DNA from: Lophium mytilinum | Lineage: Eukaryota | NCBI GenBank assembly: GCA_010093605.1 | Contig: MU004190.1 | Span: 310,001 to 374,000, forward strand | DNA length: 64,000 nt | Reading direction: 5' to 3' | Part shown: one piece after another, positions 1 through 64,000 of the stretch | Layout of the letters: each line of letters starts with the position of its first letter | Position numbering within the stretch: the first letter of the stretch is position 1 | Notes under the pieces: model-generated | Database searches by the model: none | What the model was told of the DNA's origin: nothing | Seen by the model: the letters and a program-made list of their open reading frames with translations, nothing else | Position numbers and translations under genes: made by a program

Positions 1-708
1 GCCCTGCTGCATTATGCAGGTCCGAGTGCACCCTCAGTATCCCCAGTGAAGCAATTGCTGGTATCTACTTATCCACCGCCTGTGTGTCTCTACAGTATCG
101 AGGCAGCCGGAACACCATCCCTCTTTCGGATATCATGTTCCCTTAGCAGGACAAACATTTCTCAGCACACCCTTTTTAAACGGTGCGAGAACCTAGGCAC
201 CCGAGTGTTTGTCAGGCAGAAGCAATAGGGGCTCAGACGCCTTGGAGGTTGCGGCTCCGGAGGTTGCGGTTCTATTACTTCGGAAGTTGAGGGCATCTGT
301 CTCCGAGAACTGCTCCAGCTGTCTGGCCTGGCCATATGCAGGGCATTGGCTACAGGGACCCCGCACCCGCATATTCACGAATTAAGCTTCTGATTCATAT
401 AGTCAGTTTTCATTTTCATGTTTGCGTAGAAACGATACTGATAGAGGTCGAATCGGGACTCGTTGATCACGTGACACTATCGAGACGAGGTAACCAGACG
501 CCATGCTCTCCCATCAGGCTTTCCCGTCTCCAATCCCGCAAAGGAACGAGGCCAACGCCATGCTATCAAGCAATTCTTCCACCCTCCCCTTTCCATCTCG
601 CTATCAAGAATATACAAATTATGACCCTAAGATGATCGACAATGAGCTACTGCGCTCCACACTTTGGGAGCAACGCAGAGCCTCATTGCTTCCTTCAGTA
701 CCAGTGCC

Positions 709-3179
709 TCATCTGTAGAACCCCTCATCTCCGTCTCCCTGCCCTGCTCCTGCGCCAGCTTCCTGCCCTCTTGGTGTCCAGCCCGCCGCATACGGGCCTG
801 TGCGTCCAGGCGGCTGATACGCTTGATAGCCCGCGCCCGGTGGTGGCGGCGAACTTGGCACTCCCGGCGGCGCATGCGATGGCGGATTTGGGTGCCCATA
901 GGGATCTGAGGGAGGCTGCTGAGGGGAATATACGTCATCGTAAGGGGCCCCTGCGGCAGGAGGCTGCTGTTGAGGGGGGTATCCTGGTGGTGGTAGATTC
1001 GCAGGATGCTGGCTTTGAGCGACATTTGATGGTGCGTAGCCTTCGTAGCCAGCCACAGATGCTGGAGGAGGCTGGCCTTGACCTGGTGGTGGGGCTTGGC
1101 CCGGGAGGAAGCTGGCGCGGTTGTCAATTGGGGAGTCGTAGTGGCCTGTGGCGAGTTCCTGGGGTCCGAAGGTTGATTGGGGCCGGCCTTGGCCTACTCG
1201 CAATGGCTGCGCATAGGGGTCTGCTTGAGGTTTCGGGCTGGTTCGTTGTGGCTGTGGCTGCTGTCCTGGAGGGACCATGAAGAACGCTGGGCCCGTGGGT
1301 TGGCCAGTTGGGTATTGCGAGGGGGGCTCTGATGGAGCGCCTGGTGGTGGCCCGCTGTAGAACCGGCCTGGATCTTGAGGGGGGCTTTGTGGAGGATATC
1401 CCGGTGCTCCTTGCGGTGCTCCATACGCAGCCTGTGGGGGTGGTGCGCCGTATCCGTATGCAGGCCGGCCATACGAAGGCTGTGAGGGTTGTGACATTGA
1501 CGCTTCGAGGAGCGACTCGTAGTCGCGACGGGCCTTGATGAACTTTTCGTTGAGCTGGGTGAAGTCATCTAAAATGATGTTAGCTCGGTCTCCCTCTAAT
1601 ACGTCAGATCAATTACCCTTCTTCTGTGAGTATTTCCCGATGAGTTCAATCAACTTCGGCCGTATCGCCAGTGTTGAATGGTACAGACTCTAAATCTCGG
1701 TCAGTGACAACGCTACAGCAATGGCTTTCACAAGGTCCCGTACCGTGATCTCCTCGTTGTCTCTCGCATCGCCATCTCCTGCTCTTGAACTTGTGCTCAA
1801 TAATGCTAGCAGCTTTTCCACATTTCTAATTTGTGCGAACACCTCAGCCTCCATCTGTGCCTCCCTCTCTAGCTCTTCTTTGGTAGGGTCCTGCAGCTTC
1901 TCCACATAGTTCAGTGGGAAGATGCCCGTTTGGCCCCTCAGGGATCCCTTCCACCAATCCTTGTATACCGACTCAAGAACGGCGATGATGTCTCCCTTGC
2001 GGAATTGTAATTCGCCAGGCTCGGAGGGTTGAAAGTCGAACAGGCCTCGCACACGTGACACGGTTGCGGCTGTGGTCCCCGACGGTAGTGGTGTTGAGCT
2101 TTGTTGGGTAGGCTGGGAGCTTGCGTCGCCACCTGTTGGGGCATTTGACTTTGCAGCTGATGGCGCTAAAGATGCCTTGTCCTTTATCGAGAGTGCTAGT
2201 GCCATTTGAAGCTCTTCCTCCTCCTTTTGACGGTCGGTGTCCGTAATTTGTGTTTTCTGGGGCTTGGAGGGCGCTCTAAGGTTGGGGTCTGATTCAAATG
2301 TCAGCTACTACGCCATGCAAAGACGCGCCATTGCAGGGACTCGCGTCTCGAGAGCGATGTGACATACTCTGTGATTTAAGTTTCATGTAAGCTCCCTGCA
2401 TGATGCCTAGATCCGGGTCTTTGGCGAACATTTCACTCCACTCGGCCATTCGCTCTAAAATCTTAGCTTTGACTTGCTGGTGGGTATTCTGTTCAAGTCA
2501 TTAGCCCATTATAGTGCAACTATCTTCGTGCCAGCCTGACGCCCGACCAAATAGGTGTTCAAGCGCTGTGGCAAGGTTGGAACATACCCTGTCTGCAGCC
2601 AGCCTCAGGAGCGCTTCCGTGAAGCTCCTGCTAGCTAGTTCTTTGTGCATGTTGACTCCGCAGTTCTGGCTCAGCGCATTTGCTAGCTCCAGCGTGTAAA
2701 GTTGCACGTTGGCATTGCGATGCGCCAGGCGCTTGATCATGGCCGCAACGGCATCTTTCGCGCCCGACTCCTGCGATCCCACTTTGTCGCAGACATCCTA
2801 AAGACCTCACATGTCAGCTCTTCTGTCCATATCAATCCATAGTATAATCCCGCGTTCTCCCTAGCACGATAGGCGGCGTGTACGGTACGCAATCGAGGGT
2901 ATCGGAACGTGTAGTGGGGAGTGTGACGCCGGGATCGGAGGTAGTGCATACCAGTATGTACTCCCAGTTCTCGCTGGTCAGGTTCTCGTCGGTGGCCTTG
3001 ACTACAGGGACGGCGCATTAGCAGATGCTCACTAGGCTCGAATGACAACATTGAAGTCCGACACTTCAAGCGGATAGCTTCGTGAGGGACCGCAGTCTAA
3101 TCAAACGACTCCCTCCTATTCACTACGAGAAGCACTCACCGACGACATCATCAAAGACGTTCTGCTGAGCTCGGAACAT
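709..3179 (-). CDS. HSE1: ESCRT-0 subunit Hse1/STAM (VHS, UIM, SH3, GAT, Pro/Gln-rich tail); 7 exons
   Basis: GT-AG exons 3179-3140, 3001-2952, 2797-2588, 2488-2368, 2288-1744, 1689-1617, 1568-709 give MFRAQQNVFDDVVVKATDENLTSENWEYILDVCDKV (VHS), EEEELQMALALS (UIM), VRGLFDFQPSEPGELQFRKGDIIAVLESVYKDWWKG...GIFPLNYV (SH3) and a P/Q/Y-rich C-terminus. Confidence 0.95.
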
Positions 3180-4248
3180 GCTTCCAGATCTCAACGTCTT
3201 CAGTTGACCTATTCGCCCCACGAAGCGCTCTTCTCCGGGTATTGTAGTCGAAACGTGGCGATAGATTGCGGTGGTAGTAGGGCGGGAATGTTGGTGAGGT
3301 TCGAAGGCAATATAACGTAGTGGACAGTAGGTAGGATTTAGGAACGAGAGAGTGCAGCAGTTGCTACCTAGACGTCGAAGCTGCGGTATTGCGCCTCGAA
3401 CCCGCATCTTAGCGCGGGCCCAAGCCTTGGCAGATCAACGTCACCAGGCTGCGTCAGCAGGGCGCCTCTCCAATTCACCATGTTCATCGCCACAGGTGAG
3501 ACCGCGAATATTACCGCTTAGGACGCAGCGGCCTAAGTACGACATCATGGCTGTTGCATTCGAGCACTTCATGGTTGAATTGACATTTTGCATTCAACGC
3601 CTGCAACGAAGAGTAGGATGACTCCGCTAAGACGTTGTTCTTGCTACGAGCAATTCTGTTTTCGAGTGCCAGAAACGAAGCTTGCCCCCCTTTTAGTGTG
3701 ATGAACCTTTGTATAATCGTGGCGTTGAGGTCACTACTCCAGCATACTACATGGACGTCGAAAAAATGATCTGCCCTTCATCGTGGACATACCTTCTCAT
3801 CCTCAGCCTCCTATTGCACGTGCCCTTTAATATATTGAACCAGATCTGTCCAAGACTATCCAGTATTCTCCTCGTCTTCTCTAATCCTGTTACGAAGAAC
3901 CTTTTCGTTGAGTATAGCCTCCGCAGTCTTGAACAGTACTCTGTTCCCGGATAAATCACTCCACAACATGGTAAATCATCCAGTGGCGTCTCAACTCTCC
4001 GAAACGATGTCACTCGTATTGGTACTGGGTGAAGCAGACGGCCTTGGTATTGGTGTGTGAAGTAAGATCCGAACCACGACGAACCTATCTACATTGTGAT
4101 ACTGCACCACATAATACAGCCCCATACTCATTTCTCTTAGCTTCGAAAAACACCTAGCGCTCAAGGCCTCCGACATTAGCATTGAGCGTTGTCGGACCCA
4201 TCAAAACCGTCTTGCCTAGGCGTCTGCAGGAGAGAGCAGATACTAAAT

Positions 4249-5106
4249 CTAGAGCCGTCTTCTTTTTGCTTCTCTTCCGCCATCCGTCTCTAGCTCTCTC
4301 TTCTTCACCTGCTCTATATCTATCTCCGCTCGTCTGGCCGATACCTCTTGAAAGTATCCATTCCAGAGTTGATGGTCAGACGAGCAACCGATCATAGGCC
4401 ACCATCCAGCCAGCTTTGTACGAGCCATCGCATTCAGCTGGCTTTCTGGTAGCTTGCCAATAGTTTCAATCCGTACTTTCCTATCCATGATATCCGCAAA
4501 CAACCATTGTTTCTTCGGTGAAGGTGTCCTAGGCCATCTACGAACGTTCTGCATGAGGTAGGAGAGTATATGTTCCGATAAGGCGTACTAGAACTTCTCT
4601 TGTTGTTCGTCAACAGAGTTCCTGCCTTCTGGCCAAGCTTCTGCGATAGCTTTCAGCTGCTTCGGTGGCATAGTAGTATCGAACAATAGCTTCTCGACAG
4701 TCCTGGGAAGCCTTTGGAAAGCGTAGTCGTTGAGATCGTTCTGGTACAGGAGATTTTGGATAGGTCCCATGTCGACCAAGGGTGGTGGTGGGGCATCGTC
4801 GAGGAAGCACTGGAGTCGGACCTCCCGGATGTTCGACCATGTGCGATTCGAAGAAGCTGCTCGCAGGTCGAAGTGTCTCTGGAAAGGGACGAAACCCCGC
4901 ATTCCAGCGCTGTTTTTGACTAGAGCCTTGGTGGTTCCCTCGGGAAGCCAGCTTACAAGCGCTTCCTTGATGTCTGTGTCCAACTGCCTGCAGATCCCGC
5001 GTGGAGCTTGCACACGGTAGTCGCTATTCTTGAATTCGACGTGGAACGTCTCGGAGATGATTTGCTGGCGGATCTCGGCGGGCAGCGCGAGAAGAGGTGA
5101 AGTCAT
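4249..5106 (-). pseudogene. F-box-like family paralog 1, interrupted by an in-frame TAG
   Basis: ORFs 5106-4588 and 4554-4249 are in one frame, separated by TAG (4590-4588) plus 11 sense codons. The stop aligns with the Trp of FW in both paralogs, and the downstream IETIGKLPESQ aligns with IGSFPKSQ and IETKGRFPPSH. Confidence 0.8.
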
Positions 5107-5548
5107 AGTGTCGCAATGTCTTCTGGAGGGATGCTTGTAGAGTTGATGGCGGTGTGAACCGGTGATGAAACGATATTTGATTGTAGTCGTGGTGTGTCGT
5201 GTCCGTAAGGTGTTTTGTGACGTAAGAAAACCAAGAAAGCGTAGACGAGAGAAGGCTTGACAGAGGTGGAAGGCCTTTCACCACGGTGAACAGCGGTTGT
5301 GCTTAGGGCATGTTTCACGGGTCTGCAGCGGATTGGCGGGTGGTGAGGAAACGGTACGCTTGAATTCACCTCCGGATCAACAGCTCGGATACAAATGGCA
5401 GGTAATTATCCCTTCTCTCACTCCTTGTACCAAAACGCCTCCATCACCCCCACTAAACTCCTACTATCACCACCACTCCACCTCTTCAACACTTTCCACG
5501 CTCTGCAGCACGGTGTCGCTCAACCCACGTGCTATCCCCGATCCGGCA

Positions 5549-6565
5549 ATGGAGCCCTCAGCTCTGCTCGCCCTCCCCGCCGAGGTTCGACAACAAATTC
5601 TTTGCGAGGCCCTTAACGATTCCACTCCTTCCCTCGTATTCGAGAAGCAGATCACAACTGTGACCCCCCTTAACGACATCTGCAAACTCCTCCGAGCAGA
5701 CGTCGACGAATTGAGCAAGAGCTGGACACCCGAGCCAGGAACCACCAAAGTCATCGTCAAATCCGACGAAGGGCTACATAAGCTCGCAGATTTTCACCGC
5801 CGCTGCACCGAGCGCGCAGCCGCGGAAGGCCGTCGATGGACTGGTTTCAAGGAAATCCAAATCCCGTGCATCCGCAATGTGATTGGTCGAGGAGGTCTCA
5901 AGTCTATCCCACCGGTATCTCGGGAAGCTATCAACCCGCTCAAGGACTGGGACATCGCGGCACTCCCTCCTACCGTCAAGAAGATAACTTTCGATCTCAC
6001 GATGCCGCGGAGGCTGCTGAAGGCGCTCGAGAAGTGGATCCCCGTCCCCAAAGAGCCCTGCGATCCACCTCCCAAGGAATTGGAGAGGTTCTGGGCCATA
6101 CTCATCTCGAGAATTGGTGACAACATCACTTGCATGGATGCCAATTTGATTGCAGCAGGCAGAAGAAAGCGGCTAATTCACCAGTCGCAGAGAGACAGGA
6201 ACACAGGTGTGGCGTTCGCATCTATCGGAAGCTTTCCAAAGAGCCAGACCAACGCAGTGCTTCTCTCTACATATGAGGTTCTTTCAACCGGTGGCTACTT
6301 CGAATATGAAGCTTATAGTCAACCTACTAGATCGTTTTTCACTGAATACTTCAAGAGCTTGCGGGGGGCGCGTATGTCTTACCACTTCGATATGGAGAAC
6401 AAGCGGGAGGCCTTGTCGAATGAGCGGGCGGCTTTGGCGAATGATCGGGCGGCTATGGCGAGGGTTGAACGGCTTGTGGAACAAAAGAATAAGATCGTGC
6501 GGCAGGTGGAGAAGTTGCAAGAGAAGGTCAAGAAGATTGAGAAGAAGATGTCTGGTCAGAAGTAA
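5549..6565 (+). CDS. F-box-like family paralog 2, intronless, coiled-coil C-terminus
   Basis: First ATG at 5549 gives MEPSALLALPAEVRQQIL, aligning with the N-termini of the two paralogs; shared WxPE-(G)TTK, LPxTVxKxxxDxTMP and FW motifs. Confidence 0.85.
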   Translation: MEPSALLALPAEVRQQILCEALNDSTPSLVFEKQITTVTPLNDICKLLRADVDELSKSWTPEPGTTKVIVKSDEGLHKLADFHRRCTERAAAEGRRWTGFKEIQIPCIRNVIGRGGLKSIPPVSREAINPLKDWDIAALPPTVKKITFDLTMPRRLLKALEKWIPVPKEPCDPPPKELERFWAILISRIGDNITCMDANLIAAGRRKRLIHQSQRDRNTGVAFASIGSFPKSQTNAVLLSTYEVLSTGGYFEYEAYSQPTRSFFTEYFKSLRGARMSYHFDMENKREALSNERAALANDRAAMARVERLVEQKNKIVRQVEKLQEKVKKIEKKMSGQK

Positions 6566-7581
6566 GGCTGCGGCTGCGAGACATGTTGGATGCAGGCGCT
6601 AGGATCATGATGGATAAGCCTTGTATCCGAATACTCCCCGGGCGGCTTCAGCCCTAGTATTATAGTACGTCTGCTTTCGCCTGAGCAATGCTTTGAGCTG
6701 AATTCTCTTCTGCGTTAGCTTCATTGCGACGAGAAGGTGCTTTCCCACACTTCTTGGCCTTTTCAGCTTTCTCGTACTCTCAGTTACAGTAAACTTCTAC
6801 ACCAATTCATTCTACTTACGAAGAACCCTGGTCGTGATTGAATATCTGGTATTGCTACGCTGGCATGCATAGTCACGTGACTTATATTAACTCGTCGTAC
6901 TCAAGATCATATAAAAAGTTGTCTTGAATCTATAGTAAGCAGTTGGGAGGCCCCTTAACTTCCAGAACAGTGAGTGTGATGAGGACGAAGTTCCACCCGG
7001 GAGGTATATACAATGCACTGAATGATGTTAGAACAGACAGCCATATCTCCTTAACAAAATTGAAACAATGCTTCTTGTTATCTAGAGGTGAAATTTGTGC
7101 CCGCTTGGCTCTTAGACTGGCTCAATTTTGACAGTTTTGCTGTTTAGAAATGAATGAATGATTGAGCATCTCGTATCTGAAAGTTTGATAGCTCAAAGAT
7201 GTGCTTCTGTCTTCTTCAATCGCAAGCGGAGGATACTATTTGTTGCAGGGAGTTTGCAGAATCGGACTTTATTGTACAGAAACGATGCACGTTGGCAGTT
7301 TTTCAGCAAAGTCTGACGTGCATATTCTCATCCCGGCGGTTCTTAAGTGGGAACTTAGCTTGTGATGATGCTTCGTCTATTGATATGAGAGTATAAACTA
7401 ATAATGCGAACTCGTCAAGAGTGTCGAGCAACAAATGTTTAAGCCCCACGGGCGTGTTGTACCGACTTGAGGCCATTGGATCAACACTGCTCCTCCGTGA
7501 CCAAAACTAGCCTCCATCCTTCACGATCCCGCCCACCAACCCAATCCAGCAGCCCCACCCGACCCATTCCCACAAAATCTG

Positions 7582-7652
7582 CCGTACCGCGATTGGGGGG
7601 TACGCGACGGGGAACTTTGGCCGGCCTTATATAGATCTAAGTTAAAAATAAA
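7582..7652 (+). repeat. Left TIR of the large DNA transposon
   Basis: Inverted match to 26475-26545 with few mismatches. Confidence 0.92.
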
Positions 7653-8999
7653 CCTTTCTAGCACCTTAAATTTACCTTTACGTGATTTATATACTATATT
7701 TACTTTAGATATATTTACTATAAATAAGGATTAGGGTAGTATTAGTCTTAAAGCTAAAAATAACTTAAGATAGACTTAGGGAAAAAAATGCCTTAGAAAT
7801 ATTTCGTCTTATATGTAATTTTTAAGAAGCTAGATTATTACTATCTATAACTATACTCTAGAGTAAAATAATACTATAGAGTTACTTTATAATAGTCTAA
7901 TCTTTATAGTAAATTTATTAAATAGTAAGATTTACCTAAAGATAGAATTTTAATAAAGATATACTATAGTAGAGCCCTTAATTAAGTATTATCTATAATT
8001 AACCTATATCTAGTATATTCTTAAAAAAAGGCGTACTTAACTTATAAGCTTATATAAGATACTTCTATAGAATGCCTTTAAATAAAGATTAGACGCAAGA
8101 AATCCTCTTATACCTAATAGCCTAGAGATGCGTTTAAGAGAGTTTTAAAATCCCTAATTATAGCGGTGCCTTAAGTATATACCCCTAATTTTAGAATTAT
8201 AATTATAGCTTTAAAGTTAAGTATATATATAATAAGTTAATTAAAATATTATAATATATTTATTTTATATAATTATTACTACATAATATAGAAGGTCTAG
8301 AAACTACCTAGATAAAGTATAGTATATAATAAGAGATGCTGCGCTTTTTATTACATATCTTAATACTAATTAATACTGCCGCCTAGGGGTATATATTTAT
8401 GCTTAGATGCCTAAGTACTTAAGTAGTTTAAAAAGAAATAGAAATATATTAAAAGAAGCTATACTAGAGTATTATATCTAAGAAAACTACTACCTAAGAA
8501 AACTACCTAGAAAATTCTACTCTATATTAGATGGCCCTTACTATATATATATACTAATAATAGGCTTATAGAATAAGTAAGGTAAATTAGCTAAAAGTTT
8601 AAGACCTAAAACTAACTTAGGGGCGTTCCGGCCGGGGCAAGATACTATATTATTTATCGCTAGTTAGATTATAGTCCTTAGTTGCACCGGCCTTAGTCTT
8701 AGAACTAAACTCTTAGCGGGCCTTAATTACTAAATTATAGAAATAGATATTATAGTAATCTTTATATATACCTATATACTTAAAGAACTTTATAAGATTT
8801 ATATTACTATTAAGGTAGTTATAAAGGGATAACTTATTATTATTTTAATTAATATTTAACTTAATATAGCTATAGATATTAGCGTAGATATCTAGTACTA
8901 TTAGAACCTATCTAGAAGTCTTAAAAATTATAAGGAATAATATACTCTATATAAACTAATTAATAATAGAATAGAACTCTATAATTAAAATCTACCCGC

Positions 9000-10275
9000 T
9001 AAAAAAAGAGAATATAAATTTAAAGTTCTTAATTATATAGTTTATTTAAAAGTACTCTAGTATATATTACTAGCATTTCTATAGTTTAAGATTTTTATCT
9101 AATTAGAGTAGGGCTATAATATAGGCCTTTAAATATATTTAGTAATTATATATAAGTATATATAGAGGAAACTTACTTTACCTATAACTAGAAATATATA
9201 TTACTAGTTAGAATAATTCTTCTTAATCTTCTTACAGCACTTAAATATTATCTTTAAACTTAGATTCTCTAGATTCTAGTTCTTCCTATAAGCCCGCGTA
9301 ATAATTATATCTTACTTAGTATAATAGTACTATTAACTAAATACTTAATATATTTTAGTTTTAAGGCGCTTAAAGAACCTCTTTATAGTATCTTTATATA
9401 AGTTAAGGTCTAGGTTATTATAATCTAGTTCTAGGGAGGGTAGGCCTATTATATAAGAATTAGTAGGCCGGGGAGTATTCTTTCTAGAAGGCTTTATAGT
9501 TTTTATAGGCCGGAGGCGGAAGGTTAGCTTAGGTAATAGAGTACTAGTGTTAGCCTCTTTTTTTATATTATTAGCGTTATCTAGTAGTATTTTAACTAGT
9601 ATTTTAATCTTAGAAAGCCTCTATAATACTAATCTACTAAGTTAGGGGTTAATTTTATAGCGCAGGCCTTATACTATACTAGCTTATATTAACTTAAAGA
9701 TAGATATCTATATAGCTATTTTTTTCTTATCTATCTTATCTTTATCTAGATTTTACTTTTCTAATTTAGAGTTTCTATAGAGAAGTAGATTATCTACCTT
9801 CTTATCTATAGTTTTAAGCTCTTACCTAGTTTAAGTATAAGCTAGAACCTATATAGATATAGATATATTTCTAGCTACTAAATTCTTCTAGGTTAAATAA
9901 CTCTAGAGTATTTAGAAGTCTAGGTCTACTATTCTAGATTACAACCTAGTATTTATTATAAGGGCAGGGCGCTTAAAGAGAGAGGTAGTCTTTTTTAAAG
10001 TAGGTATTATTATCTTTAGCTTAGGCATCTTTAACTTTATAGATAGAATTAAAGTCTTAGATTTTAGAGTTAGCTTTAGAGCCTTAGACTTTAGAAAAGG
10101 CTTTAGGGCCTTAGGCTTTATAACCTTCTTTAGTAGCTAGAAGAGTTAGTTAAGTTTATTATATATTTAAGTTAGATTCTTACTATAGTTAGTTCTTTAG
10201 CGGCCTTACGCTTTATAGCCGTGCCTAGTAACTAAGATAGAGGCGATGCCTCGCTGTTTAATAGAGTAGCTATAG
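9000..10275 (-). pseudogene. RIP-degraded ORF of unknown function inside the DNA transposon
   Basis: Minus strand reads ATLLNSEASPLS..GTAIKRKAAKE, then KPKALKPFLKSKALKLTLKSK (de-RIP: KPKAPKPSPKPKAPKP) and a charged helical-looking region. Ends approximate. Confidence 0.45.
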
Positions 10276-10921
10276 TTTAGCGGTAGATAGAAATATAATT
10301 AAAGATAATTAAAGTATAATTTACCTTACTAGCTAGCCTATATATTAGGCTACTTAATAAGAGTAAGATATAATTAAATAGAATAGGGGTTATAGTAGTT
10401 AGTAGATAGAAAGTAGTTAGTTATAGGGTGCAGGTTATATAGAATTACAAGAGCATAATTAGAAGTAGGTAAGATTAGATAATATAGAACCTTCTAAAGA
10501 GACATTAAAGTTAGTTTAAAAATTATTCTAATTTAAAAAATATTATAGGATATCTTTAAGATTACTATATAATATTATATATATCTTAGTATATATATAT
10601 AGTTAGAATTATAGTTAGGCTTATATATAGAATTATAGTTAAAATAGTAAGGCGGCGTTATATAATAGTTATATAATAGAAACTTATAGTTACTTCTTAA
10701 GAGATAAGTATATATAATCTAAGATAGGATTATATAAGGTTACTTAAGATAAAACCCCCTAGGGCGGGGATCTAAGTAGGTAGATAGTTAAGTAAGGTAG
10801 AATAAGATAGAAATAAATATCTAAAGTTATATTAGATATATATTACTTAAATATATCTCTAACTATCTAAGTAACCTTCTATTTAATATAACCTTAGACC
10901 TAAATATTTTAGATAGTATAT

Positions 10922-11395
10922 TTTTAAACTATTTTTTATATATAATTTCTATACCCTCTAAATTAGTATATTATTACTATATAATTTCCAACTACTTTAA
11001 ATTAGCCCCTTATTACTATACTATTTCTAGCCACTTTAAATTAGGCCCTTTAAGCTATTAAATTTCTAACTATTTTAAATTAGATTACTTTTACTATTGA
11101 ATTTCTAACTACTCTAAATTAGGTTGCTTTTACTATTAAATTTCTAACTACTCTAAATTAGGTTATCTTTACTATTAAATTTCCAACCCCTTTAAATTAG
11201 AGCGCTTTACTTATTTAATTTCTAGACACTTTATATTAGGTTATTCTTACTATCTAATTGCTAGGCACTTTAAATTAGGTTATTCTAGCTATCTAATTTT
11301 TAACTACTTTAGATTAGGCTACTATAGTTATTTAATTTCTAGGCACTTTATATTAGAGCATTTTTAAAGTATATTTTCTAAGCGCTTTATATTAG
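10922..11395. repeat. Degenerate 39-bp tandem array, ~12 units
   Basis: (A/T/G)ATTAG recurs at 10961, 11000, 11039, 11078, 11117, 11156, 11195, 11234, 11273, 11312, 11351 and 11390; example unit AATTAGGTTGCTTTTACTATTAAATTTCTAACTACTCTA. Confidence 0.9.
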
Positions 11396-12518
11396 AACCT
11401 TAGAAAATAGTAATTTAAAATACCCCTAAGTCTAATATTATATATATAATACTAAGTTAGATTTTCTATATACTAGGCGGTTATAACTCTAGATTACCCC
11501 GCTAAATACTAAGACGCGTTTACGTATTTACTCTATTACTAAATACTATAGCCTTATTAGCTATCTATAGGCTATACTTCTATAGATACTCTTTTATACT
11601 ATAGATTCTAATCTTAATACTAATATTCTTTACCTTTAGAGTTATTATACTAAGGTTAACTTTAGGTCTATTAGGCCTATTAATGCCGCTATATAAGAAG
11701 TAACCACCTTAGAGCTCTAACTCCCCTCCTTCTTCTATTTAAACCTTATAATTAAGTTATAAGAGAATACTTCCTTATATAAGCTATAAATCTCTACCTT
11801 TAATTAAAGAATAGATATATAGATAGTAAATAAATAATTAGATTAGTAGCCTAATTAGATACTATAATTATAAGGCTAATAACTTACTAGCATTTAAAGA
11901 GGACCCTAGGCTATAAGGCGGGGATTTAAATAAATATATAAAGATAGTTATTACTAATATTAACCTTATAAGTAATATAGATAATAGTAGCTAGTAGTTA
12001 AAAGAAGAGGTACTATATTTTAAGCTTATCTCTAATTCTAAAGACTTAGAATCTAGCTCTTCTTTAGATAAGGCATCTAAAACTAAAAATACTCTTAACC
12101 CTAATAAAATATCTACCGCTGCTATAACTTTCTCTATATTTTCTTCTTCTTTATCTTCTTCTTCTACTCCCTCTACTATAGTTAATAAGTTATAAGAAAT
12201 ACTATATAAAGTTTAAGATAGAGATATAAACTCTTTCTATTTTACTCTCTATCTACTCTTTAACTCTATAGAAATCTTATAGAAGTATTATACTGCGTTT
12301 TAATAGCTTATTATAAGCCTTAAGAATCTTAAATTCCTCTATACTCTTCTAGCTTATATTAAGTAGCTCTGCAATTAGGCTAGGTTCTAGCTACCTCTTA
12401 TTAGTATAAGATAATAGATATTAAAGCTAGACTAACTCTAGCTACTAACTAGTAAGACTCTATCTAAGAATATAGTATTCTTTAATATAGAGGATATACT
12501 AATAAAGTTTATAGTATT

Positions 12519-12718
12519 TATAATGGCTATATCCCGCTCTCCACGTAGGCGCGCAGCTTGCGCGCTATTATGTGAGCAGGCCGTTACGTGACCGCCGTTA
12601 GTCCGTGCGCCCTAGCCGAACTATAATCTTGGAGCTGGCGCCGCCCTAGCTCCTTGTAGATTCTTTCTAGTTATAATTAATAACCTATTTCCTACAACAC
12701 CCCTTTAGTTCTGTGACA
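12519..12718 (+). repeat. 5' LTR of G1
   Basis: Direct repeat of 20034-20233; TATAATGG (RIP of TGT) ... GTGACA. Confidence 0.95.
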
Positions 12719-15700
12719 CTAAGAATCTACCTTTCTTACTCTAGGAAAGACAGGAGCACTACTACTACTACTACTACTACCCATTAACGCACGCCGTCGC
12801 CCGTTGCCTATTCGGGGTGCTTGTACCACCGCCGATAGCCTAACCTTAATTTTCTCTTTCTTTTACCCTAATTCTTCCGCCTTAGTAAAGGCGCGGCTCC
12901 CCTATCTCTCGTTATGGTCGGTACACTATCCTCTTAAGGAGAAGGAATGAAGAAAGGCATTAAAAAGAAGACCTTAGGAAATCCAATCTCTAGCGCGCCA
13001 TTAATAGCGCGTTCTGCCCCCCGCCCTAATATACTAGCCGCAATAGCAGCTTTATAGATAGAAATACAGGAGACTCTTGGTACTAAATCTTAAATGCGTT
13101 AGCGCGGTACATATATTGGCGCTAAACCTAATAAGCCCTCCTCTACTCTAAAAGCGCGCGCAGCCTAATGGAATAGAGGTAAACTTATTTATAAGAACGA
13201 CTTAGATGCTAATAAAGAGGATAATAATAAGGGTAAGGCCTCTACCGGAACCCTATTAGCTGTCTATGTGACCGGCAAAGGAAAGGAGGCCGCAACTCCT
13301 GCTACTAAGGATAATAATGTCCTTACTACCTTAGATATAGAGCTTGAAGCTTATAACGCGCGACTATTTACTATACACCGCGGTTAACGCTCTACTCTTC
13401 TTCTCTAGGATAACGACAACTTAGTCCTAGGGGTTTGCGATGACGACGACGAGGATAAGAGTAATTAGGTCCGCCATAAGATTACTAATACAAGCGACCT
13501 CTAGCAGTCCGTTTAGGCCTAAGGAGACGAGTAGTTTAATTGTATTTACTACTTATCTAGCTTGCAGACTATCTTTAATAAGTATAAGAATATAGCACGC
13601 ATGCAGGCCGCCGGCTTGCGTAACTAAGTAGATAACCTTTAGGACAGGCTATCTAAGAAGAAGCGTAAGTTAGAATACTTCTGTTAGGCCGCTGTGGACT
13701 ACCGCGCGGAGCTTACCGATCTTAATATTAAACTAGCTAAGCACGTTAACCGTTGTAAAGAACTGTCCGAGCAGCTTCGGGCCTCTATAACCGCGCATCT
13801 ACGTACACGTAATAAGGCTAAGGACTTCCGCAAGGAGGCCGAGCGTGTTAACACTAAGAACATTGCTCTACAGCGGGAACGCGATGAGCTCCGAGAATAG
13901 ATTTAGCGCCTTTAGCAGCAGCCCCAGCGTTACGCCCGGTTTGTTACTCCTGCCTACGGTTCGGATAAGGAAGATTACACAGCCGTCCTTAATAGCCTCC
14001 GCTAAGCCTGTAGAGCCCCTATATTGGTAGAGAGGAACTAAGTATACTAAACGCCCCCTAACACAGCCCGCTTATATAACGCGCGCGATGTAGAAAGTAT
14101 ATACCTAGATAGGCTATAGAGTATAGAAAGTATATATAATATAGATAGGCTGCATAGTAAGACTAATACCTACTGCGATATTACTTCTACTCCCCTTATA
14201 GGCCTCCGTGGAGGCGCGGGCTACTGCGCAGACTTCCGCTCTAATACTGGCGACGACAAGATCCTTAATAATAAGAAGTTTCTAGATCTCTAGAACTTCT
14301 ACAGCGATAAAAATTGTAATAAATTTAAGGAGTGGCTTATTTACGCCTAGGATAAGGTTAATAGTAGTATTACTCTATTCCCTATAGAGAGCTCTAAGAT
14401 TAAATATATCTATGCATACCTAAAGGGGACTACCTTCTAGTCTATTAAGGGACGTGTAAAGCTAACTAGTAATAACCTATTCCGCACCGTCTAAGAAATA
14501 TTTAAGGAACTGGAAGAGGAGTTTAGTAATTACAACACGGCGGCTAAAGCAGGCGATAAACTCTATAATAAGGAGAACGACATGGGCGAATTAGAGTCCT
14601 TTAATATATTCCTTACCCGCATAAAGACCTACTTCGCGCCTCTCTACTATAAGGACTAAGAGAAGATTAACTAGATAGAACGAAAGATAACACCCTCCCT
14701 CTAGCGCTGTATCTTTAACGGCAGCAAGTTTAATTCCTTCTAAGACTTCTGCATTCGTGCCCGCACGGCCGCATGTTTAATTAAGAAGCTTAATAATAAG
14801 CTTTAAGACAAGCGCGTAACCCGCGACCGACAAGACCGCCCCCGTTGGCAGGACCGCAACGACGGGTCTAACCGTTGTAAGGGCCGCGATAATTGCCGCG
14901 AAGTTTAGGGCGATAGGCGCCCTACCACCGCTAATACTAATAAAGTACCCCTTTGTCTTCTATAATATATTACTAGGCTACTAGCAAAATAGGACTGATG
15001 CTTCCGCTATTTAAATATTAGTTATTGCCTAGGTTCTTTCTGCCCTATATTTAGAAAGATCACGACTTATAAGAAGACTAAGAAGAAGCTCCACAACATT
15101 AGTATTAACCTTGCTTCGCTAGAATAACTAGACTAAGAACCGGAATCCAATAAAGAAGCTTATTTAGAAGCCGCCGTAGTAGCAGCTTTAGATAACAACA
15201 AAGAATACTCTTTATCGGGGGAAGAGTAGTCCCTGGCGGAAATTAATGCTAGGGACATTTACTATTATAGTGGACGCGTAATACGTTTTAGCTTCTTTAA
15301 AATAAAATTAGATAGCTGGAACAACCCCCCGCTAAGCCTAACGGCTCCAACAATATTATTATGTCCGCCTTTTCCCTCAACGCAACCGCTAGCCCGAAGG
15401 GCGCGCTTAAATTCTACGCTAAAATTGTTACCGGGAATGGCGAACGTTAAGCTACATTACTAGCTAACACTGGTTGCTCCGGATCTTCCTTTATTAATAA
15501 GTAGTACGCTAAAAAATACGGCCTTATCCTAATTCCGCTTATAAAACTATAAGGGCTACGCCTTATAAATGGGAAAGCTGTGCCAGCCCTTACCTATAAG
15601 GCTAAAGTTACCTTACGCATTAGTAACTACGTTGAGACTATATACTGCTTTATTATGGATCTAGGGGCTTATAATATTATTCTTGGCATGCTATAGATGG

Positions 15701-18700
15701 ATCTTTATCTACCGCGATTTATTTTTAGCCGCCGCTATCTTATCTTAGAATCTAACTATTGTATGGCGAATTATATATTAGATAACTACGTAGTTTAGGT
15801 ATAGAGTAAGAATGTAGAGGATAAAGTTGCTACTAATAAGGGGAAGCAGCTCTTTAAGGCTAAGGTTGCCGCGGTTAAGCTAAAATACTTAAAGCTAGGC
15901 CTATAGGAAGTTACCGGCGCTAAGATAGCCTATAAATTAAATTGAGAACACGAAGGGGCTACTAGCAAGATGTGGGCTAACAACTTTGCAGCCGTAGTTG
16001 CTAATCGAGACGCTAAAGTAAAAGTAATGGAGGATAGCGTCCTATATAAGCCAGCGCGTTAAGCACGGCTTACTAAGGATATTAATCTAGACGCGTGGAT
16101 CGACGACGCAGTTACGAAAGTGTCCGCGATAATATAAGAGAACTACGAGAAGTTCTTTAAGAAGATACGCACCGCGCTAATTAATCGCGACGAATTATAT
16201 AAACGACTCCCTCGTCTTATTAAGGACTACGTCTATCTTTTTAACCTAAAGGAGGCTGACAAGCTACCCCTATCTAGGCCCGGCGTTAATTACAAGATTA
16301 AGCTATTACCTAATGCAAAGCATCCAACAAAGCGCATATACGGTCTCTTAAGGAACGACTCTATTATTGTAAAGAAATATATTAATAATATATACGGTAA
16401 GGGCTTTATCCGCAAGAGCTATTTAAACTTTTACTCCCTAGTTATTGTAGTTAAAAAGCCGAGCGGAGGCCTTTGCGTCTACATCGATTATAGAGGGCTT
16501 AACGCCGCCACGCTTAAGGCTTGCAACACCCCTCCGGCCCTCCAAGACACGCTTCTGCTCCTCCGCAAAGCGCGCAGGTTTACTAAGCTTAATGTTATAG
16601 CCGCCTTCAACGCTATTTAAATGCGCGACGGCGATAAGAAGTTTACAGCGTTTCTTATAAGGTATGGCTTGTATGAATTTATAGTCTTACTATTTAGCCT
16701 CTATAATGCGCCCTCCACTTTCTAGGCCTATATTAACGACGTGCTGCTAGAATATTTTAATAACTTTGCTACGGTTTATATGGACGACATTCTTATATAT
16801 ATAGAGGAAGATAATAAGGAGGCTTATATAGTATATGTACGAAAGGTACTAGCTAAATTAGATAAGGCAGGCCTATTCCTTAATATTAATAAGTGTGAAT
16901 TCTAGGTTACTAAGGTTAAATACCTTGGAATAATTATTACAGCCGACGGAATTAAGATGGACCCGGATAAGATTAAGACTATACTTGAATAGCCTATACT
17001 ATAAAAGCTAAAAGACGTCTAAGCCTTTCTAGAGTTCTGCAACTTCTATAGACGCTTTATAGGGCTATTCTCTAATATATCCGGCCCACTAATAATGTTA
17101 ATATCTTCTAAGGTTTATTTTATGTTTCTATGGCCTGCTAACTCTATATAATAGCGCTGCTTCTAGGCCATTAAGAACGCTTTCCGCAACGCCTCTGTAG
17201 TCGCCCATTTTAATTCTATATTAGAAACCTATATACACGCTAACTTATCTAACGGAGTAACTAGAGCAGTACTATTATAAATTTAGGCTAACGGTGAACT
17301 CCGCCCTGTGGCTTTTATGTTATATAAAATGACCCTATAATAAATTAACTACTAAATATATAATAAGGAATTACTTACAATTATGCGTGCGTTTAAGAAA
17401 TGGCAGCTAGAGCTGCTAGGCTTATAAGACAGTTTTAAAGTATTTACTAATTATAAGAACCTTTAGTACTTTATAACTAGTAAGCAACTCAACCGCCGAC
17501 AGGCCCGCTGGGCCGAGTTTCTATCTAAATTTAATTTTAAGCTCTCTTAGTAAGCCGGTAAAGATAATACTATAGCTGATAGCCTTACACGCCGCCCGGG
17601 TAACATCGCGGAGGACCTTAGTAACGAACGCGTTAAGATTAACTACTAGACGATTCTTAAGTCTAAACACCTGGAGCCAGGCATGGACCACGCTATTAAC
17701 CTTGCCGCAATCCTTACTTATAATAAAGTTGTCTATTCTATAATTAACCTAGCTATTACCTTCTACGCGATTAGCGAGTTGGAAGATGTTAACGAGGCAA
17801 AGTGTACTTAATATCTAATAACTGCTAAGGACGTAGTTAACAACGACTAAGGTTAGGAAGCTAAGCTTACTAAGCCGCGCGCTGATAAGGCATTAGGTAC
17901 TCAGCACGCAGCCTAGTAGGACGGAGGCGAGTTATTAGAGGACCCTCTAGACATAAGTGAAGCTATCCTAGACAATGTCTGCATTAAATAATAGATAGAC
18001 CTAATTATATAAGCTATTATTGCGGCTAAGAAAAATAGATTACGTCGCCTTCCACGCGCACTCTGTTAGGAGTATAAGCTCCGGCTGGAACTTAGTAACT
18101 GCTGCATTATAGGGGGCTTAGTCTATATACGCGATTAACTATACATTTCTATAGACAAGAGGCTGCGCATAAGAGCTATTTAGTGCATGTATAATCTAAG
18201 ACCTATAGGCTATAGTGGCACTACCTCTACCTACTTACGCGTTGCCCGCTTCTATTTCTAGCCAGGCATAACCTATAACGTGGACCGATACGTTAGTGCC
18301 TGCATAATGTGTAAAAGGATAAAGCACGTCCGCATAGGTAAGCACGGGCTCCTTAAGCCTCTCCCTATAGCAGACTAATACTAGATGGATATTACGGTTA
18401 ATTTTATTACCCCCCTACTAATCTATACGCGTTACGGCCGCAACTATTAATATATTATGGTTGTATGCAATAGGCTTTTGTATAAGAAGAAATTTATTGC
18501 GCTAGACTCTATAGAACTAGCTAATGTAGCCTAGGCCTTTATTAAATGGATCTGGCGGAAAGAAGAATACCCGCGCAGTATAATTGCTAACTAAGAAACC
18601 TAATAGATGTTACACTTCTAGAAACGCCTCTGCAAGCGACTTGAAACTAGCCCGAAGCTGTCTACTGCCTTTTATCTAGAGACCGACGGCCTTACTGAGA

Positions 18701-19776
18701 GCGCAAACCTGGCCCTTAAGTAGTACCTCCGCGCGTATATTAACTATAAATAGGACAATTAGGCTAATTTGCTGCCAATTACTAAATTTAAGGTAAACGC
18801 TGACATTAACTCTTCTATAAAGGTTGCCCCGTTTCTAGCAATAAAGAGCTATATCCCTTAATTAGGCATTAAGCCAGCCGAGAACTATAACGGACACGGC
18901 CCTACGCGGCAGCTACAAGAACAGGCCGATGAACTAATTAATAAGCTCGACGGTCTCCGCAAGTAGTATCGCGAAGAGTTAGAATGGGCTTAAGTAAAAT
19001 AGGAAGAGTACGCTAATGCCTATTAGCAACCAGCCCCTAAGTTCCAGGAAGGCGATATAGTTATACTTAATTACCGCTTTATTAAAATACAGCGCCCTAA
19101 TAAGTCTCTTAACTATAAATACCTCGGTCTCTACTACATTGCCGAGCGCATTAAAAATTACGCCTATAGGCTTGAGCTGCCCGAGTATATAAAGATCTTC
19201 CTAGTATTCTACTCTTAGCTACTCTATTGCATGGACAACGCCCGTTCTATAGAAGGACAGATCTAAGAGCCACTAGGGCCAGTTTTTATTAATAAAGAGG
19301 GATACAACTAATATAAGGTTAGATAAATTATTGCTATATAACGCGATAAAAGATATTAAGACTATAAAGACTCTATACGGGCGCGAGGCTTTCTGTAATA
19401 TAAAGCCCTATATCTAGGACATAATATCTAGAATTAAAACCCACTATGGCAGGACTAGGACGAGTTTAGCAATAGCCCCTATCTAGTAGCTAATTGGCAC
19501 CATAAATACGCAGGCGAACCGCCTTATCTAACGTATGTCCGCCCAGCTAATTGGGAGCCGCTTCTTGCCTCTATAAGACTACAACGTTGTTAAGCCGCGC
19601 CTTATACCTAAGCCGCAACCTAGCCGCTAGCAGCCAAGTTAATAATAACAGGCTCTTCCGTTAAGGACTTCTAAGCTTAGACAAAGAGGAGGCTTCACCG
19701 CGCGCGCTAATAGCAGCTAGGTAAGTTGCTCCGCTTACTAACAGTTACGGTCCGTAGTAAAGAATGCGCGCGTTCC

Positions 19777-19860
19777 GCACGGCTTAGCAGCCTTGCTATA
19801 AAAAGCACGGCTTAGCAGCCTTACTATAAAAAGCACGGCTTAGCAGCCTTGCTATAAAAA
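19777..19860 (+). repeat. 3 x 28-bp tandem repeat in the G1 3' region
   Basis: GCACGGCTTAGCAGCCTT(G/A)CTATAAAAA at 19777, 19805 and 19833. Confidence 0.95.
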
Positions 19861-20033
19861 GTATAGTCTTTCTATTTTCTCTTTTAATCTGTAGCGTCCT
19901 TGGCCTATAGACTTTCCTTCTCTTTTTTATTAGCCCCTATGGCCTTGTCTATTGTTCTATAGCCTTCCTATTTTAGACGGGAGAACGGATAGCTATCGGA
20001 GGACTGTAGGTAGTTCTTTGAGGGGGGGGGAGG

Positions 20034-20233
20034 TGTAATAGCTACATCCCGCTCTCCGCGTAGGCGCGCAGCTCGCGCGCCATCACGTGAGCAGGCCGTC
20101 ACGTGACCGCCGTTGGTCCGTGCGCCCTAGCCGAACTATAATCTCGGAGCTGGCGCCGCCCTAGCTCCTTATAGATTCTTTCTAGTTATAATTAATAACC
20201 TATTTTCTATAACACCCCTTTAGTTCCGTGACA
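20034..20233 (+). repeat. 3' LTR of G1
   Basis: TGTAATAGC...GTGACA, directly after a polypurine tract. Confidence 0.95.
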
Positions 20234-23200
20234 GTATTTAATTAGCTAAGGGGGAAAGTTTATTAGAGATTTATATAGTATATAGATACTTCTTTAGAAT
20301 TCTACTACTCTACTACTTAGAGTACGTTAGCATGCAGTATATCTAGAGAGTTTACTAGATACTCTAATAGCTTACCTATTCTACCTTTAGACTTTATATA
20401 TTATAGATACTCTATAGATAGCTATCTCTACTACTAGAATCTATAATAGTATCTTAGGCAGGTATATTATATTAGTTAGAACTTCTAAAGTATATCTAGT
20501 AAGCCTAGCTAGGTAAAGCTTATAATCTCTTTAGCCCTTTAATAATAGAAACTTTTAGAAGACTACGCTAATATTATATATAGTATTATTACTCTCTATT
20601 AGCTAGAACTCTTTATTATACTTAGGTAAGAAGAGTTTATACCTAAGAATACTATTATTACTTAAGGACCTTTTATTTTTCTAGACTACTAGTATAATAT
20701 ACCTAAAATTAAGGAAGTTATATACCTATATATTTAAAATCCTACTAAGAACTTTATTATTTAGAACCTAATCTATATAAATAGTACTTTATAACCTCTA
20801 AGCCTATCTACCCCTATTACTACTAAGTTAGAGATTGCCTATTTTAGCCGGTATTTTATTATTTTATTATTTCTTAGTAGCTAAATAATCTCCCTTCTTC
20901 TTATTATCTATATAGATAAATTTAGGCTATATTATAATATATATAGAGCTATATTTAGTATATACTAGACTTTAGCTAGCCTATCTACTCGCGAGTAAAC
21001 TAGAAATACTAGTATTCTCTCTATTATATTAGGCCCTTTTAGGGCATTATATAAGGATATTATTAGTATACTCTACTATCTCTAGTATCTAGATAAGGGT
21101 ATATTTACTACTATTACTAGTCGGCGTATATTTCTATATACTTTTACTATAGTTTTTACTATAGATATAGCTAAGTAGAATAAGAATTAGAGTATATATA
21201 GGCTAATAGTAAATTACTTCTATAGCTTATATTTAATCTATAAAGATAAGCGGTATAATCTTAATTTTAATATTATTTAATTTAGCCGCTATTACTATTA
21301 AACTATATAGCTATAAAAGTAGATTAAAGAAGTCTAATTATAAGTAGTAAGGAAGAAGCTTTATAAAGGATTTAGCTTTATAGATAAAGCACCCGCTATT
21401 TATAAGATAGTACTAGCGCTTAATATTATTAAGTTCTAACCTTTAGATTCTACTTACTCTAAATATACTAGCCTTATAAAGTAGATATAGTCTCTTCTCT
21501 TTAAATATATACTTATAAAGAATAGCTAAGAAGAATATACTAGGTAACTTTAACTCTAATAACTTTCTACTAGCTAGTCTTATCTTTAATTACTACTTAA
21601 ATATCTTAAGTCCTATTAGATAGGTAAGTGCGCGCGCATCTTTATTATTATACTACTTATACTCTAGTAATAGCTACAACTAAAATAGGTTAAGAAGAAC
21701 TTTTAAATAGCTATATCTTCTACTTTTAAGCTTTTAGTAAGTCTCTTAGTCTATAATATAATTATATAGGCATATACGTAGATAGCTTATAGCTCTACTA
21801 TAATTCTATCTTCTTCTATTAGCGCTTTTAATATATTATATATTAATAGCGCAATCTATAAAGGCTAAGAGTTATAGTAATAACTCTTTAAATGCGCTAT
21901 AAAGAGTATATACCTAAATATTATAAAGAAGAGAAATAAAGCTAGCTAATAAGGCCGTGCTTAATCTATAGCCCCCTTACTTACATTATCCTTCTAAAAT
22001 AATAGTAATATTAAAAGTAAGGTATCTACCCCCCTTAATCTAGATACTAACTTATCTAAAATTTAATTAAAGAAGAAGAACCCTAAGGTATAGATAAATA
22101 TACTATTAGCTTTCTATACCTATTTAAATTAATATACTAGGCTATACTATAGGGGAGTTACTTATAACTTTACTATACCTATAAATATTATATCTTTTAT
22201 AGGCGAGAATAAATATAGTAAATTTAAGGCTATAGTATACTAAATAAATAAGCGTAACTATTTTAAAGGTCTACTTATCTATAAGAATTTTCGCCTTACT
22301 ACCTAATTTACGCTTGCCAGCTTATTTAAGGCGGAGTATTCTAGTTATACTAGAATAGTTTAAGAACTTTTTAAAACTTACCTAGACCTATTTAACTCTA
22401 TACTACTATAATTTAAGTAGTTAGAGTTTATTAAGAAGAAGAACCTTAACTTATAAGGGAAAATACTTATAGATAACTAGTATCTAAATTTAATTCTCTA
22501 CTATTAGATTCCTTATACTTAGCTAGCTAAAGATAATAAGATTTTAGATCTAAGAAAGGTAGACGCGTCTAACGCCTTTTTAGTAATACTTTACGTTGCG
22601 TACTCTATAGAGTATAGAATTCTAAATTTATTTAAACTTAAAAGAGATACTTTTTAGTAGTTTAAAAGATTAGCCTTTACTAATCTATAAGACCCCTTAT
22701 CTCTACTATATTTAAGTTTAATACTAATACTCTATTAATAGAGCGTCTAAGAAGCGCATTAACCTTATATCTAGAAACTATATTATAGTATAAGAAGAAA
22801 GGCTAGGCTAGATTAATAGTATTTTCGCTTATAAGCTCCGCAGTTAGAATAGGGTTTTCTTAGTTATACTATAGCTAGAGGATTATATAGTAAAGCGCAA
22901 TTATATTTTTAATCTACCCCTTCTTTCTTTTCTATATTCTTTCTAGCGGAGCATTATTAGGCTACTAATAGTAGAAGTAAAGTAGCTTTTTATTTCTCTA
23001 TTATATATTAATAGCGTTTTTATCTTCTATCTATAGAATAGTTTATAGTTTTTCTAATTCTAAGAAAGTACTCTAGCTAGCATTACTATAGCTTTATATA
23101 CTTATATACCTCTAGGTATCTCTTAGATATATTCTAGGTATAAGAAATAATAAGGCTATTCTCTAGGTATTCTATTAATTTAATTATAATTAATTCTATA

Positions 23201-24249
23201 GCCTAATTCTCTACTATTATAGTATCTACCTTATATATATCTTAATGCCGGCTCTTAAATCTATAATAGTAAACTTTTTACTAAATAGAACTCTTATTCT
23301 AGAGCTTTCTTTTAGTCTAGTATAATGCACCCTACTTAAGTTCTAGGCTAGGTTTACTAGCCTATAATTTTATACTTCTAGTTTTTAGCTAGGGGTTTTA
23401 AAATATAGGTTTAGGCTATATATAGGTATTAGGCTATAGATACTACACCTTAGAATCTTACTCTAGAAGTTAGGTTAGAGGTCTTAGATATTAGAGTTCT
23501 ACTTTAGGAGTTTTAGGCTAGGGGTTTTATACCTTAAAGTTCCGCGCTAGAAGTTTTAGGCTAGTATATAAGAAGTAAGTATTAGTAGTTTATTACTAAG
23601 GAGTTGCATATATATACTACTTAAAGCCTTAATTATTAATATTCTCTAAGAAGAACTAAGGCGTAATAAATGCCTACGGCTTTAAATACCTAGTAAGTAT
23701 TTCTAATATTATAAGAGTTATATAAGTATTAGCCGCGCTAGATACTTCTTACCTAGTAGTAGAGTATTAGAGTATTATTAATATACTATAAATATAATAC
23801 TTAGAAGATATAATTAAGAATTAGTACTATAGAATATACCTTATAGCTGGGAATTTAGTTATATAACTACTTTATATTATCCTAAATAAACTATACTCTA
23901 TTAAAGTTTCTAGAAAATAGTATATAGAATCTTAGAATTATTTCTAGAAATTACTATATAAAATTATAGAATAATTTCTATCTAGGTAAATAGATATTTA
24001 TATATAGATTATATATAAGCGGGAGATTCTAGTAGAAGTAGGGTAGAGAATTATAGTTAGTAGAAGATAGCTTAAATATAAACCTTTTATAACTATACCT
24101 TAAGCGCCCTTATATAAACCTATAGCTATACCTTATATAATAGAGATATATTTTATACCTAGAAACCTAACTTTTAATCTAAGAATATAAGTAAGATAAA
24201 AGGCTAGATAGGTACTAATTAGTACTATATTTTATATTACTCTATCTAA

Positions 24250-25550
24250 TCTATAGCTTACCTAAATAGTTCTCTATCTTAGTAAGTATCTATCTATCCT
24301 AGTATAACCCTGCGCTAATAGTAATAGGGCCGGCCTTAGTAATAATTTTTTTAATATATTATAAATAGTTATAGAACGCTAGCCTTTCCCTAGATAAAAA
24401 AAGTACTATTTTTATTAAGTCTTTTAATGCTATCTACCTTTACTATATACTAATAATTAGAGAACTTATAAGGCCTAATTTTAAAGTATTCTCTTAGAGT
24501 TACCTTATAAATTAAGAATATACTAAACCTATCTACCTTACCTATTAAATTATATTATATTTTAGAATTAGTTTCCGCAGCTAGAATATTTTTTTAATAT
24601 TCTTTTTTAAAGTTACATTAGCCTCTATAAAGAACTCTTATGGCCTATCTTTTAGTATTATACTAATTCTTATAGAGAATTCTTATAGTATTTATTATAG
24701 TATTCTTTTAGAGTTGCGCTAATTCTTATATAGATACTAAATCTATTTAGATATAGGCTTATACTAATATAGAAAGTTTTAAATGTCTCTTAAAATACTA
24801 TATATACTTATAGCTGCCTAATCTTTTTCTATCTATATTTATAAGTCTACTAATTTAATTTAGCTATAAAGTAGATCTATAAGTGCTAGCCCGGCTAATT
24901 ATTATATATATTTAGAATATTAGATTCCTGCATTAGTCTCTTTATAGTATATCTTCTAGCTATTAATATTCTAGCTATTAATTTACGTAGAGGTATATAC
25001 TAATAGTAAAGCACCTAGCTACTACTAGTACTCTACTATCTATCTACTTTACTAAGTTCTACCTCTAAAGGCCTAGTAGTAAATTACCTATATATTTTTC
25101 TAAACCTATAGACTACTAACTAGAATAAGCTAGGCAGATATAGTAATATTATAATTATCTAGTACCTAGGGCTACTCTATAATTATTACTAATAGCGGAC
25201 GCCTAGGTCTTAAGTAAGAACTAGAAACTTTAGTAGGAAACTTCTTAATATTTAAAAGATATACTCCTTCTATAGCTAATTATAAGTAAGAGATATATTA
25301 GTTACTAATAGTATACTAGTAAGAGATGCCTTCTATAATAAGGCTTCTTAACTAAGGTTTTAGTAAGTTAAATCTAAAGTGTCTTTTTAAGTAGTATAGC
25401 TAATATAATACTAATTAAACTCTATTAACTTCTTCTACTAGCTCTATACTCTATATTACGCTATCTACCTTCTTCTATACCTCTTCTTATATATATCTTA
25501 TTAGAAGTTAGATAAAGATAGCTAGAATAAAAGAGTGGAAATCTTAAATA
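24250..25550 (-). pseudogene. Long RIP-degraded ORF of unknown function inside the DNA transposon
   Basis: One minus frame reads as protein-like for ~400 codons (DFHSFILAIFI...EGISY...RPRRPL...LAGLALID...GRPYY) with TAA/TAG stops of the kind RIP makes from CAA/CAG/TGG. Ends approximate. Confidence 0.45.
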
Positions 25551-26474
25551 TATAAATTTATTATAATACTATATATAGCCTTTAATACTATTTCTTATAG
25601 TACTCTTAGTAGTAAGTTATTTTATCCTGCATAGGTTTTCTATATAGCTAACTAGAACACCCTTCTTAGGCTTCTACCTTGCACGTTATAGCCCTCCTTT
25701 ATTTCTAATCTTAACTACCTCTTAATCTACTCTAGATAGAATAGTACTAAAGTAGATATAGTTATATAGTATATTAGCGGCGCTTATTAAATAGAGATAT
25801 ATAGCTTAGGCTATAGAATATAATAATAAAGCCCTTATATAATAGGTAGATAGATAGATAGATAGTAGACTAAAAGATAGATAATTTTAAAATATTAATT
25901 TAGAATTCTAGAACTTAGGTAGTAGTTATATATAGGCGTATATAATTTTAAAAGTTAAAAAGTATATATAGTTTACTTATAATTATATATAACTCTAGTA
26001 ATTATTATATAATAGCCTAGACTATAGTACTTATATTCTAGAATATATATATAATACTTAGATTAAGGTATTTATCTTAGTAGTATCTTTAGACTATCTT
26101 AAGTATAACTAGAGAAGAGAAATAGATAATTTTAAGAATCTTTTATAAAGATAATTTTAACTTAACTACTAGTAATTTTTAGCTAATAAGTATTACTAGT
26201 ACTAGGTTATTTTAATATAGTAAGTTTAATTCTATTAATAGAATAGCTATATTCTTAGGTTTCCTTAATACTTACTTTTAATAAGAAAGGTCTTAGCGGT
26301 AAGAAATACTTAAAAAATACTTAAGTTAAAAACCTCCCTTATAATATAAGTACTATATATAATACTCTTTTATAAGGTAGATATTCTATTCTATCTCTCT
26401 ATATTACGTAAGGTTGTCCTAAGTATAGGGACACTTAATTTTAAGATGGAAATATAACATTACTCTAGGAACAA

Positions 26475-26545
26475 TTTATTTCTAACTTAGATCTGTATAA
26501 GGCCGGCCAAAGTTCCCCATCGCTTACCCCCCGATCGCGGTACGG
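26475..26545 (-). repeat. Right TIR of the large DNA transposon
   Basis: Inverted match to 7582-7652. Confidence 0.92.
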
Positions 26546-27559
26546 TGCGAGATCACTCTCGCAGCCACGTTTATTCCCGCGAACTGGAACCAGGAACTGT
26601 AGAAGCCTCGGCGATGCGATATCAACGTCCCATTTATGATAGCGGGAAGAGCTGCGATATCACGCCCCACCCGCACAACACCAACGCCCCTCCAAAGAGC
26701 CTTCCCGCCTTATCGAGGCGCACCCGCGTATCTCGGCGTTCGCGACGGATCCCGGGGGCGCGACGACCTAAGCGGACGCCGCTGACGCCGCGGACAACGA
26801 CACAAGCTCTCTGCCCCAGGTCTTGGGCTTGCCGAAAGCCGACCGCCAGCCTTGCGAAACGAACCTACTGACCACGGCGGAGATCACTCCTGTGGACAGC
26901 TACAGCCGCCTCCGCGAGGGGAGAGAGACGATGGCACGAGGGCCACAACCCGCGAGCAATACGTGGAGTACGTAAATAGTGGAAGAAGGTCAATTAAGGG
27001 CCTCAGCGGCGCAGGATCTGATTTGCGGGTGAGGCGCAAAGGCCGTGAGACTGGTGTCCGGGCGTAGCAGCTAGCCGTCGACAGCTCGAAGCAGCAGGTG
27101 GGAAGCGGGAACAGCGACACTACGTACAGTCTTGGGCGCGCGCAATTGGGTGAATAGCTGCGCGCGGTGATCATGGGATGCACACTATGCTCGCTTTTGG
27201 CTGGGACGGTTGGGGCTACGGATTGTGGAGTGGGTGCGGGTGGGCTGCTGCGATGCGACCAACCTACCCCCGGGGAGGTGAATGACGCGGGTGGGCTGCC
27301 GTGTTTATAGCATGCCGGGACCCTGAACTTTTTTTTTGTTGCCGAGAGACAGAGACGTTGTTTGCGATTTTGCAGATATTTTAGGATACAGGACACTTCT
27401 AGGCTTGAGCTACGATACGGTAGCTGTACTACGTGATACAGCTCTCTGATTCTTGGTGGGTGCTACCCTTGTGCGCTCCAATCGAGGCCCGGGCCTCTAT
27501 CGCATTGCGCCTGCTAACAGCTTCACCCCTCCGCAGACCTCGCGTTTGAAACCGCCGCC

Positions 27560-29414
27560 ATGTCTGAGAAAATCGAAACGGAAGCGCAGCAAGCCCGCGA
27601 CGAGTCGGACCGGTCGCCGTCCCCGCCGCGTCGCTACAGCTTGACCCAGACGGATAAGGGAAGATGGGAGCGCATGTGGCCCGTCATTGCTTGCGGCGCG
27701 GGGCTGTTCTCTGATGGCTATCTGAACGGCGTCATCGGCTCTGTTAACACTATGCTGAGCACCATCTACGCGGATGAGTATACCAAGTCCTCGGCGCAGC
27801 AGAATGTCTCGTCTATCACCTTTGCCGGTACCGTGCTGGGCATGTTGTTCTTTGGATATACGTCTGATCACTACTCCCGGAAATGGTCGCTATTCACGTA
27901 AGCTCCATGCAACCCGTATTGTTCTCCTAATTAACATAGGTAGGTCTACTATTATTATTCTATTATTCGCCGCACTAGGTGCTGGATCTTATGGCGCTGG
28001 GGGTAGTGTAGGTGGTCTGCTTGCAGCCCTGACCGCTTATCGTTTCTTCCTTGGAATCGGTATTGGAGGTTGGTTATGATCGCAGGCGCTCTCTTTGATA
28101 AAATGCTAATCCCAGCTTCAGGAGAATATCCAGCCGGCAGCGTTGGTTGTGCTGAGAGTACTGGCGAACTGAAAGCCGGAACCAGGAACAGGTGGTTCAT
28201 CATGTTCACAAATGTCCAGATCGATCTCGGGTTCGTGGTCGCCGCACTGGTGCCTATGATAACGGTAAGATTTGGGTCTCAAAATTTACAAGTTTCCCGT
28301 ACACTACTAAGACTCACAGGTCCTCGCGACTACGGAGAAGCACCTCCGAGTAGCATGGCGCATATGCCTTGGCCTGGGTGTCCTTCCGCCTCTTTCTCTG
28401 CTGTACCTCCGGATCAAGCTCCAGGAACCCGAGGCATTCAAGCGTGAGACTATGGCCAACACCAAGACTCCCTGGCTGCTCTGCATCAAATTTTACTGGA
28501 AGCGCCTCGCCATCGTATCCACGATCTGGTTCATCTACGACTTCTCGTCATACGCTTTTGGCATTTACTCGTCCTCTATCCTGGCTAATCTTCTCGGAAA
28601 AGACTACCCACTGTGGAAGAGTTTCGGCTGGAACGTTTTGCTCAACTTCTTCTATATGCCTGGGTGCATTGCTGGTGCCTTCATATCAGACAAGATTGGA
28701 CCGAAGTACACTCTAGCAGGAGGAGTTATTGCGCAGGCAATTGTGGGGTTCATCATGGCCGGATGCTATGCTCCCCTGAGCCAGCCAGGCAATATCGCAG
28801 GCTTCGTCATTGTCTACGGCATCTTCCTCGCTCTAGGTGAGCTGGGTCCCGGCGACAACATTGGCTTAGTGGCCAGCAAGACTAGCGCAACAAGTATCAG
28901 GTACGTATCCATCTTTTCGGTTATGTCAAAAGTCACAAACCTTGCTCTCGCTCCTTCATACTTTATGTCATATTCCCTGCCCTCTGGCATGCTCAGTGCC
29001 TTTCGGTTCCCAGTCCGTTTGTCCCTGGTCTGGTGCTGAAGCTTAAAAGCTACCACACGCACACAATCGCAAGGCTAATACAAGACGTGCTACAGAGGCC
29101 AGTACTACGGCATCGCGGCCGCTATGGGCAAAATCGGCGCGTTCGTTGGCAGCTACGTGTTCCCCGTCATCCAGAAGAACGCGCCCAACCCCACACGCAG
29201 AGGCCAGGACCCGTTCTTCGTCGCCAGTGCCATGGCTGTTTTCTCTGGCCTGATTGCCATCTTTCTGCTCCCGCATATTGGTCAGGACACGATCGAGGAG
29301 GAGGACATCAAGTTCCGGGCGTACCTCGATGAGCACGGCTACGACACCAGCCAGATGGGCGTCCACGCCCTGCTTGCCCCACCGAGCATTGCAGAGGAGC
29401 GGGAGGAGGTTTGA
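27560..29414 (+). CDS. GIT1: MFS transporter, glycerophosphodiester (glycerophosphoinositol) permease Git1-like; 5 exons
   Basis: GT-AG exons 27560-27897, 27944-28068, 28122-28264, 28320-28900, 29096-29414. Motifs [69 protein letters not shown]. Substrate is inferred from family resemblance. Confidence 0.88.
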
Positions 29415-30710
29415 GTGGTCGTCAAACGGGTTGCCGCACTGTGGGGCTGAGATCAGATGCATGAGCGATGCGAATGCTGCTGGGGCGATGCGGGGACGGG
29501 ATAGGGCTGTACCGTAAGCACTTAGTGTATTATGCAGCTGCACTCCGCGGCTGCTAAATGTGATCGAATATGTCATCACAGCTGCATGGCTAACGTGCAA
29601 GTGCGACGATTGGCGAGGCCTGGTTATGAGGCTTGTCCTGGGGGAACATGATGCGTTGTCGAAGTTGGAAAGCCAAGTGCCGGTGGACGTGACGAGAGAC
29701 ACATCCTTGCACATTATGTTTCGCCATTCGCTTAGGATGCCATGAGTCTTGCAATGCTAGGTCCAGGCCGTCGTGCTGTGAAATACACAATTAAACAGCA
29801 ATCCCTACGCTCATTTGCTCGCGCCCGGAAAATAGGCTCCTTTCAACCTCGCTTGCATCCTTATGGGGCGCCGTTAAGCCACAGCTTCCTAGATCATACA
29901 AGGATTCCTCCAGCCAATAGCGAGTCCAGAGTTGTCAGTCATGCGGTTTGGGTTTCAGGGGCCCATGGTGGCGGTTCGATCGGCTGCCCTGCGGTGAGCG
30001 GCGCCAGCATGCTACCCTTGGCCACGGCTATCGCGACCATCATGACAATCGCCGCCGGTTTTTCTTTTTCGAGTGTTCTCGTGTTTATGCTGGCTGCTCT
30101 AGCAAGGTTTCATGGATGATGGTGGCAGGCTGGCACGGCTGGAAACAGGGGCCCTGACTATCTTCCGCGGGAGCTATCACTTTAGCTTATTCTGCTTTTT
30201 TGCCCCTGCTCCCACGCCCCCGAAACGCTCTTTGACGCTCCTCCACGGAACCAGCGAGGGGAGCCAGGTAAGAGATGTGTTTGCTGTCCGTGCTAGCCTC
30301 TGGTGTTGGTCGTCATCACTTTCGTCGTTGTCCTTACGGGTGCTTGCTGATCCTGTGGGTTGCTCAATCTCGTGCATTCTACCTGCAATAAAATCCCTGG
30401 AATCCTTCTGGATGCCGCATCCACTTCAAACCGCCTTACTTGTCGAGTGTACTTAGCTCCGACGAAAGAGAGGCCGCACGGCATGTCGTGTGGGCTATGC
30501 CCAGCGGGCCGGTTTGGCAGCCGTTGACTTGGGACCACGCACTATGGAATCCTCCGTCTTCTGGCGGCGTCGAAGCTCAAACAGAGAAGCGTGGACGAAA
30601 GCAGGAACCAGGCGAGCCGATCGACCATGCTTGGACGACCCGCATTACTCGAGCGACGCCACAAGTGCCACAGCCTGCCAATTGAACGGTTGGAGTGAAG
30701 GCCCAAAGCA

Positions 30711-33700
30711 GGGCAATAGAATAGAATGCCAGTAGCTTGGCGCATTTCGTATTACAATGCCAGAAAACGCCACGTAGACGATAAAGGACCGAGGCCATGC
30801 TAATACAGGCCTAGAAGCTAGCTTCTAAGCTTAATTAAGCACACCCCCCGTCCTCCACCGTCCGTGAGGTGTTTTCTAGCATTGCATAACTATATACAGG
30901 CCTTAGCGTAGTATTAAACCTTAATTTTATAATATATATAATTGGCTACTACTAGCGCACCTCTATAGAACGTAAGGAAATTAATAAAATTAGCCTAGTA
31001 TACTCTAACTAAGGGAAAACAGCCTATAGGACTATAAAAATAGCCTATATTCTCTAGTATTAGCATCTAAATATATAGAAATAGATAAAAACTCTATTTC
31101 TCTATTAAAAATTATTTAATTTTAATTAAAATTAAATAGTTAGAAAGCCTCTATACTTATACCTACTACGCGCATTATGCTCTATTTCTCCGCAGATTCT
31201 ATACTTATTTCTAATAGTTGCCCTTCTATCTAAATAGCGGTTACTAAATTACTTTCTTTTATGCTATGCAGGGCCTAATTACTTCTTCTTTAGAGGTAGA
31301 AGAGAGGTAGAACTTAGTAGAAGGTTATTAACTCTTATAGGCTATATTATATAATATTCTAGTAAGCCCTCTATAAATATAGAGGTGTAGCTATTTCTCT
31401 ATATATAGGTTTTATATATATAGCTATAGTAGCTACCTATATACCTACCTATAATATAGATAATAGCTATTATATAGTAGTAAGAAAACTAGTAATTTTA
31501 GAACTCTCTATAGGTATATTTCTTTCTATTAAGCCTTATAATATATACTATAGTATTAAAGTAATACTATACTATAGCCGTGTAGTTATAGTAATTAAAT
31601 ACTATATACGTATTTATCTAGCAGTAATAGCCTAAGGCCTTATAGAGGTTACGCTTTAAAAGCTTCTACCTAAATAGTATAAAGAATAGAATATTACTCT
31701 ATACTTTACCCGGCGGCAGCCTTATAAGCTTAATAGAATAAGCCGTAGCTATAGTGTATCTCTTAGCGCGCATCTCTATTACGCGGCCCTATAGTAATAC
31801 TAAAAGGTGCAAAGTTAATAGCTCTTAGTTATTTCTAATTATTAAATTAAAGAACTTATTCGCGCCGCTTATAACGTAGCTAAAGCGTATAGTAATAATA
31901 TTCTTTATTACCTATTAGTATAAGTCTATAGCCTTAATATAGGCTGCGGCGGCAGGCCTAAAAAATATAATCTTAGCTATTAAGGCGTTAAATTTAACCT
32001 AGTTAGCGGTAAGGGTAAGCTTAAAGAAAAGCTTTAAGCAGGCAGTTCTATAGTACTTTCTAACGTTCTCTAATAGGTGCTAGATATAGTAGATACTATA
32101 GTAGTAAGAAAGAAGGCTATTAATAGTATTCTAGAGGCCTTTATTATAATTACTGCGAAAAAAATAGTATAAGTAGGTGGATTTTTAATAGATCTATTAA
32201 TAAGAATAGTGTAGTTATAGGGACTATAAAATTTAGTATAGGAATTAACTACGGCATTAAGGAGTATATAGAAGGAAATTAAGAGGTATAGATACTATTA
32301 TAAATAGGTGTATAGAAATTAAGAGGGGGCTATTATAATTTTTATTTATATCTATATATTATTTATTATAATAAAACCTTGCGTATAAACTATGTAATTT
32401 CTTACTAAAATTAACGCGTTTTAACTTAATATCCCCGCTATAAATAAATGCATAGATATCTACTTAAAAATTATTAATAAATAATAAAAATTAAACTTAT
32501 AAGTAGATAGTCTATACTCTAGCTGTATTAAGCTATAGTAGAGCTTTCTTTAGCTTTTTTATAAACTACGCCTATATCTTATTATTCTTGCTCTCTATAA
32601 TAGCCTAAGTAAGTAGATAGACCTTATTATTCTAGTTTCTTTCTATTATAATTAGTACTATATTCTTATATCTATTCCTTAGGTGTATTCTATTAAGGCT
32701 AAGCTAGTTAAGGCTAAAGATAAGAAAGGTTCTACTCTTCTTAGGGTATATAAAGACGCGCTGGAAGGCACTATAGTAGAGGACTAGATTAGTAGTAATA
32801 CTAGAATTCTTAACCTCTAGGTGCTTTAAGTACTCTAGAATCTTTATATAGTTATTCTCTATAAACCTCTTATTATTACCGCATATTATTAGGTGCGCCC
32901 GGCGCACCTAGAAGTTATTAATTAGGCCTTCTAGGTGCATAAAGGCTAGCGCCTAAATATTACCTATTAGCGTCTTGCGGGTAATAAAGCTAAGAAGAGA
33001 AAGATTCTCTACTAAGTATATTAATTACAACTACTTTATATACTTTAGAGGGGGCGCGCTAATATAGTAATACTTATTAGTAAGCTTTTAAACCTCTATA
33101 GTATTATTAACTTACTAAGTTATATAGAGACGCTATAGGTATAGTATAGTAGTACTATATTATAGGTTAATTTAAGTTTTATTACTTATAAGAATCTTAA
33201 TTCTCTATTCTTTCTCTATAGTAACCTTATAGTAGATCTTCTTAATCTTCTAGAAGGTACTATAGGCCTTACTAACTTAAGAAATACTAGAGAACTCTAT
33301 AGTAATAATAATAGAGAGAATAGAAAGTATAAAGCTTAATAGTAAGGCTATAGAATAATAGTAAGGCTATATAAGAGGCTATATAAGCTAGAAAGAATAA
33401 ATTAAGGCCTTTAAAAAGGCATAAGAAGGGCCTCTATATAGTAAGTTCTTATAGCTTTATAGTATTAAAATCTATTAATTTTTTATTACTTTTTTATTAC
33501 TAATATAGCGCAGAAAGATAGGTAGATAATTTCTTAGTGCAGCTACTATAAAATATAGTCTAGAGCTCTTCTAACTAGATAAGGCCTATAAAGCCGTTAA
33601 ATCTACTTCTCTATAGCTTTCTATAGCGTAGTAGCTTACCTATATTTTTAATAACTTAACCTATATATCTATTACCTATTTAGGTAGTTTAGGCGCTTAT

Positions 33701-34080
33701 TAAGCGCCTCTAGAAGGGCCTTAGAGGTGCCTATCTATTAGAAATACGTAGCTAGGAGCCTACTATATTTAAGGCTATATTAATAGGCTAGCAGCTTATA
33801 AGAATACTAGTAATATAACTAGTAGTATAATAAGCTATATATTATATATAAGCCTATATATAAGGGTAAGGCCTTAATACTATACTAAGGCCTATATATA
33901 GTTATATAATACTAGAAAATACCTTATAGATAGTAGAGGATAGGGGGTGTACTTAATTAAGCTTAGAAGCTAGCTTCTAGGCCTGTATTAGCATGGCCTC
34001 GGTCCTTTATCGTCTACGTGGCGTTTTCTGGCATTGTAATACGAAATGCGCCAAGCTACTGGCATTCTATTCTGTTGCCC
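30711..34080 (-). mobile_element. Mutator-like (MULE) DNA transposon M1, complete, RIP-inactivated
   Basis: ~207-bp TIRs (30711-30917, ~33874-34080) beginning GGGCAA; perfect 9-bp TSD CCCAAAGCA (30702-30710, 34081-34089). Long TIRs with a 9-bp TSD are typical of Mutator. Degraded ORF on the minus strand (ALAFMHLEG). Confidence 0.9.
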
Positions 34081-34702
34081 CCCAAAGCAAGGCCATCCAT
34101 CCCCAGAACAGCCCTCCAGGTTTCAACGCTGCTGCTCGAGCTCGTGCTGCAGCGACCATCCCAGCTGCATCCGAACGTCAACTAGGTAGCGAAGAATAGC
34201 GTAGCTCTGCGCATGTTCCACGCCGGCCTTTGACCCCAGGAATCCCACGGGCTACACCAGGAGCTCCCGGGCCATCAGCAATCCTGGACTGACCAACAAG
34301 GTAGATCGCCGCTCAAAACGACCTCCAGGCCCCTCCCGCTTCCACGCCTCCCTCTCTGTGTGACCATCACGGCAATTCCCCCATACACTTTTTCCTTTTC
34401 AGCGTTCGTCTCAGCCGGCAGTCTAGCATATTCCCCAGACCTGTTTCTCGCCAATACGTTCCCAGCTACGAATTGGTCCGTTACAAGCTGGGGCAGATCA
34501 TGCGCGGCGTACTCAGGCCTTGTCAAGCTAGAATAAAGCTTGCCTCTGACCCGCTGTCCCGACTTTGTTCGTCGCTTGAAAATCTGTCGTGTCCACTTTC
34601 TTCACATCAGTCTCTTTATCCTCGCCACTGATACTCCCCTGCCTTGGCTTCTCTCACCGTCCCTACGAGGGCTCTCCCTCCCGCCCGAATACTACCTCCG
34701 CC

Positions 34703-36241
34703 ATGTCCACATCAGAGTATATTCCCGTGTTCAACCGGTCAGAGACTATCTTGTCTACCACGCTTGTCTTTCTTGTGAGGCTGCACTCTTAGAACCTGCC
34801 GTTTTGCTTTGTTCTCTGACAGTACTAGGTTCTTGCGTGGATCGCAGTATCGCTTAGGCTATTCGTAAGACTGAGGACCCCGATTAGTCTGGGTTGGGAT
34901 GACCTCTTCGTTTGCCTTGCCATTGTATGCATCTTGAACCATTCGGAAGAACACTGCTCACTATGTCAGTCTTCGTGTACTGCTGGCTCAGTGATTGTTT
35001 GTCTCCGTAAGCTTTGAAATGAGCAGTAGTTTATGTTTCAATATGGACTGACAGTACTCTTTAGAGCCGGGCGCTAGTATGGGCAAGCACATGAAAACAT
35101 TACCAATCCACAAGCTGGAGGAATACTTCTCGGTATGCCGGTTTTCCCGATACCCACCTCTGCAACTCATATAGCCTGCTGACCTCCCTAGTACGTCTAT
35201 GCCGCAAACGTGACTTACTGCTCCTCAACAACCCTAATCAAGATCGCCATCCTTCAACAATACCTTCGCCTATTCGAAGGGGCTTCCAAACTCGTTCGAC
35301 GCGTTTGCTACGTTCTCATCGCACTCACGAGTGCCTGGGGCATTTCATTCTCTCTCGTCGCACTCCTCGGCTGCCATCCCATCCGCGCCAACTGGGAAGC
35401 CTTGTACTTCTCAGACTTGAAACTCAACGCCAAACACTGCATCGCATTCGGCTCCAAAGACCCCGGAACCATATTCCGCACCTTCGCCGGCCACGCCGCC
35501 TCAAACATGTTCCTCGACATCCTCGTCCTCCTAACCCCGGTTCCCTTCCTCAAAACGCTCAAAATGCAAGGCAAGACCCGATGGGGCATCATCGCTCTGT
35601 TCGCCATCGGCGCAATGTACGTGCACTCCATCCATACCTTTCAAAGCGTGTCCGTACTAATTCACCTCCCCAGCGTCACCCTCTTCAGCATCGGCCGCCT
35701 CGCCTCCCTCGCCAACAGCAGAGCCGGCACCTTCCCCGTCTTCGACGTAACCTGGTACGCGCCACCCATCTTCATCTTCTCCAGCCTCGAGGTCGAGGTC
35801 GCCATCCTCTGCGCCTCCATCCCCATCTTCTGGCCGCTCGTCGCCAGCCTCGCCTTCGGCAAGATCCTCGTCGTCAACGAGATCTCGGTGCACTCGGCGC
35901 CGCGGGACTCGATCTTGCTCGAGCTGGGGAGCCGCCGCCGCCGCGGCTCTGTGCACAGCGCCGGCGATGGAGACGTGAAGGCTGGCGGGTTCCTTTCAGC
36001 GCGGGGGAGGCGGCTAAGCGATGAGAGCGAGGGGAAGGGGGAGCTGTTGAAGCGGACCGAGAGCGAGGGTCAAGGGGAGCAGGAGAGGTATTATGCGGAT
36101 CGGTATGTGGCGGGGTTGGTGGCGCCGGATTGGGGGAATCGGGAGGGCGCGGGAAAGAAGAAGAAGAAGAAGGGGGCGTTCACTACGACGGTGGAGAGGG
36201 CGAAGACGCCGTATGATCATATCAATGCGCTGCAGGATTGA
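34703..36241 (+). CDS. PTH11-like / fungal rhodopsin-domain integral membrane protein, no CFEM seen
   Basis: ATG 34703. Exon 34829-34924 gives VLAWIAVSLRLFVRLR..LGWDDLFV; later TTLIKIAILQQYLRLF, CHPIRANW, NMFLDILVLLTPVP, SSLEVEVAILCASIP. About 6 exons; small internal exons approximate. Confidence 0.88.
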
Positions 36242-38269
36242 TGAGGCTGCTGGTGGAAATATGAATTTATAATCACAATATCTTGGACCTGAGTGTTGAT
36301 GAATGTGAAGTCATCAGAGGCGTATCAGCAAGCTACAGTGCTTACTCATCGTCTTGATATAACGCATCCCTCTCCATCAATCCCTCTATCAATCCCTCAA
36401 CACATCTCGCTCTCTCTCTCGTTACCATCACGTGCCCGTCACGTGCTCCACCCCCAATCCTCCCCTGTTCACATTTCCTACCCTTCATCATTCCTCCAAC
36501 ATCTCCCCATTCAACCCCCAATCCCATAAAAACTCACCTCTACATTCCGCGGCTCTCGCGCTTACCGACCCCTCTCCCTGGGTGGGAAGCTCGGTAGGAC
36601 GCAACACCCAAGACTCAGCATCCCTGCACCCGATTACTAGGGCCATCCCTCCCAACAACAGGGTTCCTGAATCCCCCGGCCGGCCCGCTTGCTCGGCAAA
36701 TGCTTTAATTTTCGGGACTTGGACGTGAATGGGAGTCGCTTGGGAGGGAATCAGGCCACTTTGGTGTGGGGGGCCTGGGGGGCGTCTGAATCAAGAGTTT
36801 TCGGGGGAGTGGCGCGGGCAGGGGGTGTTGGGTGGTGATATTTATGGGTTGTGCGCTTGATACGTATCTGTAGGTGTTATGTAGGTAGGTGCTTGGTTGT
36901 GTTTGTAGTGTGTGAGTTGGATGAAGGGATGGTGGGAGTTGCTGGGTGGGTGGTTGTGTGTGGTTTGGTGGGACTGTCGTGTCTGGATTTCTGGGGTCTA
37001 GCTTCTAAGGTTTCTGGGGAAAGGGTAAGTGGAAATAGCTTTCCGAGAGCTTGGACGGTGTTTGTGATGCAGGTGATGGGATGGGGGGATTTATCTGACG
37101 GGGATGAGGGAGGGAGGGCGAGGCGGTGGTGGGAATAGCGGTGCAGCGAATGGTGGATGGATGGGGCAAATGCTCCTATCGGTCTGGTGGGCAGCCACAT
37201 TAACGTTCTAGAAACCTATTAGCCCTTCTGGAGGGGTTCAGGAACAACGTCTTGTTCTAGAATACTCTCGTCTCTGTAGGGGGCAAAGCACTTGAAGAAT
37301 ACAAAGGGTGTTGCGTCCCCGTTGGGGTTATAGGCGCCTAAGACTCTTATCTTTGATGAATTCTCTTTTCTACGTTCAGCCGCGGATGAGGTTTTGTATC
37401 TCTTTCTCGTGGCTATCGAATCCTGCGGCGCTTCTGACGGCTGGCTTTCTATTCGAGAGTTTGTTGCAGTAGACACGAGCCAAGGCGCTCAAGGGTTCCT
37501 CGATCAGAGAAAGCGAATGCTTCGGTGAGTTCAACGTCGTGTTTGTGACAGTTGGGCATGGGGGGTTGTGGAATTGCTCTACAGCACCTTCTCACGTCCG
37601 GTGACCTAGCGTCAAAATCAAGTCACAGAATTACCGTGTGGGGTAACAATTCCGGACACCTTTAGAGGGGAACAACAGCTGCCTAGCCAATTAACCTTCG
37701 AGTAGGCTCACGATTAGCCCAGAAAGGAGGTTCACAGGGGTCGACTCAGTTTGCACGCTGTGTCATCGGACGTGGGAAGGTGCTGTAGTAAGCAGAAAGG
37801 AAGCTGCGATGAATTGAGCGGAAAACAAGCTGAAAAGTAAGCAAACAATAACTTGACGGCCTTGTCGAGCTATAGAGTAGAGCTGGGTGGAGTTCTCTTT
37901 CTGGCTACTCAGCGTATTAAGTTTCCTGCGATTAATGCCTGTAAATATCTTCACAGACTATAGTACGTACTTATCTACTCAGACGAAGCTAAAGAGATCT
38001 GTAAGATTAGAAGACAAGACCTACTGCGAGAAAGAATTGAAGAAGGAGATTGGCGAAGAGGAGAAGGACAACGAGCTATGAGGCGACTAAGAACTTCGCC
38101 AATCGCTCTGACTGCTACGCCACGGATCATTCACCGTCATGAATAGAGTATTCTCGAAATTCGGCACCCAGCCGACGGGCTCTGTATAAAATAAGGACGG
38201 CAACACACTTCTCTTCATCTTCCCTACTCCACACAACACCTCTTCCGCTTCTCCACACCAACAACCACC

Positions 38270-39256
38270 ATGTTGCTTCGCTGTGGCATCTCCACCCAAG
38301 ACGGTCAGCGTCAACCGACAGCGTCGCCCCTACTCAATCTCCCTGCCGAAATCCGCCAACAAATCCTTTTCGAGGTCCTCTCCCAGTCGATCACCATCAT
38401 CCTCGACAACACTACTATCATAGCAACTCGTCTCAAGCGCGTCTGTAGACTCCTTCGCGCGGATTTCGCGGAGATACTCCCTCTTTGGCTCCCCGAACCC
38501 ACTACCAAAGTCGTGATCAAAAGTCCCGAGGGCACCCGCCGGCTTGCAGACCTTCAGCGTCAATATACCGAACTCGCAGCCAGGTCCGGTCGTCAGTGGG
38601 GAGGCATCCAGACAATCCGAATGCAAGTCATCCGCAACATAGCCTGGCCCCAAAACCCAACCACGGAGATCAAAGCCGACCAATTGTTCACGCTCAATCC
38701 CCTTCAAGATCATGACTACGCGCTCCTTCCGGACACTGTGAACAAGATTATCGTGGATCTCACCATGCCTCCCAAGCCCTTGAGGTCTATCAAAGCATGG
38801 TGGCCTGACGCTTCACATTGCCGAGGCGCGCCACCTGAAGGCTTGGCGGAGTTCTGGTACAGCTTTACGTATGCCTTGTGCGGGAGCGATATGGTCGTCG
38901 CGACGGGCCTTTTCAACGTAGGGAACGGGCCAGCTTATTGCAACTACCATGGCACCTATGGTAGAGACGGGAAGAAACTAATGAGTATCGAGACGAAGGG
39001 GAGGTTCCCACCGAGCCACATCCAACCAATGCTATTCTCCAAACATGTTGATTGGCATCGCTTGTCCGTTGTAGAGATAAGGTTCGAGGACTACTTTAAG
39101 GAGTATAAGAGAAAGTTTCAGCCGCACATGCAGTGGTGGGAGGATATGAGAAAAGAACAATGGGAGGCTGATGAGAGGAAGAGGAAGGCCGAGTGGGAAG
39201 AGCAGGAGAAGCTCGAGAAGCCGAAGCGGAAGAAGAGGAAGACGGGTCGGAAGTAG
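38270..39256 (+). CDS. F-box-like family paralog 3, intronless, basic NLS-like C-terminus
   Basis: SPLLNLPAEIRQQIL...VCRLLRAD...WLPEPTTKVVIKS...LPDTVNKIIVDLTMP...EFWY; ends KPKRKKRKTGRK. TATA-like TATAAAAT at ~38185. Confidence 0.85.
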   Translation: MLLRCGISTQDGQRQPTASPLLNLPAEIRQQILFEVLSQSITIILDNTTIIATRLKRVCRLLRADFAEILPLWLPEPTTKVVIKSPEGTRRLADLQRQYTELAARSGRQWGGIQTIRMQVIRNIAWPQNPTTEIKADQLFTLNPLQDHDYALLPDTVNKIIVDLTMPPKPLRSIKAWWPDASHCRGAPPEGLAEFWYSFTYALCGSDMVVATGLFNVGNGPAYCNYHGTYGRDGKKLMSIETKGRFPPSHIQPMLFSKHVDWHRLSVVEIRFEDYFKEYKRKFQPHMQWWEDMRKEQWEADERKRKAEWEEQEKLEKPKRKKRKTGRK

Positions 39257-39424
39257 GATTGCGAGAGTAGCGAATGCATTCAGCATTCAGGATGATGGTG
39301 ACGGCCAAGCAATGTCGACCAGTCATGGGCACTCTGGACGTCAATAAATGGGGCGACTTTCTTCCTAGTTGTTATTCATCACGTGTTTCATGTATCAGGG
39401 AAGGCGCTAACATATTATCTTAGG

Positions 39425-40379
39425 CGACAATAGTCTATGATGCTGGTAAATATACCCTGTATAGTCTTTAATGCTTGCAAACGCCACGGAGACGCCCGAT
39501 CGCTTAGCCTATGCCAATTAAGGCCTAAAAGCTAGCTAATAGGCCCCTTTAAGTATAAGCTCCGCGCCTATATATCTCTATAGTATTTCTAAGTATTATA
39601 TAACTATATATAGACTACTAATATAGTATTAAGGCCTTCTATTTATATATAGGCCTATATATAATATAAATATAGCTTATTATACTACTAGTTATATTAC
39701 TAGCTTTTTTATAAGCTACTAGCCTATTATAAGGCTTCTAGCTACTTATTTCTAATAGAGAGGGGCCTCTAAGGCCCTTCTAGAGGCGCTTAATAAGTGC
39801 TAAACTATCTAAATTAGTAATAGATATATATATTAAGCTATTAAGAATATAGGTAAGCTACTATACTATAGAAAGCTATAGAGAAGTAGATTTAATAGCT
39901 TTATAGGCCTTATCTATTTAGAAGAGCTATAGACTAACTTTTATAGTAGCTATACTAAGGATTTATCTACTTATCTTTCTATATTATATTAGTAATAAAA
40001 AAGTAATAAAAAATTAATAGATTTTAATACTATAAAGCTATAGAAACTTACTATATAAAGGCCCTTTCTATACCTTTTTAGAGGCCTTATTACTATTAAT
40101 TTATTCTTTCTAATAGCTTTACTATTATTCTATAGCCTTACTATTATTCTATAGTCTTACTATTATTCTATAGCCTTACTATTATTCTATAGCCTTACTA
40201 TTATTCTATAGCCTTACTATTATTCTATAGCCTTTCTATTCTTATTACTATAGAGTCTATTAGTATTCTATCTATAGATAATAAGTATAAGCTTTTTAAG
40301 AATATTAAAGCTATCTATATAGATATTATAATTACTAAAAGCTAGATAATTAATATTATAGCTATAATATAACCTTTAT
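39425..40379 (+). mobile_element. Left part of a second Mutator-like element M2, related to M1, opposite orientation
   Basis: 39580-40090 is a close reverse complement of ~33400-33920. The terminal region resembles the M1 TIR (AATGC....AAACGCCACG.AGACG; GGCCTA.AAGCTAGC). Cut by an LTR at ~40380. Confidence 0.75.
40119..40232 (+). repeat. 6 x 19-bp minisatellite
   Basis: Tandem TTACTATTATTCTATAG(C/T)C units. Confidence 0.92.
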
Positions 40380-43300
40380 TATAATATATTTCTATTATAG
40401 GTAATAGTATTATATAGCTTCCTATTATATACTACTATTACCTAACCTTACTTAGTACTAGCCTCGCCTACCTCTTAGCCGGCGCTCCGCGCTCTACTTT
40501 CTCTTCTTATAGCTACTTTATTATATACTTAATACTATTTAGTTTTCTATTATAATTCTATATTATACTATAATATAAAGTAGCTACTCTTCTAGCTTCT
40601 AGAAGATATTAGAAGTACTCTTTTTATCTACCTATCTATATATATATATACCGGCGCCCCTATAGCTACTAAAATTTAATTTCTATAACCTTTATTAATA
40701 AGAAACTAAAATAGAAAAAGACTCTATAATCTTAGAAGGCTTTATAACCTTATAGTAAGAATACTATACCCTATTATTTATATAAACTAACGCGTAGGCC
40801 CTATAAATCTACTTACTATTACGCCTCTACCTATAAGCGCACGCGTAAACTAACTAAACTAAGTACAGTTATTTACTAATTAGCTCCGCCGCTAAGAATA
40901 GCTACTAAGAAGTATACTAGCTATATCTACTTACTAGCTTTTATAAAGGCCCTATAACCTTTCTATCTATACTAATCTTTTTCTTTATCTATCTACTAGA
41001 ATACTATCTACTATTACCTAACTAGTAATAGTTAACTAGCGTAATTCTCTAATACTAGTTTCTTTTTATTTAAGACTCTATAAGTAGACTTACCTGCCTA
41101 TAATACTAAGTTATAGTAAATACGCTATAGTATATTTAGAAGCTTCCTCTAGCGGTATATACGCTAATAAGAGTAGTAATACTAACTTATACTCTACTTT
41201 TAATAGCTAAGCTACCTAGTTAATACTAGCCTCTAACTCTTAGTAAGTATAATAAGAAACCTAATACGCTAAAGCCTTATATAAAAAGATAGGTAAATTA
41301 TCTTAGTATAGTATTAGTTCTATTCTAGAGTAGCTAGCTGCCTATAGTAAACTCTATATACTAAAAGCTAGTACTATTAGACTAGATATAGCCGCAGCCT
41401 ATAGTTAATAACTAACTACTATTCTCTAGCATAGTAGGCGCTCTATTAACCTAGATAATAAGAAATTCTATATTACCTCTAATAAAGAAGATAGTATATA
41501 GCTAGACTAGAAACTTAATAAGCTTAATAAAGAGAATAAGAATAATTAATTCTAATTAGCTATAGACCTCTAGAAAGTAGTCTACTTTACTTAAGGTAAC
41601 CTTTTTAATATATAAAATAATAATATTTCTACTAGCCTAGTTCTTCTATTTACTTAGAAAGCCTAGCGCACTAATAAGTGTACTAATAATCTACCCCTAT
41701 TAGTGTAGAGCCCCTCTACCGTAGCTATACTATTATAGCCTAACCTAGAGTTACCTATACTAGGCGTATTAGTATACTATAATTCTAGCCGCTATAAGTT
41801 ATACTTTACTATAATAGCTAAAGGAATTATATTCTATATTAACTATAATAGAGTTACTAACGCTATTAATATTAACCTTAACTCTACTAAAGCGTTTTAT
41901 AATATAGTTTCTAAGTACTATAAGAATATATACTATAGAGTTACTATATTCTAGTAGAATCTAGAATCTCTTTAAGAGAACTACTAAGCCTAAAATATAA
42001 AGCTAACTACCCTTTATAACTAAGCCTAGGCCTAAGACCCTAATAAGATCTTATATCTATAAGCTAAAGTTACTTAACTAACTAAGAATATTATGCGTCT
42101 TTAATTAGAAAATAAGAAGGTGTATACTAAGTATAACTATTAATTTATAACTAAATAAAAAGCTTATAAAGCTAAAGTTCTTCTACTTAGTAAAGTATAC
42201 TTAGAAAATAAAGCCCTCTATTAAGACGTTGCTATAGTATAATAGGATTTAGATTAACTATAAACCTAGCGTAATTACTTTAAAAAGCTTAGCCTTACTT
42301 ATAAGTAGTAATATATTAACTTAAAAGTAAACTAAAAAGTAGTATTAGTATCTATATAATTATATTACGCTACCACCGCTACTATAGATAACCTTAACTA
42401 TAACTTAGAAGATAATAATAATAATACTAACTATAATAACTTTACTATTATAGATAATAATACTATAGTCTAGATTGCCCGCCTATAGCTTTATAGAGAC
42501 TATAAGCCTAAATTCTATAACCTCTAGAAATTTACTAGTAAGGGTAATAAGTACTAATACCTATCTTAAAAGAGCTATGCCTACGCTATCTTCTAATATA
42601 AAGGGCTAGCCTACCTAGATAAATAGAGTAAAATAGAATATATTAAGTTATACTATATTAATTATATAGAATTAATTATTTACGGCTATACCTAGTTTAA
42701 GAAGCCCTTACTAAATAAGAACTTTAAGACTCTTAACTAGATATTTACTTATATAGACCTATATTTTACTATCTTTAATAAACCCGCGTATATAGATAAT
42801 ATCCTCTATAGTAATAGAGTAAAGATAAAGAACTATAAGATATAGAATATATATATATTATACTTTAAAGAGATAACTAATATTAATAATAAAAATAAAA
42901 TACCCTTTACTTCTAAGAAGGGATAGCTTAAACATCTTCTACGCCCTAAGCTTAGTTATTAAGTATTTAGCAGCGCTAATAGCTACTAGAATTAGCCTAC
43001 GCTTATAGCTATAGTATTCCGCGCTAAAGCCTTTCTTTAGAATAGCGCTTAGCGTAATACTATCTAATCTACTTAATTATCTAGTTTCTATAATAGCTAT
43101 AGAAATAACTATAATAGCTATAGTAATAACTACTTAAGTAACTACTAACTAAATAACTACTAGGACCGCTAACCTAAATAGAACTATAGATAGAAATTAT
43201 CTACTTCTAATAATAATAGTAAGGATTAAGGTAACCGCGCTATTTACCTTTCTCTATTAGTTACTTTAGTCCTGCATACTAAGGGCTACTACTTCTACTA

Positions 43301-44702
43301 TATTAAGAAAGGTTATTAAACTAATAACTCTAAGCGCCCTTACGCTAATAACCCCCCTCTATCTAAGCGTAAGCTAACTAAGCGCTTATTTAAGGCTAAG
43401 AGCGGCCTTAACCTTAAGCTCTCTACAATCTACTATATTAATAAGAACGGTTCTAATAACCTAATATCTATTAATAGTAATAGAGAGGACCTTACTATTA
43501 TTACTTATACTAATAAACTATTATCTTCTAGTATTTTTAGTAATAGTAGTAGCTCTAATAATAGTAAGGGAGAGAGTTTTATATAGGCTCTAACTATAGT
43601 TATAGATAGAGCTATATAGAATTCTTTCTAAGTACTATTATAGCCTATATTTAAAAGTTAGAATAGCTACCTTTTAAGTCTAATAAAATCTAGCTATTAG
43701 CTTACTCTACTAACTTAACTTAAGATATTACTTATAGTAAGTAGTTAAATTTTAAGTATAGAATTTATATACCTATTAGTATAACTAATAGCTACTATCT
43801 TACTAATATAGGCTATTTCTACTTTATCTTTATCTTATAGTTATACGCTAAAGCTAATAAGCTTATAATACTACTATTAGCTACTTCTATTCTACTACGC
43901 CTTACTAATAGTATATTTACTAAGCTTATTACTTATAAAGCCTAGCTTATACTCTTTTTAAATGCCTATACTAAGAATATATAGTACTATATTACTAATT
44001 TTAAGGGCTATAATATTATATTAGGTATACTATAGTTTAAGAAGTATAAGCCTAATATTATATAGGGCGAGCACGCCCTTAATTTTAATAAAGATTTCTA
44101 CTATAATTACTACCTCTATATAGACGGTTATAGATAAGTATAGAGTAATAGTAAAAACTATAATATTATCTAAGTAGATAAATATATATATAATAATACT
44201 CTATAAAATATCTTTAATAAATATTAAAAGCTAGGCTTAGAGCTAAATAAAGCTAAGAATATAATAGCTATCTACTAGAAACTCTAACGTAATAGTAAAG
44301 AGGACTATATTATCTAACTATAAGATAATAATTAGAAGAAGCTTTAATAGATAGAGAAATATAAGTATAGAAAGCCTTAGCCTATAACTTATTCTTCTAT
44401 ACCTTATATCTCTATACTAGAGATAGACCTAACTCTATATAGCCTTACTAAACTTAATAATATTTTATATAATATATAAATAGCTACTTTTACTACTAAT
44501 ATCTTTACTATTAACTCTTTTAATTACTAGAAGTTCTTTAAAAAGATAAATTAGCCTCTAATTACTAATAAAGAGATTAAGGAGTTACTTTCTAATTAGC
44601 TATACTATATAGTAGACGCATAGAACTTCTATAAAGCTAATAAGCTTCTATTTTATTAACTAATAGACTATATAATTAATATTCTTTCTAGTTTTAAGCT
44701 AC
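40380..44702 (+). mobile_element. Gypsy element A, 5' part (LTR, gag, protease), interrupted by element B
   Basis: Putative LTR ~40380-40575, Zn-knuckle relic KGYYFYYIKKGY ~43283, protease relic LTNIGYF ~43800; pol breaks off just before RT. Only one LTR lies in the window. Confidence 0.7.
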
Positions 44703-47700
44703 TATTAGATTTATAGCTAAGAAAAGAGTTATATTACTATTAATAAGGTTATATAGAGAGAAGAGAGGCTCCGGCTATAGGCCTACTATATAGTTAAGTG
44801 CGCGCTAGTAGAACCCCGGGCGCCGGTAGAACTCTAGGCGCCGGAAGAACCCTTAGTATAGAGATTATGTAACGTCCGTGTATATAATAACCCCTAGCCT
44901 TAATTACTACTAAGAGAATACTAAGGAATAATATAATATATGCCCCCCCTTCTAAAAACTAAGCTTCTATAAGAACTAAGAAAAAGACTTACTATTAAAC
45001 TTATATATTAGATAGCTAATATAGGCGTAGCTCTACGTATAGATAGAGTATACTAATAAAACCGTACGGGTAGGCGTTCTTAGTTAAGTTAATTCCGCCA
45101 TCTAATAGCGGCGTAGAATCTTAAGTTATACTAGACTATTATAATAATATAGTAATATTCTAGAGGTTCTATAGTAGCGTCTAGTTCTTTAGTTTAATAA
45201 AGTAAGCGGGCGGTTTAGGTTTCTATAGGCTGCGGTAATAGAAGTTAAAGACCTTATAGAGGTAGTCTTTAAGGTTTCTAGATAGTTACTAGAATTAATA
45301 TAGTTATATACTACTAATATAGTATACTTTATATTAAATATTATTATCTTTAACGCGTAAATTAATAATTTAGGCAACTATAAATTTCTTAACTAGCTTA
45401 TTATTATTATCTTATTAAATTAGCTCTAGTAGTAGTATAGGTTCTAGGTAATTCTATCCTTTAATAGACTTAGAAGTATCTAGCTATAATAAGAAAGAAT
45501 AGAAGATATTATAGATCTTAGTCTTAGATAGTAGGTCTAATTAGAATGCCGCGCCCTAATTAATAACCTTATTAACGCGGAAGGGTTCTATAAACTTATT
45601 ATTAAGGGCCTTCTTAGCGTAGTCTAGTTTAATATTCTTAGTATTAAGCTAGACTATATTATTAACGTATATATCCGCGGCTATATTATAGTAGTAGTTA
45701 GCTTAGTAAGCTTATTTCTCTTAAGCCTATATAATATAGTTGCGTAGGTAGACCTTAATATTCTTTAAACATTTAGCTATATTATTAGCTAGCTTCTATT
45801 TAATTTCCTTATTCTTAGATATCTTTTTATTCTTAATAGTAGGTGGCTCTAGCTCTAAGTAAGAAATATAGCTATAATTAGTAAAAAATAGAGATAGTTC
45901 TATTATAGCTAAGATATAAGTATTAGCTACTAGTTCTATAGAGGGTAATAGGTTATACTAATTATTCTATATATAGTTAATATAGGCTTATAGGTACTTC
46001 TTTATATTAGTATTAGTAATTTCTATCTAACTATCTATTTCCGGGTAGAAGGTGGTAGACGTATTAAGCAATAATTATAACTAGTAGTAGAGATATTACT
46101 AGAATTTAAAAGTAAATTATATACCTAAGTTACTAGTAATAGACGCTAGTAGTCTATAGAGTTAATAGATCTATTAGAAATAGACTTTAGTAAGCTTATC
46201 TACTTCTAGTAAGGTAATGGCTAGAAAGTAGCGCTTTTTAGATAGCTAGTTAATTACTATAAGTATATAGCAGTACTTATAGCTATAGCGTTTATAAATA
46301 GGTAAGTTAACTATATAGTTTAACGTAATGTTACACTAGTAGTAGAGAGAAACAGGTAAGAGATAGAGAAAGCCTTACTTAGTAAAGTTAGATAGTTTAA
46401 TATTATAGCAGCGTTAGCACGCGTTAATATATTTTATAATTAATTTAGTAAACCTAGGCTAGTAGTAACTAGATTAGATACGCTAAAGGTAGTCTATATA
46501 GCCCCCGTGCCCTACACTAGTATAGTTATAACCTAGCTATATAATCTTAAGCTAGAGGAGAGCTAACTAAGGTATAAATAACTATCTAGAGTCCTTATAT
46601 AGTACCTATAGTTTATTATTTATAACTTCTAATTTACTTATAGATAGTTAGACGCGCTTATTCTTTAGAATATTGCGTAGTAGTTTATAGTTACTTTATT
46701 ATTTTAGGGCTATAATTCTATATATAAGGGAGGCGTTTAATAGATTATTAATACCTAAGCCCTTCTTAAATACTAGCTTATTAGTATTATAGGCCTCCTA
46801 GATAAGCTTATATAGTAGTCTATTTATATCTATAATATTTATAGTATATAGATAGAGGTCTTTAGAGACTTTATTTACTAGGTTTTTAGTTTTAATTACG
46901 GTTTATTATTAAAATAGAAATTATTTATTATTATTAGATTGCGGAAGGTTCTAGCTGCGGTATATAAGACTATCTAGTTTAGTTTCTAGGCGGCTAGGCC
47001 GGTATATTAGAACGTAATTAATTTCTAAGAGAATCTAGAGCTAGCGCATCTATTACTAGTTTAGTTATTATATAGTTATAAAGTATAGTAGATTATAGTA
47101 ATCTATTAGTACTTAAATAGGGTTCTAGTATCTATTATCTTAGTACTATAGTTTCTATTTCTTAAAGGTAAGAATAATAGTAAGTAACTTCTTATTATAG
47201 ATCTTATAGTTGCACTCCGCTAGTATTATTTTATAAGAGTAGAAAGTAACTAGATACTATATTCTATTATTATATAGCTAGAAAAAGACTTCTATAGCTA
47301 TATAATTAGATGCGTCTATTTTAATATATAATTTCTAGTTAGGGTTAAAGTATTTAAGATAGGGCGCGGTAGTAAACACTATTTTAAGGTTATTAAATAC
47401 TTTCTAGCAGCTTAGCGTCTATTTAAAATAGATGCGCCCGTCTAGTTCTTTATAGAAGAGATTAGTAAGCGGCTTATATAGTTATAAAAAACCTTATATA
47501 AATTACCTATAGAAATTAGCTAGGCCTAAAAAGGCTTAAATATTTTTAAAATAGGTAGAAGTAGCCTATTTAGTTACGGCTTTAACCTTCTCCGGGTCTA
47601 TTTTAACACCCTTAGTTATAATAATAAGGCTAAGGTATTTAATACGCTTAATAAGAAACTTATATTTATTAATATTAAGGTATAGACTAGCTTTATATAG

Positions 47701-50700
47701 CTAGTCTAGTACCTTTTATATATATATAATATATTCTTCTTTAGTTCTATCTATAAATACTAATATATTATCTATATAGGCTAAATAGAAGTTATCTAGA
47801 TATTTATAGAGGATATTATTAATAAATATTTAGAAGGTGCCCAGTCTATTATATATGCTAAACCCTAAGACTTTAAATTAGAATATTCTATAGTATATAA
47901 TAAAAGCTATTTTCTATTTATTACCTAGTTTAATACGGATGCGGTTAAAAGCTAAGATAATATCTAGCTTAGTATACTATTTAGCCTTATAGAGGCAGTT
48001 AAGCGTTTCTTATATAATAGAAATTAGGTATTAATTCTTTATAGTAATAGTATTAAGGCTATAGTAGTTAATATAGAACTAGTAGGTTCTATCTAGTTTC
48101 TTAACTAGTAGTATAGGTGCGTGTATAGAAGAATTACTATTCTTAATAAAACTATTACCTAGTAGCTTTTAGAGCTTATTATAGATAATATAATTCTTTT
48201 TCTTTAAGACGGCTCGGGTTTTATATTTAGGTAGTAGAGCGTCTAGCTATAGAAGAATTATATAGTTATAATTATAGTATAGAGGTAGATTTCTAGCTTT
48301 CTATTATAACTATATATTAACCTAAGGGTGGAAACGCTTATCTAATTATTTTCTTAGTTTATTAGATAAATACGTCCTGCGTTTCTTTATAAACTTATTA
48401 TATTTATTAATACTAAGAGCGTATAGTTTAAGCGTACTATTATCTTCTAGAATACTTATAATATATCTAATTGCGGGCGTATTAAATAGAGCGTTATCTA
48501 GTTCTAGAATAAACTCTAGTTTATAGATCTAAATAAGGTTCTTAGACTTAGCGCGTTAAATATAGTATTCTATTAAACTAATAGATATTATAAATAAGAA
48601 TATAGACTAAAGCTTATTAGATTCTATAGTATAGAATAGGGCTCCCTTATAGTATATCTTAGCTAGTACGCTATTATAATAGTAGTGTAGATTACGGCAT
48701 TATAATTAGTAGAAGTAGAAGCTCTTCTTAATAAAGTTAATTTCTAGATTATAGGTTTTATACTAATCTATATCTAAGACTAGAGAAATGTATTCTAGGT
48801 TAGTAATATAGTAGACTAGCTACTCTATATATAAGCCTATAGTAATATTAATAATTATAGTATATATAATAGACTAAAAAGAGTTAGAGTTATTAATATA
48901 GGTAAGATAGTAAGGTAAATTAAGAGGAATTTAATAGATTTTATATTTACGCGTAAATAATTAATTAATAAAAGAGAATATTATACTATTATTAGAGAGA
49001 GAGTAAGTATAAATAATTTAATTACTATCTAAGGCTATAGAATAAGAAAGTAAATACTAGCTACCTTTCTTTAGCTAGAGCTTTATAATATTATACTAAG
49101 TATATATAATAGCTATTATAGAAATATAGAGTTCTAGCTAGTTCTTATTATTTTTAATATACTCTAGCACCTTCTATAGCTAAAAGGGTATATTAAATTA
49201 TAGTAGAGGTTCTACTACTTTTATTCTATACTTTTTAGGTGCTCTATACTTAGTGCCCCTATAATAGCTTTTACGCGGCTTCTAGGCCTTCTTACTTAAA
49301 AGGTTGTCTATAGTAGAAACTAAGTTACTATACTTAAAGAAAGTTAGTATAGAATAGGGGGTAGATAATAGAGTTAATAATAGAGTATATTTTAGTTTAT
49401 AATTAATTATAATAGGTTCTTAGGCGCAACTATACTTAAGAACTACTTATTTTTCTAGCTAGAAAATATAGTATTAGTAGCGCGGAGAGAAAGGCCGCTA
49501 GTTATCTAGATAGAGAAGTTTTAAAAAGGGCAATTATTATTAACGGCGCGGTAACTAATATAGTAATAATAATTATAAGCGCTAGCTGCGTATATTCTCT
49601 TTTTATTAGCTTTAGTAAGCTTACTAATACTTTAAATATACGTAAGTTTATCTACCGGGTTTATAGTGTAAAGGCGCTATTCTATACTAGCCGCGGCTAT
49701 AATAGTAGGTATATATAGAGCGTTTAAGGTTATTATTATAGTTGCGGTTATTATATTAGCACCTATAGCGGGTGTAGATAAGTAACTACTATAGCCGCGG
49801 CCCCGGCCGCGGGTAGATTAGATAGTTATTATTATTATAGGTTTATATAGATAACTACTTATTAGAGCTATATATACTATATAGTATATAATAGACGCCT
49901 ATATATAGAATATTAAATGCTAGTATTAAATATACTAACGCTATATAGCTCTTAAGGCTGCGCCTACTAGCTAGCTAATAAGATAACCTTTATAACCTCT
50001 ACTTTTATACTATTTAGTAGCTTAGTGCCTACTACTACTAGTTAGTAGTATACTAATAACTAGATCTATTAAGTCCTCTATTACTAGGTTCTTTAAGGCC
50101 GCTATTCCCGCATCTATTAATACTTTCTATAGCTATCTAGCCTATCTTAGCTCTATAGACGTTACTATTACTAGTATAGACGCCGGCCTTAAGCTATATA
50201 GCTATAAAACTATTACTAGCTTAATAGAACCCTTAGAGTAACTTAGCTAAAGGCCCTTATTAATAACTTCTATAATAATAATATTTAAGACGCTAATATT
50301 TCTTATAAGCCGCGCATAATAAATACTATAGGCGTAACTTCTTCCCGTTATAGAGTAGAACAGAAGCAGCTCTAGAAGTTATTATTAGCTAGTTCTTTTA
50401 CTTTCCTTAGCTCTATCTCTATTAATAACTTAAAGCCCTCCTCTATAAGCTATTTATACTTACGCCGGCAAATACTTCTTTAACGCCCGCTAATACCTCT
50501 TTAACGCCTATAAATACCTCTTTAACGCCCGCGTTACTAAAGCTCTTATTTATATTAAACTTATTCTTTATAAGTATATATCTAGAGCTTTCTAAAGAGA
50601 TTATTACTCTTAGTTATTAACTATACGCCTTTTTAATCTCTAATTACTAAGCTTTTAAATCTATTAAGCTTAAGGCTATTCTTCTAAGCTTTATACTCTA

Positions 50701-51678
50701 CTTTCTATTACCTAGTATTACCCGTTCTAGTGCTAAAGAACGCCGCTTATAGTCTATTAATCCTGCGCTATTTCCTCTATAGTAGAGTACTACGCCTGCC
50801 TTAGCTAATCTAGTAATTAATAGGTTTCTAGTAGCTACCTATACTATATATTCTAATAAGGCCTAGAGTATAGGCCTTAGAATAATATCTAGTCTAGGCT
50901 CTTATCTTTACCGCCTATTTAACCTATTCTACGGCTCTATAATATTAGAATCTTTAGATATATTATAGCTATATAATTGCGCATAATATATAACTAGAGG
51001 TTATATAATAGAGGCTCTATAGAACGGGTAAATATTACTCCGCCCTTTAGGTTATTATAATATCTATTCTAGGAACCTCTTTCTCTCTTATATTTATCTT
51101 TTATTAATATTAATACTATTTAATCTAATAATTCTAACGCTTTAACCTTAAGCCCTAATATAAGATAAATACCCTTCTAGCTTCCGGGAGTAATAGAAGC
51201 ACCCCTAGAAATTTTCTATAATAGAGTGCACTCTTATAATAAGCTATAGTATATGCCGCTATCTATATAGTAACTATTAGTAGTATTATAGACCCCTAAT
51301 AAAGACTACACTTAATAATATAGTACTTCTATTAGTAGCGCCGCGGGCCCCTAATAAAGTAATCTAACTATTGTGCGTAATATTAGGTAATAGACCTTAT
51401 AACTATAGTAGACGCTCTATAATAAGCCCCTATAATAGAGGGGTAGTAGCAGCACCCTAGAAAGTCCCTACTAATTCTATCTATTACTTTAATAGCTTTA
51501 TAACTTCTTCTTCTATCTATTTTACTATTACTATATAGAGACTAACGCCCGGAAAGCGTAGTATAGATAATAGCGCGTGCGCGCGCCTAGTATTACTAAC
51601 TAATTACTATTACTATATAGAGACTAACGCCCGGAAAGCGCAGTATTAATAATAGTAGCCTAAGTGCATACCTAGTAT
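44703..51678 (-). mobile_element. Gypsy element B (3' LTR, pol, gag), interrupted by element D
   Basis: Minus-strand PPT (plus TGCCCCCCCTTCT 44941-44953) next to a putative LTR 44703-44938; RT relic LAYIDNILVF ~47770; RNase H and integrase relics 45400-47400. Confidence 0.8.
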
Positions 51679-51980
51679 TATAAAATAAATACCTATAGAC
51701 TATCTATTTTCTATAGACTACCTATTTTTCTATATACTATCTATATCTTATAAATACTAAAACCTATTATTTACTATAACCCTCTAGGTAGTTCTATAGC
51801 TAAGCGCAACTAATACTACTAGTACTATAGGTACCGCCCTCTTAAACCTTCTACGCGTCTAAAAGTATATAGTAAATAATCTAAATTTAATAGGCCCTTA
51901 TATATAAATTTAATACCTTACCTCTTTAAGTTTTCTTTCTTCTATACTAACCTACTTATATAGCTAACTCTAACTACTAT

Positions 51981-52223
51981 TATAATAGATTACGCCCTAT
52001 CCTCCGGTTATATATTTATCTATTACCGGCCTTCTACCTCTATACCTATTATATTACCTCGCGCTATCTACGCGCTAGCCCGCCTAGCGCCTATGCGCCT
52101 CTCTTCTCTACGTATATAGTTTCTACCTAGAAGCCTCTTTTTCTACTTCTTATATAACCTCTTAAAATTAATCTACCTAGTTACCTTATACTACCTAAGC
52201 TCCTTTATACTATAACTATAATA
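51981..52223 (+). repeat. 5' LTR of Gypsy C
   Basis: Direct repeat of 59782-60024. Confidence 0.93.
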
Positions 52224-55200
52224 TTAGGTTATATCTAATACTCTAACTAGTACTAATTCTTTTTTACTATTACTACTTTAACTCTTAAACCTTAATTCTT
52301 ATTTACTAAGCTATCTAATAGCTTAGTAAGTATACCTATATAACTATATATATAATACTAAAGGGCACGCAGCTATACTATCTTACCTTACTAAGCGCTA
52401 TTACTATATTCTCTATAATAAGCAATCCACCGCCTCTATTAGGTGCTAGAGCCCCTACTAATAACTTAGAACCTAGATATTTTAAGTATAGTAGCTTATA
52501 ACTAGCTTTCTACTTTCTACTACTATTCTATATATACTTCCGCGTACCCTTTAAGTCTTCTTATAAGACTCTAAAGAGCGCGCCCCTCTAATAAATAGCT
52601 AAAGAAAACTTCTAGAATAAAGGAGATATCTAGTAGTCTATCTAAATAGTACACGTAGACACTTAGTTAACTTAAGAGAAAGAGAATTAGCCTACCTAAG
52701 ATAAAAACGCTACTAAAGATAATAATGTTAATAATTCTATATATACTCTAGATCTAATAATCTACGGCTCTATTACTAAGTACTATACTTCTAGCCGGGG
52801 CCGTAACTGGGGCACGTTTCTTAACGCTATTAATAATATTACTAAATTTCTAGATTATTTACTTCTACCTAGTAATAACTAGTTTAATAGTTTAATTAAG
52901 ATTATAGACTCTTAGAACTTTCTTATATAAGTCTAAGCTAACCCTATCTACTTCTTCTATATTCTTAGGAGCTATTAAGCTATAACTAAGATTCTCTAGT
53001 AGATACGTAAGAATAACTAGAAAGCGCAGCGTAAGCTCTAAGATAAAATTAGAGTCCTTAAAGATAAATATAATAAAAAGAATAATAAATTAGAAGCCGC
53101 GTATAAGAAACTTAAACGCCTACTTAATATTAAAACTAAACTAGAAGAATATAAAAATAAACTCCGTACTTATAAGAAGATAGTAGCTTTACTAAATAAA
53201 ACTATTACTTCTCTTAACGCAGATATTAAGGCCTAGTAGAAGAACTATATTTAAGCTAATAAGTAATTCTTAGAGTAAGAAAAGATTATTAAACGCCTTA
53301 TAGTAAACCTTACTTAAGCGGCTAAGAATAAGTATAAATATAATACTTGCCTTACTACTCTAGAGAATAAAATTAAAATACTATAAATACTCTAGCGCAC
53401 TACTATACCGGCGCCTACGGCAGCCTTTTCTATAACTACACCCCCTATAGTGCCCTATCTACCCCACCCTATTATACCTCCCGTTAACTCTATTATAGTA
53501 GCAGCTAAAGATCTACTCGCCTCCCTTAATAGAGTAATCTATTTAGGAGAAGTATAAGCTAATAATAGCCTCTTAGTAGGCTATAATACTAATTAACCTT
53601 ACTGCACTATAGAGCACGTAAATAATAATTAAGCTTACTATATCTTAGACTACGTACGCGGTTACTATAACCCTAGTCCGCCCTTATTTAATAACGGAAG
53701 CCCCCCTTATTACCGCAACTATATATATAGCCTATCTTATTATTATAATTACTCTTATAAGTATTACTCTTATTAACGCTTCTACTTATACTTCTACTTA
53801 TACTTACGCTTATATTTATAAAACGCGAGCCATTCCTATTACTATTACTAAGATTTCTATATTAAGACGTCTAAAGATTATTAAAACCTTAGCGTTACTT
53901 TAAACGGAGTCCCTTATATAGAAGATAAGTTCTAGCCCTACTTAGATAAGTTTAGAGGTAATAAGAATAAGTACCCTAAGTTCTATTATAGATTTCTAAA
54001 TAAAGTTAACTATAGTAGCTATACTATAAGATCTAGTAAACCCTTATGCCTTACCTATTTTAGTAAGCGACTTACGGGCATACCCCTTAAAGGCTTCCGC
54101 GCCTAGTAAGATAGCTACTAGCTCTTTCTTACTATCTAGAAAGCTATTACATTCTTAGACTTCTAATATAATAACTCTAATAAGATTAGAACTACTAAGA
54201 ATAAGCTTTATAAGCTTATCTAGACTAATAGTATAATATCTAATTATATATAAAAGCTAATAAAGTTATATATAATCTACCTTCTAGACTAAAGAGGCTA
54301 TAATAATATCTATAACCTTAAGTAGAAACTCCGCCTAGATATTATTACTAGCGCTATTTTAGGTAAAGGCTTTACTACGGGCCTATAGTATATTAACGCT
54401 GCACGTAAATAGCTCTGCAATAATAGTATTAATAAGAACGCGCAGCCTACTAACTATAGCTTTAGAAACTTTAACTATAACTAATTCTAAGGCTTTAATT
54501 ATAATAACCGCAACCGGAATAACTATAATTATCGCGATAGTAATCGCCGTAACTATAATTACTGCAACTATACCTATACTCTACGCCCCTTAACTGTAGC
54601 TACTATCTCTATAGCCTAAGAAGATATTAAGATTACCCCTTCCTCTAACTAGGTTCCACCTAATAAGCTCTATAAAGGCAATAGAGAAGCGCTTATAAAG
54701 AATAGTAAGTGCTTCTACTACTATCTCTCTAAGTACTTTACCTAAAACCTATATTACTCTATAAATTAACTTAATAAACTAGGCTTTAGTACTTATTAGA
54801 TAGATTCCGCACTCTATCTTAATAATTATACTGCCCGCGTTAAAGAACTCTTAGATAATAATAACAGTTTTAATAATTATAAAACCCTTAATAATAAGCG
54901 CGGCTCTAGCTACTCTAAAGGTAAAGGTTCTAAGGGAGGTTCTTAGGAAAAAGTAAGGTTATAGACTATAGTTGCGGTCTATAATATAATAAGACCTTAG
55001 TTATAGAGAATCTTTAGTATAGAAGGCTTATTATTTTAGTAGCCTCTCTTAGTAAAGCTTAATAGAAACTATTTTAAAATAAAGATAGAGGATTTAATGT
55101 TAAGCGGGTAAATAATATAGTTCTTTTAGCAATAGTATAAACCTATAAGAAAGAATAACCTATAGAAATAATAAAAATTAATTCTTATCTTAATTATAGA

Positions 55201-57563
55201 GCTACTAATTTATTTACTAGTACTAAGTTTGCGCACCTAGTAAATCTACCTCTAAAACCCCTTAAAAAAGCCTAAGTTCTTAAACTAGCTAATAGATTAG
55301 CTGTTGCCTAGAAAGTAATATATAAAGCCCTTCTTAGTATAGATATAAACGGCCACTAGAGCCGTTACTAGGCCTATATTACTAACCTAGGAGACTATAA
55401 TATTATTATAGGCCTTAACTAGCTCTAAGAATATAATCTAGCTATTAACTAGAAAGCAGGACGCTTAGACTTTATATAATCTTACTATAAGCCCTACTAG
55501 AATTATATATACTATTTTAACTGTAATTCTATTACTATATAGGCTAATAGTATGCACCCTAAAAATATACTAAATAAATACGCTAACTATAATACTACTA
55601 ATTAGAGACCTATTAGTATAGACGCCTGCATACGCATAGCGTCTATCTCTAAGTAAAAAGGATAGAAACTTAAATAAATTCTACAACACGTTCTTAAAGT
55701 ATTAGAAAATAAAAATAAAGACTTTATTATTGCCTATAATAGACTCTAGGTTGTTGCCTTTTATATGGGTAATAACGTTCCGCTTAAAGTGCGTAAAATA
55801 TTAGCTAAAGACATTAATAAGTTTATATATACTAAAAAGTACCTCTTCTATAAAGAAATAATTAAGCAACTACTAAAGCGACTATGTTGCTATATTTATG
55901 TCTTTAACCAAGTTAAAGTAAATACGCTTCCCCCTTATCGCCCCGGAATTAACTATAAAATTAACCTTATTAAAGAAGCCGGCAAGCTATCTAAAGCCTA
56001 GCTATACGCTATATTAAAGGAAGAACTTAAAGTTATTAAGAAATAGATTAATAATAACCTTAATAAAGGATTTATCCGTAAGTCCTAATTCTCTATATTC
56101 TCCCCTGTGCTTCTTATCTAGAAGCCTAGAGAGGGTATTTATTTCTGCATTAACTATAGGGCTATTAATGCTATAATAGTTAAAATAAGATACCTACTAC
56201 TACTTATCTAAGAAACACTCTAAAAGCTTAGTAACGCTAAATAGTATTCTAAACTAGATATTATTTCTGCGTTTAATTAAATCTAAATATAGAAAGAAGA
56301 TATAGGTCTTATAGCCTTCTCTATATAATAGGGATAGTATAAATCTATTATTATGCCCTTTAGCGTTACGGGAGGCCCTAGATAATTCTAATCCTTTATT
56401 AATTATATATTGCATAACTACCTAAATAATTTCTATTTAGCCTATATAGATAATGTTCTAGTCTATATAAATAGTACTAAAGAGGAATATAAAGAGTACG
56501 TTATAAAGGTACTAGAAAGGCTTAATAAAGCTAGCCTTAATTGCAACTTTACTAAATGCAAATTTAATAAAATAGAAATTAAGTACTTAGGTCTTATTAT
56601 TATAATAGGCGGCGTCCGCATAGACTCTAAGAAAGTCGCCGCTATTATTAACTAGAAGATACTAACGTGCCTACGCAACGTATAAGCTTTCTTAGAATTT
56701 ACTAACTTCTATTAATACTTTATACACGCGTTCTCTTAGATTATTAGCCTACTTACATCTATAATAAAGACTATAGACGGTAAAAAGACTAAACTTAAAG
56801 TATAGTTTACCTAGAACGCGGAATATAATAAAGCTTTCTAAGTACTTAAAATAGTGTTTACTACTATACCTATTCTATACTACTTCTAATATAGTAAGAA
56901 GGTCTATATTAAAATAGACGCTTCTAACTACGTTATTACTAGCGTTATATTACAGGTAGAAGAGAATAGTTTACTCTACCCCGTCGCCTTCTTCTTATCT
57001 AAAATAAGCCCCTAGGAATATAACTATAAAATCTATAATAAGAAACTACTTACTATAGTTAAAGCCTTTAAAGAATAGTATTCTAAACTAGTAAGCGCTA
57101 ATCTAGATAAGCCTATAGACGTACTTATAGATTACTATAATCTTAAGTATTTTATATTAACTAAACACCTAAATTATTACTAAGCCCGCTAGGCTAGGTT
57201 TCTTGCTAGATTTAACTTTAAGATTATCTATTAACCTAGTATTTTTAGAGGAAAACTAGATAGCCTTATAAGAAGATTATAAGACCTTTCTACTAATCTA
57301 GATAACCCCTGTAATTAATTTTAATACTAGATAGTCCTTAAATCTTATAACTTAGGCCTAGGTATTACACTAACATATTTACTAAATATTAACTTAAGCT
57401 TATCTAATAACGGCCTAGGCCGTATACTAAATCTAATTAGGCTAGTGCCTTGCTATAAAGAGTTAGACCTATTACTAACTATAGAGTTGCCACTATTAAA
57501 GATATACTCTTAATTTCTTCTTACACCTGTAATACTGCGCAGCCACGCGCGCAATAATAATAT

Positions 57564-57605
57564 TAACCCTAACCCTAACTCTAACCCTAACCCTAACTCT
57601 AACCC
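57564..57605 (+). repeat. (TAACCC/TAACTC)x7 telomere-like hexamer run inside pol of C
   Basis: TAACCC TAACCC TAACTC TAACCC TAACCC TAACTC TAACCC, in frame with pol. Confidence 0.85.
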
Positions 57606-59781
57606 TTACCTTAAACTCTATTCTTCTCTTATAATTAAACTACCCTCTATAATTAATAATAATCTCTATATAGAGCCCGATCTAGTCTATTAGCGTATAC
57701 TTACTAAGCTATTTAATAAAGGCTATCTTAGCCCGCTATAGAACTTACTAGAGCCTCTATTTAATTCTATACTTTATAAACTTATTACCCTTATATATAA
57801 TAGTAAGCGCGCACTCCCTTAATCTCTATATAATATTATTAGCAATCTTAATATCTTAGAATTTAAAGTCTACTGTAATTAATTATACTACTACGGCTAA
57901 TTATATATACCTGCGTATAATAACTTATATCTTAAGCTTTTATAGCTTGCCTATAATACTACTATTAGCGGATACCTAGAAAAGCACGGTATATATAAAC
58001 TTATCTAACATTACTACTTCTAGCTAGGTATACGCAATTTAGTTAAGAACTATACTAGCGCCTGCTATAGCTATAAATAGTTAAAAGCCTTCTATAATAA
58101 GAAATAAGGTCTTCTATATTTACTTAATATACTAGAATAGCGCTAGACTAATATTGCTATAGATTTTATTATAGAACTCCCTTTCTATAAGTATAATAGC
58201 TAAGTCTATACTAAGATTCTTATTATTATCTACTATATAAGTAAAGAACGTTACTATATTTCTATAAGCGGCACCTCTATTAATAACGTTATTAACGCCT
58301 TCCTCTATAAGATCTACTGCCTCTACGGCCTTCCCTATATTATTATTAGCGATTGCAATCTATAATTTATTTTAGATATTTAGAAACGTATTTATAAGTA
58401 TATTAGTATCTATTAAAATATCTCTATAGCAGCCTACCCTAAAACTAATAGATAAATAGAAAACGCAAACACTATTATAAAGGCCTACCTTAGGCAATTT
58501 ATTAATTACTGCTAGAATAACTAGGTTAACTACTTACCTATTAGTAAGTTCTTAGTAAATAACTAAGTTAATACTTCTACTATAATAACGCCGTTCTTTA
58601 TTAATAAAGGTTTTTACCTGCGCTCCGGGCTTAAGCCTCTACTAGGCGCAATAAATAATATTACACTAGACCCTCTATCTACGCCCGCTCTTAGCACTAA
58701 TACTACTATCTATCGCCGTTAGCTTAAGGGTAATAAGTATATTAACTAGATAAAGGATATTCTAAATAAATGTAAGGCTATAATAATATAGGTATAAACT
58801 AAATAGGTAGACTATATAAACTAATATTATAACCCTCTGCTAAAGCTCTAAGTTAATAACTAGGTATAGCTTAACGCCCGTAACGTAAAGATAACCCGCC
58901 TAAATAAGTTACTTAATTATAAGAATCTTAGTTCTTTCCATATTATAAAGGTTATTAATAAGGGCTATACCTTCTAACTTAACTTTATAAATATAAGCCT
59001 TAAAGGCTTTTAAACGCACCCCGTCTTCTATCTATACCTGCTCTACCTAGATAGGTTCTGTCTACTACTAGGCTAACGCTAGCCACTACTACCTTCTATC
59101 TAGGTAATTAATTCTATTACCTCTAAATTAGTTAAATAATACGCAATTACGCGCATTATTAATAGCTGCTGGTAAAGTTGCGGGCTAAAAGAATACTACT
59201 ACCTTAAATATAAAGAACTCTATAAAGAATACTCCGCTCTATAGAAATAGTAACTATAGAAATAGTTTATACCTAAAGCCGCGGATCTAATTAGTAAATT
59301 CTATAACCTTAACCCGGACGCTAACAGTCCTTATCTAGACTTTAAACTAAATAATAATTAGCGCGCGCGCCTTACTAATAATAATAACCTTAATAATAAT
59401 AATCTTACCGCTAACTATTTATAATTATAATCGCTCTATACTAAGCTACGTTCTTATCTTTATATAATTACTTCGCCGCACCTCTATACTATAATTAATA
59501 GCCTTATATAGTTTATTATAACTTTATGTATAATAACTATAATAAGATTAGAATCCTTAGCCGCATAAAGTGGGCTAAGCTATTATAATAGGAAAGCCCT
59601 TATAAGTAATACCTTAAGTACGCTAGCTTCTTATATATTAGTATATAACTAATAATTAACTAAACTACGCTATATAATTTACTATACTAGATAACTACGC
59701 CCTTATATTTAAACCTAACACGGCCTATAATACTATTTTCTTTTCCTTTTTCTTTTCTAGTATTCTTAAACGGGGGGGTAG

Positions 59782-60024
59782 TATAATAGATTACGCCCTA
59801 TCCTCTAGTTATATATTTATCTATTACCGGCCTTCTACCTCTATATCTATTATATTACCTCGCGCCGCCTATACGCTAGCCCGCCTAGCGCCTATGCGCC
59901 TCTCTTCTCTATATATATAGTTTCTACCTAGAAGCCTCTCTTTCTACTTTTTATATAACCTCTTAAAATTAATCTACCTAGTTACCTTATACTACCTAAG
60001 CTTCTCTATACTATAACTATAATA
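59782..60024 (+). repeat. 3' LTR of Gypsy C
   Basis: Direct repeat of 51981-52223, preceded by a PPT. Confidence 0.93.
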
Positions 60025-63000
60025 GCTATACTTTTAACTACGCTAAAGCCCTATAGTTTAGTAACTCTATATCTAGTAGATAATCTACTACTAGACGCCT
60101 ATTTAGTAACGCTAATAGTATTTCTATTAACCCCCGCCGTATTAGTATTATATTATAATAGAAAGGCGCTTTAAACCTATAATACCTTCTTATAGAAGAT
60201 AATAATAATAATATAATATAGATTAATTATAGTTCTTAGCCTTCTCTTATTTAGCTAGTAAATCTACCCTTCTAAATAACTTAGTTATAGTTCTAAATAC
60301 TAGCTGCTACCTTATAGCTAGCTCTATCTATTAGGCTAATTTCTCCTGTAATACCCGCTAAGCTCTAATATTATTAAAATAAGTTTAGTACCTTAGAAAA
60401 ACCCCTACTAGCTACTCTAGCTCCTCTAGTAGAGGTTATAGTAGAGGATACTATACTTCTACTCTTCCGCATTAGTAGCTATATACTAGGCGACTTTAAT
60501 TTACCTATTCTTAATAATATAACTACCGGCCTTAATAATATAACCGCCGCCTATAATAAGAACTCCTCCTCTAACTTTAATTTAGCTAATAAATACAACC
60601 GTTAGAAGAAAGAATATTAGTTTAGTAATAACGCGGATAATAAAGTTAATAAGCTTAAGACAGCCTATTAAGGCGTTACTATTAATACTTCTAACGCTAT
60701 AGTATACTATAACACTATTTCTAAGCTATATTAGTCCCGCAACCCTAAATATCTAAGAATACTATCTATTTATAGTATTTCCTTACCTAATATATCTCTA
60801 TTATAATACTAATCTACCCGCGTTAAATCTATTACTAGACTTAATACTTCTAACCTAGCCTAGTAAGTAGTAGGTATAGAATAGAGTAATAGATACTATA
60901 CTATAATTTACGCGGAGAACTATTAGTAGTTATATCTTATAATTATGCAGCGCGCTAATAGCTCTATCTTTAAAATACGCTATAGAGACGGCGCCTACTA
61001 GTAATATAAACTATAAGGCCTATAGAACCTTATTAAAGATATCTAACTTATACTAGAATAGTAGTAGAACTATATTATAATAGCTTACTAAGATAGTAAT
61101 AACTATAAGTATAGAATAAATATTACTACCTAAGAATAGAATACTACTAACGCTAATATTAAGAAGCTAAATAAAAAGTATTTACTTACTAATAGTAAAC
61201 TTACTAAGCTCTAGACGCAGGTCTACACCCTTAACTATAAACTTAAGTCTAAGTAAATAGAGTTAGCCTGCATACAACACCTATATAATAAAAAGTATGC
61301 TAACTTCTAGGCCTAAACTCTTTAGCTTAATAATCTAGAAGCTAAATACTAACAGGCCTTAACGCGGATTACCTAGCTTAAAGCTTAAGTCTAATAGAAT
61401 ATATTAGTAGAACAACCTAATAATCTATACACGGATAAATACTCTAATTATAATTCTACTAATAATACTTCTCCTCTACTACTAGTAGGACTATATACTC
61501 TTAACCTAGATAACTTTTAACGTAACTATATTCTAGGTTAATACTTTACTATAGCTAGAGGAGAAGAGGGTAACCTAGATCTAAGTTAACTAGGCGGTTT
61601 TACTTAGCTATAGGTCTATAGGCCCGCCTATTCTTAATTTAGATAAGGCTCTTAACCTAAGTATACCTATTTATAAGATTTTAAATTAGAAGCTATAGTA
61701 TATACGGCCTAGAAGAACTACCTAATCTACTTAATCTAAGTAGACTAGTAGACTTACCCTACTACTATAACTTAAATTTAACTTACTATTAGTTATTATA
61801 AGGAACGCGCATATAAAGTTATTAAGAACTATAGTCTTCTTATATCTACTAATCTATATTATTTACTTAAGAAACTTATATAGAACCTAGACGCTATATT
61901 CTAAGAAAGTAACGCCGTCTATTATAATTGCCTTCTTAACTAACTTAATAGTAAGGGTATAAAATAGAGATATAATAAAAAGACATCTAACTTTCTACAA
62001 CATTTTAATATTATTCTTAACGGGCTTAAGTATAGTAAAATTAATAATAGCCTTATAACTTAATACTATTACCTTAAAGAAATACTATATATAGACCTTA
62101 CTAAATATATTAACTTTAGTTTATTAACCTAGTACTAGGTAAAAGATAATATTCTATATAAGGACCGTTATTATATTTAATATAAAAAACGGGCTAATAA
62201 AGAGCTCCTTACTATATAGATCTTAGCACGCCGCTTAAATAATGTACACGCGTAGAATAGCTATTATAACTCTAACTGCGCCCGGCGGAAAGTATCTACT
62301 ACTAAGACTAATAACTATATTATAGTTAAGAAGACTACTACTATCCCGCTGCTAAGCGTTCTACTACACGTCCGCCTGCGTCTTAGTAAGAAAGAACGCT
62401 GCTTTAGCTACTTTAAGAAGAACTACCGCGCCGGTAACTTTAAATATACTATAGCTAGAAAGACTATATTAAAGGCTTAGCGTAATAAGCGCCTTACTAC
62501 TGCTAGCATTAATAGTATAGAACTTAATGCTTTTAATTATAGTAGTAATTAGGAGTATTAATATAAGTATAAATGCGAGAATAACTAAGGCTAAGATAAT
62601 AATAATAATAAGGCTATCTATTCTAACGGCTTAGAAAATGCTTAATCTCTAATAAAAGTTATTATTAGAGATAGTTAGAAGATATACTAGCTTAAGCTCT
62701 TACACGTATCTAAGAGCTTAAGCTACCCCCTCTAAAACCCCCTAATATTAAACTTTTAGCTTGCGCTATTAGACTTGCCCTATTATTAAGTAAATAGATA
62801 GACTTTAACTATAGAATTAAGACTTTAACTAGAATAGTTAAATCTATAGTTCTTATAGACTCTAGATATAGCGGATTTATATTTATTTCTATAATCTTTA
62901 TAAAATACTATAACCTTAACGTCTATAAGGCTACTCCGCGTAATATTAAACTGCTAAATAGTTCCACCTTAGTTATTAATAAAGTAGCTAAAGTTACTAT

Positions 63001-64000
63001 GCAGATTAAAGGACACTATAATAAATTCTAGGCCCTTATCTATAATCTTAAAGGCTATAATATTATTTTTAGTATAGGCTAGCTTATAATGTATAATGCC
63101 TATATAAAATTTAGTACCTAGATAATATAACTAGACTTAGATTACTGCTATTTTTAGTGCCTAGTTAATTATAAACTAGTCTATATCTAGTCTAAAGACC
63201 CTATTACCTGCACTAGTAAACGCCTATTCTAGTAGAAGCTTAATACCTAACTTACTACTTTTAAAGCACTTAATATTAATATAGTATCTAGTAATAAATA
63301 TTTATATAATGCCTAGTAATTACTAGAGAAAGATACTATCTATATATAGCCTAAACACTTTAAGTTAGCGCTTACTAATAAGAAAGCTAAAGCATAGGCG
63401 CGCGCTAAAGGGCGCCCGTATAAATTAGGTAATGTTGTCTTAGGTCTAGCTAATTTTACTAATAACCTAGCGGCTATTAGCCTCTATATAATATTAAAAG
63501 ACAACTAATATAAATTTTTTAAGAAGATGGAGCGCAAACTAATAACCCGCAATAAATTTAAAGCATTAGTACCTATAGAATATTATAGCTTCCTTAATAT
63601 ATAGAATCTAAAGAAAGCTAATAAGCTACTACTGCGCCGTAAAGCTAAAGATGGCATAGATATTAATTACTATATTAATATTAAACCTAGTAGTAAAGCT
63701 CTAGCTTAAAAGGTATATAGCCTTTTATGCGATAAGATATTAGTTATTAAAATCTTTATTAATAAAATGTATAGAAAAGGCTATATTAGAAAAAGTAATA
63801 GCTAATACGCTATACCTATTATTATTATCTATAAACTAGAAGAAGGCCTCCGCATTTATATAGACTATTAAGGTCTTAATACTATTATAATTAAAGCTTA
63901 TAACATTCCGCCGGCTATAAAAGACACCCTCGCGCTATTAAAATACGCTAGATATTATATAAAGTTTAATATTATAGCCGCTTTTAACGCTATTAAAATG

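Follow-up and report, generated by a model that had tools for sequence, protein, structure and literature searches.

CMCT is a clade of TIR transposons that, in the available text of PMC12730594, comprises EnSpm/CACTA, Mirage, Chapaev and Transib together with Plavaka, ESTA and Lanisha; the same text gives target-site duplications of 2 to 5 bp and 5'-CA..TG-3' termini "in most cases." For Plavaka, the accessible portions of PMC12730594 and PMC12581995 report a duplication of 2 bp. PlavakaA and PlavakaB of Agaricomycotina end in TGT..ACA and CATCA..TGATG, respectively (PMC12730594, in part), and Plavaka-group elements with a 2-bp duplication and CATAC termini are known from the ascomycete Tuber (PMC12581995, in part). 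Transib is described as missing from fungi in the available part of PMC5751038. Large TIR-bounded DNA in fungi is also exemplified by ToxhAT, a 14.3-kb TIR-bounded element that carries ToxA in three wheat pathogens (PMC6737239, in part).

Here we describe an AT-rich block at positions 7582 to 26545 of the window, a 64,000-nucleotide stretch of Lophium mytilinum DNA. We conclude that this block is probably one dead, formerly autonomous CMCT cut-and-paste transposon, belonging to a family that is closest to Plavaka and resides in Pezizomycotina.

Boundaries and composition of the element

An inverted-repeat search placed the left TIR at 7582-7652 (plus strand, 71 nt, starting CCGTACCGCG) and the right TIR at 26475-26545 (minus strand). 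The arms match at 66 of 71 positions (93% complementary), with four transitions and one transversion as mismatches, while the next-longest inverted pairs in the window were AT-rich noise of 41 to 44 nt at 70 to 76%. The window contains a 21-nt TIR core at exactly two places, one on each strand, where 100 shuffles gave an expectation of zero. Searched against metagenome contigs, the core returned 19 matches at chance level, none of them running on into the remaining TIR; against viral contigs it returned no match. The outer ∼45 nt of the left TIR are GC rich and hardly changed by RIP, and two direct GTAC(C)GCGA..GGGG sub-repeats lie inside this TIR. The element terminates in 5'-CCGTA..TACGG-3'. 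TG stands directly outside both TIRs (7580-7581 and 26546-26547, read directly), a putative target-site duplication that is seen for one copy and for which the chance of a 2-bp match is 1/16; no direct repeat longer than TG is present at the flanks.

The AT-rich block coincides with the TIR-bounded element. Composition in the arms (GC, 0.255 to 0.257; TpA/ApT, 1.66 to 1.71; [CpA+TpG]/[ApC+GpT], 0.11 to 0.14) indicates RIP of uniform strength over both, which stops exactly at the TIR ends; flanking DNA is normal (GC, 0.52 to 0.55; [CpA+TpG]/[ApC+GpT], 1.25 to 1.26). Repeat search, flank reading and composition thus bear out the proposal of an earlier sequence-only reading that 71-bp TIRs and a TG duplication, here regarded as putative, bound the whole ∼19-kb AT block.

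A transposase gene interrupted by a Ty3/Gypsy retrotransposon

Nested in the block on the plus strand is a Ty3/Gypsy LTR retrotransposon (12519-20233). Its LTRs (12519-12718 and 20034-20233) are 200 bp long and 93% identical, GTATT is duplicated on either side of it (12514-12518 and 20234-20238), and its domains, in the order reverse transcriptase, RNase H, integrase, all lie in one frame (Pfam RVT_1, 2.3e-19; RT_RNaseH, 5.1e-18; Integrase_H2C2, 8.8e-06; SH3_Tf2-1, 4.6e-08). A contig joint from 12512 to 20233 ("both 5") fits the 5-bp duplication. Taking out the retrotransposon and one duplication copy leaves a host element of 11,244 bp, in agreement with the ∼11.2 kb estimated earlier. The retrotransposon is moderately RIP mutated (GC, 0.42), and this lighter RIP suggests that it inserted after RIP of the host element. 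A pair of transposons, one inside the other and both killed by RIP, explains the 19-kb AT isochore at this locus, and nothing more exotic is called for.

The retrotransposon inserted into a transposase gene at about codon 256. To the left of it lies the 5' part of the relic (11767-12518, plus strand; codon signal, start extrapolated) and to the right the 3' part (20239-23020, plus strand; homology, end extrapolated). An exhaustive phmmer search with positions 20240-22939 (plus strand), read through stops as X, yielded 488 relatives at an E value of ≤1e-3, of which 228 reached ≤1e-10 and 35 reached ≤1e-30. Query residues 3 to 816 were covered by the top match (E, 9.3e-58). By BLASTP, the relic and the homologue P0001 are collinear across 835 columns (E, 7e-60). 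Positions 20246-22684 correspond to residues 258 to 1074 of P0001, and 12097-12432 in the left arm to residues 111 to 226 (E, 6e-6), so that taking out the 7,720-bp insertion plus duplication leaves an uninterrupted open reading frame; the frame shift across the Gypsy site is +1, as expected. Homology therefore substantiates the ∼3.5-kb transposase relic of the sequence-only reading, and the gene once coded for a DDE transposase of ∼1,100 to 1,200 amino acids.

Both D residues lie in the 3' part, together with C(2)C and H(3)H, each changed to Y..Y; this part also contains the final E and the beginning of a BAH-like domain. There are 73 stops within the 816 aligned codons, and every conserved Cys and His is now Tyr. 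Of 101 columns conserved in the family, the relic agrees in 42 and differs in 51 by changes explainable by C>T/G>A alone, leaving 8 others; the null expectation was 4.5, 15.2 and 81.3, respectively, and the identical plus RIP-explainable columns reached a maximum of 31 in 1000 permutations. Since conserved columns are mostly identical or altered by C>T/G>A only, it follows that RIP killed a once-normal gene. A six-frame Pfam scan covering both arms gave no family match for the relic itself at an E value of ≤0.1; as a positive control, the same method applied to a RIP-saturated Gypsy element detected reverse transcriptase (RVT_1, 2.8e-09), RNase H and integrase.

Relatives, catalytic signature and fold of the transposase

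Clustered at 50% identity, the family numbers no fewer than 488 clusters. Its members are all uncharacterized: 18 relatives were looked up and found labelled "hypothetical" or the like, one being misnamed "Glutathione reductase," and all 11 that carried an organism name came from Pezizomycotina. E449, Y492, D560, C579, C582 and H657 show no variation in an alignment of 50 sequences, in which D476, H893, H897, E917 and H920 are conserved at ≥90%. The family thereby displays the CMCT signature D..D..C(2)C..H(3)H..E (D476, D560, C579, C582, H893, H897, E917); the relic aligns over all of these residues, its C-to-Y and H-to-Y changes being explained by RIP.

Plavaka (PF18759) was the sole Pfam family found among the relatives, in 2 of 10 at an E value of ≤0.01 and 12 of 54 at ≤1e-3. 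These matches (14/64) always fell at profile positions ∼187 to 323, the second-D/C(2)C region; the gathering cutoff of 26.3 bits was reached by 3 of the 64, and the relic gave no match. Transposase_21 (PF02992) was detected in none of the 64 relatives and in no frame of the relic; Transposase_21 clusters do occur among the neighbors of P0001 by language-model features, which is a lead only.

Three-dimensional modeling (AF2) of the homologue P0009 gave a pLDDT of 89.5 and a pTM of 0.90. Among the Foldseek matches listed for this model, those at an E value of ≤1e-3 (43 counted) were RAG1 or RAG-like chains, and Transib ranked 48th. With VIA, the core of the homologue was matched best, over ∼330 to 380 residues, by RAG1 (Z, 15.1; root mean square deviation, 4.2 Å over 373 residues), the ProtoRAG protein BbRAGL (Z, 13.8) and HzTransib (Z, 12.3); BAH domains matched model residues 646 to 833 (Z, 9 to 10.7). 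The model of P0009 therefore contains a RAG1/Transib-like catalytic fold, and D, D, C(2)C, H(3-4)H and E follow in the same order in both groups. The spacings from the second D to C(2)C (19) and from the last H to E (20) equal those derived from RAG1 residue numbers. At the sequence level, in contrast, the family profile found no match among PDB sequences. It is by this modeled fold and by motif order only that the relic is linked to RAG1/Transib. Together, motif order, the fold of the homologue and the Plavaka matches among relatives support the earlier inference of a CMC-like transposase.

Other contents of the element and its paralogous copies

A codon log-likelihood scan, using a model trained on RIP-mutated pol and scored per 600 nt, identified a second coding-like relic, a putative gene on the minus strand at 8553-10802. 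It occupies two frames (−2 from ∼10.8 to 9.05 kb and −0 from ∼9.3 to 8.55 kb) and reaches scores of +12 to +20; the corresponding Markov null had a mean of −17.9, a standard deviation of 7.3 and a maximum of 6.5. It had no relatives in Pfam, in PDB sequences, in a word-based search or among the transposase relatives. The claim of at least two other dead open reading frames thus holds for one, no second having been found, and the proposed cargo genes shrink to this single relic, in which no cargo is recognizable.

The two relic genes are divergently oriented, and between them lies the 39-bp tandem array noted earlier (10933-11400, ∼11 to 12 units). TRF delimited it as 10933-11356 with 10.9 copies, and a repeat search gave 10938-11400 with as many as 12 copies side by side. 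Unit number varies among paralogous copies, as contig joints inside the array reveal. No coding-like signal was found by the codon scan in the left subterminal region (7653-8552) or the ∼3.4-kb right subterminal region (23021-26474), leaving ∼4.3 kb of the element (7.65 to 8.55 and 23.0 to 26.47 kb) without one.

Evidence for paralogues came from contigs of runs X1 and X2, the only two runs, both of one sample, that contained the locus; these contigs show ≥80% likeness to the arms. In one set of them, whose depth is the same at every joint, the Gypsy element is skipped by a passage from 12514 to 20370. The same set joins the 79 terminal letters (7582-7660) to 24414 on opposite strands; this direct joining of a TIR to ∼24414 means that ∼2 kb has been deleted there or inserted here. 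Among the loose ends listed for these contigs, neither an empty site nor the flanks of other copies appeared. The element has reached at least two copies in the genome, and RIP mutated it to saturation (GC, 25%) after it became multicopy.

Discussion

The locus resembles Plavaka in its putative 2-bp duplication (seen for one copy, with a 1/16 chance of such a match), in the order D..D..C(2)C..H(3-4)H..E, in its fungal host and in its multi-kilobase size. It differs in its termini, CCGTA..TACGG rather than TGT..ACA, CATCA..TGATG or CATAC, in TIRs of 71 nt, in the C-terminal BAH-like domain of the transposase family (we found no paper pairing "Plavaka" with "BAH domain") and in that all organism-named relatives are from Pezizomycotina. 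Nor does it have the 5'-CA..TG-3' ends given for most CMCT lineages in the available text of PMC12730594; the earlier view that C-initiated TIRs are characteristic of CMC finds no support in that text.

With EnSpm/CACTA (maize En/Spm), the element shares the clade-level catalytic signature, a multi-kilobase TIR architecture, a transposase gene accompanied by a second gene, and putatively a short (2- to 3-bp) duplication. A length of 11.2 kb is not unusual for CACTA-type elements, and the description "giant" is not supported. EnSpm/CACTA in the strict sense was rejected: the element has no Transposase_21, no CACTA termini and a putative duplication of 2 rather than 3 bp, and no subterminal repeat arrays were recognized in it. 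Transib, for its part, makes 5-bp duplications.

ToxhAT offers a parallel in architecture. It likewise forms a large block bounded by TIRs in Dothideomycetes prone to RIP, its TIRs are of 74 nt and ∼92% identity against 71 nt and 93% here, and an LTR retrotransposon interrupts it in one species, as Gypsy does at this locus; it differs in its association with a hAT-like transposase, in its identifiable cargo and in the absence of duplications (PMC6737239, in part), where the present element is of CMCT type with no recognizable cargo. A hAT assignment was discarded, there being no hAT domain in the Pfam scan and flanks that share TG only rather than an 8-bp duplication. Likewise, the six-frame scan of both arms at an E value of ≤0.1 contained no DUF3435 captain of a Starship nor any other family; together with the working control, this upholds the earlier distinction from tyrosine-recombinase Starships. 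Overall size (19 kb with the nested element) and TIR length (71 versus 74 nt) superficially suggest a carrier of cargo resembling a Starship or ToxhAT, mobilized by a tyrosine recombinase or hAT transposase. Such a carrier is scarcely credible, given that the same Pfam method recovered the domains of an equally RIP-mutated Gypsy, that the only gene to be identified codes for a CMCT DDE transposase and that no cargo is recognizable.

An alternative that we consider improbable is that the 71-nt TIRs belong to another, possibly nonautonomous outer element, inside which a CMCT transposon with RIP-erased ends is nested. Termini unlike those given for CMCT and Plavaka in the available portions of PMC12730594 and PMC12581995 would be accounted for, as would the ∼4.3 kb without coding signal and the ∼2-kb difference of the paralogue beside the right TIR, and ToxhAT is described as a TIR-bounded composite of several transposons in Dothideomycetes (PMC6737239, in part). 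However, no second inverted-repeat pair rises above AT-rich noise inside the block, the TG match of the flanks is in keeping with the Plavaka group, the two arms show RIP of the same intensity throughout, and one paralogous contig set with equal joint depth contains both the TIR end and the Gypsy-site region in conserved order. It is still less probable, and we give it very little weight, that no transposon inserted here at all and that a RIP-mutated repeat cluster is bounded by a chance inverted duplication. The TG match could itself be chance (1/16), no empty site was seen among the listed contig ends, and the ToxhAT paper reports DNA between TIRs that lacks duplications and may be moved by recombination (PMC6737239, in part), but within the block lies the full-length relic of a transposase gene from a TIR-transposon clade, RIP ends exactly at the TIR ends, and paralogue likeness at the left end covers exactly 7582-7660.

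For one dead CMCT transposon, the probable course of events is as follows. The transposase would have bound the TIRs and excised the element by double-strand breaks, and reinsertion with a 2-bp stagger would have produced the TG duplication. A possible role of the BAH-like domain was to tether the transposase to chromatin. The 19-kb block is a fairly ordinary mobile element of a poorly annotated fungal family.

An undescribed lineage, as suggested by the sequence-only reading, is plausible. In its fuller form, that the relic represents an undescribed RAG1-like (CMCT) lineage across Pezizomycotina, apart from Plavaka and EnSpm and with accessory parts, we hold it to be doubtful. Three features would distinguish such a lineage: long TIRs of the CCGTA type, a duplication of 2 bp and the fusion of a BAH domain to its transposase. 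In that case the second gene and the 39-bp array inside the element would be accessory parts specific to the lineage, and the histone-reader-like BAH domain could steer integration to particular chromatin.

More generally, reading RIP-saturated DNA through stops and searching exhaustively without profiles can recover the identity of genes that Pfam and word-indexed searches miss, and this transposase family is barely seen by Pfam. The available text of a 2017 survey states that RepBase CMC elements are catalogued from Basidiomycota and Mucorales alone and that Dothideomycetes have few DNA transposons; families like that of the relic may explain part of this gap in the catalogue. The combination of a RAG1-fold transposase with a BAH-like domain provides a testable lead for chromatin-targeted integration.

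Ends and composition of the TIR element

Repeat search recovered a 71-nt inverted pair, its arms 93% complementary, at 7582 to 7652 and 26475 to 26545; the longest other inverted pairs within 7000 to 27200 measured 41 to 44 nt at 70 to 76%, the typical level of AT-rich noise. The five mismatches between the two TIRs comprise four transitions and one transversion, and exactly two instances of the 21-nt TIR core lie in the 64-kb window, one on each strand, where 100 shuffles gave an expectation of 0. Read directly, the left junction is AAAATC TG/CCGTACCGCGAT and the right junction is ATCGCGGTACGG/TG CGAGATC. The flanks have only TG in common, a 2-bp match that arises by chance in 1/16 of cases, and the putative 2-bp duplication is seen at one copy only. 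The left TIR also contains two direct sub-repeats, GTAC(C)GCGA plus a G-run, at approximately positions 4 to 19 and 20 to 31 of the TIR; these are possible transposase-binding sites.

Base composition shifts exactly where the TIRs end. The flanks of the element have a GC content of 0.52 to 0.55 and a (CpA+TpG)/(ApC+GpT) ratio of 1.25 to 1.26; in the arms of the element, to the left and right of the nested insertion described below, GC content is 0.255 to 0.257, TpA/ApT is 1.66 to 1.71, and (CpA+TpG)/(ApC+GpT) is 0.11 to 0.14, indices that represent saturating RIP (C>T/G>A mutation of repeats). The outer ∼45 nt of both TIRs remain GC-rich, as expected for the edge of a duplicated unit. A TIR-bounded, AT-rich block flanked by TG, as proposed in the sequence-only reading, is thus borne out by the inverted arms, the flanking dinucleotides, and the composition break. 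No second copy of the element was found in the window by blastn of the element against it.

A Ty3/Gypsy element nested in the host element

Direct repeats that are 93% identical were found at 12521 to 12721 and 20036 to 20236 by repeat search, and reading of their edges placed the LTRs at 12519 to 12718 and 20034 to 20233, each beginning with a RIP-changed TG and finishing with ACA. GTATT is duplicated on both sides (12514 to 12518 and 20234 to 20238). A single plus-strand frame between the LTRs matches the Pfam families RVT_1 (2.3e-19), RT_RNaseH, RT_RNaseH_2, Integrase_H2C2, and SH3_Tf2-1; the nested element is a Ty3/Gypsy element. Its mutation is milder than that of the host element (GC content of 0.42, RIP index of 0.61). 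Three near-perfect 28-bp tandem units (GCACGGCTTAGCAGCCTTGCTATAAAAA) lie at 19777 to 19861, near its 3' end and upstream of the polypurine tract. After subtraction of the Gypsy element and one copy of the duplication, the host element measures 11,244 bp. Elements of the CACTA type are not unusual at 11.2 kb, and the earlier description of this one as giant is not supported.

A transposase gene destroyed by RIP

When stops were replaced by X, the six-frame translations of the two arms matched no Pfam family at an E value of ≤0.1. As a positive control, the same scan was applied to a RIP-saturated block at 45.5 to 49.5 kb (GC content of ∼0.26 to 0.28), where RT_RNaseH_2 (3.6e-13), RVT_1 (2.8e-09), and Integrase_H2C2 were still detected, demonstrating that the scan is able to see strong domains through RIP. 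The control is a minus-strand Ty3/Gypsy pol at 45500 to 49500, within the AT-rich block at 39.5 to 64 kb, and shares ∼66% identity with the nested Gypsy element in the RT region. We trained a codon log-likelihood model on the RIP-mutated pol frame of this block; cross-validation gave scores of +57 and +66 for the true frame and of −31 to −139 for the other frames. Per 600 nt, the null distribution from 2,000 first-order Markov simulations averaged −17.9 (standard deviation of 7.3) and never exceeded 6.5. With this model, a plus-strand coding-like tract at 11.8 to 12.5 kb resumed at 20.4 to 22.6 kb with its frame shifted by +1, the shift predicted from removal of 7,720 bp (the Gypsy insertion plus one copy of its duplication).

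A word-indexed protein search with the plus-strand tract returned nothing. Exhaustive phmmer with positions 20240 to 22939 (900 amino acids, stops as X) against 1.84 billion representatives returned 488 relatives at an E value of ≤1e-3, 228 at ≤1e-10, and 35 at ≤1e-30. The best match, P0001 (1,186 amino acids; E value of 9.3e-58), pairs query residues 3 to 816 with its residues 258 to 1074, and BLASTP gave one collinear alignment of 835 columns (E value of 7e-60). A left-arm tract at 12097 to 12432 matches P0001 residues 111 to 226 (E value of 6e-6), indicating that the gene is continuous across the Gypsy insertion, which lies at approximately codon 256. Extrapolation to both termini of P0001 gives a gene of ∼3.5 kb (∼11.77 to 12.518 kb plus 20.239 to ∼23.02 kb), the size that had been estimated for the relic beforehand. 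tblastn of eight family proteins against the window gave matches only at 20246 to 22684, and phmmer of the relic against PDB sequences gave none. A hAT-like C-terminal motif had been suspected by eye in the relic and was dropped; this stretch aligns to the family, which belongs with the CMCT clade (the EnSpm/CACTA, Mirage, Chapaev, Transib/RAG1, and Plavaka group of DDE transposases).

Of the first 816 codons of the relic, 73 are stops, as are 12 of the 140 left-arm codons that align. The relic was compared with the family at 101 columns of 80% or higher conservation: 42 relic residues are identical, 51 are explainable by C>T/G>A changes alone, and 8 are otherwise; random pairing gave 4.5, 15.2, and 81.3, respectively, and identical plus RIP-explainable columns never exceeded 31 in 1,000 trials. 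We conclude that RIP destroyed what had been a normal-looking transposase gene. The conserved Cys and His residues among the 101 columns are all Tyr in the relic, and the two catalytic D residues and the final E are retained. Insertion of the Gypsy element would then have split the RIP-destroyed gene.

The transposase family and its fold

Of 18 relatives whose records were looked up, all but one are labeled hypothetical or uncharacterized. The exception, P0002 (KAI9749166.1; 1,068 amino acids), is labeled "Glutathione reductase" in its source record, probably an annotation error. Organism names were found for 11 of the 18: Bogoriella megaspora, Chaenotheca gracillima (three relatives), Sclerophora amabilis, Flavoplaca navasiana, cf. 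Caloplaca sp., Alternaria viburni, Xylaria flabelliformis, Penicillium bovifimosum, and Annulohypoxylon truncatum. All 11 belong to Pezizomycotina, 3 of them according to the lineages looked up. Plavaka (PF18759) was the sole Pfam family matched among 64 relatives (2 of 10 at an E value of ≤0.01 and 12 of 54 at ≤1e-3), always on profile positions ∼187 to 323 of 325; its 26.3-bit cutoff was reached by 3 of the 64, and 50 of the 64 had no Pfam match. Alignment of 50 relatives showed E449, Y492, D560, C579, C582, and H657 to be invariant, with conservation of 90% or more at D476, H893, H897, E917, and H920; the motif order is D, D, C(2)C, H(3)H, E.

We modeled the relative P0009 (840 amino acids) with AlphaFold2 from an 87-sequence alignment (mean pLDDT of 89.5, pTM of 0.90). 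Foldseek of the model against the PDB gave 43 matches at an E value of ≤1e-3, of which those listed are RAG1 or RAG-like chains; HzTransib ranks 48th. VIA-align superposed residues 111 to 613 of the model on RAG1 over 373 residues (Z score of 15.1, root mean square deviation of 4.2 Å) and gave Z scores of 13.8 for BbRAGL and 12.3 for HzTransib. The family profile matched 0 chains among PDB sequences, so that the link to RAG1 lies in the fold and the order of motifs. Taken together, sequence, motifs, and fold support the proposal of the sequence-only reading that this is a CMC-like TIR transposon and not a Starship.

Residues 646 to 833 of the model align with the BAH domains of ZMET2, ORC1, DNMT1 (BAH1), TNRC18, and BAHCC1 at Z scores of 9 to 10.7 (VIA-align), and the C terminus of the family is accordingly predicted from the model to be a BAH-like β domain. 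The Pfam BAH model gave no match to it in any of the 64 relatives, and the relic (∼22.5 to 23.0 kb) aligns only to its first part. In 150 relatives, many of them fragmentary, local HMMs detected the N-terminal core every time, the H(3)H/E part 93 times, and the BAH-like part 37 times. Language-model neighbors of P0001 include Plavaka and Transposase_21 clusters and a cluster automatically named "BAH domain-containing," which we treat as a lead only. No paper pairing "Plavaka" with "BAH domain" was found among the matches listed.

Other coding-like tracts

Besides the transposase, the sequence-only reading had counted at least two other dead open reading frames (ORFs) and ascribed accessory or cargo genes to the element. 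One such tract was recovered: gene 1, a minus-strand tract that occupies one frame between ∼10.8 and 9.05 kb and a different frame between 9.3 and 8.55 kb, scoring +12 to +20 per 600 nt. A second was not, the codon model finding no coding-like signal at 7.65 to 8.5 kb or 23.0 to 26.47 kb. The word-indexed search found no relatives of gene 1; this silence means little, as the same search missed the transposase family with its 488 exhaustive-search matches. phmmer of gene 1 against PDB sequences gave a single, meaningless match (E value of 0.83). With gene 1 as the sole other coding-like tract and no relatives found for it, a cargo-carrying element is not supported. The 39-bp array reported previously is present (10933 to 11356 and 10.9 copies by TRF; up to 12 adjacent copies over 10938 to 11400 by repeat search) and is located between the two divergently oriented coding-like tracts.

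Elsewhere in the window, a second AT-rich RIP block (31000 to 34200) contains a minus-strand coding-like tract at ∼31.6 to 33.4 kb (+10 to +17 per 600 nt) and has no Pfam match in six frames. For a 422-codon plus-strand ORF at 5297 to 6565, in the GC-rich left flank, the word-indexed search (lengths of 185 to 592 amino acids) returned nothing, not even the ORF itself.

Other copies of the element

Contigs of X1 and X2, the only two sequencing runs found to contain the locus and both from one sample that is possibly the source, were placed on positions 7082 to 27045 at ≥80% likeness and formed extra diverged layers on the arms of the element. One contig set has equal depth at all its joints, 37.9 in X1 and 66.2 in X2. 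It skips from 12514 to 20370, and hence lacks the Gypsy element, has several small skips in 11.3 to 12.5 kb, and links 7660 to 24414 with a change of strand, the short side being exactly 79 letters (7582 to 7660). We infer that this set is a paralogue in which the terminal repeat is followed directly by the ∼24.4-kb sequence and likeness stops at the first base of the element. A further X2 contig skips from 12512 to 20233 with 5 shared letters and would be the exact Gypsy-free site; its short side is just 25 letters. X1 and X2 also differ from each other at many places in 7653 to 12518 and 20239 to 26474, nearly all transitions and in both directions (C>T, G>A, T>C, and A>G), and are identical in the Gypsy element and at the right junction. 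The differences in the arms could reflect different RIP histories, mixed nuclei, or paralogues assembled differently.

The TIR core gave 19 matches in metagenome contigs, with 25 to 34 of the 71 TIR positions identical, an 18-nt core included; no match extends into the remaining TIR, and all 19 are therefore attributed to chance. In viral contigs, the TIR core had 0 matches and the family alignment had 30 pattern matches, 0 of them confirmed. The TIR terminus, as a string, was not found in literature text.

Comparison with known systems

In the available sections of PMC12730594, the group with this motif order is named the CMCT clade, with 2- to 5-bp duplications and mostly 5'-CA..TG-3' termini; of its Agaricomycotina members, PlavakaA has a 2-bp duplication and TGT..ACA termini and PlavakaB a 2- to 3-bp duplication and CATCA..TGATG termini. 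Plavaka-group CMC/CACTA elements of the ascomycete Tuber have 2-bp duplications and a CATAC TIR motif, according to the corresponding part of PMC12581995. The CCGTA/TACGG termini of the host element fit none of the CMCT lineages described in these portions of the two papers. As far as the accessible text of the PMC5751038 survey goes, RepBase fungal CMC entries come from Basidiomycota and Mucorales only, Transib is missing from fungi, Dothideomycetes have few DNA transposons, and CMC elements were detected with the Transposase_21/23/24 models, none of which the present family matches.

In structure, the host element resembles ToxhAT (14.3 kb), whose TIRs are 74 nt long and which is interrupted by an LTR insertion in one species; compared by description, from the portion of PMC6737239 at hand, ToxhAT is unlike the host element in being hAT-associated, cargo-bearing, and free of duplications. 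Styx of Zymoseptoria, a 7.9-kb element with a 36-bp TIR, a 6-bp duplication, and an integrase, was set aside as an unrelated kind of element.

It is a tentative and somewhat doubtful proposition that the transposase family merits naming as a lineage of its own. Almost no annotation exists for the family, whose predicted BAH-like domain is noteworthy.
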